Shown piece by piece: positions 1 through 40,000 of a DNA stretch of 40,000 nucleotides; within the stretch, counting starts at the first letter, position 1, and every line of letters begins with the position of its first letter. Position numbers and translations under genes: made by a program. The notes under the pieces were generated by a model. It worked only from the letters and a program-made list of their open reading frames with translations. It was not told the DNA's origin and ran no database searches. This DNA comes from Bacteroidota bacterium. GTDB taxonomy: Bacteria > Bacteroidota > Bacteroidia > B-17B0 > Aurantibacillaceae. The DNA lies in the NCBI GenBank assembly GCA_052035725.1, contig JBPOHJ010000019.1, positions 38,163 to 78,162 on the forward strand, given 5' to 3'.

Positions 1-23
1 ACCGCGTATTTCCCGATCAAACC

Positions 24-419
24 ATGTATTATTATATGGATCCGGTGGTTTTTTTTCAAACGGATAAAAATGTATTGAGGGGGAATTTACTTACTGACAA
101 GGAACACTATTTTCTGCAATTCATGCCTGCGCCATTTCCGGCCAAGTCGGAGAATAAAAAATTTAAGTCACCTGCCATAGTGCATTTAGCAAGCGGAACC
201 ACCTATACCCTCGAATATTACGATTACCGTTATCGAAAAACAGATTCCACTTTGGCTTTGATGTATTTGTTACCCAAAAAACAAATGGATGATTTTCGCA
301 ATAACGATATAATATGGGTGGATTTAGACGTGGAAGATGAAAAGGGGGCTCGACATTATATTTTTGTAATGCACAAAGCGGTGATACGCGAACAGTTGGA
401 ATGTTTGGAAAAAGAATAA
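24..419 (+). CDS. hypothetical protein; the frame stays open to the left window edge, so it may be truncated by the window
   Basis: 131-aa ORF from the track. There is no in-frame stop between nt 3 and the ATG at 24. I recognise no motif. Confidence 0.4.
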   Translation: MYYYMDPVVFFQTDKNVLRGNLLTDKEHYFLQFMPAPFPAKSENKKFKSPAIVHLASGTTYTLEYYDYRYRKTDSTLALMYLLPKKQMDDFRNNDIIWVDLDVEDEKGARHYIFVMHKAVIREQLECLEKE

Positions 420-423
420 GAAC

Positions 424-1221
424 CTAAGGTTTGGCTTTAGGGTGCATGACCTTTTTAATGTAACCAAAGGGATTGTTAAGTGTGAGGTTGAATTGAATGG
501 CGTTGTAAATAAAGTTGCCACCTGATCTGGGAACAAATTCATTGGTATAATCTACATCCACCTGCAGGTCGTCGGTAAACGAAAACCCTACCGCAATTGT
601 AAACATGTTTCTATCAAACACATCAGGACCGGTAATGTCGGTTGGTACTTTAAAAAAGACTTCTTCTGAAACAAAAGCGAAAAAGCTACCTGCCCGGATG
701 TAATTGCTGTTAAGCGGTTTGGTGAACTTAAACATTTGCCTGTATCTAGGCACACTTTCAAAAACCCCTGAAGTGTTTTCTATTAATCTGTATTCGAGCC
801 GACCTCTGGTTAAGGTGATGTTTTTGATTTTATTAATGTAGTATACTGCCTGAGCCGAAAAGCGGATTTCGGGGTATTCGCGTTGACCAATTTCTGGCAC
901 GTAGAAATTAGAAAAGTAGGCGGTGATAAAGGTTAATTTCCATTTGGCGGATAAATAGTGATGTAATTGCAAACTGCTGGAAAACTGTGTGAACGCCGAT
1001 ACTCGGATTCTTTCCTGAGGTGTGTTGCTAAACGAACTACCTAAAGTGCCCTCTACCGCGAACTTCTGAGCAAAGGGGAAGGTAAATTGGAATTCATTCC
1101 AGAATTGTTTATACGAAGTATTTTGTGATTTGCCTGACTGCGAACCAAACAAAAAGAAAAGTAGAAAAGAAAATTGAAGGGCCTGAGCTGAGGGTATGTA
1201 TTTGCGAAACAGCATGAACAT
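424..1221 (-). CDS. putative outer-membrane beta-barrel protein (DUF2490-like)
   Basis: Hydrophobic N-terminal signal-like segment. Alternating aromatic/polar strand pattern throughout. The resemblance to DUF2490 is from memory only. Confidence 0.5.
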   Translation of the reverse strand: MFMLFRKYIPSAQALQFSFLLFFLFGSQSGKSQNTSYKQFWNEFQFTFPFAQKFAVEGTLGSSFSNTPQERIRVSAFTQFSSSLQLHHYLSAKWKLTFITAYFSNFYVPEIGQREYPEIRFSAQAVYYINKIKNITLTRGRLEYRLIENTSGVFESVPRYRQMFKFTKPLNSNYIRAGSFFAFVSEEVFFKVPTDITGPDVFDRNMFTIAVGFSFTDDLQVDVDYTNEFVPRSGGNFIYNAIQFNLTLNNPFGYIKKVMHPKAKP

Positions 1222-1268
1222 TCAAAGGTATCCATTTAAATTCAAAGCCGTAAAGCTGTAGCTTGTGC

Positions 1269-1895
1269 TTATTTCGACAGTTCCCAAACCTTTTTGTGTG
1301 TTCTTTTTGTGTCCATTCGCAATTTCTTTTTTCCCCAAATGGCATTGGTGGTAAAACTCACAGCCAAAACAGGCACTGAAACAAAAAACAAACCGACGCC
1401 AAAATCAGATACACTCGTATTTTGGCTCATCGCAATAAACGGGCTGCAAAGCAAGGTAACATAAGAAACCGAAAGAATGGTGCTGCTGATTTTATTAAGG
1501 GGTTGTTTTTTCGCTTTGATGATTTCAATTTCACGCACCGGAATTTTAAGCCAGGTGGTAGTGGTTTTCGGGTAATACCGCGATTCGTTGTAAGGCCTTA
1601 AGGTATCCATTAAACGAAAAGTAGTGATATCTGTTGGTTTTACGTAAAGTGTGTCTTTTCTTGCACGCATTTCTTTGGTATACACCTCTGTGCTTACACT
1701 GTCCATGCCTCTGCTGGTTTTGTGAAAGATAATGCTGAATTCGTTGTATTTTTTCAGATTTAGCTTTTTTTCTCCTTTACGCAAAAGAATGTTATTCACT
1801 TCTGGTTTAGTTTGAGCAAGTGATTTGGGATGAATCAGGGTAAAAATGGTCAATACCAACAGACAGATGGAATTCAAAGAATATATTTTAGACAT
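1269..1895 (-). CDS. hypothetical exported protein with C-terminal TM segments
   Basis: ATG at 1893-1895. N-terminal signal peptide (ICLLVLTIFTLIHPKSLAQ). Two hydrophobic stretches near the C-terminus. Confidence 0.5.
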   Translation of the reverse strand: MSKIYSLNSICLLVLTIFTLIHPKSLAQTKPEVNNILLRKGEKKLNLKKYNEFSIIFHKTSRGMDSVSTEVYTKEMRARKDTLYVKPTDITTFRLMDTLRPYNESRYYPKTTTTWLKIPVREIEIIKAKKQPLNKISSTILSVSYVTLLCSPFIAMSQNTSVSDFGVGLFFVSVPVLAVSFTTNAIWGKKKLRMDTKRTHKKVWELSK

Positions 1896-2013
1896 TGGAT
1901 TCGGGTATATTCGGCATTGAATTTATATAACAGCCCAATAAAAAAATCAGACTTTAAGACAAAAGAATGAACAACAGATGTTTATCCAATTATTTAATTA
2001 ATCCAGATGGTCA

Positions 2014-2361
2014 TTACAAGCCAAAGCGGTATTGTAATCCTACCAGCAATTGTGTTCTTGACCCTAAAAAGCCATATTCTGCACGTACCATCCAGTGTTT
2101 ATTGTATTGAAATTGACCGCCTACAACTAAATTCCAATTGTTTTTGGGACTTTTATGCATAGAATTCTGAAGGCTTGGATTGGTAACATTGGATGCCGCT
2201 TGCTCCATGCCGACCACCAATTGACCTGATTTTTCAAGGGCCGCACTGGCTGAGTTATATTTGGCGATATTGCCCGGACGGTTTTGTTCTACCGGACTTA
2301 AATTACTCCACCATTCATTCAACTGATACTGTTCGTCTTTAATGCTTTGATACAACTCCAT
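2014..2361 (-). CDS. small protein with an OMP-like C-terminal beta-strand region and no signal peptide (possible gene remnant)
   Basis: 115-aa ORF ending ...WMVRAEYGFLGSRTQLLVGLQYRFGL, which looks like beta-barrel closing strands. The N-terminus is hydrophilic and has no export signal. Confidence 0.35.
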   Translation of the reverse strand: MELYQSIKDEQYQLNEWWSNLSPVEQNRPGNIAKYNSASAALEKSGQLVVGMEQAASNVTNPSLQNSMHKSPKNNWNLVVGGQFQYNKHWMVRAEYGFLGSRTQLLVGLQYRFGL

Positions 2362-2396
2362 GAGGATAAGCTATACAATATCACTTTGAAAATATG

Positions 2397-2422
2397 ATAA
2401 AAATCACTTGACTGCAAGTGAT
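2397..2422 (-). terminator. rho-independent terminator after the 207-aa beta-barrel gene
   Basis: On the minus strand: ATCACTT gcagtc AAGTGAT followed by TTTTTAT, starting 5 nt after the stop at 2427-2429. Confidence 0.55.
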
Positions 2423-2426
2423 ATCT

Positions 2427-3050
2427 TCAATAATTATATGTTAGAGTAAAAAGGACAAAGGGCTCATCAAAAAACAAATTGTACAAATACCCGGTAAGCT
2501 CCCAGTTTTTTAAGCTTCCACCAAGTATGAGACCCCTTTGAATGTCAAGTTTGGTTTTATAAAGTCTGGTGCGTTGCCCGCTCAGGCCGAACCAAAACCA
2601 TTCGGTTGGAGCGTATGTGAGATCGGTCCAGTTATAATAGAAGTTGTAGGTTTTGTCTGAAAATTCAAACAGGTATTCCTGCTCACTATAGAGTTCGAAT
2701 TTACCAAGTGCAAAAGTTAATTCAAGACCAGGAGCAATACCGTTAGAATTACCCATCACCCCGGCAAGCATAGGCGTGATGCTGTATTCTAGTTGTTTGC
2801 CACCACTTATGTTGTACCCGCCCCAAACCGAAAACGTGTTGAAATCTTCATAGTTGTATCGCGCCTCCAAATGCAGTGCACCTTTGTCGGCTCTAACAAC
2901 CGGAAGTAAAAAGGTGTTATTTGAAAAAATATAGGTGTTCAAATCGGCGCTGAATGACAAGGCTTCTTTTTTCAGGCTGTCGGCTTGCTGCGCCAAAGAA
3001 GGAATCGTTAAACAGAAGCCAAACAGCGCGATGATGGTTGTGTTTTTCAT
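2427..3050 (-). CDS. putative outer-membrane beta-barrel protein
   Basis: Signal peptide MKNTTIIALFGFCLTIPSLAQQ. Amphipathic strand pattern. Aromatic C-terminus (TLTYNY). Its ATG overlaps the upstream gene's stop (ATGA). Confidence 0.6.
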   Translation of the reverse strand: MKNTTIIALFGFCLTIPSLAQQADSLKKEALSFSADLNTYIFSNNTFLLPVVRADKGALHLEARYNYEDFNTFSVWGGYNISGGKQLEYSITPMLAGVMGNSNGIAPGLELTFALGKFELYSEQEYLFEFSDKTYNFYYNWTDLTYAPTEWFWFGLSGQRTRLYKTKLDIQRGLILGGSLKNWELTGYLYNLFFDEPFVLFTLTYNY

Positions 3051-3721
3051 CCTCCAAGCGCCATGGTAAGGAAAACAAGAAGTACACCCACAAGGGTGTA
3101 AATAAGAGCGCCGAAAAGAGGTTTAAATCCAGAATAACTTGAGAGTTTGTACCCTCCAAAAAACAATAGAAGCAAGGCAATGCCATTGGAAAGCCGAAGC
3201 GCCAATGGCACATCGGTAATAAAAACAAACGGAAGCGAAACCGGAAGTGTGCACAAAAACACGAGTAGAAAAATCTGGATGCCCGCCAGAACATCCGGCC
3301 AGGTGAAAAGCACCGTGTCGCCAGGTTCAGGCAGTTCTACAATTTTTTTTCTCAGATGTTCCAATTCCTTTTCACTCAACAAGGCCGCCACCATGGGTTG
3401 TAACTCTTCTTGAATTATTTTTCGCCCTTTTTCCGGCGATGTTGTTTTACCCAGTTTTTTGAGCACATTTTGATAATAGCCTCTTTCAAATATCAGGTTC
3501 ATCCAATACATGATGGCATCTACAATTCCCCAGGCTACGTTGCATCCTAGCGCGGCCCAAAGCAGATCTCCTATTTCCTGTCTGCCTTGTGTGCTCACGC
3601 TGATGGCTCCGGTAAAGGTGAGCACCATAATCATGCCAAACAACACTTCGGCAATTCGGTCGATAGGATTGAGTATAGCCGATTCCTTAATTCTGTTCTT
3701 CCAAAAATCAGCCTTGATCAT
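3047..3721 (-). CDS. VIT1/CCC1-like (VIT family) membrane protein, putative Fe/Mn transporter
   Basis: 224 aa with N-terminal and C-terminal TM clusters separated by a soluble helical region. The NPIDRIAEVLFGMIMVLTFTG segment matches my memory of Bacteroidota VIT family proteins. Confidence 0.65.
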   Translation of the reverse strand: MIKADFWKNRIKESAILNPIDRIAEVLFGMIMVLTFTGAISVSTQGRQEIGDLLWAALGCNVAWGIVDAIMYWMNLIFERGYYQNVLKKLGKTTSPEKGRKIIQEELQPMVAALLSEKELEHLRKKIVELPEPGDTVLFTWPDVLAGIQIFLLVFLCTLPVSLPFVFITDVPLALRLSNGIALLLLFFGGYKLSSYSGFKPLFGALIYTLVGVLLVFLTMALGG

Positions 3722-3724
3722 GTT

Positions 3725-4804
3725 TTAAACCGGGATAAAATAAAACATCAGGGAAATGATGATATACACCATGATAAGTTGCATGCCTTTGTACCAATTT
3801 GATCGCCCATCGCCTGCCACAAGTGTACCCAAAAGCACCGAGAGAAAAATACTGATGATGAGGATACGTGAAAAATTCAAGTTCATTTGTCCCGGACCAA
3901 TAAACAAACTCAACAACACCAAAAGAGGAGCAACAAATAAGGCAATTTGCATCGAGCTGCCCAAGGCAATGCCAATACTCAGGTCCATTTTGTTTTTTTG
4001 CGCCATGGCTACGGCCGATATGGTTTCGGCTGCTCCACCAATTACGGCCAGTAACACCACACCAATGAATAAACTCGACATGCCAAGGGCTTTGCCGGTT
4101 TCTTCAGCAGCACCCACCAACATTTCACTCATCACGGCGGCCAATACAGAAGCGCCAATTAAACTAAGTATCCCTCTTGCCAAAGACCATGTTTTTTTCT
4201 TTTCCCCCTCATCTTCTTTTTGCTTTGAAGCAAAAAAATCGGGATGTGTTTTCAGCATAAAGTACAAATACAAACCATAGGTTAGCAAGAGTAAACTTGC
4301 TATCAAAACGTTAATCATGTTGAGGTTGACGCTAACAGCCGACTTTTCATTAAACTGGTGAAAAGCACCGGGAATCATCAAACTGATTGTGGCAATCATC
4401 ATCATGGAAATGTTGATTCTCAAGCCCGAGGCATTGTATTCCTGGTTGTGGAATTTGAAACCGCCAAAAAGAAAAGACAAACCCATGGCTAACAGCAAGT
4501 TTGCCAGTATGGCACCCGCAAGAGAGGCCAGTACAATGTCGTGCAGTCCTGCGTGTAAAGCAACAATGGTGATGATAAGTTCGGGAGCGTTGCCAAATGT
4601 GACGTTGAGCAGGGCACCAAGTGAATCGCCGGTGTAAGATGCGATTTGTTCAGTTGAGTGACCGATTAGTTTAGCCAATGGAATAATGGACAATGCGGCG
4701 CAAAGAAAAATTAGGGGAGCTGAGGTGTGGAGGTATTCCAGAGCGATGGTGATGGGCAGGAAAAGGTACAGCCAATATATACCGGGTTTTAGTAAGGATT
4801 TCAT
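3725..4804 (-). CDS. cax: calcium/proton exchanger (CaCA family)
   Basis: 359 aa, polytopic. Both alpha-repeat signatures are present (GNAPELI and GGAAETI). An acidic loop (KQKEDEGEKKK) sits between the two halves. Confidence 0.85.
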   Translation of the reverse strand: MKSLLKPGIYWLYLFLPITIALEYLHTSAPLIFLCAALSIIPLAKLIGHSTEQIASYTGDSLGALLNVTFGNAPELIITIVALHAGLHDIVLASLAGAILANLLLAMGLSFLFGGFKFHNQEYNASGLRINISMMMIATISLMIPGAFHQFNEKSAVSVNLNMINVLIASLLLLTYGLYLYFMLKTHPDFFASKQKEDEGEKKKTWSLARGILSLIGASVLAAVMSEMLVGAAEETGKALGMSSLFIGVVLLAVIGGAAETISAVAMAQKNKMDLSIGIALGSSMQIALFVAPLLVLLSLFIGPGQMNLNFSRILIISIFLSVLLGTLVAGDGRSNWYKGMQLIMVYIIISLMFYFIPV

Positions 4805-4813
4805 AACAAACGA

Positions 4814-5584
4814 CTAAAAGTAATACCCTAAGTGAATGACATATCGAAAACCCATAGTTCTGGTTGTGGTTGAGCCTGATCGATTGAATTCAAGATTGTC
4901 AAGTAAAGTGCTATAACCCGGAATGCGATCGGCCAGGGCGTCTTTAAGAGCCTGGAGCACTTCGTTTGATTCTTCTCCTTCAAGTTCTGTATTGATGGAG
5001 GTTTTAATTTGATAAAATGTAACACCAGGGCCAATAAGAATAAAATCGAGTGCGATGCGTTTCCAAAGTATAAACTGATAACCCATCTCTACGCCCATCA
5101 TTTGAGTGTTGAGATTGAGATTGGTTTTTAAACTTCCGGTAAAGTTGGGAGTAGTCATAACCCAATTGTTTTCGCGCTCAAAGTGCATGTACGAAAAATA
5201 AGGCCCTATGTAAACACCACGAGGGGCGTTGAATTTATTTTCTTTTTGAAGATAGAATCGATAATCAAACGTAAGCGTGAATCCAAAATCCTTATAATCT
5301 TTAGAAAGTTGAATACGGGATGAATCACTAAAGTTAAAGATGGACAGGGTAGGTTTACGCAGAGAAGCTTGTCCACCATTAACGGAGGCGCTCATGCGGT
5401 GGTTAATCACGCGCTCATAACCCAGAAGTAAGTTTTGTTCGCCAAAGATGACAGGGTTGGTGAGATTAAAGCGAATGATGTTTTTTTTAAGTTTTGCAAC
5501 TGAACTGTCTTGAGCCAGCAGTAACCCGCACATGGAAGGCAGCAACCAAAAACCCCAAATGGTAAGACGTAACAAAATATTCAT
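4814..5584 (-). CDS. putative outer-membrane beta-barrel protein
   Basis: The ATG at 5582-5584 gives the signal peptide MNILLRLTIWGFWLLPSMCGLLLAQ. The track start at 5611 is a TTG extension. The protein ends in an aromatic strand (HLGYYF). Confidence 0.55.
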   Translation of the reverse strand: MNILLRLTIWGFWLLPSMCGLLLAQDSSVAKLKKNIIRFNLTNPVIFGEQNLLLGYERVINHRMSASVNGGQASLRKPTLSIFNFSDSSRIQLSKDYKDFGFTLTFDYRFYLQKENKFNAPRGVYIGPYFSYMHFERENNWVMTTPNFTGSLKTNLNLNTQMMGVEMGYQFILWKRIALDFILIGPGVTFYQIKTSINTELEGEESNEVLQALKDALADRIPGYSTLLDNLEFNRSGSTTTRTMGFRYVIHLGYYF

Positions 5585-5764
5585 CGAGTGCTTATTAATG
5601 GAATTTCCCAAAAAGGAAAAACGCTCTATTTTACAACCAAATTATAGCAATAGAACGGTAAAACAAAATTCCGGTATTCATAGCCCATTTCAAAATGATA
5701 TGTATCAGTGTGTTTTGGTCTGAAATTTAATTACATTCGCTAACTGAAACTAAACCCAAACTAC

Positions 5765-6247
5765 ATGAAAAAGATTCTAATTCTCGCCGTATGTTCTCTG
5801 TTTGCAGTGAACCTGAAGGCCCAAACCAACACCGATGAAATTGCGCTGATTCAAAGTGCTTATGGCATGGAGAAAAAACAAATCATCATTCAATTTATGA
5901 AATTGACCGAAGCTGAAAATGCAGGTTTCTGGAAGATTTACGATGAGTATGAAGCCGAGCGCAAGGAACTTGGCAAAAAAAGAGCAAACAATATCATCGA
6001 TTATGCAAACAACTATGGTAAGCTTACCGATGCTAAGGCCACTGAATTGGTAAATTCTTCTTTCGATATTCAAATTAACCTTATCAAGTTGTTAAAGAAA
6101 ACGTATGCTAAACTCAGCAAGGTAATGTCACCTATTCGTGCTGCACAATTTGTACAATTGGAAAACTACCTCGAAACCATGGTGAGAATGGAGCTATCTG
6201 ATGATATTCCGTTGATAGGTGAGTTAGAAGCCGCTGAGAAAAAGTAA
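5765..6247 (+). CDS. hypothetical periplasmic helical protein
   Basis: Signal peptide MKKILILAVCSLFAVNLKAQ. Lys/Glu-rich helical sequence. Followed by a strong terminator. Confidence 0.55.
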   Translation: MKKILILAVCSLFAVNLKAQTNTDEIALIQSAYGMEKKQIIIQFMKLTEAENAGFWKIYDEYEAERKELGKKRANNIIDYANNYGKLTDAKATELVNSSFDIQINLIKLLKKTYAKLSKVMSPIRAAQFVQLENYLETMVRMELSDDIPLIGELEAAEKK

Positions 6248-6261
6248 ATCCTACTACACCT

Positions 6262-6290
6262 AAAAAACCGACGAAAGTCGGTTTTTTTTT
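6262..6290 (+). terminator. rho-independent terminator (bidirectional shape)
   Basis: AAAAAACCGAC gaaa GTCGGTTTTTTTTT, 15 nt after the stop at 6245-6247. Confidence 0.75.
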
Positions 6291-6684
6291 GCCAATATCT
6301 TGTGTCTTAAAGCTTGGCTTTAAATTGGTCTATCAAATGTGGTAAACTTGTTTTTGCTGCCTCTGCTGCAACAAACTGAAAAAGCTGATCTCTTGGGCTT
6401 CATTAGCAATTTAGGGCCATTACGACGCGGCAGCGTCTTTTCGCAGAACATCGAAATACGAAACCCGGGTACACAAGATGGATAATAAACACAGGGTTGC
6501 ACAACCAAATTGTAAACGCCAATTGGGAAAGCAAAGTAAAACGCTGTAATTTAGCCTGTAGTATAAGAAAACGTGCGATTGAATAAAATCAACTGGAAGA
6601 TTCAGTACGGTGAATTGATCTTGCACAAAAAAACAAACATACTATACGTAACCACAAATACGGTAGATAATCCATATTAAAAAC

Positions 6685-8199
6685 ATGAAATCACGTTTCC
6701 AACTGCTTGCGCTTTTGTTATTTTGCTCCGGACTTTTTGCGCAAAAGCCCAAAAAACACACATCAACAAAGCCCAATATCATTATCATTATGCCTGATGA
6801 CGTCGGGTATTGGAATGTGGGCGCCTACAGCCATGGTATGATGGTGCCAACCCCGCAAATCGACCGCATCGCAAAAGAAGGTATGCTCTTTACCGATCAC
6901 TACTCTCAGCCATCCTGCACGCCGGGCAGGGCCATGATGATTACCGGGCAATTGCCTATCAGAACCGGATTAACCACAGTGGGCATGGCTGGCTCCCCGA
7001 TTGGCCTTAGCGAAAAAGATCCCACGCTTGCAGAGGTGCTGAAACCATTGGGGTACAGTACAGGACAGTTTGGAAAAAACCATTTGGGCGATAGAAACGA
7101 ACATTTACCCACCGTTCATGGTTTCGACGAGTTTTACGGCAACTTGTATCACCTGAATACTGAAGAGGAGCCTTTTCTAGAATCCTGGCCAAAAGATTCG
7201 GCCTTTAATGCACGGTACAAACCACGTGGTGTATTGGATTGTGTGTCCTCTTCAACCGACGATGCTACTGTTGATGCTAGATTCGGAAAAGTGGGCAAAC
7301 AGAAAATTAAAGACACCGGTCCGCTTGATCCTAAACGCATGGAAACCGTTGACGATGAATTTTTGGCAAGGACCCTCGCCTTTATTGAAAAGAACGCCAA
7401 ATCCAACACCCCTTTTCTTACCTGGTTTAACCCAACACGTATGCACATATATACACACTTGCGTCAGGATAGTAAAAATCTAGCCACACCTTATTCTTCC
7501 GAATTTGATCTTTATGGAAGTGGCATGATGGAGTTGGATAAAATGGTGGGTAAAATTTTGCAGAAGGTGGAAGAATTGGGCATTGCCGATAATACTATTA
7601 TTGTGTTTACCACCGATAACGGTTCCATGTCCGACTGGTTTCCTGATGGCGGCACAAGCCCATTTAAGGGAGAAAAAGCCACTACCTGGGAAGGCGGAGT
7701 CAGGGTGCCTCTGCTCATCAGGTGGCCCTCGCAAATTAAAGCAGGAAGTGTATCCAATGGCATTCAGGATCATACCGATTTATTCACCACCCTTGCCGCC
7801 GCTGCAGGTATAGATAGCCTGGCTGAAAAATTGCGCAAGTCGCATCAGGTGTATATTGATGGGGTGAACAACCTATCGCATTGGATCGGCAAGGGTCCTT
7901 CGAACCGGAATTTTGAATTGTATTACAACGAAAGTGAGCTAACCGCTATCCGAATCGGCAACTGGAAATCGCATTTTAAAACCCGTTCCGGCTTTTTTGA
8001 TTTTAATGAACCCAGTGCTTTGCTTGTCAACCTCAGACAGGACCCTTTTGAACAACATCTGGATTGGAAAAGCAGGGAGGTAGCCATGCGTTTGGGTATT
8101 GCCTGGGGCGGACAAGTGCAGGATTTATTAAAGGAGCATTTAGCTACACTTACAGAATTTCCACCGAGGCAAAAGGGCGGCACACTTGTACCTCGTTGA
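6685..8199 (+). CDS. arylsulfatase (Cys-type, formylglycine-dependent sulfatase family)
   Basis: Signal peptide. The N-terminal IIIIMPDDVGY metal-binding motif and the SCTPGRAMMITG signature (C-x-P-x-R) are read directly from the translation. Confidence 0.85.
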   Translation: MKSRFQLLALLLFCSGLFAQKPKKHTSTKPNIIIIMPDDVGYWNVGAYSHGMMVPTPQIDRIAKEGMLFTDHYSQPSCTPGRAMMITGQLPIRTGLTTVGMAGSPIGLSEKDPTLAEVLKPLGYSTGQFGKNHLGDRNEHLPTVHGFDEFYGNLYHLNTEEEPFLESWPKDSAFNARYKPRGVLDCVSSSTDDATVDARFGKVGKQKIKDTGPLDPKRMETVDDEFLARTLAFIEKNAKSNTPFLTWFNPTRMHIYTHLRQDSKNLATPYSSEFDLYGSGMMELDKMVGKILQKVEELGIADNTIIVFTTDNGSMSDWFPDGGTSPFKGEKATTWEGGVRVPLLIRWPSQIKAGSVSNGIQDHTDLFTTLAAAAGIDSLAEKLRKSHQVYIDGVNNLSHWIGKGPSNRNFELYYNESELTAIRIGNWKSHFKTRSGFFDFNEPSALLVNLRQDPFEQHLDWKSREVAMRLGIAWGGQVQDLLKEHLATLTEFPPRQKGGTLVPR

Positions 8200-8419
8200 A
8201 TCATCATACAAAAGTGCTTTTTAGGGGGAGTGATGATGAATGAGTTAGTAATAGCGGTTGGTGCAGTAAAGAATCAGTAGTCAGAATCCTAACAAAGATA
8301 TATGTAAAACTAGCGATTGATGAAAAATAATAATGTTAGGCTGATTTTTACAGCCCTAGAACATCCTTTTCAATGAAAATAGTTACTTTGGATTCCAGAA
8401 TCACCTATTTAATTGACCA

Positions 8420-9067
8420 ATGACCTCCAAATACATAAAATTTTTATTCAACAGTGGTTGGTCAGCCTTATTTTTGTTTTTATCGGCTTGTGTTTTTTTA
8501 TTTGTGTTGCCTGTTATGCACAATATTCCTACGTGGGGGTTTCGGTTGTGTATGAGTTTTGTATTGCTATTCTCCATTTTATCATTGGAAAAAGTAAAAA
8601 AGAGTTTTGTGTTCTCCGGTTTTGCTGCGGTACTTCTGGATTGGTTTTCTGAATTGGGTCAGGATTCTCATTTCAGCCATTATCTGAGGATTATTACGTT
8701 CATCTTTGTATTGTGGACCGTGGCATCCCTCATGCTTAAATTTTTACAGCAGAAAGAAGTAGAGATGCACAGTTTATTGGAAGCCATAAACGGATACCTT
8801 TTGCTGGGTATTTTATTTTCAAGCATCGCGATTTTGCTAAATAATTTTGCGCCTGGCTCCTTTCAATCCTCTCAAGGGCCTTTGGGTCGTAACGATTTGA
8901 TTTATTATACCATTGTAACCTTAACCACAACCGGTTACGGAGATGTACTTCCAGTGACTCCCGGCGCAAAAAATTTAGCCATGATCATCGCTGTGTGTGG
9001 CCAGATTTATGTGGCTTTTTTGGTGGGTGTGTTGGTGGGAAAATATACCAATCGATTGACTCACTAA
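8420..9067 (+). CDS. potassium channel protein (ion transport 2 / pore-loop family)
   Basis: Selectivity filter TLTTTGYGDV, preceded and followed by TM helices. Additional N-terminal TM segments. Confidence 0.8.
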   Translation: MTSKYIKFLFNSGWSALFLFLSACVFLFVLPVMHNIPTWGFRLCMSFVLLFSILSLEKVKKSFVFSGFAAVLLDWFSELGQDSHFSHYLRIITFIFVLWTVASLMLKFLQQKEVEMHSLLEAINGYLLLGILFSSIAILLNNFAPGSFQSSQGPLGRNDLIYYTIVTLTTTGYGDVLPVTPGAKNLAMIIAVCGQIYVAFLVGVLVGKYTNRLTH

Positions 9068-9299
9068 CTGGTGTACTGAGAAATACTTTGACCCTGTTTA
9101 GGATGACTCTTATCAGGTTTTAATTGAAGCAATCAATTTTTTTGTTTTTTAATGTATGGCTTAACTCAAAAATCACTTACTTTCGTGGGTGACAAGAGAG
9201 GAGAATGCTACAGCATTCTTCCTATATTTAATGAGCAACCACAAAGGAACACCATCGCCCAAATTTTATATGAGAATACAAAGTTCAAAAATCAGCGAC

Positions 9300-10508
9300 A
9301 TGTTTATCCAAGTATTCGGTTCGGTTTTTGTTGCTTGGCCCACGATCTTTAAAAGTTGCCAGAGGCTTTTTGTTTTAGTTTTTTCGGGAATGGGTATTGG
9401 ATTGAGCTCCTGTGGAGAAGAGGAGGTTAAAAAAGCACCTCCGCTTGAAATTCCGGTGATAAGTGTTCAACAAAGCGATGTGTTGCTTGAGGCTGAATAC
9501 ACCGGGCAAACCTATGGAGCCGCCGATATAAAAATTGCACCTAGAGTATATGGTATTGTTCAAACCGTGAATTTTAAAGAAGGCACAATGGTTAAGGAAG
9601 GTGATTTGTTGTACACTATTGATCCTATCCCATACAAAAATAAAGTGGATGCAGCAGCAGCAAACCTTGCAGAAGCGAACACCATGATGGTAAAAGCCAA
9701 AGCCGATTTGGATATGATTGAACCTTTAGCTAAAATCAACGCGGTGAGTCAGAGGGAATTGGTGAGCACTAAAGCGCAATACGAAGCAAGCAAAGCCAAA
9801 GTACAATCGGCCAGTGCTGCTTTAAGCAATGCTGAAATTGAATTGGGGTACTGTTCAGTTACGGCACCAATAAGTGGTTTGATTGGTATTTCGAAAGTAA
9901 GAGAAGGAGATTATGTCAGTCAGGGCCCACTGGCCACACTCAACACCATTTCAAAATTAGATAGTATTAGGGTTCGGTTCACGATCAGTGAACAGGAATT
10001 TATGCGTATTCAAAAAGACATGCGTGAAGAATACCTCAAACATGGCGGATTGGGTTCAAAAATTCAATTGATACTTTCTAACGGAATTCTTTACCCACAT
10101 ACTGGTCGCCTGAGTTTTGCTGATCGCCAAATTGATCCTTCCACCGGAGCCATCACTATTGAGGCCAGCTATCCGAATCCCGATCGCATTTTACGCCCGG
10201 GCCAATACGTAAAGGTGAGAATTGTAACGTCGATAATAACAAATGCCTTGCTTATACCTCAAAGGGCAGTGATTGAAATGCAAGGCATTTACCAGGTATA
10301 TGTGTTGGGGGATAGCAACAAAGTACAAATGAAAATTATTCAAACCGGCCCCGCTTACAAAGATGCCTACCTAGTTAATGAAGGGCTCAGTGCCAACGAA
10401 AAGGTGGCGCTCGGTGGAACAGCCTTGTTGAAAAACGGCAGTGTAATTGTACCGAAAAAAACACCTTGGGAAGCCGGAAGCAATGCCACCAAGCCCTCAA
10501 CCAAATAA
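9300..10508 (+). CDS. efflux RND transporter periplasmic adaptor subunit (membrane fusion protein), lipoprotein
   Basis: Lipobox GLSSC after a hydrophobic segment. Coiled-coil hairpin region (AAAANLAEANTMMVKAKADL...). Immediately upstream of the RND pump. The start is ambiguous: ATG at 9300 or 9270, while the track ORF begins at 9189. Confidence 0.85.
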   Translation: MFIQVFGSVFVAWPTIFKSCQRLFVLVFSGMGIGLSSCGEEEVKKAPPLEIPVISVQQSDVLLEAEYTGQTYGAADIKIAPRVYGIVQTVNFKEGTMVKEGDLLYTIDPIPYKNKVDAAAANLAEANTMMVKAKADLDMIEPLAKINAVSQRELVSTKAQYEASKAKVQSASAALSNAEIELGYCSVTAPISGLIGISKVREGDYVSQGPLATLNTISKLDSIRVRFTISEQEFMRIQKDMREEYLKHGGLGSKIQLILSNGILYPHTGRLSFADRQIDPSTGAITIEASYPNPDRILRPGQYVKVRIVTSIITNALLIPQRAVIEMQGIYQVYVLGDSNKVQMKIIQTGPAYKDAYLVNEGLSANEKVALGGTALLKNGSVIVPKKTPWEAGSNATKPSTK

Positions 10509-10520
10509 GCTTTAATCCGC

Positions 10521-13500
10521 ATGGGAGAGTTTTTTGTCAGACGACCGATTGTAGCCATGGTAATCAGTATCATTATTGTGATACTGGGATTACTGGCTCT
10601 GCAAAAAACACCAATTTCGCAGTACCCTGACATCAACCCACCGGTAGTGAAAATTACCACATCGTTCACCGGTGCCAACGCCTTGAATGTTGAACAAGCA
10701 GTAGCCACACCCATTGAACAAAAGGTAAATGGTGTGGAGCAAATGTTGTACATCAAATCCATCAACACCTCCGATGGCGCATTAACTGTTGAAGTCACTT
10801 TTGAAGTAGGCACCAATCTCGACAACGCCAACATGCTCACACAAAACCGGCAAAAACAATCAGAGCCCTTCATGCCTCAAAGTGTTAAGCAACAGGGTGT
10901 AGTCGTAAAAAAATCTCTCTCCTTTCCAATGATGCTTTTCACCGTTACTTCTGATAACCCAAAGTACGACGCTAAGTTCTTGAACAATTACGCCAACATT
11001 AATTTGGTGGATGCTTTAGCTAGGATAAAAGGAGTAGGTGAGGTGGCATTGTTTGGCGGAAGCGATTACGCCATGCGTGTTTGGCTAAGGCCGGATGTGA
11101 TGAGTAAACTGGGCATTTCTGTAGATGAAGTGAAAAAAGCGTTGAATGATCAAAACACCATTAGTCCTGGAGGAAAATTCGGCGCGGAACCTGCTCCCTT
11201 AGGTACTGAATTCACATACGGAATCAATTTACAGGAGCGTTTGGTCACCGAAAAAGAATTCGCTGATATTGTGGTGAGGAGCAAAGAAGATGGTTCAGAG
11301 GTATTACTGGGTGATATCGCACGCATCGAACTGGGCACCGAGAACTTCAGCTCCTTTTCACGTCGCAATAGCAATCCAAGTGCAGTAATTGCCTTGTATC
11401 AAATGCCGGGTAGTAACGCGCTGGAGGTGGCCAACGAAGCCAAAAAAGTTATGCACGAGATGTCGGAAAAATTTCCTCAGCAAATAGTTTATCAGGAATC
11501 ACTCGATACCACTCTTGCCATTACCGCGGGTGTTGAAGATATCATTCACACCTTGTTTGAAGCCATTGTGTTGGTGATTCTTGTGGTGTTCATCTTTTTG
11601 CAAAACTGGCGTGCCACCATAATTCCACTCATTACCGTTCCTATCTCTCTCATTGGTACACTCGCGGTTTTTCCAATGCTGGGTTTTTCCATTAATGTGT
11701 TATCATTGCTGGGTTTGGTGCTTGCTATCGGAATCGTGGTCGACGATGCCATTGTGGTAGTGGAAGCGGTGATGCACCACATCGAACATGGCAAAAGCCC
11801 ACGAGAGGCCACCCTACAGGCCATGCGTGAAGTATCGGGACCGGTGATTGCCATTGCACTCATTTTAATTGCGGTATTTGTTCCGGTGGCGATGACACCC
11901 GGGATAACAGGACGATTTTACCAACAGTTTGCCATCACCATCGCGGTATCGGTGGCGTTTTCGGCTTTTTCCGCACTTTCCTTAAGTCCCGCACTTTGCG
12001 CCATGATCTTAAAACCTACAAAACCCCTCAATGAACAAAAAGGCATATTAGCCAAATTTTTTCTGGGATTTAATAAAGTATTTGATAAGGTAACGGGTGG
12101 GTATTTAGCCGGGGCCGGTTTTTTTGCGAAGAAAATCAAAAGGGTGATTCTTCTTTTGCTGTTGGTGCTTGCCGCCACCGGTTTTTTCGGACTTAAAGTG
12201 CCAACCGGGTTTATTCCGGAGGAAGATCAAGGTTATTTTTTAATTAATGTTACGCTTCCTCCGGCCTCATCGATCCAAAGAACCGACGAGGTGACCAAGC
12301 AGGTAGAACAATTTTTGTCAAAAGAAGAGTCTTTTCTCTCTTACACCACCATCAATGGATTTAATATTCTCACGCAATCGTATCAACCTAACAATGCCTG
12401 TATTTTTATTTCACTGAAACCCTGGGAAGAACGCAAAGAAACCGCCAGACAAATTGTTGACAGAATAAATAAAGTATTGATGACACAAGTCACCAAAGGC
12501 AGCGCCACAGCCTTTGGACCTCCTGCAATTCAGGGCCTCGGTAACTCCGCCGGCTTTAGCATGATGTTGCAAGACCGTTCGGGAAAAACCCCTCAATACC
12601 TTGCAGAACAAACCAAAGCCTTTATTGCCGAAGCACAAAAGCGCCCCGAAATAAAACGCATTTATACTACCTTTAATGCCGGCAGTCCTCAGATAAAATT
12701 GGATATCGACCGGGAAAAGGCCATGAAATTAGGAGTGCCGGTGTCAAAGGTCACAGAAGCTTTGGGTGCATTTTTAGGATCCAATTACGTGAACGATTTC
12801 AACCGATTTGGAAGGCAATACAAGGTTTACATTCAGGCCGAAGCCAGCAGTCGCCTTCGTCCGGAAGATTTAAACCACATCTATGTAAAAAACAATTCGG
12901 GGGATATGTTGCCTGTCTCCACTTTGGTGTCTTATTCAAAAATCACAGCGCCTGAATTTACCAACCGTTTGAATCTGTTCAGGGCAGCCGAAATTGGCGG
13001 CGTTCCAAATGACGGTTACAGTAGCGCTCAGGCGTTGGATGCACTTGAAGAAGTGGCGGAAAAGGTTTTGCCGGCTGATATGGGTTACGGTTACATCAAT
13101 CTTTCTTATCAGGAGCGCAATTCACCCAGCGGAACTTCGGTTTTTGTGATGGCTCTGGTATTTGTGTTTTTAATTTTAGCCGCACAGTACGAAAGTTGGA
13201 AACTCCCATTTAGTGTTTTACTTGGGACACCTTTTGTTTTGTTTGGTGGATTGATGGGTTTGTATTTAGCGCGATTTAGAAGTGATGATTACCTTAACAA
13301 TGTGTTCGCTCAAATTGGTTTTGTTATGCTGATAGGTTTGGCAGCCAAAAATGCCATCCTGATTGTGGAGTTTGCAAAGGAGAGTTACGAAAAAGGAGCC
13401 AGCTTAATGGATGCAGCAATGACCTCGGCCAAATTGCGTTTCCGTCCCATTTTAATGACGGCTTTTGCCTTTATTCTCGGTGTTGTGCCATTACTTACCG

Positions 13501-13688
13501 CAACCGGAGCGGGCTCTCAGGCGCGTATTGTAATGGGTATGACCGTATTTAGCGGAATGTTGGTGGCTACCATTTTGGGCGTTTTGGTGGTGCCTGCTCT
13601 TTTCGTGATGATAGAAAGTATTGGCAAAAAGAAAAAAACGGAAAATGAGGAAATCTCAACTCCGGGAACTCAGAATGAAACGCACTAA
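10521..13688 (+). CDS. efflux RND transporter permease subunit (HAE1/AcrB-like)
   Basis: 1055 aa with a 12-TM layout and two large periplasmic loops. TM4 motif LAIGIVVDDAIVVVE. Confidence 0.95.
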   Translation: MGEFFVRRPIVAMVISIIIVILGLLALQKTPISQYPDINPPVVKITTSFTGANALNVEQAVATPIEQKVNGVEQMLYIKSINTSDGALTVEVTFEVGTNLDNANMLTQNRQKQSEPFMPQSVKQQGVVVKKSLSFPMMLFTVTSDNPKYDAKFLNNYANINLVDALARIKGVGEVALFGGSDYAMRVWLRPDVMSKLGISVDEVKKALNDQNTISPGGKFGAEPAPLGTEFTYGINLQERLVTEKEFADIVVRSKEDGSEVLLGDIARIELGTENFSSFSRRNSNPSAVIALYQMPGSNALEVANEAKKVMHEMSEKFPQQIVYQESLDTTLAITAGVEDIIHTLFEAIVLVILVVFIFLQNWRATIIPLITVPISLIGTLAVFPMLGFSINVLSLLGLVLAIGIVVDDAIVVVEAVMHHIEHGKSPREATLQAMREVSGPVIAIALILIAVFVPVAMTPGITGRFYQQFAITIAVSVAFSAFSALSLSPALCAMILKPTKPLNEQKGILAKFFLGFNKVFDKVTGGYLAGAGFFAKKIKRVILLLLLVLAATGFFGLKVPTGFIPEEDQGYFLINVTLPPASSIQRTDEVTKQVEQFLSKEESFLSYTTINGFNILTQSYQPNNACIFISLKPWEERKETARQIVDRINKVLMTQVTKGSATAFGPPAIQGLGNSAGFSMMLQDRSGKTPQYLAEQTKAFIAEAQKRPEIKRIYTTFNAGSPQIKLDIDREKAMKLGVPVSKVTEALGAFLGSNYVNDFNRFGRQYKVYIQAEASSRLRPEDLNHIYVKNNSGDMLPVSTLVSYSKITAPEFTNRLNLFRAAEIGGVPNDGYSSAQALDALEEVAEKVLPADMGYGYINLSYQERNSPSGTSVFVMALVFVFLILAAQYESWKLPFSVLLGTPFVLFGGLMGLYLARFRSDDYLNNVFAQIGFVMLIGLAAKNAILIVEFAKESYEKGASLMDAAMTSAKLRFRPILMTAFAFILGVVPLLTATGAGSQARIVMGMTVFSGMLVATILGVLVVPALFVMIESIGKKKKTENEEISTPGTQNETH

Positions 13689-13689
13689 T

Positions 13690-15036
13690 ATGAAAAGGCG
13701 ATACCTATATGGTTTAATGTTACTGCTTGGTTTAAATGCTTGTAGGGTGGGGCCTGATTATAAACGCAGCGATAAATCAAAAGCATCTTCAGGATGGATA
13801 ACACAAGCCGAGTTCATTAACACCGCTGATACCATTACCAACTTAAAATGGTTTGATTTGTTTAAAGACACAGTTCTCAAAGTTTTGATAGATACCGCCA
13901 TTAAACACAACTACAATCTGGCGAACGCGGCTTTGCGCATCGAACAGTCCCGTGCTAACTACAGCAATTCCAAAGCCGATTTGTTACCTGACTTCAGTTA
14001 TTTTGCCAGGGCAAGAAATCGGGATCCACAGGCCAATTCTTTTTCTGTACTGGGCATTGCCAGTTGGGAAATTGATGTGTGGGGTAAATTACGCAGGGCC
14101 AAACGTGCGGCCTATTCTGAAATGCTGGCAAGCGAGGAAGGTATGAAAACGATTTTAACCACTTTGATTTCAGATGTGGCCAGTTATTACTTTTTAATGC
14201 GGGATTACGATTACCGTTTAAAAGTGTCGGAACAAATTGTGCAAAGTCGGCAGGTGTATTACGAACTTATCAATGCGCGTTTTAAAGGTGGTGACGTTTC
14301 TGAATTAGATGTGTTGCAGGCCGACCAACAATTGTCATTTGCAAAAGCTACGGTACAAAGCATCAAACGTCAACTGGCCTTTACTGAGAGAAGTTTAAAT
14401 ATTTTGTTGGGACAAATGCCTCAACCCATTGCAAGGGGCCTGGAAAATTCAGCGCAACCTGAATTCCCGGTCATCCCTTCAGGCCTACCTTCTTCTGTTT
14501 TGGAAAACCGTCCGGATGTTCGCCAGGCCGAGTACAATTTAAGGGCAGAAACCGAACGCATAGGAGTGGCCATTGGCCAACGTTTACCGGCTTTTAGTCT
14601 TACGGGCATTTTGGGAGTGGCGAGTCCACAACTGAGTAATTTTGTTTTAACCAGTTCCGCTTCGGCCAGCCTGTTAGGACCCATCTTTAATTTTGGTAAA
14701 AACAAACGCCGGGTTACAATACAACGTAAGGAAGCCGAAATTGCCGGTAACCGTTTTTTAAACGTCTACATTTCAGCGTTGGGTGAAGTTGAAGGTTCGT
14801 TGGTGGCCGTTCAAACTTACAAAGAGGAATACGAAGCTCGTAAACATCAGGCAGAAGTGGCCAACAAATCCCTGACGCTATCTAAAGAACGTTACAGCAA
14901 TGGCTATACCAATTACCTTGAGGTATTAATTGCCGAGGGTATCGCTTTGGATTCTGAATTGCAGGCTTCAGCTACCCGCGGGCAACAACTCTCTGCCTAT
15001 GTGCAATTATACAGAGCACTTGGAGGAGGATGGTAA
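13690..15036 (+). CDS. efflux transporter outer-membrane factor lipoprotein (NodT/TolC family)
   Basis: The ATG at 13690 lies 2 nt after the pump's stop and gives MKRRYLYGLMLLLGLNAC (lipobox). The body is an internally duplicated helical/beta OMF. The track start at 13621 overlaps the pump. Confidence 0.9.
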   Translation: MKRRYLYGLMLLLGLNACRVGPDYKRSDKSKASSGWITQAEFINTADTITNLKWFDLFKDTVLKVLIDTAIKHNYNLANAALRIEQSRANYSNSKADLLPDFSYFARARNRDPQANSFSVLGIASWEIDVWGKLRRAKRAAYSEMLASEEGMKTILTTLISDVASYYFLMRDYDYRLKVSEQIVQSRQVYYELINARFKGGDVSELDVLQADQQLSFAKATVQSIKRQLAFTERSLNILLGQMPQPIARGLENSAQPEFPVIPSGLPSSVLENRPDVRQAEYNLRAETERIGVAIGQRLPAFSLTGILGVASPQLSNFVLTSSASASLLGPIFNFGKNKRRVTIQRKEAEIAGNRFLNVYISALGEVEGSLVAVQTYKEEYEARKHQAEVANKSLTLSKERYSNGYTNYLEVLIAEGIALDSELQASATRGQQLSAYVQLYRALGGGW

Positions 15037-15203
15037 AGAGGAACCTTATAATGTAATGCCAATTAGGGGTCTTTCATCTAACCAGGAGGAAGACCGCGGC
15101 GGGCAGGTACTAGTAAACTGTCACCAATTAGAAATTAGTAATTATTTCGTGAGACGCTGAGCAAAACCTGAGTGCTCTGTGGTTAGGTAAATTGGTAAGT
15201 GGT

Positions 15204-15884
15204 TTAGGGCTCAGTTACCGGAGCAACGGGAGCAGGGCTTGCTTTCTTTTTTCCATTGAGCAGAAAGTTAAGGCTTCCTCCAAGGTTAAACTGCCAAAAA
15301 GTAGAGTACCCGGTTAAACCTGCACCTGTGCCGCCGGTGCCTAAGTAAACACCTCCGCCTATGGCTTGTACGGCAGAAATTAACTGACCGTGAATACGAA
15401 TGCTGATATTGTCGGAGGCTTGAAATTTAAGCCCTAACCTAGCTCCCCAACAAAATTTTTCGGTATTCGAATCTTTGGAATTGTCTTTGGTGCTGATGAT
15501 ACCTAAACCGGCATTGAGTGTGCTGAAGCCGCTGATTTTTTCGGTGAATGGTTGGTAACGTGTGCCACCCAAAAGTATGTAGTCGATGCTGATTCTTCCT
15601 GAAGTTTGGTCTTGAACGATGTTGGTACCGCTCACAACCGGGCGAAACAAATAACCATCCGTATCGAGGCGTTGGTAAATGAGTTCAATGGCCACTCTTT
15701 CTCTGAAGGCAAATTCAAAACCGCCGCCCCATTGAAAACCGTCATTTACTTTACCATCGTATCCATCATCGGTTACAACTTTATCGGCAAAAGAATAGCT
15801 TTCAAATGTCAGCAAGGTAATGTCCACTTGCGCATTAAGGTAAGAGAAGGAAACAAGTAAAAAGAGGAGGAAGGCTTTTTTCAT
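15204..15884 (-). CDS. outer-membrane beta-barrel (porin-family-like) protein
   Basis: The ATG at 15882-15884 gives MKKAFLLFLLVSFSYLNAQ. Gly/aromatic-rich strand pattern. The longer track ORF is an N-terminal extension. Confidence 0.65.
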   Translation of the reverse strand: MKKAFLLFLLVSFSYLNAQVDITLLTFESYSFADKVVTDDGYDGKVNDGFQWGGGFEFAFRERVAIELIYQRLDTDGYLFRPVVSGTNIVQDQTSGRISIDYILLGGTRYQPFTEKISGFSTLNAGLGIISTKDNSKDSNTEKFCWGARLGLKFQASDNISIRIHGQLISAVQAIGGGVYLGTGGTGAGLTGYSTFWQFNLGGSLNFLLNGKKKASPAPVAPVTEP

Positions 15885-15993
15885 AAGGTTGGGATTAACA
15901 ACACGAATATAAATCAATAATTTAGAAGTTGAAAAACACACTTCAGATTCCTGGGCCTATTGCTCATGTAATTTTTTGCAGTATTTTCGTACA

Positions 15994-16626
15994 ATGAAAT
16001 CACCTTTATCGTTTGCCTTGGCTTTAGCCATGTTGTTAATGGCCTGCTCTCCCTCACAGGACATAGTTGCCACCTATATCGATCGTCCTAATTTACCGAA
16101 AGAACCCTACAAAAAGGTATTTGTGATGGCTTTGCTGCAGGATAATATAGTGCGTGGACAGCTTGAAAACAAAATTGCAGCGCAATTGGTGAAAAGAGGG
16201 AAAACGGTGGTTAAAAGTTCGGAGTTGTTTCCGGTGAAATTAAGTAAGACCGAAGTTAGCAACGAAGATCTTATTAAAGTGATCAAAGATCAGGGATGTG
16301 ACATGGTATTTACACTGGCATTACTTGATGTAAAAACAACACAAACCTACCAACCCGGTACTACCTATGCCCCATACGGGTATGGCTATTACGGTTCGTA
16401 TTATGGCTATTATGGGTATTATGCAGGGTACACTTCAAGTCCGGGCTACTATGTTACCGACCGTTCTTATTATGTTGAAACCAATTTTTACGATGTAAAA
16501 TCCGATAAGCTGGTTTGCTCAATCCAATCGGTGGCATACAATCCGAGCAATTTTGACTCCTGGTTTGTTGATTATTCCCGCTTACTTGTTTACACCCTAA
16601 GAAAAGAAGGGGTGATAAAAGAGTAA
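15994..16626 (+). CDS. lipoprotein with an internal Tyr/Gly-rich low-complexity insert
   Basis: The ATG at 15994 gives MKSPLSFALALAMLLMAC (lipobox). The track start at 15976 is TTG. It contains YAPYGYGYYGSYYGYYGYYAGYTSSPGYY. Confidence 0.6.
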   Translation: MKSPLSFALALAMLLMACSPSQDIVATYIDRPNLPKEPYKKVFVMALLQDNIVRGQLENKIAAQLVKRGKTVVKSSELFPVKLSKTEVSNEDLIKVIKDQGCDMVFTLALLDVKTTQTYQPGTTYAPYGYGYYGSYYGYYGYYAGYTSSPGYYVTDRSYYVETNFYDVKSDKLVCSIQSVAYNPSNFDSWFVDYSRLLVYTLRKEGVIKE

Positions 16627-16974
16627 ACCTAAGCATTGCCAGTGGCGGTTTAGTGCAGTAACTTACCTTAGGGTAAGAACGGGAGTTTTGTTAACCGGTA
16701 GTTTATACTTCACTGGTTTTTGTGACAGGCCTATTTACCAACTTTATAAGAAAGTATTGGCGTTTTTTTGCTTGATACGCCTTGATGGAGGTATGGGCCA
16801 AAAACCAATGATTGAAGGATTGCCCTCACAAGTTAACCTTATTTGCGCCAGGGACCGCAGCGATAGCTCCCGCGGGCGTATTGCGTAGTGTTTAAGAGCG
16901 AGGAGGCTTTTTGTGATAACAAAAAGACACCGGAGCCTGTAAAACACAGCAAGACGCAGCGGGACTAAAGCGAA

Positions 16975-17100
16975 GGGCCCGACCCTGAATCGCGGCAAAG
17001 GCCCGGTGGGCCTTTGAGCGAGCATGTATGCGGTAGATCCTTCACACATGCTGGCTCAAATGTGCACAGCACATTTGCCCTCTGATTCAGGGGGGCGCCC
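16975..17100. other. 126-nt cloverleaf-like element: three near-perfect hairpins closed by a 9-bp (extendable) stem; candidate structured RNA or palindromic repeat element
   Basis: The closing stem pairs CCCTGAATC (16983-16991) with GATTCAGGG (17084-17092). Hairpin 1 is AAAGGCCC ggt GGGCCTTT (16997-17015). Hairpin 2 is GAGCGAGCATGT...ACATGCTGGCTC (17016-17057, 11 of 12 pairs). Hairpin 3 is AAATGTGC aca GCACATTT (17058-17076). Confidence 0.35.
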
Positions 17101-17149
17101 AAATACTAAAAAATACACTATCAATCTTAACTATTTGGTATATTTAATC

Positions 17150-17773
17150 GTGCTGATAAGGATTAACGAAGAGAACATTCGATTTGAAGACATTCAAACC
17201 ATTACCGCCTGTTTAAAAAATGGCGGGGTAATTATTTATCCAACCGATACCGTTTACGCTTTGGGTTGCGATATTCACAGCATGAAGGCCCTTGAAAAGA
17301 TATGCAAACTCAAAGGCATTAAACTCGATAAAGCCAATTTTTCCTTTGTGTGTTCTGACCTCAGTCATCTGTCAAATTACACACGTGCTATTCCCAACCA
17401 CGTGTTTAGGGTAATGAAGCGGGCCTTACCCGGTCCTTATACCTTTATACTTGAAGCCAACAACGAAGTGCCTAAACTCTTAAAACAAAACAAAAAAACC
17501 GTGGGTATTCGTGTGCCGGATAACCAGATTTGTAAAGCCATAGTTGAAGGGCTTGGTAATCCAATAATTTCAACCTCTTTGCACGACAACAGCGATGATA
17601 TTTTAGAATATTTTTCTGATCCTGAGCTTATTCACAGACAATACGGTGAAACAGTGGATATGGTGATTGACGGAGGATTTGGAAACATTCATCCCTCAAC
17701 AATAATCGACTGCAGTGGAGACGAGATGCTTGTAATACGAGAGGGTATGGGAAGTTTAGATGTGTTGGCCTAA
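17150..17773 (+). CDS. tsaC: L-threonylcarbamoyladenylate synthase (YrdC/Sua5 family, short form)
   Basis: The motif GGVIIYPTDTVYALGCD and the overall length fit YrdC. A GTG start at 17150 gives (M)LIRINEEN..., a typical family N-terminus. The track ORF from 17024 runs through the hairpin region. Confidence 0.8.
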   Translation: MLIRINEENIRFEDIQTITACLKNGGVIIYPTDTVYALGCDIHSMKALEKICKLKGIKLDKANFSFVCSDLSHLSNYTRAIPNHVFRVMKRALPGPYTFILEANNEVPKLLKQNKKTVGIRVPDNQICKAIVEGLGNPIISTSLHDNSDDILEYFSDPELIHRQYGETVDMVIDGGFGNIHPSTIIDCSGDEMLVIREGMGSLDVLA

Positions 17774-17865
17774 ATGCCAAAACGCAGCCGGCATTTTGCA
17801 AAAGGTCTGACACAGATCATTTTTCGCCTGAACATTTAACCTTAACTTTATTAAAATGAGAAATT

Positions 17866-18678
17866 ATGCTGGTTTCAAATAAAACACTGGTGGTAACCGG
17901 AGGCGGAAATGGCATGGGACGGGAATTGGTACTCCTTTTGCTCAAAAAAAACGCCCGGGTTGCAGCTGTCGACATTCGTAAGGAAGCCCTCGAACAAACG
18001 CAGGAACTTGCCGATGAACACAGAAAATCGTTATCGATTCATGTACTCAACATAAGCGATAGGGCGGTGGTTGAACAATTGCCTGAGCAGGTAATTGCTG
18101 CACATGGCAGCATTGACGGGCTCATCAACAACGCGGGCATTATTCAGCCTTTTGTAAAGGTAAAAGACTTACAGTACGATACAATTGATAGGGTGATGCA
18201 GGTCAACTTTAATGGCCTGCTGTATATGACCAAAACCTTTTTGCCGCATTTGCTTAAACGACCTGAGGCGCATATTGTGAACATTTCGAGTATGGGGGGC
18301 TTTTTGCCGGTACCCGGACAAACCATTTACGGTGCTTCTAAAGCAGCGGTAAAATTGTTTACCGAAGGATTGCACTCTGAATTAACCGAAACAACCGTTA
18401 GGGTAAGTATTGTGTTTCCGGGAGCCATTGGTACGCAAATTGCAGAGAATTCGGGTGTTGTTGCCAGTGCCGAAATGCAGGAGATGACCAAATCAAGTAA
18501 CATCAAAATGCTTCCTGCATCTAAAGCGGCTGAACTTATCGTTAGAGGTATGGAAAACAACGCATACCGGGTGCTGGTGGGTTCTGATTCAAAGTTGATG
18601 GATTTGCTTTACCGCTTTAATCCCAAATTTGCGGCAGGGTTCATTTACAAACAAATGAAGGCTTTGCTGCCTAAGTAA
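17866..18678 (+). CDS. SDR family oxidoreductase
   Basis: TGGGNGMGR cofactor motif, NNAG, and catalytic YGASKAA (YxxxK). Confidence 0.85.
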   Translation: MLVSNKTLVVTGGGNGMGRELVLLLLKKNARVAAVDIRKEALEQTQELADEHRKSLSIHVLNISDRAVVEQLPEQVIAAHGSIDGLINNAGIIQPFVKVKDLQYDTIDRVMQVNFNGLLYMTKTFLPHLLKRPEAHIVNISSMGGFLPVPGQTIYGASKAAVKLFTEGLHSELTETTVRVSIVFPGAIGTQIAENSGVVASAEMQEMTKSSNIKMLPASKAAELIVRGMENNAYRVLVGSDSKLMDLLYRFNPKFAAGFIYKQMKALLPK

Positions 18679-18826
18679 GGAATGGTTATGCACTACCATT
18701 TATGGTTGACATTGCCAAAACAGGTAGTTAGTAGAAGTTAGAAAGGCTATACCAAAGAGTATAGTAAACCAATAGTAATTGTGGCTTTAATTTAGCAGGC
18801 AATTACGAATGTAGTTTGCTTGTGGT

Positions 18827-19297
18827 TTAGTTGAGTTTTTTCCAAAAAATAATTTTGTCTTCGCCTTCATTCCAAAAATCCTTGATTCTGGCTTCTTGTC
18901 TGTAACCGAGTTTGAGGTAAAATTGTCGGGTTAAGGCATACTGGTCTAAACTGGAAGTTTCAACAATTAACACTCTATGGCCTTGTTGAGCCAGTAATTT
19001 TTCAATGAAGTTCATCATTTTTCCTCCAATGCCTTGACCTTGTAATTCCTTTCGCACGGCAATTGCATAAAGGTTGTAGGTTCCCTTGGTGAGTTTTTCT
19101 GCTGCACAATAACCGAGTGCAATGGGTTTGGTTTTATATACGCAGGTAAACCAAATGTCTGTAGAATCTTTGTTGCTAATATAGTCAGCCATCATTTCGT
19201 CAAGCAGTTCCGACGGAAAGAGTTCGCTGGAGTCTAGTACTTCCTTTAGTGCCGGTAGATCTTGAAGTTGCACTTTTCTTATTTGTTGATCAGGCAT
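18827..19297 (-). CDS. GNAT family N-acetyltransferase
   Basis: Acetyl-CoA motif RKELQGQGIGGKMM. 156 aa. Confidence 0.8.
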   Translation of the reverse strand: MPDQQIRKVQLQDLPALKEVLDSSELFPSELLDEMMADYISNKDSTDIWFTCVYKTKPIALGYCAAEKLTKGTYNLYAIAVRKELQGQGIGGKMMNFIEKLLAQQGHRVLIVETSSLDQYALTRQFYLKLGYRQEARIKDFWNEGEDKIIFWKKLN

Positions 19298-19303
19298 AGG
19301 TGT

Positions 19304-19606
19304 TTATTTTTTCTTGTTAGAAAATGCTGTGTTTAAGTCGTTTAAAACGGTATGAGGATGGGCATCAATAATGGCAATTGTTGGATTGGTTTTGGGAAAC
19401 TCCTTATGAAATAGTTCCCTGCTTTCCTTGTCAACGCCACCGCCAATGATAACCGCATCAAACGTGTTTGATTGGAAACTGAGCAATGCCTCCTGGTTAG
19501 TGATTTTTCCAATTGCCTTGTAGCCATGTTGCTTGAGAATTTCGGTAATTTTAGCAAGCATGTCTGCATGTCGTCCAATTATTAAAATGTTCTCTCCGTG
19601 TCCCAT
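19304..19606 (-). CDS. hypothetical small protein (flavodoxin-like / receiver-like alternating beta-alpha pattern)
   Basis: 100-aa ORF ending 6 nt upstream of the GNAT gene's start. I see no convincing phospho-acceptor pocket. Confidence 0.5.
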   Translation of the reverse strand: MGHGENILIIGRHADMLAKITEILKQHGYKAIGKITNQEALLSFQSNTFDAVIIGGGVDKESRELFHKEFPKTNPTIAIIDAHPHTVLNDLNTAFSNKKK

Positions 19607-19967
19607 AGTTTAACAGATGTGCCAATTAAACAGCCAAAATTAGGCTACTTAGTGTGGTTAATTTGCTGTTTTGTATTATTGGTTTGCCGTGAAGTTAAAG
19701 ATTTTGAAACAAACGCGCATAACGTTTCTATTCGAAACAGGCCGCCATCATGCATGCACCAAGCTTGTTGAAGTCTCAGCCAAAGGCACTGCTCTATTAA
19801 ACAGGGCTTGCTTGCTGCTAAAGTTCAGCGGATTTTTGAATAGGCTTGTGTGTCAGTAATGTCTCTAGTTCCTTTAGCGTCACTTGGCTGTTGTGGCTCT
19901 TGAGTTTTTTTACAATTTGTTCATCTTGGCAATTTCATTCTTACAAAAATTGCTTGCAATGTTAAGT

Positions 19968-20366
19968 TTATTTGTCTGCTATTGGTGCTTTTTTGTGTCT
20001 GCCCCATGAAACAACCATCGCAATTAAGAGCATCACAATATTAAAGCCTATGTCTTTTACTTCGCCTCTTGAAACATGAAAGATAATTGCAGCAACCATT
20101 AATGCAACTATTCCATAGGCCGAAAATACTGTGAGTTGGGTTTTTATGCGAAGTAAAGTCGGCAACACAATTCCGATTCCGGCTAATAAGTCAACAATAC
20201 CTGTCAACAAAACAAGATTGGCGTTGTCTTTTACCCAAGGGTAGGGTAAGTCTGTTGGTTTAACTAATTTCATAGTGCCGGCCCAAACAAAAGTTACAGC
20301 TAAAAGTCCCTGGGCAATCCAAAGCAGTAAGTTTAGTGTCTTTGATGTTTTTTGTTCTGTTGTCAT
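19968..20366 (-). CDS. DoxX family membrane protein
   Basis: 132 aa with four TM segments. The N-terminal LLLWIAQGLLAVTFVWAGTMKL is typical of DoxX-like proteins. Confidence 0.7.
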   Translation of the reverse strand: MTTEQKTSKTLNLLLWIAQGLLAVTFVWAGTMKLVKPTDLPYPWVKDNANLVLLTGIVDLLAGIGIVLPTLLRIKTQLTVFSAYGIVALMVAAIIFHVSRGEVKDIGFNIVMLLIAMVVSWGRHKKAPIADK

Positions 20367-20434
20367 AAATTTAGTGGTGTTGTTTGATTTTAGTTAGGCT
20401 GTTTTACAATAACTGCTCTTAGTGGCTGGTATGC

Positions 20435-20911
20435 TTATTTTGTTTTTATTGGTATCCAAATTTCTTCTTCAGATGTTGGGTCGTTGTTTTTGTAGTTGTC
20501 TCCCAACACTTCAAAATGCGGTCTGTCGTCTAAAGTGTAATGCGATGATGGTAACCAAGTACCAAAAATATATTCAAAAATTGCATTGTCCGTGTTCAAA
20601 CCCTTGTAGTCAAAAACGGCATAAAGCCCGCCTTCTAACACAAATGTTTCCAATTCGCTAGGTACAATGTCAAAGTTGGCAACTTCCACAGCAGCCCATC
20701 TTACAAATTCATTTGTCAACTTGAAGTCCTCAAAATGATGAGGTTTGTATACAACCAGTGAAATTAGGTCCTTGGTCAAGTTATTGGTGATTTCCTTTCG
20801 TCTTGGAGAAAAACTCTGCCAAAGTTCGCCAATTTTGTAGTCTGCTAAACTCATGGTGAGTTGTTTGCCTATTAATTGTTTTTTGTTTAGTTTTTCAATT
20901 TTAGGGATCAT
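20435..20911 (-). CDS. GyrI-like small-molecule-binding domain protein
   Basis: 158 aa. Pattern ...LIGKQLTMSL...WQSF...HFEVLGDNY...EEEIWIPIK, typical of GyrI-like / AraC effector-binding domains. Confidence 0.7.
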   Translation of the reverse strand: MIPKIEKLNKKQLIGKQLTMSLADYKIGELWQSFSPRRKEITNNLTKDLISLVVYKPHHFEDFKLTNEFVRWAAVEVANFDIVPSELETFVLEGGLYAVFDYKGLNTDNAIFEYIFGTWLPSSHYTLDDRPHFEVLGDNYKNNDPTSEEEIWIPIKTK

Positions 20912-20971
20912 TATTCTAATAACAAGTCTATAGGATCATCCTTTTTTTCTGCATTATTAATATGGTCGTAT

Positions 20972-21041
20972 TGCAGCCGTGCTCTGGTCGCATTTTCAAA
21001 TGTACGAATGTCCTCTTAAATTACAACGCCCAAATGCGCTG
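20972..21041. repeat. conserved downstream element, copy after the 360-aa gene
   Basis: It is colinear with 26284-26345. Read on the minus strand, both carry CG.ATTT..G..TTGTAA.TT...G..ACATTCGTAC, then 17-25 nt, then GGCTGCA. Confidence 0.45.
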
Positions 21042-21074
21042 CATAAGGCATATTTGCTGTTATTTGCAGTTTGA

Positions 21075-22157
21075 CTATTTGTTCCGTCTGACAAATAATA
21101 GCGCATTCAGGGAAAGACTAAATACTAGTACTAAATAAATCGAGATTGTCTTAAAGTCCAAAAGGCTGGTTGAGTTCGTAGTACTTTTATTTGCTGTGAC
21201 AATTTGTTTCAGGTAATAGTTCTCTAAAGTGTCATACCGGGAAAAAACTCTATTAAGGAAAGGAACAAAAAGTGCCTTGGTCGAGTATTCGGAAAGTCCG
21301 AAAGTAATGTATAAGGTAACTGTGGCATTTGTGTCAATTGAGTCTGTTGTCAAGCATTTATATTCAATTGGGCCTATATTCTTAAAACCTTGGATGATAA
21401 ATGGGCCCTTGAATTCTGAGGTCCATTTTTTGTAATAGAAAGTGCTGTCATTTACAAAGGCCAAATAGTCAGCGTAGTTCAGATTAATAATATGAATTAA
21501 GTCTGAAAAGATATGTACAACTGTGTCTCCGTGTAAAATATGAAATTTATCGTTTTCATAGAAGTATGTCGGATAAGGTGGTGAATTGTATATTTCAATT
21601 TGATCTTGCCTTGTTTTAATGAGTGAATTTACCAACGTGTCATTGGTTTTTGCGATTGACAAAATTGTGTAATAAGGGATGCTGTAACATGATGTGTTTT
21701 TGCTTAGAGTTGGGAGTGTTCTAAGAGTTTGATGTTTTTTTATGGTTGCGGTATTATTGATGGCCCATTGAATTAGATTTAATGCTTGAGCAATGGAAAA
21801 ACTGCGGTCTCTAATAACAATTACAATTCCTGAATCAAGGTTCCAGTGCTTGGAGTCCTTTTTTTCTGTTGAATACGAAAATTCGTTGTAGCCAAGGGTA
21901 AAGGATGTTGAATCTGTTGATGTGTAGTATTTTTCATAATCAAGAAAAACTTTTACTCGTGTATTGAAATTTCGCTTGAGCAACTTATCGGCAAAAACTG
22001 CTAAAATTTCAATTTTTTGCGCCAAAGCTTGATTCGTTCCCGAACTTGTGTACCGAACAATAAGCCTGTCTTTATGGATAAACTTGACGACGTCCATATT
22101 TCCATAACAAATCTGTAATGAAAATAGGAATAGAAGTATTTTAATTAGTCTGGTCAA
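21075..22157 (-). CDS. hypothetical protein with a signal peptide and a C-terminal TM anchor
   Basis: 360-aa ORF. Only a TTG (22155-22157) preserves the signal-like N-terminus MTRLIKILLFLFSLQICYG. The C-terminal hydrophobic helix is followed by RRNK. Confidence 0.55.
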   Translation of the reverse strand: MTRLIKILLFLFSLQICYGNMDVVKFIHKDRLIVRYTSSGTNQALAQKIEILAVFADKLLKRNFNTRVKVFLDYEKYYTSTDSTSFTLGYNEFSYSTEKKDSKHWNLDSGIVIVIRDRSFSIAQALNLIQWAINNTATIKKHQTLRTLPTLSKNTSCYSIPYYTILSIAKTNDTLVNSLIKTRQDQIEIYNSPPYPTYFYENDKFHILHGDTVVHIFSDLIHIINLNYADYLAFVNDSTFYYKKWTSEFKGPFIIQGFKNIGPIEYKCLTTDSIDTNATVTLYITFGLSEYSTKALFVPFLNRVFSRYDTLENYYLKQIVTANKSTTNSTSLLDFKTISIYLVLVFSLSLNALLFVRRNK

Positions 22158-22205
22158 ATTGCCATTAACTTTTGTCCAACTAGCACAGCCGAATTACGGA
22201 AACTA

Positions 22206-22236
22206 GCCGGATTTAAAGATAAAAAATTTGTCAGGA
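22206..22236. repeat. copy 1 of a 31-nt intergenic repeat (core TTAAAGATAAAAAATTTGTCA)
   Basis: The 21-nt core at 22213-22233 is identical to 25160-25180. The flanks match as CCgGAT-/CCtGATg and gGA/aGA. Confidence 0.75.
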
Positions 22237-22431
22237 CGCTAAAATAGTCGATGTATCGCCGCAAGGCAAAAGTTCAATGGACGTTTGAGCCAGCTGTTGG
22301 AAAGACCTTGCCATGAATGAACTGCTGCTATTCACACTAGCCTTAGGAGTTGCTGTCTCTTGTCACGGTATCACCATTTGACTATTGTTATGTCCTTGTC
22401 GTAACTTAACTGGCCACTCAGGTAAGTGCCG

Positions 22432-22860
22432 TTAATTGCATACGAATTTATTAAGCAGATAAATTATCAGGATGATGAACAAGCTTAGCACTAAAACGGT
22501 GTTAATTAACAGATCGTAATGTTTTTGGGGGATATGGTGCTTGGGATAAATAACTGTCCATTTACCCGAATTGGCGAAGTCAAGCAACATTTTTGGGGTT
22601 ACCGGAATTCTTTTTACCCGGTCGTATGGTGGTGTGAATAATGCGGCGCCTAAACTTTGGCCTTCTTCGTTTGAGTGAAAATACCAAAGATAAGAGCTCA
22701 TGTCAACTTTAAACTTGATTTGGTACTTTTCTATCATCTCATGAAAGTCGTCACCCCAAACATTTTGGTCTTTAAAAATATCGGTTTGTAAATTGATTAT
22801 TTCTCTTCCAAGAAGGTCATTCAGGAAGGTTAGGATATTTTCTTCAGAATATTGGTTCAT
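22432..22860 (-). CDS. DUF1493-like protein with a C-terminal TM anchor
   Basis: The ATG at 22858-22860 gives MNQYSEENIL... The segments KYQIKFKVDMSSYLWYF and RIPVTPKMLLDFANSGKW match my memory of DUF1493 (ACP-like fold). The track start at 22899 is TTG. Confidence 0.5.
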   Translation of the reverse strand: MNQYSEENILTFLNDLLGREIINLQTDIFKDQNVWGDDFHEMIEKYQIKFKVDMSSYLWYFHSNEEGQSLGAALFTPPYDRVKRIPVTPKMLLDFANSGKWTVIYPKHHIPQKHYDLLINTVLVLSLFIILIIYLLNKFVCN

Positions 22861-23009
22861 GTTGAATCTGCCTTTGGTATTACTTTTTAAAGTTGGCAAG
22901 TAAGTGAACTTGATGAATTCAATAATAAAAGCTATATAGTATCACCATATTTGACACGAAATATAAACCTTCAAATAGGGATTTGACCATCAAATTCTTA
23001 GTGTAACAT

Positions 23010-23687
23010 TTAGGTGTTTTTTATTTCTTTCTCATCCTGTATTTCAATTAGCCGGGGTTCGACGGTATTGTAGTCTTTAATAACTTTTATAGTGATTAGG
23101 GCCAGTGGTATTCCTATTACGTTACCAATCATGCTAACAACAGTACTTAATGTTAATTCCTCAATGGTTTCAGCTTTCATTGAGTAGCGAAAAATAAATT
23201 GGCTAATTACATTGTTTATTATCCAAAGAGTCCACCACCAACCTAATGAAGCTGTCGTAAATTTTTCAGTTACATCCAATCCTTTTTTTATCAGAATATC
23301 TTTAGTTTCCTCGTATAATTCCTTCATTATCTGATAGGGTCGATACAAACAAACTATGGGAACAAACCAACTTCCTGCTGCCCAACCTTCAGTTAGCGAT
23401 AAATGATCTACTCGTAGGTGAAGATTGTAGTAGGCTCTTCTAAACCATTGAATGAAGGTTACGATAGAAATACAATACACTATAAGAGAAATGATTGCGA
23501 TGATTTGTTCTCTGGTGTCATTCGCTTCAGCAATTTCTAATGAAACACCTCCACCATTTGCCGCAGTCTTAAGTAAATCATATTGGAAATATTTAGATAC
23601 CAATGAAACGATTTCCAATACCAATCCTATCCATAATAGTGTTATTGCATTTTTTGCTCTTTGGTCATTGGGTTTTAAAGTTTCCAT
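23010..23687 (-). CDS. DUF4328 domain membrane protein
   Basis: Multi-TM protein with GWAAGSWFVPIVCLYRPYQIMKELY, the characteristic DUF4328 core as I recall it. Confidence 0.6.
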   Translation of the reverse strand: METLKPNDQRAKNAITLLWIGLVLEIVSLVSKYFQYDLLKTAANGGGVSLEIAEANDTREQIIAIISLIVYCISIVTFIQWFRRAYYNLHLRVDHLSLTEGWAAGSWFVPIVCLYRPYQIMKELYEETKDILIKKGLDVTEKFTTASLGWWWTLWIINNVISQFIFRYSMKAETIEELTLSTVVSMIGNVIGIPLALITIKVIKDYNTVEPRLIEIQDEKEIKNT

Positions 23688-23906
23688 TATATTGCTTTTT
23701 TATAATTAAGTAAGTGTGTTATTATTCAACTTTACAGGAGTCATTGCATAAATTCAGTACAAACCTTAAATGTGTCCACCGTGAAGATAAAGTTTTTGAA
23801 GCAAACAAGCCAGAAATGACTGCCCGGGAGAATAACCTTCTATTTAGCCGCCGCATACAAGATTTAATCTGGCTGGTTCCAAACCGCTGTTAGGTGTAGT
23901 AATCAT

Positions 23907-24440
23907 TCAATCAACTTTGGTGCTTTTCCATTTTGTTCCAACTTTTCGATACCAGTACTTTTCGCCTTCAAATTCATAATAGTATGAACCGATAGTATTA
24001 TTATACTTTCTAGTAAAGTCCAAATACTCTGACACATATCTAGAATGAAATTCACATTGATGATATACAATGAAATTAACAGGGAGCCCGTTTTTGTGAG
24101 TTGCAATTACGTCTGGGATGGAATCTTTATCAGTGTGCCAAACGAAGGTTCCATCCAAAACACGAGGATTTCCTTTTGCTGAAGTTCTATTAATGAAAGA
24201 GTGACGGTAATTTTTATTCCTCTTGTCTTTTCTAAAAATTAATACAGGTGTACCATTGTCATAGTATTCGTAACCGAAGAAATAAGATGAAGAGCTGTCC
24301 GTTGGATTTAGATCTGCGTCGAGATATTTGATCCAGTAACCAGTCTTTTTTCCTTTACTGTTTAATTGATTAATTGTGTCATGCTGTCCGTAGAATGCTA
24401 AAGTCAAGATGTTTAATAAGGAAATAACTAATATTCTCAT
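23907..24440 (-). CDS. secreted hypothetical protein, MORN-variant/YwqK-like repeats (weak)
   Basis: Signal peptide MRILVISLLNILTLAFYGQ. The motifs GKKTGYWIKY, YYDNGTPV and HKNGLPV resemble YwqK-type repeats. Confidence 0.5.
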   Translation of the reverse strand: MRILVISLLNILTLAFYGQHDTINQLNSKGKKTGYWIKYLDADLNPTDSSSSYFFGYEYYDNGTPVLIFRKDKRNKNYRHSFINRTSAKGNPRVLDGTFVWHTDKDSIPDVIATHKNGLPVNFIVYHQCEFHSRYVSEYLDFTRKYNNTIGSYYYEFEGEKYWYRKVGTKWKSTKVD

Positions 24441-24483
24441 AATTACTACAAGCGGCTATTATGGGTTGGACGTAATACCGTAT

Positions 24484-25074
24484 TTATTCTTTTCTTAACC
24501 AACCAAGTAGTCTTTCGTTGTCCAATGTCCATAAGCTATCTGAGTTTATTAAACTGATTAATTCTCTCGATTTACCAAAAGGTCCAGGATTTTGCTGAAT
24601 AATTTCAATTTCATTATCAGTAACGTTAGAAACAATTGCGACGTGTCCATACTTATTAAAGATCGAACCTTTAAAAACAACTAAATCATCGATTCGTGGT
24701 TTTGTATGACTGCCATTTTTGAATTGAACCAAGTTACGTTTTTTGTTTATCGTCCCATCTGTAAGCTCCTCATCAAAAAAATCTTTCGCGTTGCCAAAAG
24801 CGTCGGGCATTTTGTGATTTAAATGTTCGTAATAGTAACGCTTAACAAATTCAACACATTGATATTTGATTCCGATATTATAATTGTCTGCAGAAGTGTT
24901 ACGTCCAGAAGAATTGTCAACGCCGCCATTATAATAAACTATAACATTGTTTAAGCTATCAATGTGCTGCCCGACTTTGTAATTAAAATTAAAATTTACT
25001 TTTTTACCTAGTTTGTATATGGCGAAGGCCGCTAAACAAAATACCAGGAGAATTATTACTCGACTTTTTTTCAT
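24484..25074 (-). CDS. CHAP domain amidase/peptidase with an N-terminal membrane anchor
   Basis: The ATG at 25072-25074 gives MKKSRVIILLVFCLAAFAIY. The catalytic Cys context is YQCVEFVKRYY. The His context is YGHVAIVSNV, with E/N downstream. The track start at 25152 is a TTG extension. Confidence 0.7.
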   Translation of the reverse strand: MKKSRVIILLVFCLAAFAIYKLGKKVNFNFNYKVGQHIDSLNNVIVYYNGGVDNSSGRNTSADNYNIGIKYQCVEFVKRYYYEHLNHKMPDAFGNAKDFFDEELTDGTINKKRNLVQFKNGSHTKPRIDDLVVFKGSIFNKYGHVAIVSNVTDNEIEIIQQNPGPFGKSRELISLINSDSLWTLDNERLLGWLRKE

Positions 25075-25120
25075 TAATGATTTTGGGATATCAATCCAAC
25101 GGATTACCAATAAACTTCGT

Positions 25121-25132
25121 TCAATTGGCGCC
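25121..25132. repeat. left arm of a 12-bp perfect inverted repeat (TCAATTGGCGCC)
   Basis: Its exact reverse complement is at 25271-25282. Confidence 0.8.
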
Positions 25133-25152
25133 GATAATATAAGGGTAGCCAA

Positions 25153-25183
25153 CCTGATGTTAAAGATAAAAAATTTGTCAAGA
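25153..25183. repeat. copy 2 of the 31-nt intergenic repeat
   Basis: See copy 1. This copy lies upstream of the CHAP gene, inside the inverted-repeat-bracketed segment. Confidence 0.75.
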
Positions 25184-25270
25184 TCTTAAAGAGATAAATC
25201 AGTCGCGTCACTAAAACTTAACTGCCCAAAAACGACAGCTGCTTTGAAGGAATCTGACACTCTTCCAGGT

Positions 25271-25282
25271 GGCGCCAATTGA
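25271..25282. repeat. right arm of the 12-bp perfect inverted repeat (GGCGCCAATTGA)
   Basis: Exact reverse complement of 25121-25132. The two arms bracket 162 bp in total. Confidence 0.8.
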
Positions 25283-25301
25283 CTCTTAGCGACTAGTTGC
25301 A

Positions 25302-26171
25302 TCAGTTTTTAATAAGCAGTCTATTCTTAATTCGATTGTCAGATTTGCATCTTAGAACATAGGCACCAGATGGCAACATTGAAATATCAATCACGCTATC
25401 AGTTTGTTTCCAATCTCTGACTTCAAGTACGCATTCACCAATACAATTTATAAATTCTATATTCGTTGGAACCCAATTGTCGACCGAAATTGATATGCTA
25501 TTATTGGAAGGGTTGGGGAAAATAGTAAAATGTTGGGAGAGCAAATCATTTGAGCTGACACCGACTGGCAGTGAGCAGCTTAAACTGCTTTGGGCATTGG
25601 AATAAATAGCAGTCGCTGAATTATTATTTACTAAACAAATGAGGTTTCTTGTTGTATTAAATGTATTGCATAAAGGAAAGAGAAGCGCAAATGTAGATCC
25701 AACACCTTCAATTATTTTGCCGGGGCCGTTACCCCCAAAATTAAACCTTTTATGATAGATTCCGTCGTTAAGAAGTACACTGTCTTTGTAAGTCAATGTG
25801 GCGGTTATTACTCCGGTTACACAAAAGAGTTGGGCGGTATCTCCTACATTTTTGTCAAAATTATAAAGTATTTTTTCCTGATTATTGACTAAAATAATAA
25901 CTCTTTTAAGAATTGTGTCTTGTCTGAGTAAAATTGGATAAAACATTTGAAGGCAGGATGAACCATCCGCAGATAAAAGATTGTAATTAATACCATTTAC
26001 AATAGAGTCCTTTTCGACCCTTAATTGATAAATTGAGGGACCACTTGTGCTAGGAATAGTTTGACAATACTCATACCAGTAATGATTGTTGTCAAGTGGC
26101 ATTTTAATGTACTGAGCATGAAGTGATGTTATACTCAACAACAATGTCAACCAAAGTAGTATTTTATTCAT
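25302..26171 (-). CDS. T9SS type A sorting-domain protein; N-terminal domain unknown
   Basis: Signal peptide MNKILLWLTLLLSITSLHAQ. The C-terminal ~80 aa (FTIFPNPSNNSISISV...IDISMLPSGAYVLRCKS...LLIKN) fit the Por/T9SS C-terminal domain. Confidence 0.7.
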   Translation of the reverse strand: MNKILLWLTLLLSITSLHAQYIKMPLDNNHYWYEYCQTIPSTSGPSIYQLRVEKDSIVNGINYNLLSADGSSCLQMFYPILLRQDTILKRVIILVNNQEKILYNFDKNVGDTAQLFCVTGVITATLTYKDSVLLNDGIYHKRFNFGGNGPGKIIEGVGSTFALLFPLCNTFNTTRNLICLVNNNSATAIYSNAQSSLSCSLPVGVSSNDLLSQHFTIFPNPSNNSISISVDNWVPTNIEFINCIGECVLEVRDWKQTDSVIDISMLPSGAYVLRCKSDNRIKNRLLIKN

Positions 26172-26283
26172 GGTGTAATAATTAAATTGTAATATAAGTT
26201 AAGACGTCTTTAAGAACCAAAGGTTACATATGTTGTCATATAAATCTGTCTCTTTCTGCTTTATGTTTGGCAGTTACAAGTTG

Positions 26284-26345
26284 TGCAGCCTTCTTCGTTA
26301 TTAAAGTACGAATGTAGGCCCGAATTTACAATACTGAAATACGAC
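26284..26345. repeat. conserved downstream element, copy after the 166-aa gene
   Basis: See 20972-21041. It shares an exact 10-mer (GTACGAATGT on the plus strand) plus colinear flanking matches. Confidence 0.45.
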
Positions 26346-26373
26346 GTTTAACTTTTAGTGACGTTAGGCACAG

Positions 26374-26874
26374 TTAATTAAATATTTTATTAAAAATATC
26401 CTTAAGTTCTTGCATGTCCTTCTCGGACTTTTTGGAAAACCGACCAATACCAATAGTATTATTTGTCATTGTATTCACTTGGTCGCCCTTTATTAAATCA
26501 TAATTAACCAAGTTTTTCTTATCGATAGTAAATATCTTGAAGAAAAAATAGTCATCACCTTTTTCAATAGAGGTCATTTTAAAGTCAATGTCTCGAAACG
26601 CAACAGATCTAATTTCTTTGTCATTAGAAGGGTCTGAATATCCATTTTCCACAATTTTTATTCGTTCAATAATTAAAGAGTCTTTAGTTGTATTTGTCTT
26701 AACGAAATAATTTGTTCTATTAAATTTCAACTTTGCCCCTTGAAAAGGCGGAAAATCTGAAGACTCTATTTTTGTCTTGAAAGCATAAAACACACTGTCA
26801 TTGAGTTGTTGTCCAAATGAGATGGCAAAAAACATCAAAATTATAGTCGTAAAAAAGAGTTTTCTATCTGTCAT
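26374..26874 (-). CDS. hypothetical secreted protein
   Basis: 166-aa ORF. N-terminal hydrophobic signal (LFFTTIILMFFAISFGQ). No motif recognised. Confidence 0.55.
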   Translation of the reverse strand: MTDRKLFFTTIILMFFAISFGQQLNDSVFYAFKTKIESSDFPPFQGAKLKFNRTNYFVKTNTTKDSLIIERIKIVENGYSDPSNDKEIRSVAFRDIDFKMTSIEKGDDYFFFKIFTIDKKNLVNYDLIKGDQVNTMTNNTIGIGRFSKKSEKDMQELKDIFNKIFN

Positions 26875-27013
26875 GGTATATTTATTAATAGTGCCTAATT
26901 AGGTTATAGAGCTGATTTAATCACGCCAATCTTATTTTTGCATGGTTTATGGTGATTTTTACTCACTTTTAAATAAACTCAAAACACCTCAGAAATTCTT
27001 CCAAATCCTCAAA

Positions 27014-27442
27014 TCACGATTTACTATTATCTGCAAACCAATTAATGGCCATCTCATAACCCTTCAAACCAAAACCCGAAATGCTTCCCTGGCAATGCCT
27101 GCCCAAATACGATACGTGCCTAAAATCTTCCCTGGCAAATATGTTGCTGATGTGTACCTCTATGGTTGGGATTTGAATGGCCGCCACCGCGTCGGCAATG
27201 GCAATACTGGTATGGGTATACGCTCCGGCGTTTAAAACAATACCATCCATGGTTTTTCCGGCTTCCTGAATTTTGTTAATGAGCTCACCCTCAACATTGC
27301 TCTGGTAATACTGCAAGTTGTGCTGAGGGAATTGGTTTTGTAGCTTTTCAAAATAGCTGGCAAAGCTCAGTTTTCCATAAATGTCCGTTTCGCGTGTGCC
27401 CAGCAAATTTAAATTGGGCCCGTTGATAACAATTAACTTCAT
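27014..27442 (-). CDS. aroQ: type II 3-dehydroquinate dehydratase
   Basis: MKLIVINGPNLNLLGTRETDIYG and the VHISNIFARE motif. 142 aa. Confidence 0.92.
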   Translation of the reverse strand: MKLIVINGPNLNLLGTRETDIYGKLSFASYFEKLQNQFPQHNLQYYQSNVEGELINKIQEAGKTMDGIVLNAGAYTHTSIAIADAVAAIQIPTIEVHISNIFAREDFRHVSYLGRHCQGSISGFGLKGYEMAINWFADNSKS

Positions 27443-27481
27443 GCCATGAATTTACACTATTTACACGATACATTTGAACCC

Positions 27482-28390
27482 ATGTCGAATTGGAAGGTGT
27501 TCGAAAACCGGTTTAAACAGTATTTGCTGCTCGAGCGATCACTCTCTGAAAACAGTCGCGAAGCTTACCTTAACGATATTGCCAAACTCAGAACCTATAG
27601 TGAGTTGTTTCTGAACAATAAAAGCGCCGACACCATTCACAACAAAGACCTTCAGGCATTCAGCGCCTGGATTGCCGAAATGGGCTTCACGCCCTCTACT
27701 CAGGCCAGGGTACTTTCGGGGGTAAAGGCTTTCTACAAGTACCTCTTACTCGAAGATGTGGTAAAAGCCAATCCCGCCGAACTGCTGGAAAGTCCTAAAC
27801 TGAGCCGCAAACTCCCGGTTTTTTTAAGTATACACGAAATCGAACATTTGCTGGGACTAATCGACCGCAGCACCCCCGAAGGGGAACGCAATTTAAGTAT
27901 GCTCGAAACACTTTACAGTTGCGGACTTCGGGTAAGTGAATTGGTGAATCTTAAACTCAGTGATCTGCACCTCGAAGAAGATTATATCAAAGTGTTGGGT
28001 AAAGGTAATAAGGAGCGCCTGGTGCCTATGGGCAAGATTGCCAAACGTTTACTCACTAACTACATTCACAAGGTGCGCTCTCATATGACAGTGAATAAGG
28101 AAGCAGAAGATATTGTATACCTCAATAAAAGAGGCGGGCAACTTAGCAGAGTGATGGTATTTTACATCATCAAAGACCTTGCTAAAAAGGCCGGCGTAAA
28201 AAAAAGGCTGAGTCCGCATACATTTCGCCACTCCTTTGCCACCCATTTGGTAGAAGGCGGGGCCGATTTGCGCGCAGTACAGGAAATGCTGGGTCACGAA
28301 AGCATTACCACCACCGAAATATACACCCACCTCGATCGCCAATACCTGCGCGACAATATTTTAAGTTACCACCCCCGAAACAAAAAATAA
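27482..28390 (+). CDS. xerD: site-specific tyrosine recombinase XerD
   Basis: Catalytic residues are in context: GLRVSEL (R), HTFRHSFATH (H-x-x-R), LGHESITTTEIYTH (H, Y). The N-terminal core-binding motif is YLLLERSLSENSREAY. The ATG at 27482 is preferred over 27446, which lies 3 nt from the aroQ start. Confidence 0.85.
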   Translation: MSNWKVFENRFKQYLLLERSLSENSREAYLNDIAKLRTYSELFLNNKSADTIHNKDLQAFSAWIAEMGFTPSTQARVLSGVKAFYKYLLLEDVVKANPAELLESPKLSRKLPVFLSIHEIEHLLGLIDRSTPEGERNLSMLETLYSCGLRVSELVNLKLSDLHLEEDYIKVLGKGNKERLVPMGKIAKRLLTNYIHKVRSHMTVNKEAEDIVYLNKRGGQLSRVMVFYIIKDLAKKAGVKKRLSPHTFRHSFATHLVEGGADLRAVQEMLGHESITTTEIYTHLDRQYLRDNILSYHPRNKK

Positions 28391-28409
28391 GTACATTTGT
28401 TTCAGGCCT

Positions 28410-29651
28410 ATGAAATCCTTTCAAATTCCTGAATTTTACCGCAGCCCACTTATTGCTAAAATTAAACAACTCCGGCGTTTGCAAGATCCCCGTAAAAAGG
28501 ATGTGAGTCCCGGTATTTTGGATTTTGGCCCTGTGCAGTTTCTGCTGGCCCGGCATTTTGGCTTTTGTTATGGGGTAGAGAACGCTGTTGAAATCGCTTT
28601 TAAAGCGGTGGAAGAAAACCCGGGCAAACGTATTTTTTTACTCAGCGAAATGATTCACAATCCCGAAGTGAACAAAGATTTGCGGGAACGAGGAGTAGAT
28701 TTTTTGCACGATACCCTGGGTAAGGAGTTAATTTCACTGGATACACTTAAGCCGGATGATGTGGTAATGATTCCAGCCTTCGGCGCTCCCCTGGGTTTGA
28801 TTGAAACCCTTGAGAAAAAAGGCATCCCCACCGAAAAGTACAATACCACCTGCCCCTTTGTGGAACGGGTTTGGAAAAAGTCGGAGCAAATTGGCAAACA
28901 AGATTACACCATACTTATACATGGTAAAGTCAATCACGAAGAAACCCGATCTACCTTTTCTCGTTCAGAGCGTGATAGTAAAGCTGTGCTGGTGCTTCGT
29001 GATATGGAAGAAGCCATAAAACTAGGGAAATACATTAGCGGAGACTACACCCAGGAGCAATTCGAACTTGAATTTGAAGGCAAATTCACCAAAGGCTTTT
29101 CCATTCATGAGCATTTAAAGAGAGTAGGGGTGATTAACCAAACCACCATGCTGGCAACCGAAACACAGGCCATTGCTGATTATTTCAGACAGCTGATGAA
29201 AGCGAAATACCCTGGCGATGACAGCCAGGCCCATTTTGCCGATACCCGCGACACTTTGTGTTACGCCACCAACGAAAATCAGGATGCGACCTATGGTTTA
29301 TTGGAAGCTGAGGCTCATCTGGCTTTGGTGGTTGGGGGATACAACAGCAGCAACACCTCCCATTTGGTAGAATTGCTAGAAGCCAAATTCCCAACGTATT
29401 TTATTTCTTCGCATAAGGAATTGCTAAGTAAAGACACCATTCGCCACTTTATTTATGCTAAAAAACAACTGAAAGAAACCCGGCAGTTTTTACCTGAAGC
29501 CCAACCCCTAAAAATTATCCTTACCTCGGGGGCTTCCTGCCCTGATTCTGAACTTGAACAAGTGATCAACAAAGTGATATCCTTTTTTCCAACGTCCAAA
29601 ACTACTGAAGAGGTTATTGGTGAATTAAAATTAGCAGCGAATGAAAATTAA
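28410..29651 (+). CDS. ispH: 4-hydroxy-3-methylbut-2-enyl diphosphate reductase, long form
   Basis: FGFCYGVENA, TTCPFVERVW, HGKVNHEETR, INQTTM, TLCYATNENQDA and VVGGYNSSNTSHL. The three cluster Cys contexts are present. Confidence 0.9.
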   Translation: MKSFQIPEFYRSPLIAKIKQLRRLQDPRKKDVSPGILDFGPVQFLLARHFGFCYGVENAVEIAFKAVEENPGKRIFLLSEMIHNPEVNKDLRERGVDFLHDTLGKELISLDTLKPDDVVMIPAFGAPLGLIETLEKKGIPTEKYNTTCPFVERVWKKSEQIGKQDYTILIHGKVNHEETRSTFSRSERDSKAVLVLRDMEEAIKLGKYISGDYTQEQFELEFEGKFTKGFSIHEHLKRVGVINQTTMLATETQAIADYFRQLMKAKYPGDDSQAHFADTRDTLCYATNENQDATYGLLEAEAHLALVVGGYNSSNTSHLVELLEAKFPTYFISSHKELLSKDTIRHFIYAKKQLKETRQFLPEAQPLKIILTSGASCPDSELEQVINKVISFFPTSKTTEEVIGELKLAANEN

Positions 29652-30444
29652 CCTCAACAAACCTCTGGTGTTTCTCGATCTCGAAACAACGGGCTTAAGT
29701 GTGGGCAGCGACCGTATAGTAGAGATTTCCTTATTAAAGGTAGCCACCGATAATTCAACCGAAACACTCACTAAACAGGTTAACCCCGAAATGCCTATTC
29801 CTGCTGCTGTTTCAGCTATTCATGGCATTTTTGATAAGGATGTAGCCACCGAACCAAATTTTAAAGAACTTGCTCCGCAATTGGTGAAATTTATTGGCAA
29901 TGCCGATTTTGCCGGGTTTAATTCGAATAAATTCGACATTCCCATCTTGTTGGAAGAGTTTTTAAGGGCAGAAATTGAATTTGACATAGATGGCCGAAAA
30001 CTCATAGATGTACAAAACATTTTTCATTTGATGGAACCGCGTAACCTGAGAGCGGCGTATAAATTTTATTGTTCTAAAACCCTTGAGAATGCGCACAGCG
30101 CCGAAGCTGATGTGAAAGCCACCTATGAAATATTTCTGGCGCAGCTTGAGCGTTACGAAGGACTCAAAGTAACAGATGAAAAGGGAAATGTAACCGAACC
30201 GGTGGTGAACAATATTCAAAAACTATCTGAACTCAGTGCCAAATCACGCAATGTTGACCTGGCCGGCCGTATTGTTTTTAATGAGGCAGGTATTCCGGTG
30301 TTTTCCTTTGGTAAACACAAAGACAAAGCGGTAGTAGAGGTGTTTACCAAAGAACCTTCTTATTACAACTGGATGATGCAAGGGGATTTTCCATTGTATA
30401 CCAAACGTGTCATCACCAAACTCAGGCTGGGCATGAAGCAGTAA
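29641..30444 (+). CDS. DEDDh 3'-5' exonuclease (DnaQ / DNA polymerase III epsilon-like)
   Basis: Exo I is FLDLETTG. Exo II is GFNSNKFDIPIL. Exo III is HSAEADVKAT. The start overlaps the ispH end by 11 nt. Confidence 0.8.
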   Translation: MKINLNKPLVFLDLETTGLSVGSDRIVEISLLKVATDNSTETLTKQVNPEMPIPAAVSAIHGIFDKDVATEPNFKELAPQLVKFIGNADFAGFNSNKFDIPILLEEFLRAEIEFDIDGRKLIDVQNIFHLMEPRNLRAAYKFYCSKTLENAHSAEADVKATYEIFLAQLERYEGLKVTDEKGNVTEPVVNNIQKLSELSAKSRNVDLAGRIVFNEAGIPVFSFGKHKDKAVVEVFTKEPSYYNWMMQGDFPLYTKRVITKLRLGMKQ

Positions 30445-30521
30445 TTGGGATGGGATGGCTTGGTTCAAAAGCGCTGATCTAAACGACTTCTAAACAGTGT
30501 TAATTTGAATGGAAAGAAGCA

Positions 30522-31340
30522 TTATTTCTTTTTTCCTTTTAGAATGGCCTCCGTGGCTTTTCTTACGCTTTTGTATTTAAGCAAGGTTTTTTTTGCCAGG
30601 GCTTTATCTTTTAATCCTGTATTGCGCATGAGCATGGCTGTACCGCGTTCAATCAATTTGTTATTGCTCAATTGCATGTCAACCATTTTATTGCCCTTTA
30701 CCCTTCCAAGTTTTACCATCACCGAAGTAGAGAGCATGTTCAGCACCAGTTTTTGAGCTGTACCACTTTTCATGCGTGTTGAACCGGTCACAAATTCAGG
30801 CCCCACAACCACTTCAATGGGATAGTCGGCCACTTTGGCCAATTCAGAATGGGTATTGCAGGTGATACATCCTGTAATGATGTGGTGAGTTTTGCATTCC
30901 TTTAAGGCGCCAATCACATAGGGGGTTGAGCCCGATGCAGCAATACCAATTACCACATCCTTTGAATTGATCTGGTATTTTTGAAGATCCTTCCAGCCTT
31001 GTTTAAGATCGTCTTCAGCAAATTCTACTGCTTTTCTTATGGCAGCATCCCCGCCAGCAATCAGGCCAATTACTAAGCCTTGCTTCACGCCAAAGGTTGG
31101 AGGGCATTCGCTGGCATCAACTATACCTAATCGACCACTGGTACCTGCACCAATATAAAACAATCGCCCACCTGTTTTCATTTTTTTAAAAACAGCGTTT
31201 ACCACTTGTTCAATTTGGGGCAATGCTCTTTTAATGGCTTTTGGCACTTCCCGATCCTCCTTGTTCATACCCTTGAGTAATTCTAGGGTACGCATTTTTT
31301 CAAGGTGGTTGTATTTGGAATCGGATTCAGTGGTTTTCAT
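30522..31340 (-). CDS. murQ: N-acetylmuramic acid 6-phosphate etherase
   Basis: SIS-domain sequence GAGTSGRLGIVDASECPPTFG and GIAASGSTPYV. 272 aa. Confidence 0.9.
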   Translation of the reverse strand: MKTTESDSKYNHLEKMRTLELLKGMNKEDREVPKAIKRALPQIEQVVNAVFKKMKTGGRLFYIGAGTSGRLGIVDASECPPTFGVKQGLVIGLIAGGDAAIRKAVEFAEDDLKQGWKDLQKYQINSKDVVIGIAASGSTPYVIGALKECKTHHIITGCITCNTHSELAKVADYPIEVVVGPEFVTGSTRMKSGTAQKLVLNMLSTSVMVKLGRVKGNKMVDMQLSNNKLIERGTAMLMRNTGLKDKALAKKTLLKYKSVRKATEAILKGKKK

Positions 31341-31373
31341 TTGTTTGTGGCTAGAGGAAATAAAGTTAAGCCC

Positions 31374-31408
31374 AAAAAAAAAGCTGCCCGAATTGGAGCA
31401 GCTTTTTT
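31374..31408 (-). terminator. rho-independent terminator after the large T9SS cargo gene
   Basis: AAGCTGC ccgaattgga GCAGCTT, flanked by an A-run (31374-31382) and a T-run (31403-31408). It lies 16 nt after the stop at 31424-31426. Confidence 0.75.
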
Positions 31409-31423
31409 ATCAAGAGTCTGGTG

Positions 31424-34400
31424 TTATTTGGTAACTATGAGTTTTGCAGCACGTTTAACGTTGCTATCTCCGCTCACGCTAACTATGTAAATACCGGCAT
31501 TAAGATCGCTTGTGTCAAGTGTTTGAGTCATCATTCCGGCACCGGCTTTCTGAGCAGGAAGTGATTTTACCATACGTCCGTTTAGGTCGTATACCTGAAT
31601 AGATGCTTCTTCGTTGCTTTCGGTTGCAAATTCAATGGTAACCACCCCGTTGCTTGGGTTAGGGTACATGGTGATGTTGTTCTCGGTTACTTTATCAGCT
31701 ATTTCATCTACCGACACATAATAACTGTTCAAATACGTGCTGTTTGTCCAGATACCACGACCATTGGTAGCCACATAAATTTGACCCGAATTGTAGCAGC
31801 TTGAATTGTTGAGCGTTTGTTGTTCGATGTCGAAGATTTGTACGTTTGGCAGTATCCCGTTATTGGCTTTTACCCAGGCCGGTGAAGCAGAGGTAATATC
31901 AGGTGTATAATAGATACCATTATCGGTTCCTACAAAAAGTTTTTTGTTGTCGTTAGCTTCCATTAACGCGCAATAGGTAACCACGTTGCTTAAACCTGTA
32001 CCATCCCTTTTTGACCAGCCGATGTTGGTTGAATTGGAAGTTTTGATGCTATTGGTGTTGTACATTACAATACCTGCTGTTCCGGTTGGTACTGGATCAT
32101 TGAAGGTAAGCGCCATAAAGGCATCGTCGTTGCTAATGCTGATGCTGGTGATCGGTTTAGTGAACGATCCAATCAATGTGGTACGGTATGGTGAAACCGG
32201 ATTAATGGTTGCAGCGTTTGGTGTAGAAGGTGAACCTCCGTTGTAAGCAAAAATATCTGTGAAGAATTTGCCTGAATAGCTCGACGGAGAGAGATCCATG
32301 ATATCGGTAATGTGCGAAACGCGGTACAGTTTGTTGTCGTCAGTGGCATAATACAATTCTGTTCCTTTTTTGCTCCACTCAATCAGCGTAGGTTTACCGG
32401 TAATGGTAATGGTGTTGTTGGTTGGCGCACCATTGGCATCATCGCTTAAACAACCACTTTGGCTTACACGTACAAAGTTCAAAGGATCGTTGAGGTTAAG
32501 TGGTGCTTTACTTACCACAATAGAGTTGGCTCCTCCTGTGATTTGGTTGTAGTTTAAGGCCAAAGCTAAACGTGCTGAACGCACCATTGGGATTTTTACG
32601 GTTGGGTTGGATACTGGAAAGGTAGGTTGACCGGTTCCACCAACGGTACTGAAGGTTCTGACTGGACTTAAAGTAGTAGAAGCCAAGGTATTTAAACCGG
32701 TAACCGTGTTTGAACTTATGCCCTCTAGTGTAAATACGGTGCTGGCATTTAAGCTAACTGTAAAAACATTAGAAGCCTGGTTCACATTGCCCGGGTTGAG
32801 CACAAACGTGGATGCGCCTATCGTACTGTAGGTATCGGCTGTAGCTGTTCCATTATTGGCTGTAATAGTGTAAATGGTAGTAGCAGTAGGTGTCACCACA
32901 AACACAGCGTTGGTTTGTGTGATAGCACCCGGGAACAAGGTATACGAAGTTGGACTCACCAATGTGCTGGTAGCAGTGATGGTGTGTTGAACCGGGGTGG
33001 CTGCAAGGGTATAATCACCGGTGGTGGTAATGGTGTAAGGAATGGCAAGCCAGTTGCTCACAACAATGGGTGAGGTAGTTGAGGTGGTATTGCCCGGGTT
33101 CACAACAAATGTTGGGTTAAGTACCGGCGTGGCCGTATTCGCCACAAGCGAATAAGAAGGAGCAGGACCATACCTCCAGCTCAATGAGTTGGTTAATACG
33201 GTGGTATACGAAGTTGTTTTGGTGGAAATGTTATTGTCAACTACCTGAACGGTGTCACCAACCTTGTATTTGTAGAATACTGTTGCAAATACCCTGTAAT
33301 AGGAAGCAGGATCGGGTACGTTAGCAAACGTTTGGGTTTTATTGGCAAAAGGAGGGGCAGTGAACGTGACGCTGATGTTATCGGAAAGTGATTGTGCGTT
33401 AAGCGTTACCCCGTGTAAAGCATTGCTGCTTGGGTTTGGACCATAGGGATTTTTTACAGTAGTGGCCGGTGTAACATTAACTAAGGTAAACGATGGAGCG
33501 GTGGTAGTGCTGGTAACGGCGTAATTGGAATTAAAAGTGATCATCAGGTCTTTTCTGTCAGAACCAGTAAAAGGTACATTCAATACCGGAGCGCCGGGTA
33601 CAGTAACTGTGGCGGTGCGAATAACTATACTGTCGATCAAGGCAAATTTATTTGGTCGCGCAGCCTGAAAGCTGAATGAAGTTTGGGTTGTAAGAGTGGC
33701 CAAACCAATCATTGAGGCCTGAAAACGGCTTGAGTCGTTATAAAAAACAGCGTTGTCAGGAGAAGGATTAACTTGTCCATAATTTTCCCAAAGTTTAAAT
33801 GGTGTTCCACTGGTATTATATCCTGTGTTGGCAAAATCAGCGGCGGTTGGCGCCACTCTTGAAAGTGCACCACTGTAGTAGTTCACATTCACTAAAGCAG
33901 GATTGGCATTTTTAGCATTGGTGGTACGGTAAAGTCCACCGGTACCAACAGTGGTTAATGCAGCATCGGAAAGAATTTTGGAATATTCAGTGTTATACAC
34001 TTCACCACTCAAATAAGAGATCTCACTCGAAACATTGTCAGCTGTACCGCTGTAGTACGTTAAACCATTCGCGCCGGTACCGCCAATAAAGCCTGAGTAA
34101 GGCACCACTGCAGTGCCCGGAACGGCATTACTGCCAGTATTAGCGCCCAATGGAAAACTTTCAATACTCACCGAATTGAACTGCCCGGTTACCAAACCTT
34201 TGTAAAACGGTTGGAAAGACGGAGGTAAATTTTGGTTGATTGAAACCATATCACTGGAACGATAGATACCCGCATCGGTGATGAAATAAAATTTGGCTGA
34301 ACTTCCGCTACCGGAGATTTTAATGTCGTGAATGTTTTCGTGAAGATAAAACGGCGAGCCAAAAGCAAAAGGACTGCTAATATTTTTGGTCCAAATACCT

Positions 34401-35455
34401 ATAGGGTTGTTAATGTAAGAGGCGCTGGTTTTGGTCCAGATGTAAAAGAAATACCCTCCCAGAAAAATTTGTCCCGGATCGCTTGGATTCACAAGTAATA
34501 CCTGCGAATAGTCACCGGTTGCAATGGTGCCACCATTCGAAAGGTGATCAATAGCCGATGATCCCTGCGCAATCAATCCCCAATTTGCACCTGCATCATC
34601 ACTCACAAATAAACCCTGAAGCGAAGCAGAGCTGTTGTTAGTGTACTTTTTAGCGCAGGAAGCATAAATTACGTTGGGATTGCTAGGAGAAACTGCCAAT
34701 TCAATACGGCCATAGTTGGAGTCAGATAGTACCGGTGAAATTGGTGTAATGCCCGTGAAACTGCTGAGTGTATTGTCGGTTGATTTGTAAACTTTTGTTG
34801 CTACCGTAGCCGTTGCGCCTGTGCCTTCGGCATTACCGATAGAAAAGAATAAAATTCCTGCTGAGTTAAACTTCACATCAATACCAACGGTCACGTTCAC
34901 TGTCATGTTAGGTACTGAAGCCGTTGTAAAGCTGTTGCCACCGTCGTTAGAAATCAACACACCTAAATTGGTGGCCAGCACAATGATGTCCTTATTTGTA
35001 GGATGACAGGCAATGCGGTTAATTACGGTGCCAGTGATGGCTGAACTTGCCACTTGCACCAGGGTGCTGCCATTAAGTTTATACAAGCCTGTACCGGCCT
35101 GAGCTTTGGCTTTTTGACCTGGGCGGAGGAAACCTTCACCGGTGCCCACATAAATGATATTGTCAAAAGCCTGAGCCATGTAAGAAATATTACGAACAGT
35201 GCCCTGATCGTCCAGGGCCGACCAATTTGCGCCCCCATCTAACGACCTGAAAACGCCACTGGTGGTACTTCCCACATAAAGCGTTTTTCCGCTCACATCG
35301 GCTTTGTCAATCACCATGTTGCGGGAACGACCTGCCGAATAGATCGGACCTGCCGGAGCCCAGCTAAAGTTTTGAGCCTCAATTAGTCCTGAAAGGGAAA
35401 GCAAACCAACCAGACCTAAGGTTTTGCCAAGTTTCGTAAATCTTTGAATCATCAT
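31424..35455 (-). CDS. large secreted protein: BNR/Asp-box beta-propeller-like regions, a Thr/Ser/Val-rich repeat core and a T9SS C-terminal sorting domain
   Basis: The ATG at 35453-35455 gives MMIQRFTKLGKTLGLVGLLSLSGLIEAQ. Asp-box-like motifs are SLDGGANWSAL, SNDGGNSFT and SDDAGANWGL. The C-terminus is MYPNPSNGVVTIEF...LNAGIYIVSVSGD...KLIVTK. The track start at 35494 is TTG. Confidence 0.8.
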   Translation of the reverse strand: MMIQRFTKLGKTLGLVGLLSLSGLIEAQNFSWAPAGPIYSAGRSRNMVIDKADVSGKTLYVGSTTSGVFRSLDGGANWSALDDQGTVRNISYMAQAFDNIIYVGTGEGFLRPGQKAKAQAGTGLYKLNGSTLVQVASSAITGTVINRIACHPTNKDIIVLATNLGVLISNDGGNSFTTASVPNMTVNVTVGIDVKFNSAGILFFSIGNAEGTGATATVATKVYKSTDNTLSSFTGITPISPVLSDSNYGRIELAVSPSNPNVIYASCAKKYTNNSSASLQGLFVSDDAGANWGLIAQGSSAIDHLSNGGTIATGDYSQVLLVNPSDPGQIFLGGYFFYIWTKTSASYINNPIGIWTKNISSPFAFGSPFYLHENIHDIKISGSGSSAKFYFITDAGIYRSSDMVSINQNLPPSFQPFYKGLVTGQFNSVSIESFPLGANTGSNAVPGTAVVPYSGFIGGTGANGLTYYSGTADNVSSEISYLSGEVYNTEYSKILSDAALTTVGTGGLYRTTNAKNANPALVNVNYYSGALSRVAPTAADFANTGYNTSGTPFKLWENYGQVNPSPDNAVFYNDSSRFQASMIGLATLTTQTSFSFQAARPNKFALIDSIVIRTATVTVPGAPVLNVPFTGSDRKDLMITFNSNYAVTSTTTAPSFTLVNVTPATTVKNPYGPNPSSNALHGVTLNAQSLSDNISVTFTAPPFANKTQTFANVPDPASYYRVFATVFYKYKVGDTVQVVDNNISTKTTSYTTVLTNSLSWRYGPAPSYSLVANTATPVLNPTFVVNPGNTTSTTSPIVVSNWLAIPYTITTTGDYTLAATPVQHTITATSTLVSPTSYTLFPGAITQTNAVFVVTPTATTIYTITANNGTATADTYSTIGASTFVLNPGNVNQASNVFTVSLNASTVFTLEGISSNTVTGLNTLASTTLSPVRTFSTVGGTGQPTFPVSNPTVKIPMVRSARLALALNYNQITGGANSIVVSKAPLNLNDPLNFVRVSQSGCLSDDANGAPTNNTITITGKPTLIEWSKKGTELYYATDDNKLYRVSHITDIMDLSPSSYSGKFFTDIFAYNGGSPSTPNAATINPVSPYRTTLIGSFTKPITSISISNDDAFMALTFNDPVPTGTAGIVMYNTNSIKTSNSTNIGWSKRDGTGLSNVVTYCALMEANDNKKLFVGTDNGIYYTPDITSASPAWVKANNGILPNVQIFDIEQQTLNNSSCYNSGQIYVATNGRGIWTNSTYLNSYYVSVDEIADKVTENNITMYPNPSNGVVTIEFATESNEEASIQVYDLNGRMVKSLPAQKAGAGMMTQTLDTSDLNAGIYIVSVSGDSNVKRAAKLIVTK

Positions 35456-35601
35456 ACAGCGAATAAGGTGTAGTGTATTTGTAAATTTTAACAAATTTGT
35501 TCAAATATACTCAAATATCAAAATCAGATTCCCCTCTTTTTCTCAAAAAAACCATCTTTTTTTAGAACTGGCTTTATTTGCAGTTCAAGCGGTAGGAAAT
35601 G

Positions 35602-35634
35602 AAAAAACCCCAACAACCTGAAGGTCAATTGGGG
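35602..35634 (-). terminator. rho-independent terminator after ndk
   Basis: On the minus strand: CCCCAA ttgaccttcaggttg TTGGGG followed by TTTTTT. It starts about 22 nt after the stop at 35657-35659. Confidence 0.65.
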
Positions 35635-35656
35635 TTACGATCAATAAGGTACCTTA

Positions 35657-36076
35657 TCAGAACCTTTCCAATTGCGAAAAGAAAAAGTCTGCTTCTGCTT
35701 CGGCGTTTTTATCACTGTCGCTGCCGTGTACCGCATTGGCGGCTATGGATTTAGCGAAAAGTTTGCGAATGGTGCCTTCCGCGGCCTTGCTTGGGTCGGT
35801 AGCCCCAATTAGTTCTCTGAAATCAGCCACCGCATTGGTTTTACTGAGCACTGCGGCTACAATGGGGCCACTGCTCATGTATTCGGTGAGTTCGCCAAAA
35901 AACGGTCGTTCCTTATGCACTGCATAAAATTGTCCGGCCTGTGCACTGGTTAAACGTAAGTATTTCATGGCAACGATCTTAAATCCTGCTTTGTTGATCA
36001 TGGCTAAAATAGGGCCCACGTTGTTGGCTTCTACTGCATCCGGTTTGATCATTGTAAATGTGAGTGTACCTGTCAT
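35657..36076 (-). CDS. ndk: nucleoside-diphosphate kinase
   Basis: [10 protein letters not shown], the NAVHGSDS active-site His context, and 139 aa. Confidence 0.95.
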
Positions 36077-36220
36077 CTTGCTTTAATTTGGGCAGCAAAA
36101 GTAGGCAATCGCGGTGGTTTATGCAAATGGGCACCAGTGAAAAGCCTGCATGCATTTGCTTTGCCGTAAATGACTTTTTCCTCCCAAAGGCTTTCTTACA
36201 TTTGTTTCTTTCTTACTCGC

Positions 36221-37138
36221 GTGCGTCAAAGTTTTGAATTGCTCATACTTGGAAGTTCTTCTGCAAGTCCAACCAGCAGCCGAAATGTAAGCGCCCAACT
36301 TTTGAATATTGCAGAACGGTATTTTCTTATCGACTGCGGAGAAGCCACTCAAATCCAGCTCCGCCGGTTCAAAGCCAAATTTCAAGCCATCGACCACATT
36401 TTTATTTCGCACCTTCATGGGGACCATTTTTTTGGCTTACCCGGCCTGCTCAGCAGTATGCACCTGCTTGGCCGTCAACAAGCGCTCAACATTTACGCCC
36501 CTCCCGGACTGAAGGAACTAATCGACAAACTGAACAAATTGTCTGAAACGCAATTGAATTTCCCCGTGCAATGGCACGAAACCGCCAAGGGAATTTCAAA
36601 AATGTTATTTGAAGACGAAAAGGTAGAAGTGTATTCGTTTCCCCTGCAGCATCGAATAGTGTGTAATGGTTTTTTGTTCAGGGAGAAAAAACAAGCCCGT
36701 AAAATTGACAAATACAAATTGGAGAAAAACAAGGTGTCAACTGCCGATATTCAGTTGCTGAGAAAAGGATTGGATGTGCTGAATGCTGATGGTGAGTTAA
36801 TCAGGAACAGTGAAGTAACCCTTGATCCATTGCCACCCCGTGCTTTCGCATATTGCAGTGATACCATTTACAACGAAGAGGTGTGCAGTTACATACAAGG
36901 TGTGGATTTGTTGTACCACGAAAGCACTTTTCTTGAAGATCAAGCTGCAAGGGCGGCTAAAACCTTTCATTCTACTGCCAAACAAGCGGCTGACATTGCC
37001 CTTAAGGCAGGTGCCAAACAATTGCTGCTTGGGCACTTTTCTGCCAGATACAGAGTGTTGGACGATTTTTACACAGAAGCGGCCACCGTGTTTCCCAATT
37101 GTTTGTTAGCATCCGACGGAAAATTAATTAAAATTTAA
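36221..37138 (+). CDS. rnz: ribonuclease Z (MBL fold)
   Basis: FELLILGSSSASPTSSRNVSAQLL...YFLIDCGEATQ and the HLHGDH zinc motif. The start is ambiguous. A GTG at 36221 gives the family-typical N-terminus, and an ATG at 36170 would add 17 aa. Confidence 0.85.
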   Translation: MRQSFELLILGSSSASPTSSRNVSAQLLNIAERYFLIDCGEATQIQLRRFKAKFQAIDHIFISHLHGDHFFGLPGLLSSMHLLGRQQALNIYAPPGLKELIDKLNKLSETQLNFPVQWHETAKGISKMLFEDEKVEVYSFPLQHRIVCNGFLFREKKQARKIDKYKLEKNKVSTADIQLLRKGLDVLNADGELIRNSEVTLDPLPPRAFAYCSDTIYNEEVCSYIQGVDLLYHESTFLEDQAARAAKTFHSTAKQAADIALKAGAKQLLLGHFSARYRVLDDFYTEAATVFPNCLLASDGKLIKI

Positions 37139-37173
37139 CAGCTGCTTTCCCATTACTGTTTTATCTTTGCCAC

Positions 37174-37848
37174 ATGGTTAAGGTACTAATTGCCGATAAA
37201 AATTTCCTGTCCCGGGTGGGGCTCGAATTGTTGGTGGGTGAACTCAAGGGTTTTGAGCTGGTGCCATCTGTTTGCGGTGAAAAAGAGGATCTGGTTAACC
37301 AATTGCAACTCTCCAAACCTAATTTGGCGATTCTCGACTTTATTTCACTTGGCATCAGTATCAAAGAATTGGAGCAACTGAGTAAAAAGTACAGTAAAAC
37401 CCGTTTTCTGGTTATCACAGAAGTGCTTTCCAAGTCAGAATTCAGTGCCATACTGGCCACAGGAATATCAAGCTATCTCTTAAAAGAATGCGATCGCTTG
37501 GAGATACTGGAAGCCATCAACGCTTCCCTGAATCGAGATAAATTTGTGTGCAGCAAAATCGCAGCCATTTTAACTGCCAGTGCTGAAATTACAACCAATA
37601 ATTCTTTCATTAAATCGCTTGCTTGTGATGGAATTCCGGTGACTGACCGGGAAATTGACATTATACGTGGTATTGCCGAAGGTTTATCCAATAAACTCAT
37701 TGCCGATAAACTGAGTCTAAGTACACACACAGTAAACACTCACCGTAAAAACATCATGCACAAATTAGGGGTCAACAATACCGCCGGAGTTGTGATGTTT
37801 GCTGTAAAAAATGGTTTACTCGAAACCAATTTTAATTTACATTCCTGA
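37174..37848 (+). CDS. LuxR/NarL-family response regulator (receiver plus HTH)
   Basis: The receiver has Asp in LAILDF, Thr in LVITEV and Lys in YLLKEC. The C-terminal HTH is TDREIDIIRGIAEGLSNKLIADKLSLSTHTVNTHRKNIMHKLG. Confidence 0.85.
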   Translation: MVKVLIADKNFLSRVGLELLVGELKGFELVPSVCGEKEDLVNQLQLSKPNLAILDFISLGISIKELEQLSKKYSKTRFLVITEVLSKSEFSAILATGISSYLLKECDRLEILEAINASLNRDKFVCSKIAAILTASAEITTNNSFIKSLACDGIPVTDREIDIIRGIAEGLSNKLIADKLSLSTHTVNTHRKNIMHKLGVNNTAGVVMFAVKNGLLETNFNLHS

Positions 37849-37861
37849 ATTTTGTAAGGCG

Positions 37862-39577
37862 TTATTTTGTCGCGTATTTCCGTTTTCTGAAATAGCCAAC
37901 CAGCCAGGCTACTACTATCAGAACAATTAGTGGAACTGCCACATTCAGCACCTGCCACTTGCGGCGCTCGGTGTTTATTTTTTTCTTATCAAGCAAACGC
38001 AATTTCACCTCCCGCGAGCGCAACTGCAACATGCCTTCATCATCGAGGAGGTAATTCACACAATTCAATAAAAAAGTCTTATTGGCGAAAGTTTGCCGTG
38101 TGTAACGGTCGTATCCCAGATCAAAAATTTCACCGGTGCTGCGCATAAAATCGTTGGCGGCCACATCGCCATCTGCTACCACAATCATTTTAGTGGGTTT
38201 GCCTTTATCAATGTAAGTAAAGCTACTATCCTGTAAAAGCACCGATGGCAAACGGTATTCCACAAAACTACTAAAGGAGCCTTCCAGCAAACAAGCTACG
38301 GGTTGGTACGAATCTTTAAACTGCGATTCTTTGACCTGCATTTGCACCATACCTAAATATACCCTGGCCGGCGCAGGCACAGTTTTGCTGTACTTTGAAG
38401 ATTTTAAGAGGATGGTTTTTTTAATACCTCTTGCAGAAGACACCGTATCCAATGAACTGAGAAATTCAAAGCGGATCAGATCAAGGTTTTTTACAATTGG
38501 GTGTTCGCTGTTAGGGAGTATCAGCGGGTTGTAAACCCAGGGGAACATTTCAATTTTGGGTTCGCCTTTTTTGAAACCGGTGTTGATGGGTATGGTAGCA
38601 CATTGTAAATCCTGAATAAGAAGAGGATTCAAACGTACACCATACTTGAACAGCATTTCGTCGAGGTTGAGGTTGCGGTTCAAACCAAGTGTAAAGCCCC
38701 GCAAACGCAAAGAGTCGGCTCGTACTTCCAAAGGATCAATAAGCCATAACACCTTACCGCCTTTCATGATGTATTGGTCAATCACAAAAATTTCCTTGTC
38801 TGTAAAGGCGGTGTCGGGTTTGGAAATAACAAGGGCGTCGGTTCCATCAAGGGCATGCAATTCAAATCCCTTCGCAATTTTTGTGCGATTAACGGTGTAG
38901 TATTCCGAAAGGGATTTCATGAACTGGTATTGCCTGATGGTATCCAGCTCGTGGTGGCCTTCAAGAAAGGTGACCTCTTTGGTTTTGTTTTGCTGGAGCT
39001 TGCGAATAGCATTGGCCAAACCGTACTCCAATTCCTGCACCGAGTTGTTCACACATTCTTCGGGTGGAATGCCGATTTGCCGTTTAAAAATCTGCCACAC
39101 CGTTTCTTTGCCTTTAAAGCTCACTATAGCTCCCGGCCAAATAATGGTTTCGGTAGTTTTTTCTTTGCCTTTTTGTATAATCTGTTCTGGAATAAGGCCT
39201 TTCTCGTACAATTGACGCTCCAACTCACTGGCTTGTGATTTGCTCAAACCTTCAGCAGGATGAATAAACTCAAATTGGATGTTGTCTTTTGCATATGCCC
39301 TGAACTCACCCAGTATTTCTCTGGCCTCATTTCTCAAACGCGTAAAACTGGGATTAAAGTCGCCCTGCAGGTAGATTTTTAAATACACCTCATCGTCGAG
39401 TTTTCTCAAAAGGTCAATGGTTGATGAAGAGAGGGTGTACCGTTTTTCGGATGTAAGATCGAAGCGCTTAAAAAAATAAAAACCAATAACGTTGAGGGTC
39501 ACAACAATTCCACACAAGAGTGCAAAACGGCTCAAATCTTTACGTTTGCGGGTGCTATGTGTGGATTTGTTTACCAT
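37862..39577 (-). CDS. gldG: gliding-motility-associated ABC transporter substrate-binding protein GldG
   Basis: 571 aa with N- and C-terminal TM anchors. Its start overlaps the gldF stop by 7 nt. Size and sequence character match my memory of GldG. Confidence 0.8.
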   Translation of the reverse strand: MVNKSTHSTRKRKDLSRFALLCGIVVTLNVIGFYFFKRFDLTSEKRYTLSSSTIDLLRKLDDEVYLKIYLQGDFNPSFTRLRNEAREILGEFRAYAKDNIQFEFIHPAEGLSKSQASELERQLYEKGLIPEQIIQKGKEKTTETIIWPGAIVSFKGKETVWQIFKRQIGIPPEECVNNSVQELEYGLANAIRKLQQNKTKEVTFLEGHHELDTIRQYQFMKSLSEYYTVNRTKIAKGFELHALDGTDALVISKPDTAFTDKEIFVIDQYIMKGGKVLWLIDPLEVRADSLRLRGFTLGLNRNLNLDEMLFKYGVRLNPLLIQDLQCATIPINTGFKKGEPKIEMFPWVYNPLILPNSEHPIVKNLDLIRFEFLSSLDTVSSARGIKKTILLKSSKYSKTVPAPARVYLGMVQMQVKESQFKDSYQPVACLLEGSFSSFVEYRLPSVLLQDSSFTYIDKGKPTKMIVVADGDVAANDFMRSTGEIFDLGYDRYTRQTFANKTFLLNCVNYLLDDEGMLQLRSREVKLRLLDKKKINTERRKWQVLNVAVPLIVLIVVAWLVGYFRKRKYATK

Positions 39578-40000
39578 TTTCTGCTTTGCAATACTAAACG
39601 GGTGGACAAGGTAAACACGGCAATTAAACTGATAAAGTACAATACGTCTCTTGTATCTAAAACTCCGCGACTCATGCTCACATAATGTTCATTGATACCC
39701 ACACTTTTGATCAGGGCGTCAAATTTTCCGAATAAACCTGCGTTGGCAATAAAATCAAACCCCAGGTGCACAAAAAAACACAGCAACAAAGCCAATATAA
39801 AGGCAATCACCTGATTGTCTGATATGGAAGAGGCAAACACACCTATGGAGGCAAAGCCCGCACCCAGGAACAACAAACCAATGTAAGAGCCCCACATGCC
39901 ACCGGTATCGATGTTGCCTTTTGGAGCGCCCAATTTATGAACGCTATAATAATAGATAAGGGTAGGCAGGAGGGAGAACAAAACAAGACTGAATGAAGCC
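39571..40000 (-). CDS. gldF: gliding-motility-associated ABC transporter permease GldF (C-terminal part; the gene continues past the window edge)
   Basis: There is no in-frame stop up to nt 39999. The sequence ...GNIDTGGMWGSYIGLLFLGAGFASIGVFASSISDNQVIAF...HYVSMSRGVLDTRDVLYF aligns in my memory with Flavobacterium GldF. Confidence 0.8.
   Translation of the reverse strand, partial: ASFSLVLFSLLPTLIYYYSVHKLGAPKGNIDTGGMWGSYIGLLFLGAGFASIGVFASSISDNQVIAFILALLLCFFVHLGFDFIANAGLFGKFDALIKSVGINEHYVSMSRGVLDTRDVLYFISLIAVFTLSTRLVLQSRKW

Follow-up and report, generated by a model that had tools for sequence, protein, structure and literature searches.

The eleven small genes lying between a Sua5/TsaC-family gene and aroQ in the Bacteroidota genome studied here are probably a fossil integron-style cassette array, i.e., a lineage-specific insertion with eroded recombination sites and not an active system. 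The features discussed are listed in Table 1, with positions given in the window, the whole stretch of 40,000 nucleotides that was analyzed.

Table 1. Genes, recombination-site relics, and repeated spacer modules of the inserted interval and its borders
Feature	Position	Strand	Basis or remark
Sua5/YrdC/TsaC-family gene, left anchor	17150..17773	+	Pfam PF01300, 7e-49
Whole inserted interval, 9240 bp	17774..27013		between 3' ends of Sua5/TsaC and aroQ
Short-chain dehydrogenase (SDR)	17866..18678	+	Pfam adh_short, 3e-53; GC 0.453, host-like
GNAT acetyltransferase, 156 aa	18827..19297	-	PF13508/PF00583; GC3 0.376
100-aa protein, without family	19304..19606	-	6 nt upstream of GNAT
Module B copy 1 (GTTTGTTTCAAAATCTTTAACTTCACGG)	19687..19714	-	28-nt repeat
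DoxX_2 membrane protein, 132 aa	19968..20366	-	PF13564, 1e-15; four hydrophobic segments
GyrI-like/Cass2 small-molecule-binding protein, 158 aa	20435..20911	-	PF14526, 6e-22; PF06445, 5e-21
Relic left arm GCAAATAACAGCAAAT, 4 nt past stop of 360-aa gene	21047..21071	-	second-best left-arm HMM match, E=0.54
360-aa exported protein, C-terminal TM segment, TTG start	21075..22157	-	rare family
Relic right end ACAAAAGTTAATGGCAAT, abuts TTG start of 360-aa gene	22157..22184	-	best centre+right profile match
Module A copy 1 (TGACAAATTTTTTATCTTTAA), holds TATCTTTA centre box	22213..22243	-	21-nt exact repeat
DUF1493 protein, 155 aa	22432..22899	-	PF07377, 2.5e-6; C-terminal TM at 130-148
Spacer S6, residual end-to-end hairpin, 18 pairs, CTAAG...GTTCAC ends	22900..23009	-	z=-1.85, not significant
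DUF4328 multi-TM protein, 225 aa	23010..23687	-	PF14219, 5e-36
Module B copy 2	23779..23806	-	28-nt repeat with copy 1
Relic left arm ACACCTAACAGCGG, 7 nt past stop of 177-aa gene	23879..23900	-	best left-arm HMM match, E=0.02
177-aa exported protein	23907..24440	-	five homologs only, 65-37% identity
Relic left arm CCAACCCATAAT, directly past CHAP stop	24449..24472	-	alignment; third-best left-arm HMM match of window
Membrane-anchored CHAP amidase, 196 aa	24484..25074	-	PF05257, 1e-14
Spacer S3, residual 12-bp inverted repeat TCAATTGGCGCC / GGCGCCAATTGA around module A	25075..25301	-	arms pair in MFE fold, z=-1.4
Relic right end, attC-like, conserved 5' border of CHAP cassette (GTTTATTGGTAATCCGTTGGA)	25101..25130	-	four-context alignment
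Module A copy 2	25160..25190	-	21-nt exact repeat with copy 1
289-aa secreted protein, T9SS C-terminal sorting domain	25302..26171	-	PF18962, 4e-10
166-aa exported orphan (hyp166)	26374..26874	-	most AT-rich gene, GC 0.293
aroQ, type II 3-dehydroquinate dehydratase, right anchor	27014..27442	-	PF01220, 1e-55
xerD, housekeeping, divergent from aroQ	27446..28390	+	TIGR02225 XerD equivalog

Results

In four relatives (L002, L003, L007, and L086), Sua5 and aroQ converge on each other with 10-190 bp between them, and no homologs of the 11 block genes were found in the 62 of 162 loci in which aroQ adjoins xerD. Because of this adjacency and lack of recurrence, the approximately 9.2 kb in the convergent Sua5/TsaC-aroQ gap are an insertion, accessory in nature and specific to the lineage, in agreement with the accessory island of the preliminary description. 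The block delimited there is real but the inserted interval is larger, since it also holds the SDR gene, which is on the opposite strand and is missing between Sua5 and aroQ in relatives. The Sua5-family gene is 72-75% identical to those of relatives from 17132/17150 on, its start at about 17150 having been placed by homolog alignment. In the collections searched, XerD identity never rose above 73%, except in a near-identical sister strain.

The eleven ORFs (18827-26874) are all on the minus strand, encode 100-360 aa each, and show no similarity in an all-against-all BLASTP (every E>1), so that the strictly co-directional block of short unrelated genes first described stands. All seven genes at 21075-26874 encode a signal-like N-terminal segment or a TM segment, as had also been observed, and their Pfam matches are limited to DUF1493, DUF4328, CHAP, and the T9SS sorting tail. 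These seven are not all orphans, as had been claimed, because CHAP has more than 4500 homologs with up to 77% identity, and the YwqK-type label given to the 177-aa protein finds no Pfam match even at E<=10. The five homologs of the latter are in contexts that are all different. The 360-aa family has just 40 representative clusters among 1.84 billion (top non-self match 49%), and its homologs begin to align at about residue 5, in support of the TTG start; the true start of the CHAP gene is the ATG at 25074. Given the 6-nt gap between them, the 100-aa gene and GNAT are probably co-transcribed.

The block is compositionally foreign, with a GC content of 0.356 vs 0.429 in the rest of the window and a GC3 of 0.344+-0.043 in its 11 genes vs 0.448+-0.036 in 30 other ORFs (Mann-Whitney p=5e-6); the AT-richness noted earlier is thus real, and the seven GC counts made then by hand were all right to within 0.3 points. 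GC is 0.383 at 18827-21074 and 0.345 at 21075-26903, and the four genes at 18.8-21 kb, of intermediate GC and almost without relics, may have a separate origin.

The CHAP gene is a travelling cassette gene. L166 and L168 carry it in attC-like arrays and L171 carries it within an integrase island, and when these three contexts are aligned with the window, conservation begins exactly at the GTT core, approximately 45 nt before the ATG (GTTAT.GGTAA.CCGTTGGA), and on the 3' side runs beyond the stop through CCAACCTATAAC, marking the borders of the cassette. At the CHAP stop, the element runs for about 35 nt before the next gene cuts it off. Such comparator arrays, on other Bacteroidota chromosomes and phages, consist of small unrelated genes separated by a 70-210-nt structured repeat of the pattern TAACA...AACGTTA..GGCAAT with covarying arms, in which a left end ...YTAACA is followed by an A/T-rich centre, often with a TATCTTTA box, and by a right end AAACGTTAKNGGCAAT just 5' of the next start codon. 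Pairing in the L166/L168 repeat reaches 78.5% of cells vs 29-44% for slid partners, with 14 pairs showing compensatory changes and 0/500 shuffles matching, and its bottom strand folds better than the top. Of two covariance models built from comparator repeats, CM R1 recovered over 10 elements from L166 and L168 (best 5.7e-10).

In the window, the same two models gave nothing below E=0.2, single-sequence nhmmer gave no match, and heuristics and ssDNA folding likewise found no intact attC-like site. Putative fragments of such sites nevertheless lie next to block stops and starts. In a search of both strands (80 kb), the top three left-arm HMM matches lie on the coding strand 4-12 nt past the stops of the 177-aa, 360-aa, and CHAP genes (positional p of about 1e-7, or 3e-5 by a conservative estimate), and the top two centre+right profile matches in the whole window abut the starts of the 360-aa gene and, as second best, the CHAP gene. 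The best CM R2 match (E=0.23) is exactly spacer S6, and a CM R1 match (22156-22228, E=0.88) lies near the 360-aa start. YTAA[CG] occurs within 30 nt past the stop in 7/11 block genes vs 4/29 elsewhere (Fisher p=0.004), a motif that, like some of the windows, was fixed only once the data had been inspected. Relics other than the CHAP borders are individually weak (E 0.02-8), and the argument lies in the location of the matches, not in their scores.

The spacers also share the modules reported before, two pairs that are each found nowhere else in the window and in 0/100 shuffles: module A, whose homology runs on for some 60 nt downstream of its exact repeat and whose TATCTTTA box also occupies the middle of the L166/L168 elements, and module B, with 89% identity between copies. 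Copy 1 of module B is preceded by a right-end-like GAAACGTTATGCGC at 19715-19728, the best right-arm HMM match (E=1.1). It is conceivable that the repeated modules drive transcription of sub-operons, a weak model, since none of the block genes has a canonical Bacteroidota promoter motif in its upstream region.

Discussion

The observations of the preliminary description are confirmed and its interpretation is partly supported: cassette ancestry is borne out by the CHAP borders and by the arm relics in several spacers, but a working array is not, as no intact attC-like site is present. At least part of the block would descend from an integron-style cassette array of the type found in other Bacteroidota, which would have entered, or been assembled in, an ancestral genome and have decayed afterwards, the genes staying co-directional and GC-poor and the recombination sites being worn to fragments. 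Since CHAP is the only gene that the block shares with the collected arrays, we infer a cassette origin for the other ten, all eleven supposedly having come as cassettes.

It is possible, although rather unlikely, that the block is an ordinary islet, pieced together from separate horizontal transfers and illegitimate recombination events at a convergent-terminator gap that tolerates insertions, in which CHAP and its flanks alone came from a cassette system and the remaining relics arose by chance or reflect sequence features common to AT-rich gene ends. The negative covariance-model and nhmmer searches, the weak relic E-values, the restriction of sharing to CHAP, and the 177-aa homologs, which stand singly among housekeeping genes, are all in line with this, and the presence of two compositional strata hints that DNA was acquired more than once. 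However, chance does not easily place the three best left-arm matches within 12 nt past block stops and the two best right-end matches against block starts, nor does it account for the YTAA[CG] enrichment, and independent random insertions would not predict the strict co-directionality of 11 genes.

We consider it improbable that the array is still active (CALIN-like or rAID-like), with sites too divergent for the models and served in trans by a recombinase elsewhere or by the adjacent XerD. CALINs commonly have no nearby integrase (PMC4889954), and the geometry is integron-like, with a recombinase gene divergent from a co-directional array; moreover, end-to-end pairing persists in spacers S3 and S6, and low GC and repetitive spacers fit the rAID-1 criteria. 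Nevertheless, no spacer folds more stably than its own shuffles, a bottom-strand bias is absent, and spacers of 6, 43, and 68 nt are too short for a site. No dif/pdif-like or tRNA site was found, nor any recombinase or transposase besides XerD within 40 kb, which agrees with the earlier statement that a dedicated integrase is lacking and xerD is a housekeeping gene. XerD passes TIGR02225 (335.2 bits, cut-off 329.6) and fails the integron integrase model TIGR02249 (147 bits, cut-off 265), the xerD-ispH-exo synteny is conserved, and aroQ-xerD-ispH occurs without arrays in 62 loci; xerD is an ordinary chromosome-dimer resolvase with no special role, not a dedicated array recombinase. With no partner recombinase present, the array is no longer mobile. 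No variation in gene content between strains is seen: the sister strain carries the island with its gene set and gene order unchanged (98.6% identity). Against this strain, dN/dS is 0.52 for hyp166 and the T9SS gene vs 0.03 for core genes (Fisher p=7e-5), with 7 nonsynonymous and 3 synonymous differences in the 289-aa T9SS gene and 3 and 2 in the 166-aa gene; selection on these two island genes is relaxed, in line with decay of the array, and such near-neutral evolution also speaks against an active array.

That the block is an interbacterial effector/immunity island, as suggested earlier, with orphan immunity genes and a CHAP amidase toxin, is very improbable. Most of the genes encode small proteins that are exported or anchored in the membrane, an exported protein follows the CHAP amidase at 43 nt, and the architecture is reminiscent of rAID-1 orphan-immunity arrays. 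However, Pfam, NCBIfam, and PADLOC gave no toxin or immunity family, the CHAP/177-aa pair recurs in none of the 177-aa family's three other contexts, and modelling of the 177-aa protein gave no usable structure (pLDDT 44.5). The solved structures nearest to CHAP are glutathionylspermidine (Gsp)/trypanothione amidases, and its relatives are conserved proteins of about 195 aa, some of them in ordinary chromosomal contexts. A native, vertically inherited envelope-protein operon, of low GC owing to function or expression level, would agree with the same segment in the sister strain and with the several envelope proteins encoded, but is already contradicted by synteny, the locus being absent from all relatives and four of these having Sua5 directly next to aroQ, while the other secreted or T9SS genes of the window are normal in GC and constraint is relaxed, which leaves it hardly any credibility.

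Some points about the comparator arrays weigh against the proposed fossil cassette array. Their repeats are themselves candidate recombination sites. The one published member of that family, attC1 of Polaribacter phage P12002L, showed no recombination with IntI1 (PMC9892861), and on phage contigs the comparator element is antisense to the genes, an orientation unusual for attC.

An acquired block between Sua5/TsaC and aroQ

The 11 minus-strand genes lying between Sua5/TsaC and aroQ are probably a fossil cassette array, in which a Bacteroidota attC-like array, or a piece of one, would have been fixed between Sua5 and aroQ in the ancestor of these strains, would then have lost any recombinase partner, and would have had its sites eroded. 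The DNA is Bacteroidota chromosomal, encoding T9SS sorting domains as well as aroQ and xerD in divergent orientation, and the 9240 bp that separate Sua5/TsaC from aroQ are an insertion. In four of the closest relatives (L002, L003, L007 and L086), Sua5/TsaC and aroQ are convergent and 10-190 bp apart, and the xerD-ispH-exo(-murQ) synteny is retained on the xerD side; none of the 62 loci with an aroQ-xerD pair has a homologue of any of the 11 genes within 10 kb. These relatives were sought with XerD as the anchor in GTDB species genomes and in JGI metagenomes, the nearest being 73% identical at most, and exact-protein look-ups for strain variants returned short contigs only, from the same or the sister strain. 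The inserted interval also takes in an SDR gene, on the plus strand and with a GC like that of the host. Deviant in composition, and missing where relatives conserve the syntenic junction, the block is the accessory island that the preliminary description had taken it for, in the generic sense of an acquired island.

The same description had depicted an AT-rich, co-directional run of short and mutually unrelated genes, with a trend toward exported or membrane-anchored products, and all of this held on recomputation. The 11 ORFs (100-360 aa) share one strand, every pairwise comparison gave E>1, a signal-like or transmembrane segment is present in 7/7 genes of the 21-27 kb part, and the earlier hand counts of GC were exact in seven cases out of seven. 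GC is 0.356 in the block (0.29-0.40 per gene) vs 0.429 elsewhere in the window, and GC3 is 0.344±0.043 (n=11) vs 0.448±0.036 in the 30 other ORFs (Mann-Whitney p=5e-6). The genes at 18.8-21 kb have intermediate GC and few relics of the repeat described below, and may represent a separate stratum.

Features of the window and of the comparator sequences (window positions unless another sequence is named)
Feature	Position	Strand	Remark
Inserted interval	17774-27013
Block	18827-26874	minus	11 genes, listed in the next rows
GNAT		minus
100-aa protein		minus
DoxX_2		minus
GyrI-like/Cass2		minus
360-aa exported protein	start 22157	minus	TTG start; region 22097-22157
DUF1493		minus
DUF4328		minus
177-aa exported protein		minus
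Membrane-anchored CHAP amidase	24484-25074	minus	true start ATG, 25074; mechanical start TTG, 25152
289-aa T9SS-tailed protein	25302-26171	minus
166-aa exported protein	26374-26874	minus
Left-arm relics	23900-23879; 21071-21047; 24472-24449	minus	past stops of 177-aa, 360-aa and CHAP genes
Right-end relics	22184-22157; 25130-25101		at starts of 360-aa and CHAP genes
Best R1 match in block	22156-22228	minus	E=0.88
Best R2 match	22906-22997	minus	E=0.23
Module A	22213-22243; 25160-25190
Module B	19687-19714; 23779-23806
Spacers S3; S6	25075-25301; 22900-23009
DUF1493/360-aa gene spacer	22158-22431		274 nt
aroQ/166-aa gene spacer	26875-27013
9-mer ACATTCGTA	18804; 21003; 26307	minus	block spacers, coding strand
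9-mer ACATTCGTA	17972	plus
Inverted repeat	15076-15188		113 nt
Orphan 245-aa gene	15204-15941	minus
Structured stretch	16627-17150	plus	~524 nt, non-coding
Spurious ORF in structured stretch	16744-17049	minus
Core compared with sister strain	27078-32848
Island segment compared with sister strain	25122-26846
L166, two called "genes"	3767-3940; 7635-7835		57 and 66 aa
L166, RF03081-like match	235-304	plus
L168, array and recombinase end	1-4000
Phage P12002L repeat members	30005-30059; 30896-30965		first = published attC1

A travelling cassette and its structured repeat

The CHAP protein belongs to a family of ~195-aa proteins, with more than 4500 members and up to 77% identity to the window protein, which rules it out as an orphan; its nearest sequences are glutathionylspermidine/trypanothione amidase domains. 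The closest homologues occupy three types of context: runs of small genes, most of them unannotated and all on one strand, such as L166, with 15 such genes, and L168, where CHAP and four orphans form a segment of 0.30-0.39 GC in a 0.52-GC genome; a tRNA-adjacent integrase island (L171/L172); and an ordinary chromosomal setting (L169). L171/L172 was rejected as a recombinase-led array because the repeat is missing there except at the CHAP gene's own borders. When the window, L166, L168 and L171 are aligned, similarity upstream of CHAP is absent until GTTAT.GGTAA.CCGTTGGA, ~45 nt 5' of the ATG, so that conservation sets in at the GTT core, the point at which integron cassettes are cut. Downstream, conservation runs beyond the stop through CCAACCTATAAC, and the window element 3' of CHAP is interrupted after ~35 nt by the next gene. 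The mechanically called CHAP ORF swallows 26 codons of the conserved 5' border.

The spacers of L166 and L168 hold a structured repeat, with an invariant TAACA at its left end just past each stop, covarying arms, a variable centre that often carries a TATCTTTA box, and an invariant right end, AACGTTA..GGCAA, immediately before the next start. In this structure 78.5% of cells are paired vs 29-44% for slid partners, and compensatory changes occur in 14 of 21 pairs, a level of covariation that 0/500 shuffles match; the element ends pair with one another in 7/8 elements, and the bottom strand is more stable than the top in all eight elements folded. Together these features are the attC pattern. 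In L166 and L168 the covariance model R1 recovered over ten elements, with a best E of 5.7e-10; it also found two in the array L019, and 37 in eight phage-like IMG/VR contigs (L173, L175, L177-L182) fetched with a 17-mer; a second model, R2, was built from 37 elements. On the phage contigs they separate DNA methyltransferases, several in number, and small early genes, and are antisense to those genes. Polaribacter phage P12002L (L183) has two members, and its published "attC1", in plus-strand reading, is a short member of the family; it was the one site to fail IntI1 recombination in that study (PMC9892861), and its published strand appears opposite to that of the family. The family is therefore attC-like in its architecture.

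Other observations concern the comparator arrays themselves. The low-GC array of L168 starts 170 nt beyond the stop codon of a tyrosine-recombinase gene that has the same orientation and is truncated at the contig end, a rAID-1-like layout outside gut Bacteroidales; the 37-aa C-terminus of the recombinase, used as an RHSFAT-padded query, retrieved generic short fragments only, from many phyla. Two mutually similar "genes" called in L166 (GC 0.44-0.47) were rejected as such, their sequences being the translated intergenic repeat element. The Rfam DUF805 RNA motif RF03081 has a match below threshold ahead of the first gene in that array (39.6 bits vs a gathering threshold of 51.1, E=8e-4).

It is possible, and is put forward here tentatively, that the repeat (YTAACA, covarying arms, centre box, AAACGTTAKNGGCAAT) marks a Bacteroidota-specific cassette system, distinct from classical integrons, served by a non-IntI recombinase and shared by chromosomes and phages, of which the window would be a decayed chromosomal remnant. 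The chromosomal repeats are sense to the cassettes and in one case follow a XerD-like recombinase gene of the same orientation, the arrangement of rAID-1; the repeats of phage early regions are antisense and flank DNA methyltransferases. If this were true, rAID-like arrays would reach well past gut Bacteroidales and past immunity cargo. The element family connects Bacteroidota chromosomal arrays, the rAID-like layout and phage methyltransferase regions, and a dedicated recombinase for it, if found, would widen the known range of cassette capture in Bacteroidota; greater novelty would rest with this family rather than with the window.

Probable relics of the repeat in the window

R1 and R2, which model the Bacteroidota attC-like family and are not IntegronFinder's attC model, found nothing at E<0.2 in the window, and single-sequence nhmmer searches with the L166/L168 spacers gave 0 matches at E<=1. 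Parts of the repeat are found at gene borders. The top three window matches of a left-arm HMM made from L166 and L168, both strands being searched, are all on the minus strand and 4-12 nt past a stop codon, a placement with a positional probability of ~1e-7, or 3e-5 with matches restricted to non-coding DNA. The two best matches of a centre-plus-right-end profile adjoin gene starts, just 3' of the copies of module A. The motif YTAA[CG], chosen after inspection of the data, occurs within 30 nt past the stop in 7/11 block genes vs 4/29 others (Fisher p=0.004, binomial p=1e-4). End-to-end pairing persists in spacers S3 and S6, with a stability that is not significant for either.

The spacer modules reported earlier were also recovered, as two pairs far above chance and confined to the block. 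The copies of module A (at 22213 and 25160) are identical over 21 nt, with weaker homology extending over ~130 nt, and those of module B (at 19687 and 23779) agree at 89% over 28 nt; no repeat family covers all the block spacers, which have these two significant pairs and the arm relics instead. We infer that both modules may act as promoters. The canonical Bacteroidota pattern TTTG-N17-23-TAnnTTTG has 0 occurrences upstream of block genes, a sigma-70 promoter scan gave no more than shuffle level, and the motif CAGTTAAGTT occurs at chance frequency. The 9-mer ACATTCGTA, picked post hoc, has 4 copies in the window vs 0.22 expected (0/100 shuffles). Between the genes for DUF1493 and the 360-aa protein, the spacer has a GC of 0.434 vs ~0.35 in the flanking genes and contains module A and a right-end relic, and its remainder is without ORF, Rfam match or fold signal.

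Two structures lie outside the inserted interval. A 113-nt inverted repeat, 16 nt 3' of an orphan gene, has attC-like ends (ACCTAAC ... GGTTAGAT) that pair in the MFE fold, was missed by R1 and R2 at E<10, and could be either a solitary relic of a cassette site or a hairpin arisen by chance. A non-coding stretch of GC 0.46-0.51, flanked by a lipoprotein-like ORF and by Sua5, folds on the plus strand with a dG of -191 vs -153±7 kcal/mol for shuffles (z=-5.4, 0/100); it matches no Rfam family at E<=1, is overlapped by one spurious ORF and by an N-terminal extension of the Sua5 ORF, and may be an unannotated structured RNA.

We infer that this cassette origin is common to all eleven genes. The main rival, a generic islet with a cassette past for CHAP alone, we hold to be unlikely.

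Search for a working recombination system

The recombinase near the block is, as had been proposed, a housekeeping XerD, with 335.2 bits against the TIGR02225 equivalog (cut-off 329.6), and it fails the integron-integrase models (147 bits vs a cut-off of 265 for TIGR02249, and 94 vs 435 for NF011946). The 40 kb are without any other recombinase, in agreement with the dedicated integrase having been reported as lacking, and contain no transposase or phage genes. No IntI with its specific additional domain lies beside the array, as it would in a complete integron, and two or more attC sites (imperfect inverted repeats with R''/R' cores that fold as single-stranded hairpins) were not found in the block with the heuristic, the folding and the two covariance models. 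A strict attC heuristic (RYYYAAC...GTTRRRY, <=150 nt, terminal pairing) gave 0 candidates within the block and was replaced by the covariance models because it is too strict for long Bacteroidota elements. Folded as ssDNA on both strands, no block spacer beats dinucleotide shuffles (all |z|<1.9), and those of 6, 43 and 68 nt leave no room for a recombination site. As to an attI site or a Pc promoter, nothing was recognisable in the spacer between aroQ and the 166-aa gene, Bacteroidota attI being without model or consensus.

Searches for other kinds of mobile element gave a similar result. A scan with three dif consensus sequences found no dif/pdif-like 11-6-11 site in any spacer, within 6 mismatches, or at either boundary, and the three weak palindromes that it picked out in the block are all inside coding sequence. 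There are no direct repeats at the interval boundaries, no tRNA or tmRNA in the window, and no Rfam family at gathering or permissive thresholds. An integrase/tRNA genomic island was rejected, the window having no integrase, no tRNA and no flanking direct repeats. The block is thus neither a working integron or rAID, nor an array of Xer modules, nor a tRNA island. A working cassette array is not supported, with no intact attC-like site found in the block and no partner recombinase in 40 kb. An active array served in trans is improbable.

Cargo and probable decay

The block had also been proposed to carry effector or immunity cargo, which was not borne out: no toxin, immunity or defence family was found in Pfam (E<=0.1 for the block, E<=10 for the orphans), NCBIfam, PADLOC or PHROGs. 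The literature on DUF1493 and DUF4328 offered nothing useful. The 177-aa protein has only five homologues, each in a different neighbourhood and 0/5 adjoining a CHAP gene, and its AlphaFold model from these five sequences (pLDDT 44.5) was too poor for a fold search. The 360-aa protein is of a rare family, for which 1.84 billion proteins yield 40 representative clusters; its homologues align from about residue 5, which supports the TTG start and a signal peptide, and the public 340-aa version begins at an internal ATG. An immunity island is improbable.

Logan contigs of a sister strain, in which the gene order of the 166-aa and T9SS-tailed proteins is identical, have 99.29% identity over the core and 98.61% over the island segment. 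The core differs by 36 synonymous and 4 nonsynonymous changes (dN/dS 0.03) and the two island genes by 5 and 10 (dN/dS 0.52; Fisher p=7e-5 for the contrast); these two genes therefore evolve almost neutrally, under relaxed constraint. That the block is a native operon is very improbable.

With the fossil cassette array as the preferred reading, the window result is mainly clarifying, since an apparent active array beside a recombinase would be a fossil, and the recombinase its housekeeping neighbour. Integron-style cassettes would then be able to fix as ordinary-looking accessory genes after site erosion, which is probably what becomes of many CALIN-like regions.

Comparison with known systems

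IMEX elements and Acinetobacter pdif modules likewise combine a XerD gene with a mosaic of small accessory genes, but the spacers and boundaries of the window are without an 11-6-11 dif/pdif-like site. Phage CALINs such as that of Polaribacter phage P12002L (PMC9892861) have members of the comparator element family; their elements are antisense to the genes, whereas the window is chromosomal and without phage genes or intact elements.

The recombinase-associated acquired interbacterial defence arrays (rAID-1) of gut Bacteroidales are defined by a 5' co-directional XerD-like recombinase, with at least 44% identity to BF9343_RS08045, at least two co-directional downstream genes with GC <=41%, and repetitive sequences common to the spacers (Ross et al., bioRxiv 10.1101/471110); immunity-family genes dominate their cargo. 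The block is like them in phylum, in co-directional small genes (11, all of GC <=41%), in spacers that are in part repetitive and integron-like, and in a XerD-family recombinase nearby. Unlike in rAID-1, the window xerD is divergent, is separated by aroQ and is a housekeeping equivalog in conserved synteny, there are no immunity-family genes in the window, and the repeats are fragmentary. L168 is closer, its recombinase C-terminus being 5' of, and co-directional with, the low-GC array.

Both integrons and CALINs have been described before in Bacteroidota and in phages (PMC8618304, PMC4889954, PMC9892861). In its mode of working, present or past, the block resembles CALINs and sedentary integron arrays, though the defining attC test failed: the window has no intact site, and several of its spacers are too short for one. 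It shares with such arrays the co-directional, small, unrelated, mostly unannotated and low-GC genes with no integrase nearby, and CHAP keeps cassette borders that start at the GTT core. The comparator arrays L166, L168 and L019 add YTAAC ... GTTA ends, covarying arms and a bottom-strand folding bias, with an element that exceeds typical attC sites in length, is asymmetric in its spacer (1 nt left, 5 nt right) and often carries a conserved centre box.

Follow-up and report, generated by a model that had tools for sequence, protein, structure and literature searches.

A motif after stop codons very likely marks the sites of an integron-like gene-capture system in Bacteroidota

A gene island between aroQ and an SDR gene

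Here we report the analysis of a 40,000-nt stretch of a Bacteroidota genome (contig JBPOHJ010000019.1 of assembly GCA_052035725.1, positions 38,163 to 78,162; hereafter the window), in which an island of genes is placed between aroQ and a short-chain dehydrogenase (SDR) gene and opens, past aroQ, with an attI-like junction (Table 1). The aroQ-xerD pair was kept in all congeners inspected, and three congeners have the ortholog of the window gene at 17024-17773 directly next to aroQ. The closest relative, with flank proteins 82-95% identical, carries other genes between aroQ and SDR; this interval opens with CCTATATGGTA/GTTATGTGCA and its first cassette ends in TGCACATAAC. The window island is an insertion, and its gene content is different in the sister genome. 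The 100-aa and GNAT genes at its far end are missing from the same locus in relatives, and their status as cassettes is not shown. For the CHAP amidase, the true start is likely the ATG at 25074.

Table 1. Features of the window island and its flanks, in order from aroQ
Feature	Position	Strand	Evidence
aroQ, conserved flank	27014-27442	minus	aroQ equivalog
xerD, conserved flank	27446-28390	plus	TIGR02225, 335 bits, above cut-off
attI-like junction downstream of aroQ, CTATAACCTA / ATTAGGCAC; first cassette start	26885-26909	minus	aligns with attI regions of other loci
Cassette ORF, 166 aa, no family match	26374-26874	minus	ORF call and family search
Candidate site of 166-aa cassette	26189-26377	minus	left end GTGCCTAAC at 26363-26371; right end uncertain
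Cassette ORF, 289 aa, T9SS C-terminal sorting domain	25302-26171	minus	domain match
Intact attC-like site, subtype A	25105-25295	minus	R1 146 bits; R2 E = 7e-14; inverted repeat I15
Probable two-gene cassette, CHAP amidase and 177-aa protein	23907-25074	minus	domain match; 43-nt spacer without site
Truncated attC-like site, subtype B	23767-23904	minus	nhmmer E = 1e-19, model positions 6-189; R1 partial match 23775-23876
Cassette ORF, 225 aa, DUF4328	23010-23687	minus	domain match
Short candidate site, about 100 nt	22900-23004	minus	left end ACACTAAGAA; arms 22988-22997 and 22906-22915, then ACTTAC
Cassette ORF, DUF1493-like, about 142 aa from ATG at 22860	22432-22860	minus	domain match
attC-like site, subtype A, worn left arm	22160-22362	minus	R1 116 bits; R2 E = 3e-10
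Cassette ORF, 360 aa, no family match	21075-22157	minus	family search
attC-like site, third subtype	20916-21074	minus	left end CTGCAAATAACAG, right end CTTGTTATTAG
Cassette ORF, 158 aa, Cass2 / GyrI-like	20435-20911	minus	PF14526 'integron-associated effector binding protein', 78.8 bits
Orphan left ends only	20393-20426	minus	GCCACTAAGAG at 20416-20426, AGCCTAAC at 20393-20400; 68-nt spacer, rest of site missing
Cassette ORF, 132 aa, DoxX-like	19968-20366	minus	domain match
Decayed attC-like site, subtype B	19629-19897	minus	R1 E = 0.004; R2 E = 0.0065; nhmmer E = 5e-5
Two co-oriented genes, 100 aa and GNAT acetyltransferase, 156 aa; far end of insertion	18827-19606	minus	
SDR, other conserved flank	17866-18678	plus	syntenic in G075

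Enrichment of the motif after island stop codons

On the coding strand the motif reads C-N-CTAA-N-AG and lies 5-20 nt after stops. An earlier note, made from the sequence alone, had quoted eight plus-strand strings as instances of it behind the island genes; all eight are present exactly where it had placed them, and the gene stops it listed also held, with 9/9 island genes on the minus strand. Its estimate that such placement was unlikely by chance held in a genome-wide comparison with crude ORFs (2,620 of 100 aa or more). CTAANAG occurs within 30 nt after the stop in 26 of these ORFs (1.0%), which include four of the nine island genes as against 22 of the 2,611 others (Fisher P = 9e-7; binomial P about 6e-7). 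About ten of the 22 non-island matches are CTAACAG sites on other contigs (C23, C24, C28, C31, C36, C48 and C49) with the same repeat family. The motif is short and degenerate, and its CTAAAAG-type matches behind core genes seem fortuitous, as they would be if the motif as a whole were accidental or chosen post hoc in AT-rich spacers; with the genome itself as background, however, P is about 6e-7, and models built without the window match at the same places, which leaves that reading practically no room.

Architecture and co-variation of the attC-like sites

The motif is very likely the conserved left core (TAAC and AG) of attC-like sites, in which TAAC is the counterpart of the integron R'' box. 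Repeats of about 200 nt with a common architecture occur at 16-22 places in this genome, laid out as a variable flank, TAAC, AG, an arm, 40-170 nt, the complementary arm, 5 nt and GTTA, and a conserved block, GACAAATTTT.TATCTTTAA, precedes the next gene. The sites start a few to a few tens of nt after the cassette ORF, and because they trail it so closely the motif falls just after stop codons. Homologous sites occur behind unrelated genes. They are 190-204 nt long in this genome and 120-140 nt in related genomes, compared with about 57-141 nt for classical attC sites.

In the outer helix of the consensus fold, compensatory changes were found in 14/21 pairs. Pairing was also assessed in 37 sites from 20 loci, none of them from the window. 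Across these, 94% of cells pair, as against 23-40% for slid partners, and 11/11 arm pairs have changed on both sides. A caveat is that pairs were counted on an alignment that had itself been fitted to the model, a bias towards the structure. TAAC and GTTA are near-invariant (32-34/37 sites), with the full RYYYAAC/GTTRRRY consensus met only in some sites, and core and arm are separated by 1-2 nt on one side but by 5 nt on the other. These sites meet the description of attC as an imperfect palindrome with R''/L'' and L'/R' boxes, conserved AAC...GTT cores and structure kept over sequence. Of the integron feature of a folded single-stranded (bottom-strand) substrate with extrahelical bases and an unpaired central spacer, the co-variation argues for the folded form.

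Of the nine island spacers, only two have intact sites of the family; two have decayed ones, one a site of another subtype, two have candidates, one has orphan left ends only and one is empty. Model R2, built without window sequences, matched at 25105-25295, 22160-22306 and 19629-19776. The site at 25105-25295 has left end GTCGCTAAGAG (25283-25293), right end GTTTA (about 25111-25115) and arms at 25271-25282 and 25121-25132 that are 12/12 complementary; that at 22160-22362 has right end AAAGTTAATGGCA (22160-22172). The truncated site retains its left end, ACACCTAACAG (23887-23897), with the right half gone, and the decayed site has left end GCCACAACAG... at 19877-19897. The third-subtype site aligns over its full length with an element after a 308-aa gene in relative G075 (about 100 of 186 columns invariant), and the proteins encoded ahead of the two elements are unrelated (BLASTP E = 2.6). 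The orphan left ends gave no significant R1 or R2 match.

The two candidate sites carry no statistical support and neither was detected by R1 or R2. The one behind the 166-aa ORF has arms, read from the sequence, at 26343-26354 and 26196-26208 with one bulge; its flank is complementary to the attI-like junction, and its fold z is -2.2. At 22900-23004 the minimum-energy fold pairs both arms directly after the motif, and the site was picked up by a generic architecture scan with a background of 2.7% per gene.

In the light of these sites, the instances in the earlier note fared unequally. The string at 21057-21066, which it had ranked as weak, is a genuine site end, and that at 26352-26360 held in part, since it lies in the arm region and flank complementarity puts the true end at GTGCCTAAC. 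The instance at 22417-22428 failed as a site end (the site of that spacer being the one at 22160-22362), as did that at 24456-24464, which falls in the 43-nt spacer without a site. The 'CCAA-type' sequence it had described beside the motif is the first palindrome arm, with coding-strand consensus CCAACTGG.

Complementary flanks of cassettes

In 17 of 18 consecutive cassettes from four arrays, the left flank of the cassette, reverse-complemented, agrees at 10-15 of 16 positions with the 16-nt stretch that begins at the upstream GTTA; the mean over all 18 is 13.0, as against 7.7 of 16 in same-site controls. Integron cassettes likewise carry at their start the complement of the left end of their own attC, since the site is split by crossover within the core, and these arrays share that feature. 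We infer that the swapped complementarity is the signature of excised circular cassettes, although no circular cassette or recombination product was observed. No target-site duplications were seen, the flanks being cassette-specific complements.

Two to three window cassettes show the same relationship. For the 166-aa cassette, the 15 nt after the aroQ attI-like junction are complementary at 12/15 positions, counted by eye, to the left flank of its site (26363-26377), and the ends of the 360-aa cassette, GTTAATGGCAATTTGA (22154-22169) and TCAAACTGCAAATAAC (21059-21074), match at 13/16. The CHAP and 177-aa cassette is a partial case: its ends, GTTTATTGGTAATC (25102-25115) and GATTACTACACCTAAC (23889-23904), have by hand count about 10 complementary positions with one 2-nt indel. 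Junctions of the T9SS, DUF4328, Cass2 and DoxX cassettes lack flank complementarity.

The earlier note had offered two readings, an attC-like cassette boundary and a 3' processing or regulator-binding site. The first is supported by the co-varying structured sites, by the swapped flanks and by island content that differs between the two closest genomes. The second, broadened to any shared signal at transcript 3' ends, terminators included, is consistent with the position of the motif 5-20 nt after stops, with the block GACAAATTTT.TATCTTTAA ahead of the next gene and with hairpins inside the sites that have T runs behind them (as at 25240-25220 and 23827-23810). It gains nothing from a terminator scan, in which terminator-like sites were not enriched (10 found, 7.7 +/- 3.2 expected) and none lay at the motif, or from an Rfam search, which gave no match (Rfam has no attC model). 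It is disfavoured because it does not explain the flank complementarity, and it also leaves unexplained the co-variation of arms across 150 nt and the linkage to a recombinase described below; we regard it as very unlikely. A 3' signal and an attC role are not mutually exclusive, as attC sites can affect expression too.

A recombinase and attI-type junction elsewhere in the genome

No recombinase of the kind that accompanies these sites elsewhere lies beside the island, where the only nearby tyrosine recombinase is the core XerD. Contig 29 of this genome encodes a 377-aa Xer/IntI-like tyrosine recombinase, and 97 nt after its stop lies a junction, GTATAAGTAA/GTTAGTGGC, followed on the same strand by a 123-aa ORF and a site with left flank GCCACTAAC. 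The junction falls 88-121 nt after the recombinase stop in 19/20 homologous loci and has a conserved attI-type form, TATA..TA/GTTR, with sequences diverging past GTT; the integron feature of an attI adjoining the integrase gene is met. The attI regions with which the aroQ junction aligns lie about 100 nt after a recombinase stop. Model matches shared the strand of the recombinase gene and lay downstream of it in 20/20 cases from 48 homologous loci and in 12/12 from two closer loci. An Xer/IntI-like recombinase, an attI-type junction and same-strand cassettes are present in this genome and across Bacteroidota. The contig-29 recombinase is linked to the window array by site similarity only.

The same evidence bears on non-autonomous intergenic repeats, REP/BIME- or MITE-like palindromes that would spread alone and lie after genes by tendency without capturing cassettes. 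In favour of that reading, the sites are imperfect palindromes of 100-200 nt that are multi-copy and intergenic and break the assembly at contig ends. Against it, flank complementarity in 17/18 cassettes is unexpected for transposing repeats, all 32 of 32 matches near recombinase genes are co-oriented and downstream, the sites are co-oriented with small unrelated ORFs, and a conserved attI-type junction stands ahead of the first. MITE and REP elements spread independently of genes, in either orientation, with target-site duplications and without a dedicated attachment site, and the sites here do not fit that description; we consider this alternative very improbable.

The 377-aa recombinase does not meet the integron feature of an IntI-specific additional domain near patch III. 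In an alignment to 2a3v, 15 of its residues stand opposite 57 in VchIntIA; its TIGR02249 match, at 207 bits against a cut-off of 265, is broken in two and leaves out model positions 181-236; and in its AlphaFold model residues 283 and 301 have no additional helix between them. A further domain of about 75 residues is present at its N terminus. Its best family is NCBIfam NF040815 'XerA / integron integrase' (214.6 bits, cut-off 220), and XerA structures (PDB 4a8e, 5hxy) are its best sequence and fold matches, although archaeal XerA itself acts on dif. The resemblance to integrons holds, and strict integron membership fails on the recombinase. Because the insert that it lacks is held essential for folded attC binding, a folded-substrate step remains an inference from co-variation alone.

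A further possibility is that the cassettes are Xer-dependent modules, like those of Acinetobacter plasmids, moved by the chromosomal XerD without a dedicated recombinase. The Acinetobacter modules are short gene modules bounded by recombination sites, which are 11-6-11 dif-like duplexes. The likeness lies in the Xer-type catalytic core and in short gene modules between recombination sites; xerD, 0.5 kb away from the start of the array and divergent to it, sits where an integrase classically would, and the dedicated recombinase is itself Xer-like. This xerD, however, beats the XerD equivalog cut-off and its aroQ partner is present also in congeners without the island. The boundaries found are folded palindromes of 100-200 nt, whose arms co-vary and which have one GTTA/TAAC core pair, rather than 28-bp dif-like sites, and elsewhere the same sites go with the 377-aa family, whose recombinase is dedicated and has an attI of its own. 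We judge the XerD explanation very unlikely.

Proposed system and its likeness to known integrons

The data are best explained by an integron-like gene-capture system of Bacteroidota with a simpler recombinase than that of classical integrons, of which the motif would be the site end; we consider this very likely, and no description of such a system was found in the literature searched. By analogy with integron integrases, the recombinase would excise cassettes as circles and insert them at attI, cutting at or beside GTTA/TAAC in a folded (hairpin or cruciform) site; no recombination product and no strand preference was observed. The aroQ-proximal array may have been built in this way, either by the contig-29 recombinase acting in trans or at a time when a local recombinase gene, since lost, was present, and would now be partly decayed. 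The CALIN feature (at least two attC in a row, no nearby integrase) is met with 25105-25295, 22160-22362 and the decayed sites, for this system's own kind of site rather than classical attC.

Integrons are reported to be nearly absent from the host phylum (IntegronFinder 2.0 paper, doi 10.1101/2022.02.28.482270). As in sedentary chromosomal integrons and CALINs, small, co-oriented and mostly uncharacterised ORFs are each followed by an imperfect palindromic site with conserved AAC/GTT cores at both ends and arms that keep structure over sequence; R'/R'' flanks are swapped between neighbouring sites, an attI lies beside the recombinase gene, integrase-less arrays occur elsewhere in the genome, and the same locus holds different cassettes in close relatives. 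Unlike in sedentary chromosomal integrons, the recombinase lacks the IntI-specific insert, falls below integron-integrase cut-offs and has an extra N-terminal domain, the core is TAAC/GTTA with variable neighbours rather than RYYYAAC/GTTRRRY, and the core-arm spacers are unequal.

In 'inverted integrase' integrons, such as that of Treponema denticola, the recombinase gene is co-directional with the cassettes and the attachment site lies past its 3' end; the direction and downstream attachment site are the same here, although the integrases of those integrons reportedly keep the IntI-specific domain. Archaeal integron integrases also have that domain, unlike the 377-aa family, and archaeal integrons carry attI just downstream of intI, as here (Ghaly et al. 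2022, doi 10.1101/2022.02.06.479319).

The motif after the island genes

The window covers positions 38163-78162 of contig 63. The nine ORFs between its 19.9 and 26.9 kb all lie on the minus strand, and their products are a DoxX-like protein, a Cass2/GyrI-like protein, a 360-aa protein without family match, a DUF1493-like protein, a DUF4328 protein, a 177-aa protein, a CHAP protein, a protein with a T9SS sorting tail and a 166-aa protein. The earlier note had claimed that a short sequence, C-N-CTAA-N-AG on the coding strand, follows the stop codons of these genes more often than chance would allow, and this claim held. Of 2,620 crude ORFs from the whole genome (3.34 Mb, 42% G+C), only 26 have CTAANAG no more than 30 nt past the stop, and the island with its nine genes accounts for four of them (Fisher P = 9e-7); on this genome-wide ORF background the motif is genuine and not a product of chance. 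Of the 22 matches elsewhere, about ten are of the form CTAACAG and sit on contigs carrying the same kind of element. Every string quoted in that note was found at its position, and its list of instances mostly held, failing at 22417-22428 and 24456-24464 and holding in part at 26352-26360, which is displaced by one element.

A 21-nt block is common to two island spacers, and about a dozen copies traced from it on other contigs align with a single architecture throughout. On the coding strand this consists of a variable flank, TAAC, AG, an arm (consensus CCAACTGGCGCC), 40-170 nt of internal sequence containing its own hairpin, the complementary arm, five nucleotides (CAAAC) and GTTA. The motif is the TAAC-AG end of this attC-like site, and the “CCAA-type” sequence previously remarked beside several copies is its first arm. 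RNAalifold joins the arms in an outer helix with compensatory changes in 14 of 21 pairs. A covariance model built from 11 copies (R1) matches 16 sites in the window genome and half (29/60) of the congeneric species searched.

A further alignment drew 37 sites from 20 loci, all outside the window; in it 94% of cells pair, compared with 73% after shuffling and 23-40% with slid partners; changes on both sides occur at all 11 arm pairs, and TAAC and GTTA are near invariant. Having been fitted to the model, this alignment leans towards the structure, yet the values for slid partners were far lower. Neither R1 nor R2, a covariance model built without window sequences, detected a site in the spacers after the 166-aa, DUF4328, 360-aa, Cass2 and CHAP genes, and the 360-aa spacer was recovered solely through its homology with a site of G075, the closest relative. 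Scanning downstream of all stops for the generic architecture (TAA, 8-bp helix, TTA) caught only two of the nine island genes (P = 0.02); with a background of 2.7% per gene, such a scan lacks the power to decide on the doubtful spacers.

A different reading would make the motif a terminator or regulator site. This is very unlikely, as a terminator scan showed such sites to be neither enriched nor located at the motif, and an Rfam search of the entire window at gathering thresholds returned no match and thus no support; an additional effect on expression is not excluded. A promoter scan gave the same negative result, using a sigma-70 consensus that is ill suited to Bacteroidota. The perfect 12-bp inverted repeat at 25121-25132 and 25271-25282 was considered as an invertible promoter switch; this was dropped, since the repeat is the arm pair of the attC-like site after the T9SS cassette.

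Flank complementarity and cassette boundaries

In integrons the crossover splits the site, and the start of each arrayed cassette is therefore complementary to that cassette's own left end. For four arrays, one on contig 28 of the window genome, two at close recombinase loci and one from Flavobacterium terrisoli, we set the 16 nt beginning at each GTTA against the reverse-complemented left flank of the next site. The match extends over 10-15 of the 16 positions in 17 of 18 cassettes (mean over all 18, 13.0), while the same-site control reaches 7.7 of 16, essentially the GTTA in common. We infer with considerable confidence that units of ORF plus site are excised and inserted at or beside GTTA/TAAC; the pattern is hard to account for otherwise, although no recombination product has been observed. 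That the sites are merely a free-spreading repeat is very unlikely, as this would leave the flank complementarity, the strand bias and the attI unexplained.

Features of the window island, with sites assigned to subtype A, subtype B or a third subtype (a bar marks the junction)
Feature	Position	Strand	Evidence
attI-like junction CTATAACCTA|ATTAGGCAC	26885-26909, junction at 26899/26900	minus	aligns with attI regions of recombinase loci
166-aa cassette, left site end GTGCCTAAC	26363-26371	minus	end and flank 12/15 complementary to attI-like junction
Intact subtype-A site after T9SS cassette	25105-25295	minus	R1 146 bits; R2 E = 7e-14
CHAP and 177-aa genes, probably one cassette	23907-25074	minus	43-nt gap, no site within
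Truncated subtype-B site ending CHAP/177-aa cassette	23767-23904	minus	nhmmer E = 1e-19
Short candidate site after DUF4328 cassette	22900-23004	minus	fold pairs arms directly past motif
Subtype-A site after DUF1493-like cassette	22160-22362	minus	R1 116 bits; R2 E = 3e-10
Third-subtype site after 360-aa cassette	20916-21074	minus	whole-length homology to G075 site
Cass2 cassette, orphan left ends only	20393-20426	minus	sequence reading
Decayed subtype-B site after DoxX cassette	19629-19897	minus	E about 0.005

The two ends of the 360-aa cassette are complementary at 13 of 16 positions. The CHAP and 177-aa genes probably form one two-gene cassette because no site lies in the gap between them; as a unit, the CHAP amidase and its partner would fit an effector/immunity or enzyme/partner pair. 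The cassette at 20435-20911 encodes a Cass2-family protein (PF14526), a family named from its occurrence in Vibrio integron cassettes.

On the level of annotation, a TAAC-AG soon after a stop codon with a GTTA partner 100-200 nt further on offers a handle for cassette boundaries. ORFs 24484-25152 and 22432-22899 were given mechanical TTG starts that extend into the upstream recombination sites; the motif corrects these over-extended starts, and the true ones are likely to be the ATGs at 25074 (MKKSRVIILL..., signal-peptide-like) and 22860.

Recombinase and putative attI

Searching the genome with an integron-integrase model returned three sub-threshold tyrosine recombinases, one of which, of 377 aa, is encoded on contig 29. 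Its nearest NCBIfam families are “XerA / integron integrase” (214.6 bits, cut-off 220) and “integron integrase” (207 bits, cut-off 265), both well over its XerC/XerD scores, with every score under its cut-off. The enzyme lacks the insert that defines IntI: its integron-integrase match skips model positions 181-236, only 15 residues face 57 of VchIntIA (2a3v), and the AlphaFold model (pLDDT 83) has no extra helix at the insert position. The model instead contains an additional, confidently modelled beta-rich domain of about 75 N-terminal residues (1-75). Archaeal XerA is the best fold match, followed by VchIntIA. The tyrosine recombinase adjacent to the island (27446-28390) was rejected as the integrase, being a core gene, XerD by equivalog model, that also accompanies aroQ in congeners lacking an island.

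On contig 29, GTATAAGTAA|GTTAGTGGC sits 97 nt past the recombinase stop and is followed by a 123-aa ORF; the site after this ORF has the left flank GCCACTAAC, the complement of the start of the 123-aa cassette, and the contig terminates inside the next cassette. Read from sequence alone, this arrangement is very probably an attI with its first cassette. Homologs of the recombinase occur across Bacteroidota, including Flavobacterium, Chitinophagaceae, Vicingaceae, Cyclobacteriaceae and Sphingobacteriales, and the family was found in all five genomes tested, among them G075. Flavobacterium terrisoli PT-3, F. cheonanense JCM 17069 and F. daemonense JCM 19455 are among the matches, and Aurantibacillus circumpalustris is a congener of the window genome. 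A TATA..TA|GTTR junction lies 88-121 nt past the recombinase stop in 19 of 20 loci, and the loci diverge beyond its GTT. All R1 matches, 20/20 in 48 homologous loci and 12/12 in two closer ones, share the strand of the recombinase gene and lie downstream of it, positioned between small ORFs.

A TATCT box is present 51-52 nt ahead of the crossover in 8 of 20 attI regions (such as 8462-8585 of recombinase locus L011) and 53-59 nt ahead of GTTA in 11 of 37 attC-like sites (such as window 25140-25175). Together with the N-terminal beta-rich domain it may represent an arm-type accessory binding site, which is speculation.

Insertion and turnover in relatives

In three congeners aroQ adjoins the ortholog of the window gene at 17024-17773, with no island. 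In G075, whose flanking proteins are 82-95% identical to those of the window genome, the aroQ-SDR interval is 2 kb and differs in gene content. Its 308-aa ORF begins after CCTATATGGTA|GTTATGTGCA and ends with TGCACATAAC, a 10-nt complement; the interval also contains a family remnant. The G075 site is homologous over its full length to the third-subtype site of the window, and the proteins preceding the two are unrelated. We consider it very likely that the island is an insertion with cassette turnover. No attI-like sequence was found after aroQ in more distant congeners. The recombinase copy of the window genome is on contig 29 rather than beside the island, and either the array was assembled in trans, at a second copy of attI, or a local recombinase gene was lost in the common ancestor, options between which we cannot decide.

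In other congeners, homologs of island genes (50-78% identity) occur singly at unrelated places; they are uninformative on boundaries because the motif is missing after all but one. The exception is the homolog of the 166-aa gene in the congener G016 (contig 43, about 1600-1750), which is also followed by CTGTGCGTAACAG, and the gene and its site end thus travel together.

Relation to integrons

The earlier note had proposed an analogy with attC. This held for the logic of the system, which is that of an integron-type cassette array, but strict membership fails at the integrase: the IntI-specific domain is regarded in the literature as defining and functionally essential for integron integrases, and the archaeal integron study likewise took the additional domain as defining (Ghaly et al. 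2022, doi 10.1101/2022.02.06.479319). Core consensus, spacer asymmetry and site length set the system apart from integrons as well. The window array is the counterpart of a CALIN. Integron surveys found Bacteroidota nearly without integrons, with IntegronFinder 2.0 reporting a single complete integron in Bacteroidetes, in Salinibacter (doi 10.1101/2022.02.28.482270). No description of such a system was found in the full-text literature searched, which is not proof that none exists.

A bolder reading, which as a whole we favour only by a narrow margin, is that of a phylum-wide, undescribed Bacteroidota integron analogue that also serves the attI copy at aroQ. An Xer-like recombinase without the IntI insert, carrying an N-terminal beta-rich domain instead, would capture ORF-plus-hairpin cassettes at GTTA/TAAC and would act in trans on the second attI copy behind the core gene aroQ. 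Given the position of this copy, transcription from a housekeeping promoter may extend into a captured gene set that changes. If the system works as its anatomy suggests, the IntI-specific domain is unnecessary for folded-site cassette capture, and standard detectors that demand it would overlook a large mobile reservoir of accessory genes carried by Bacteroidota of soils, fresh waters and the sea, including cell-wall amidases, secreted T9SS cargo, and toxin-antitoxin and restriction genes.

Array assembly and a second recombinase

Most attC-like sites of the window genome are no more than a few kb from the end of a contig (C23, C28, C29, C31, C43, C48 and C52), and many homologous recombinase contigs in public MAGs end 0-3 kb past the gene. 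Arrays are therefore very likely to interrupt short-read assemblies and hence to be scarce in MAGs.

A second Xer-like recombinase, of 339 aa, is encoded on contig 28 of the window genome (locus L009, 2593-3612). It shares 44% identity with the 377-aa enzyme over the catalytic half, and its gene, 24 kb away from the contig-28 array, is divergent from it.
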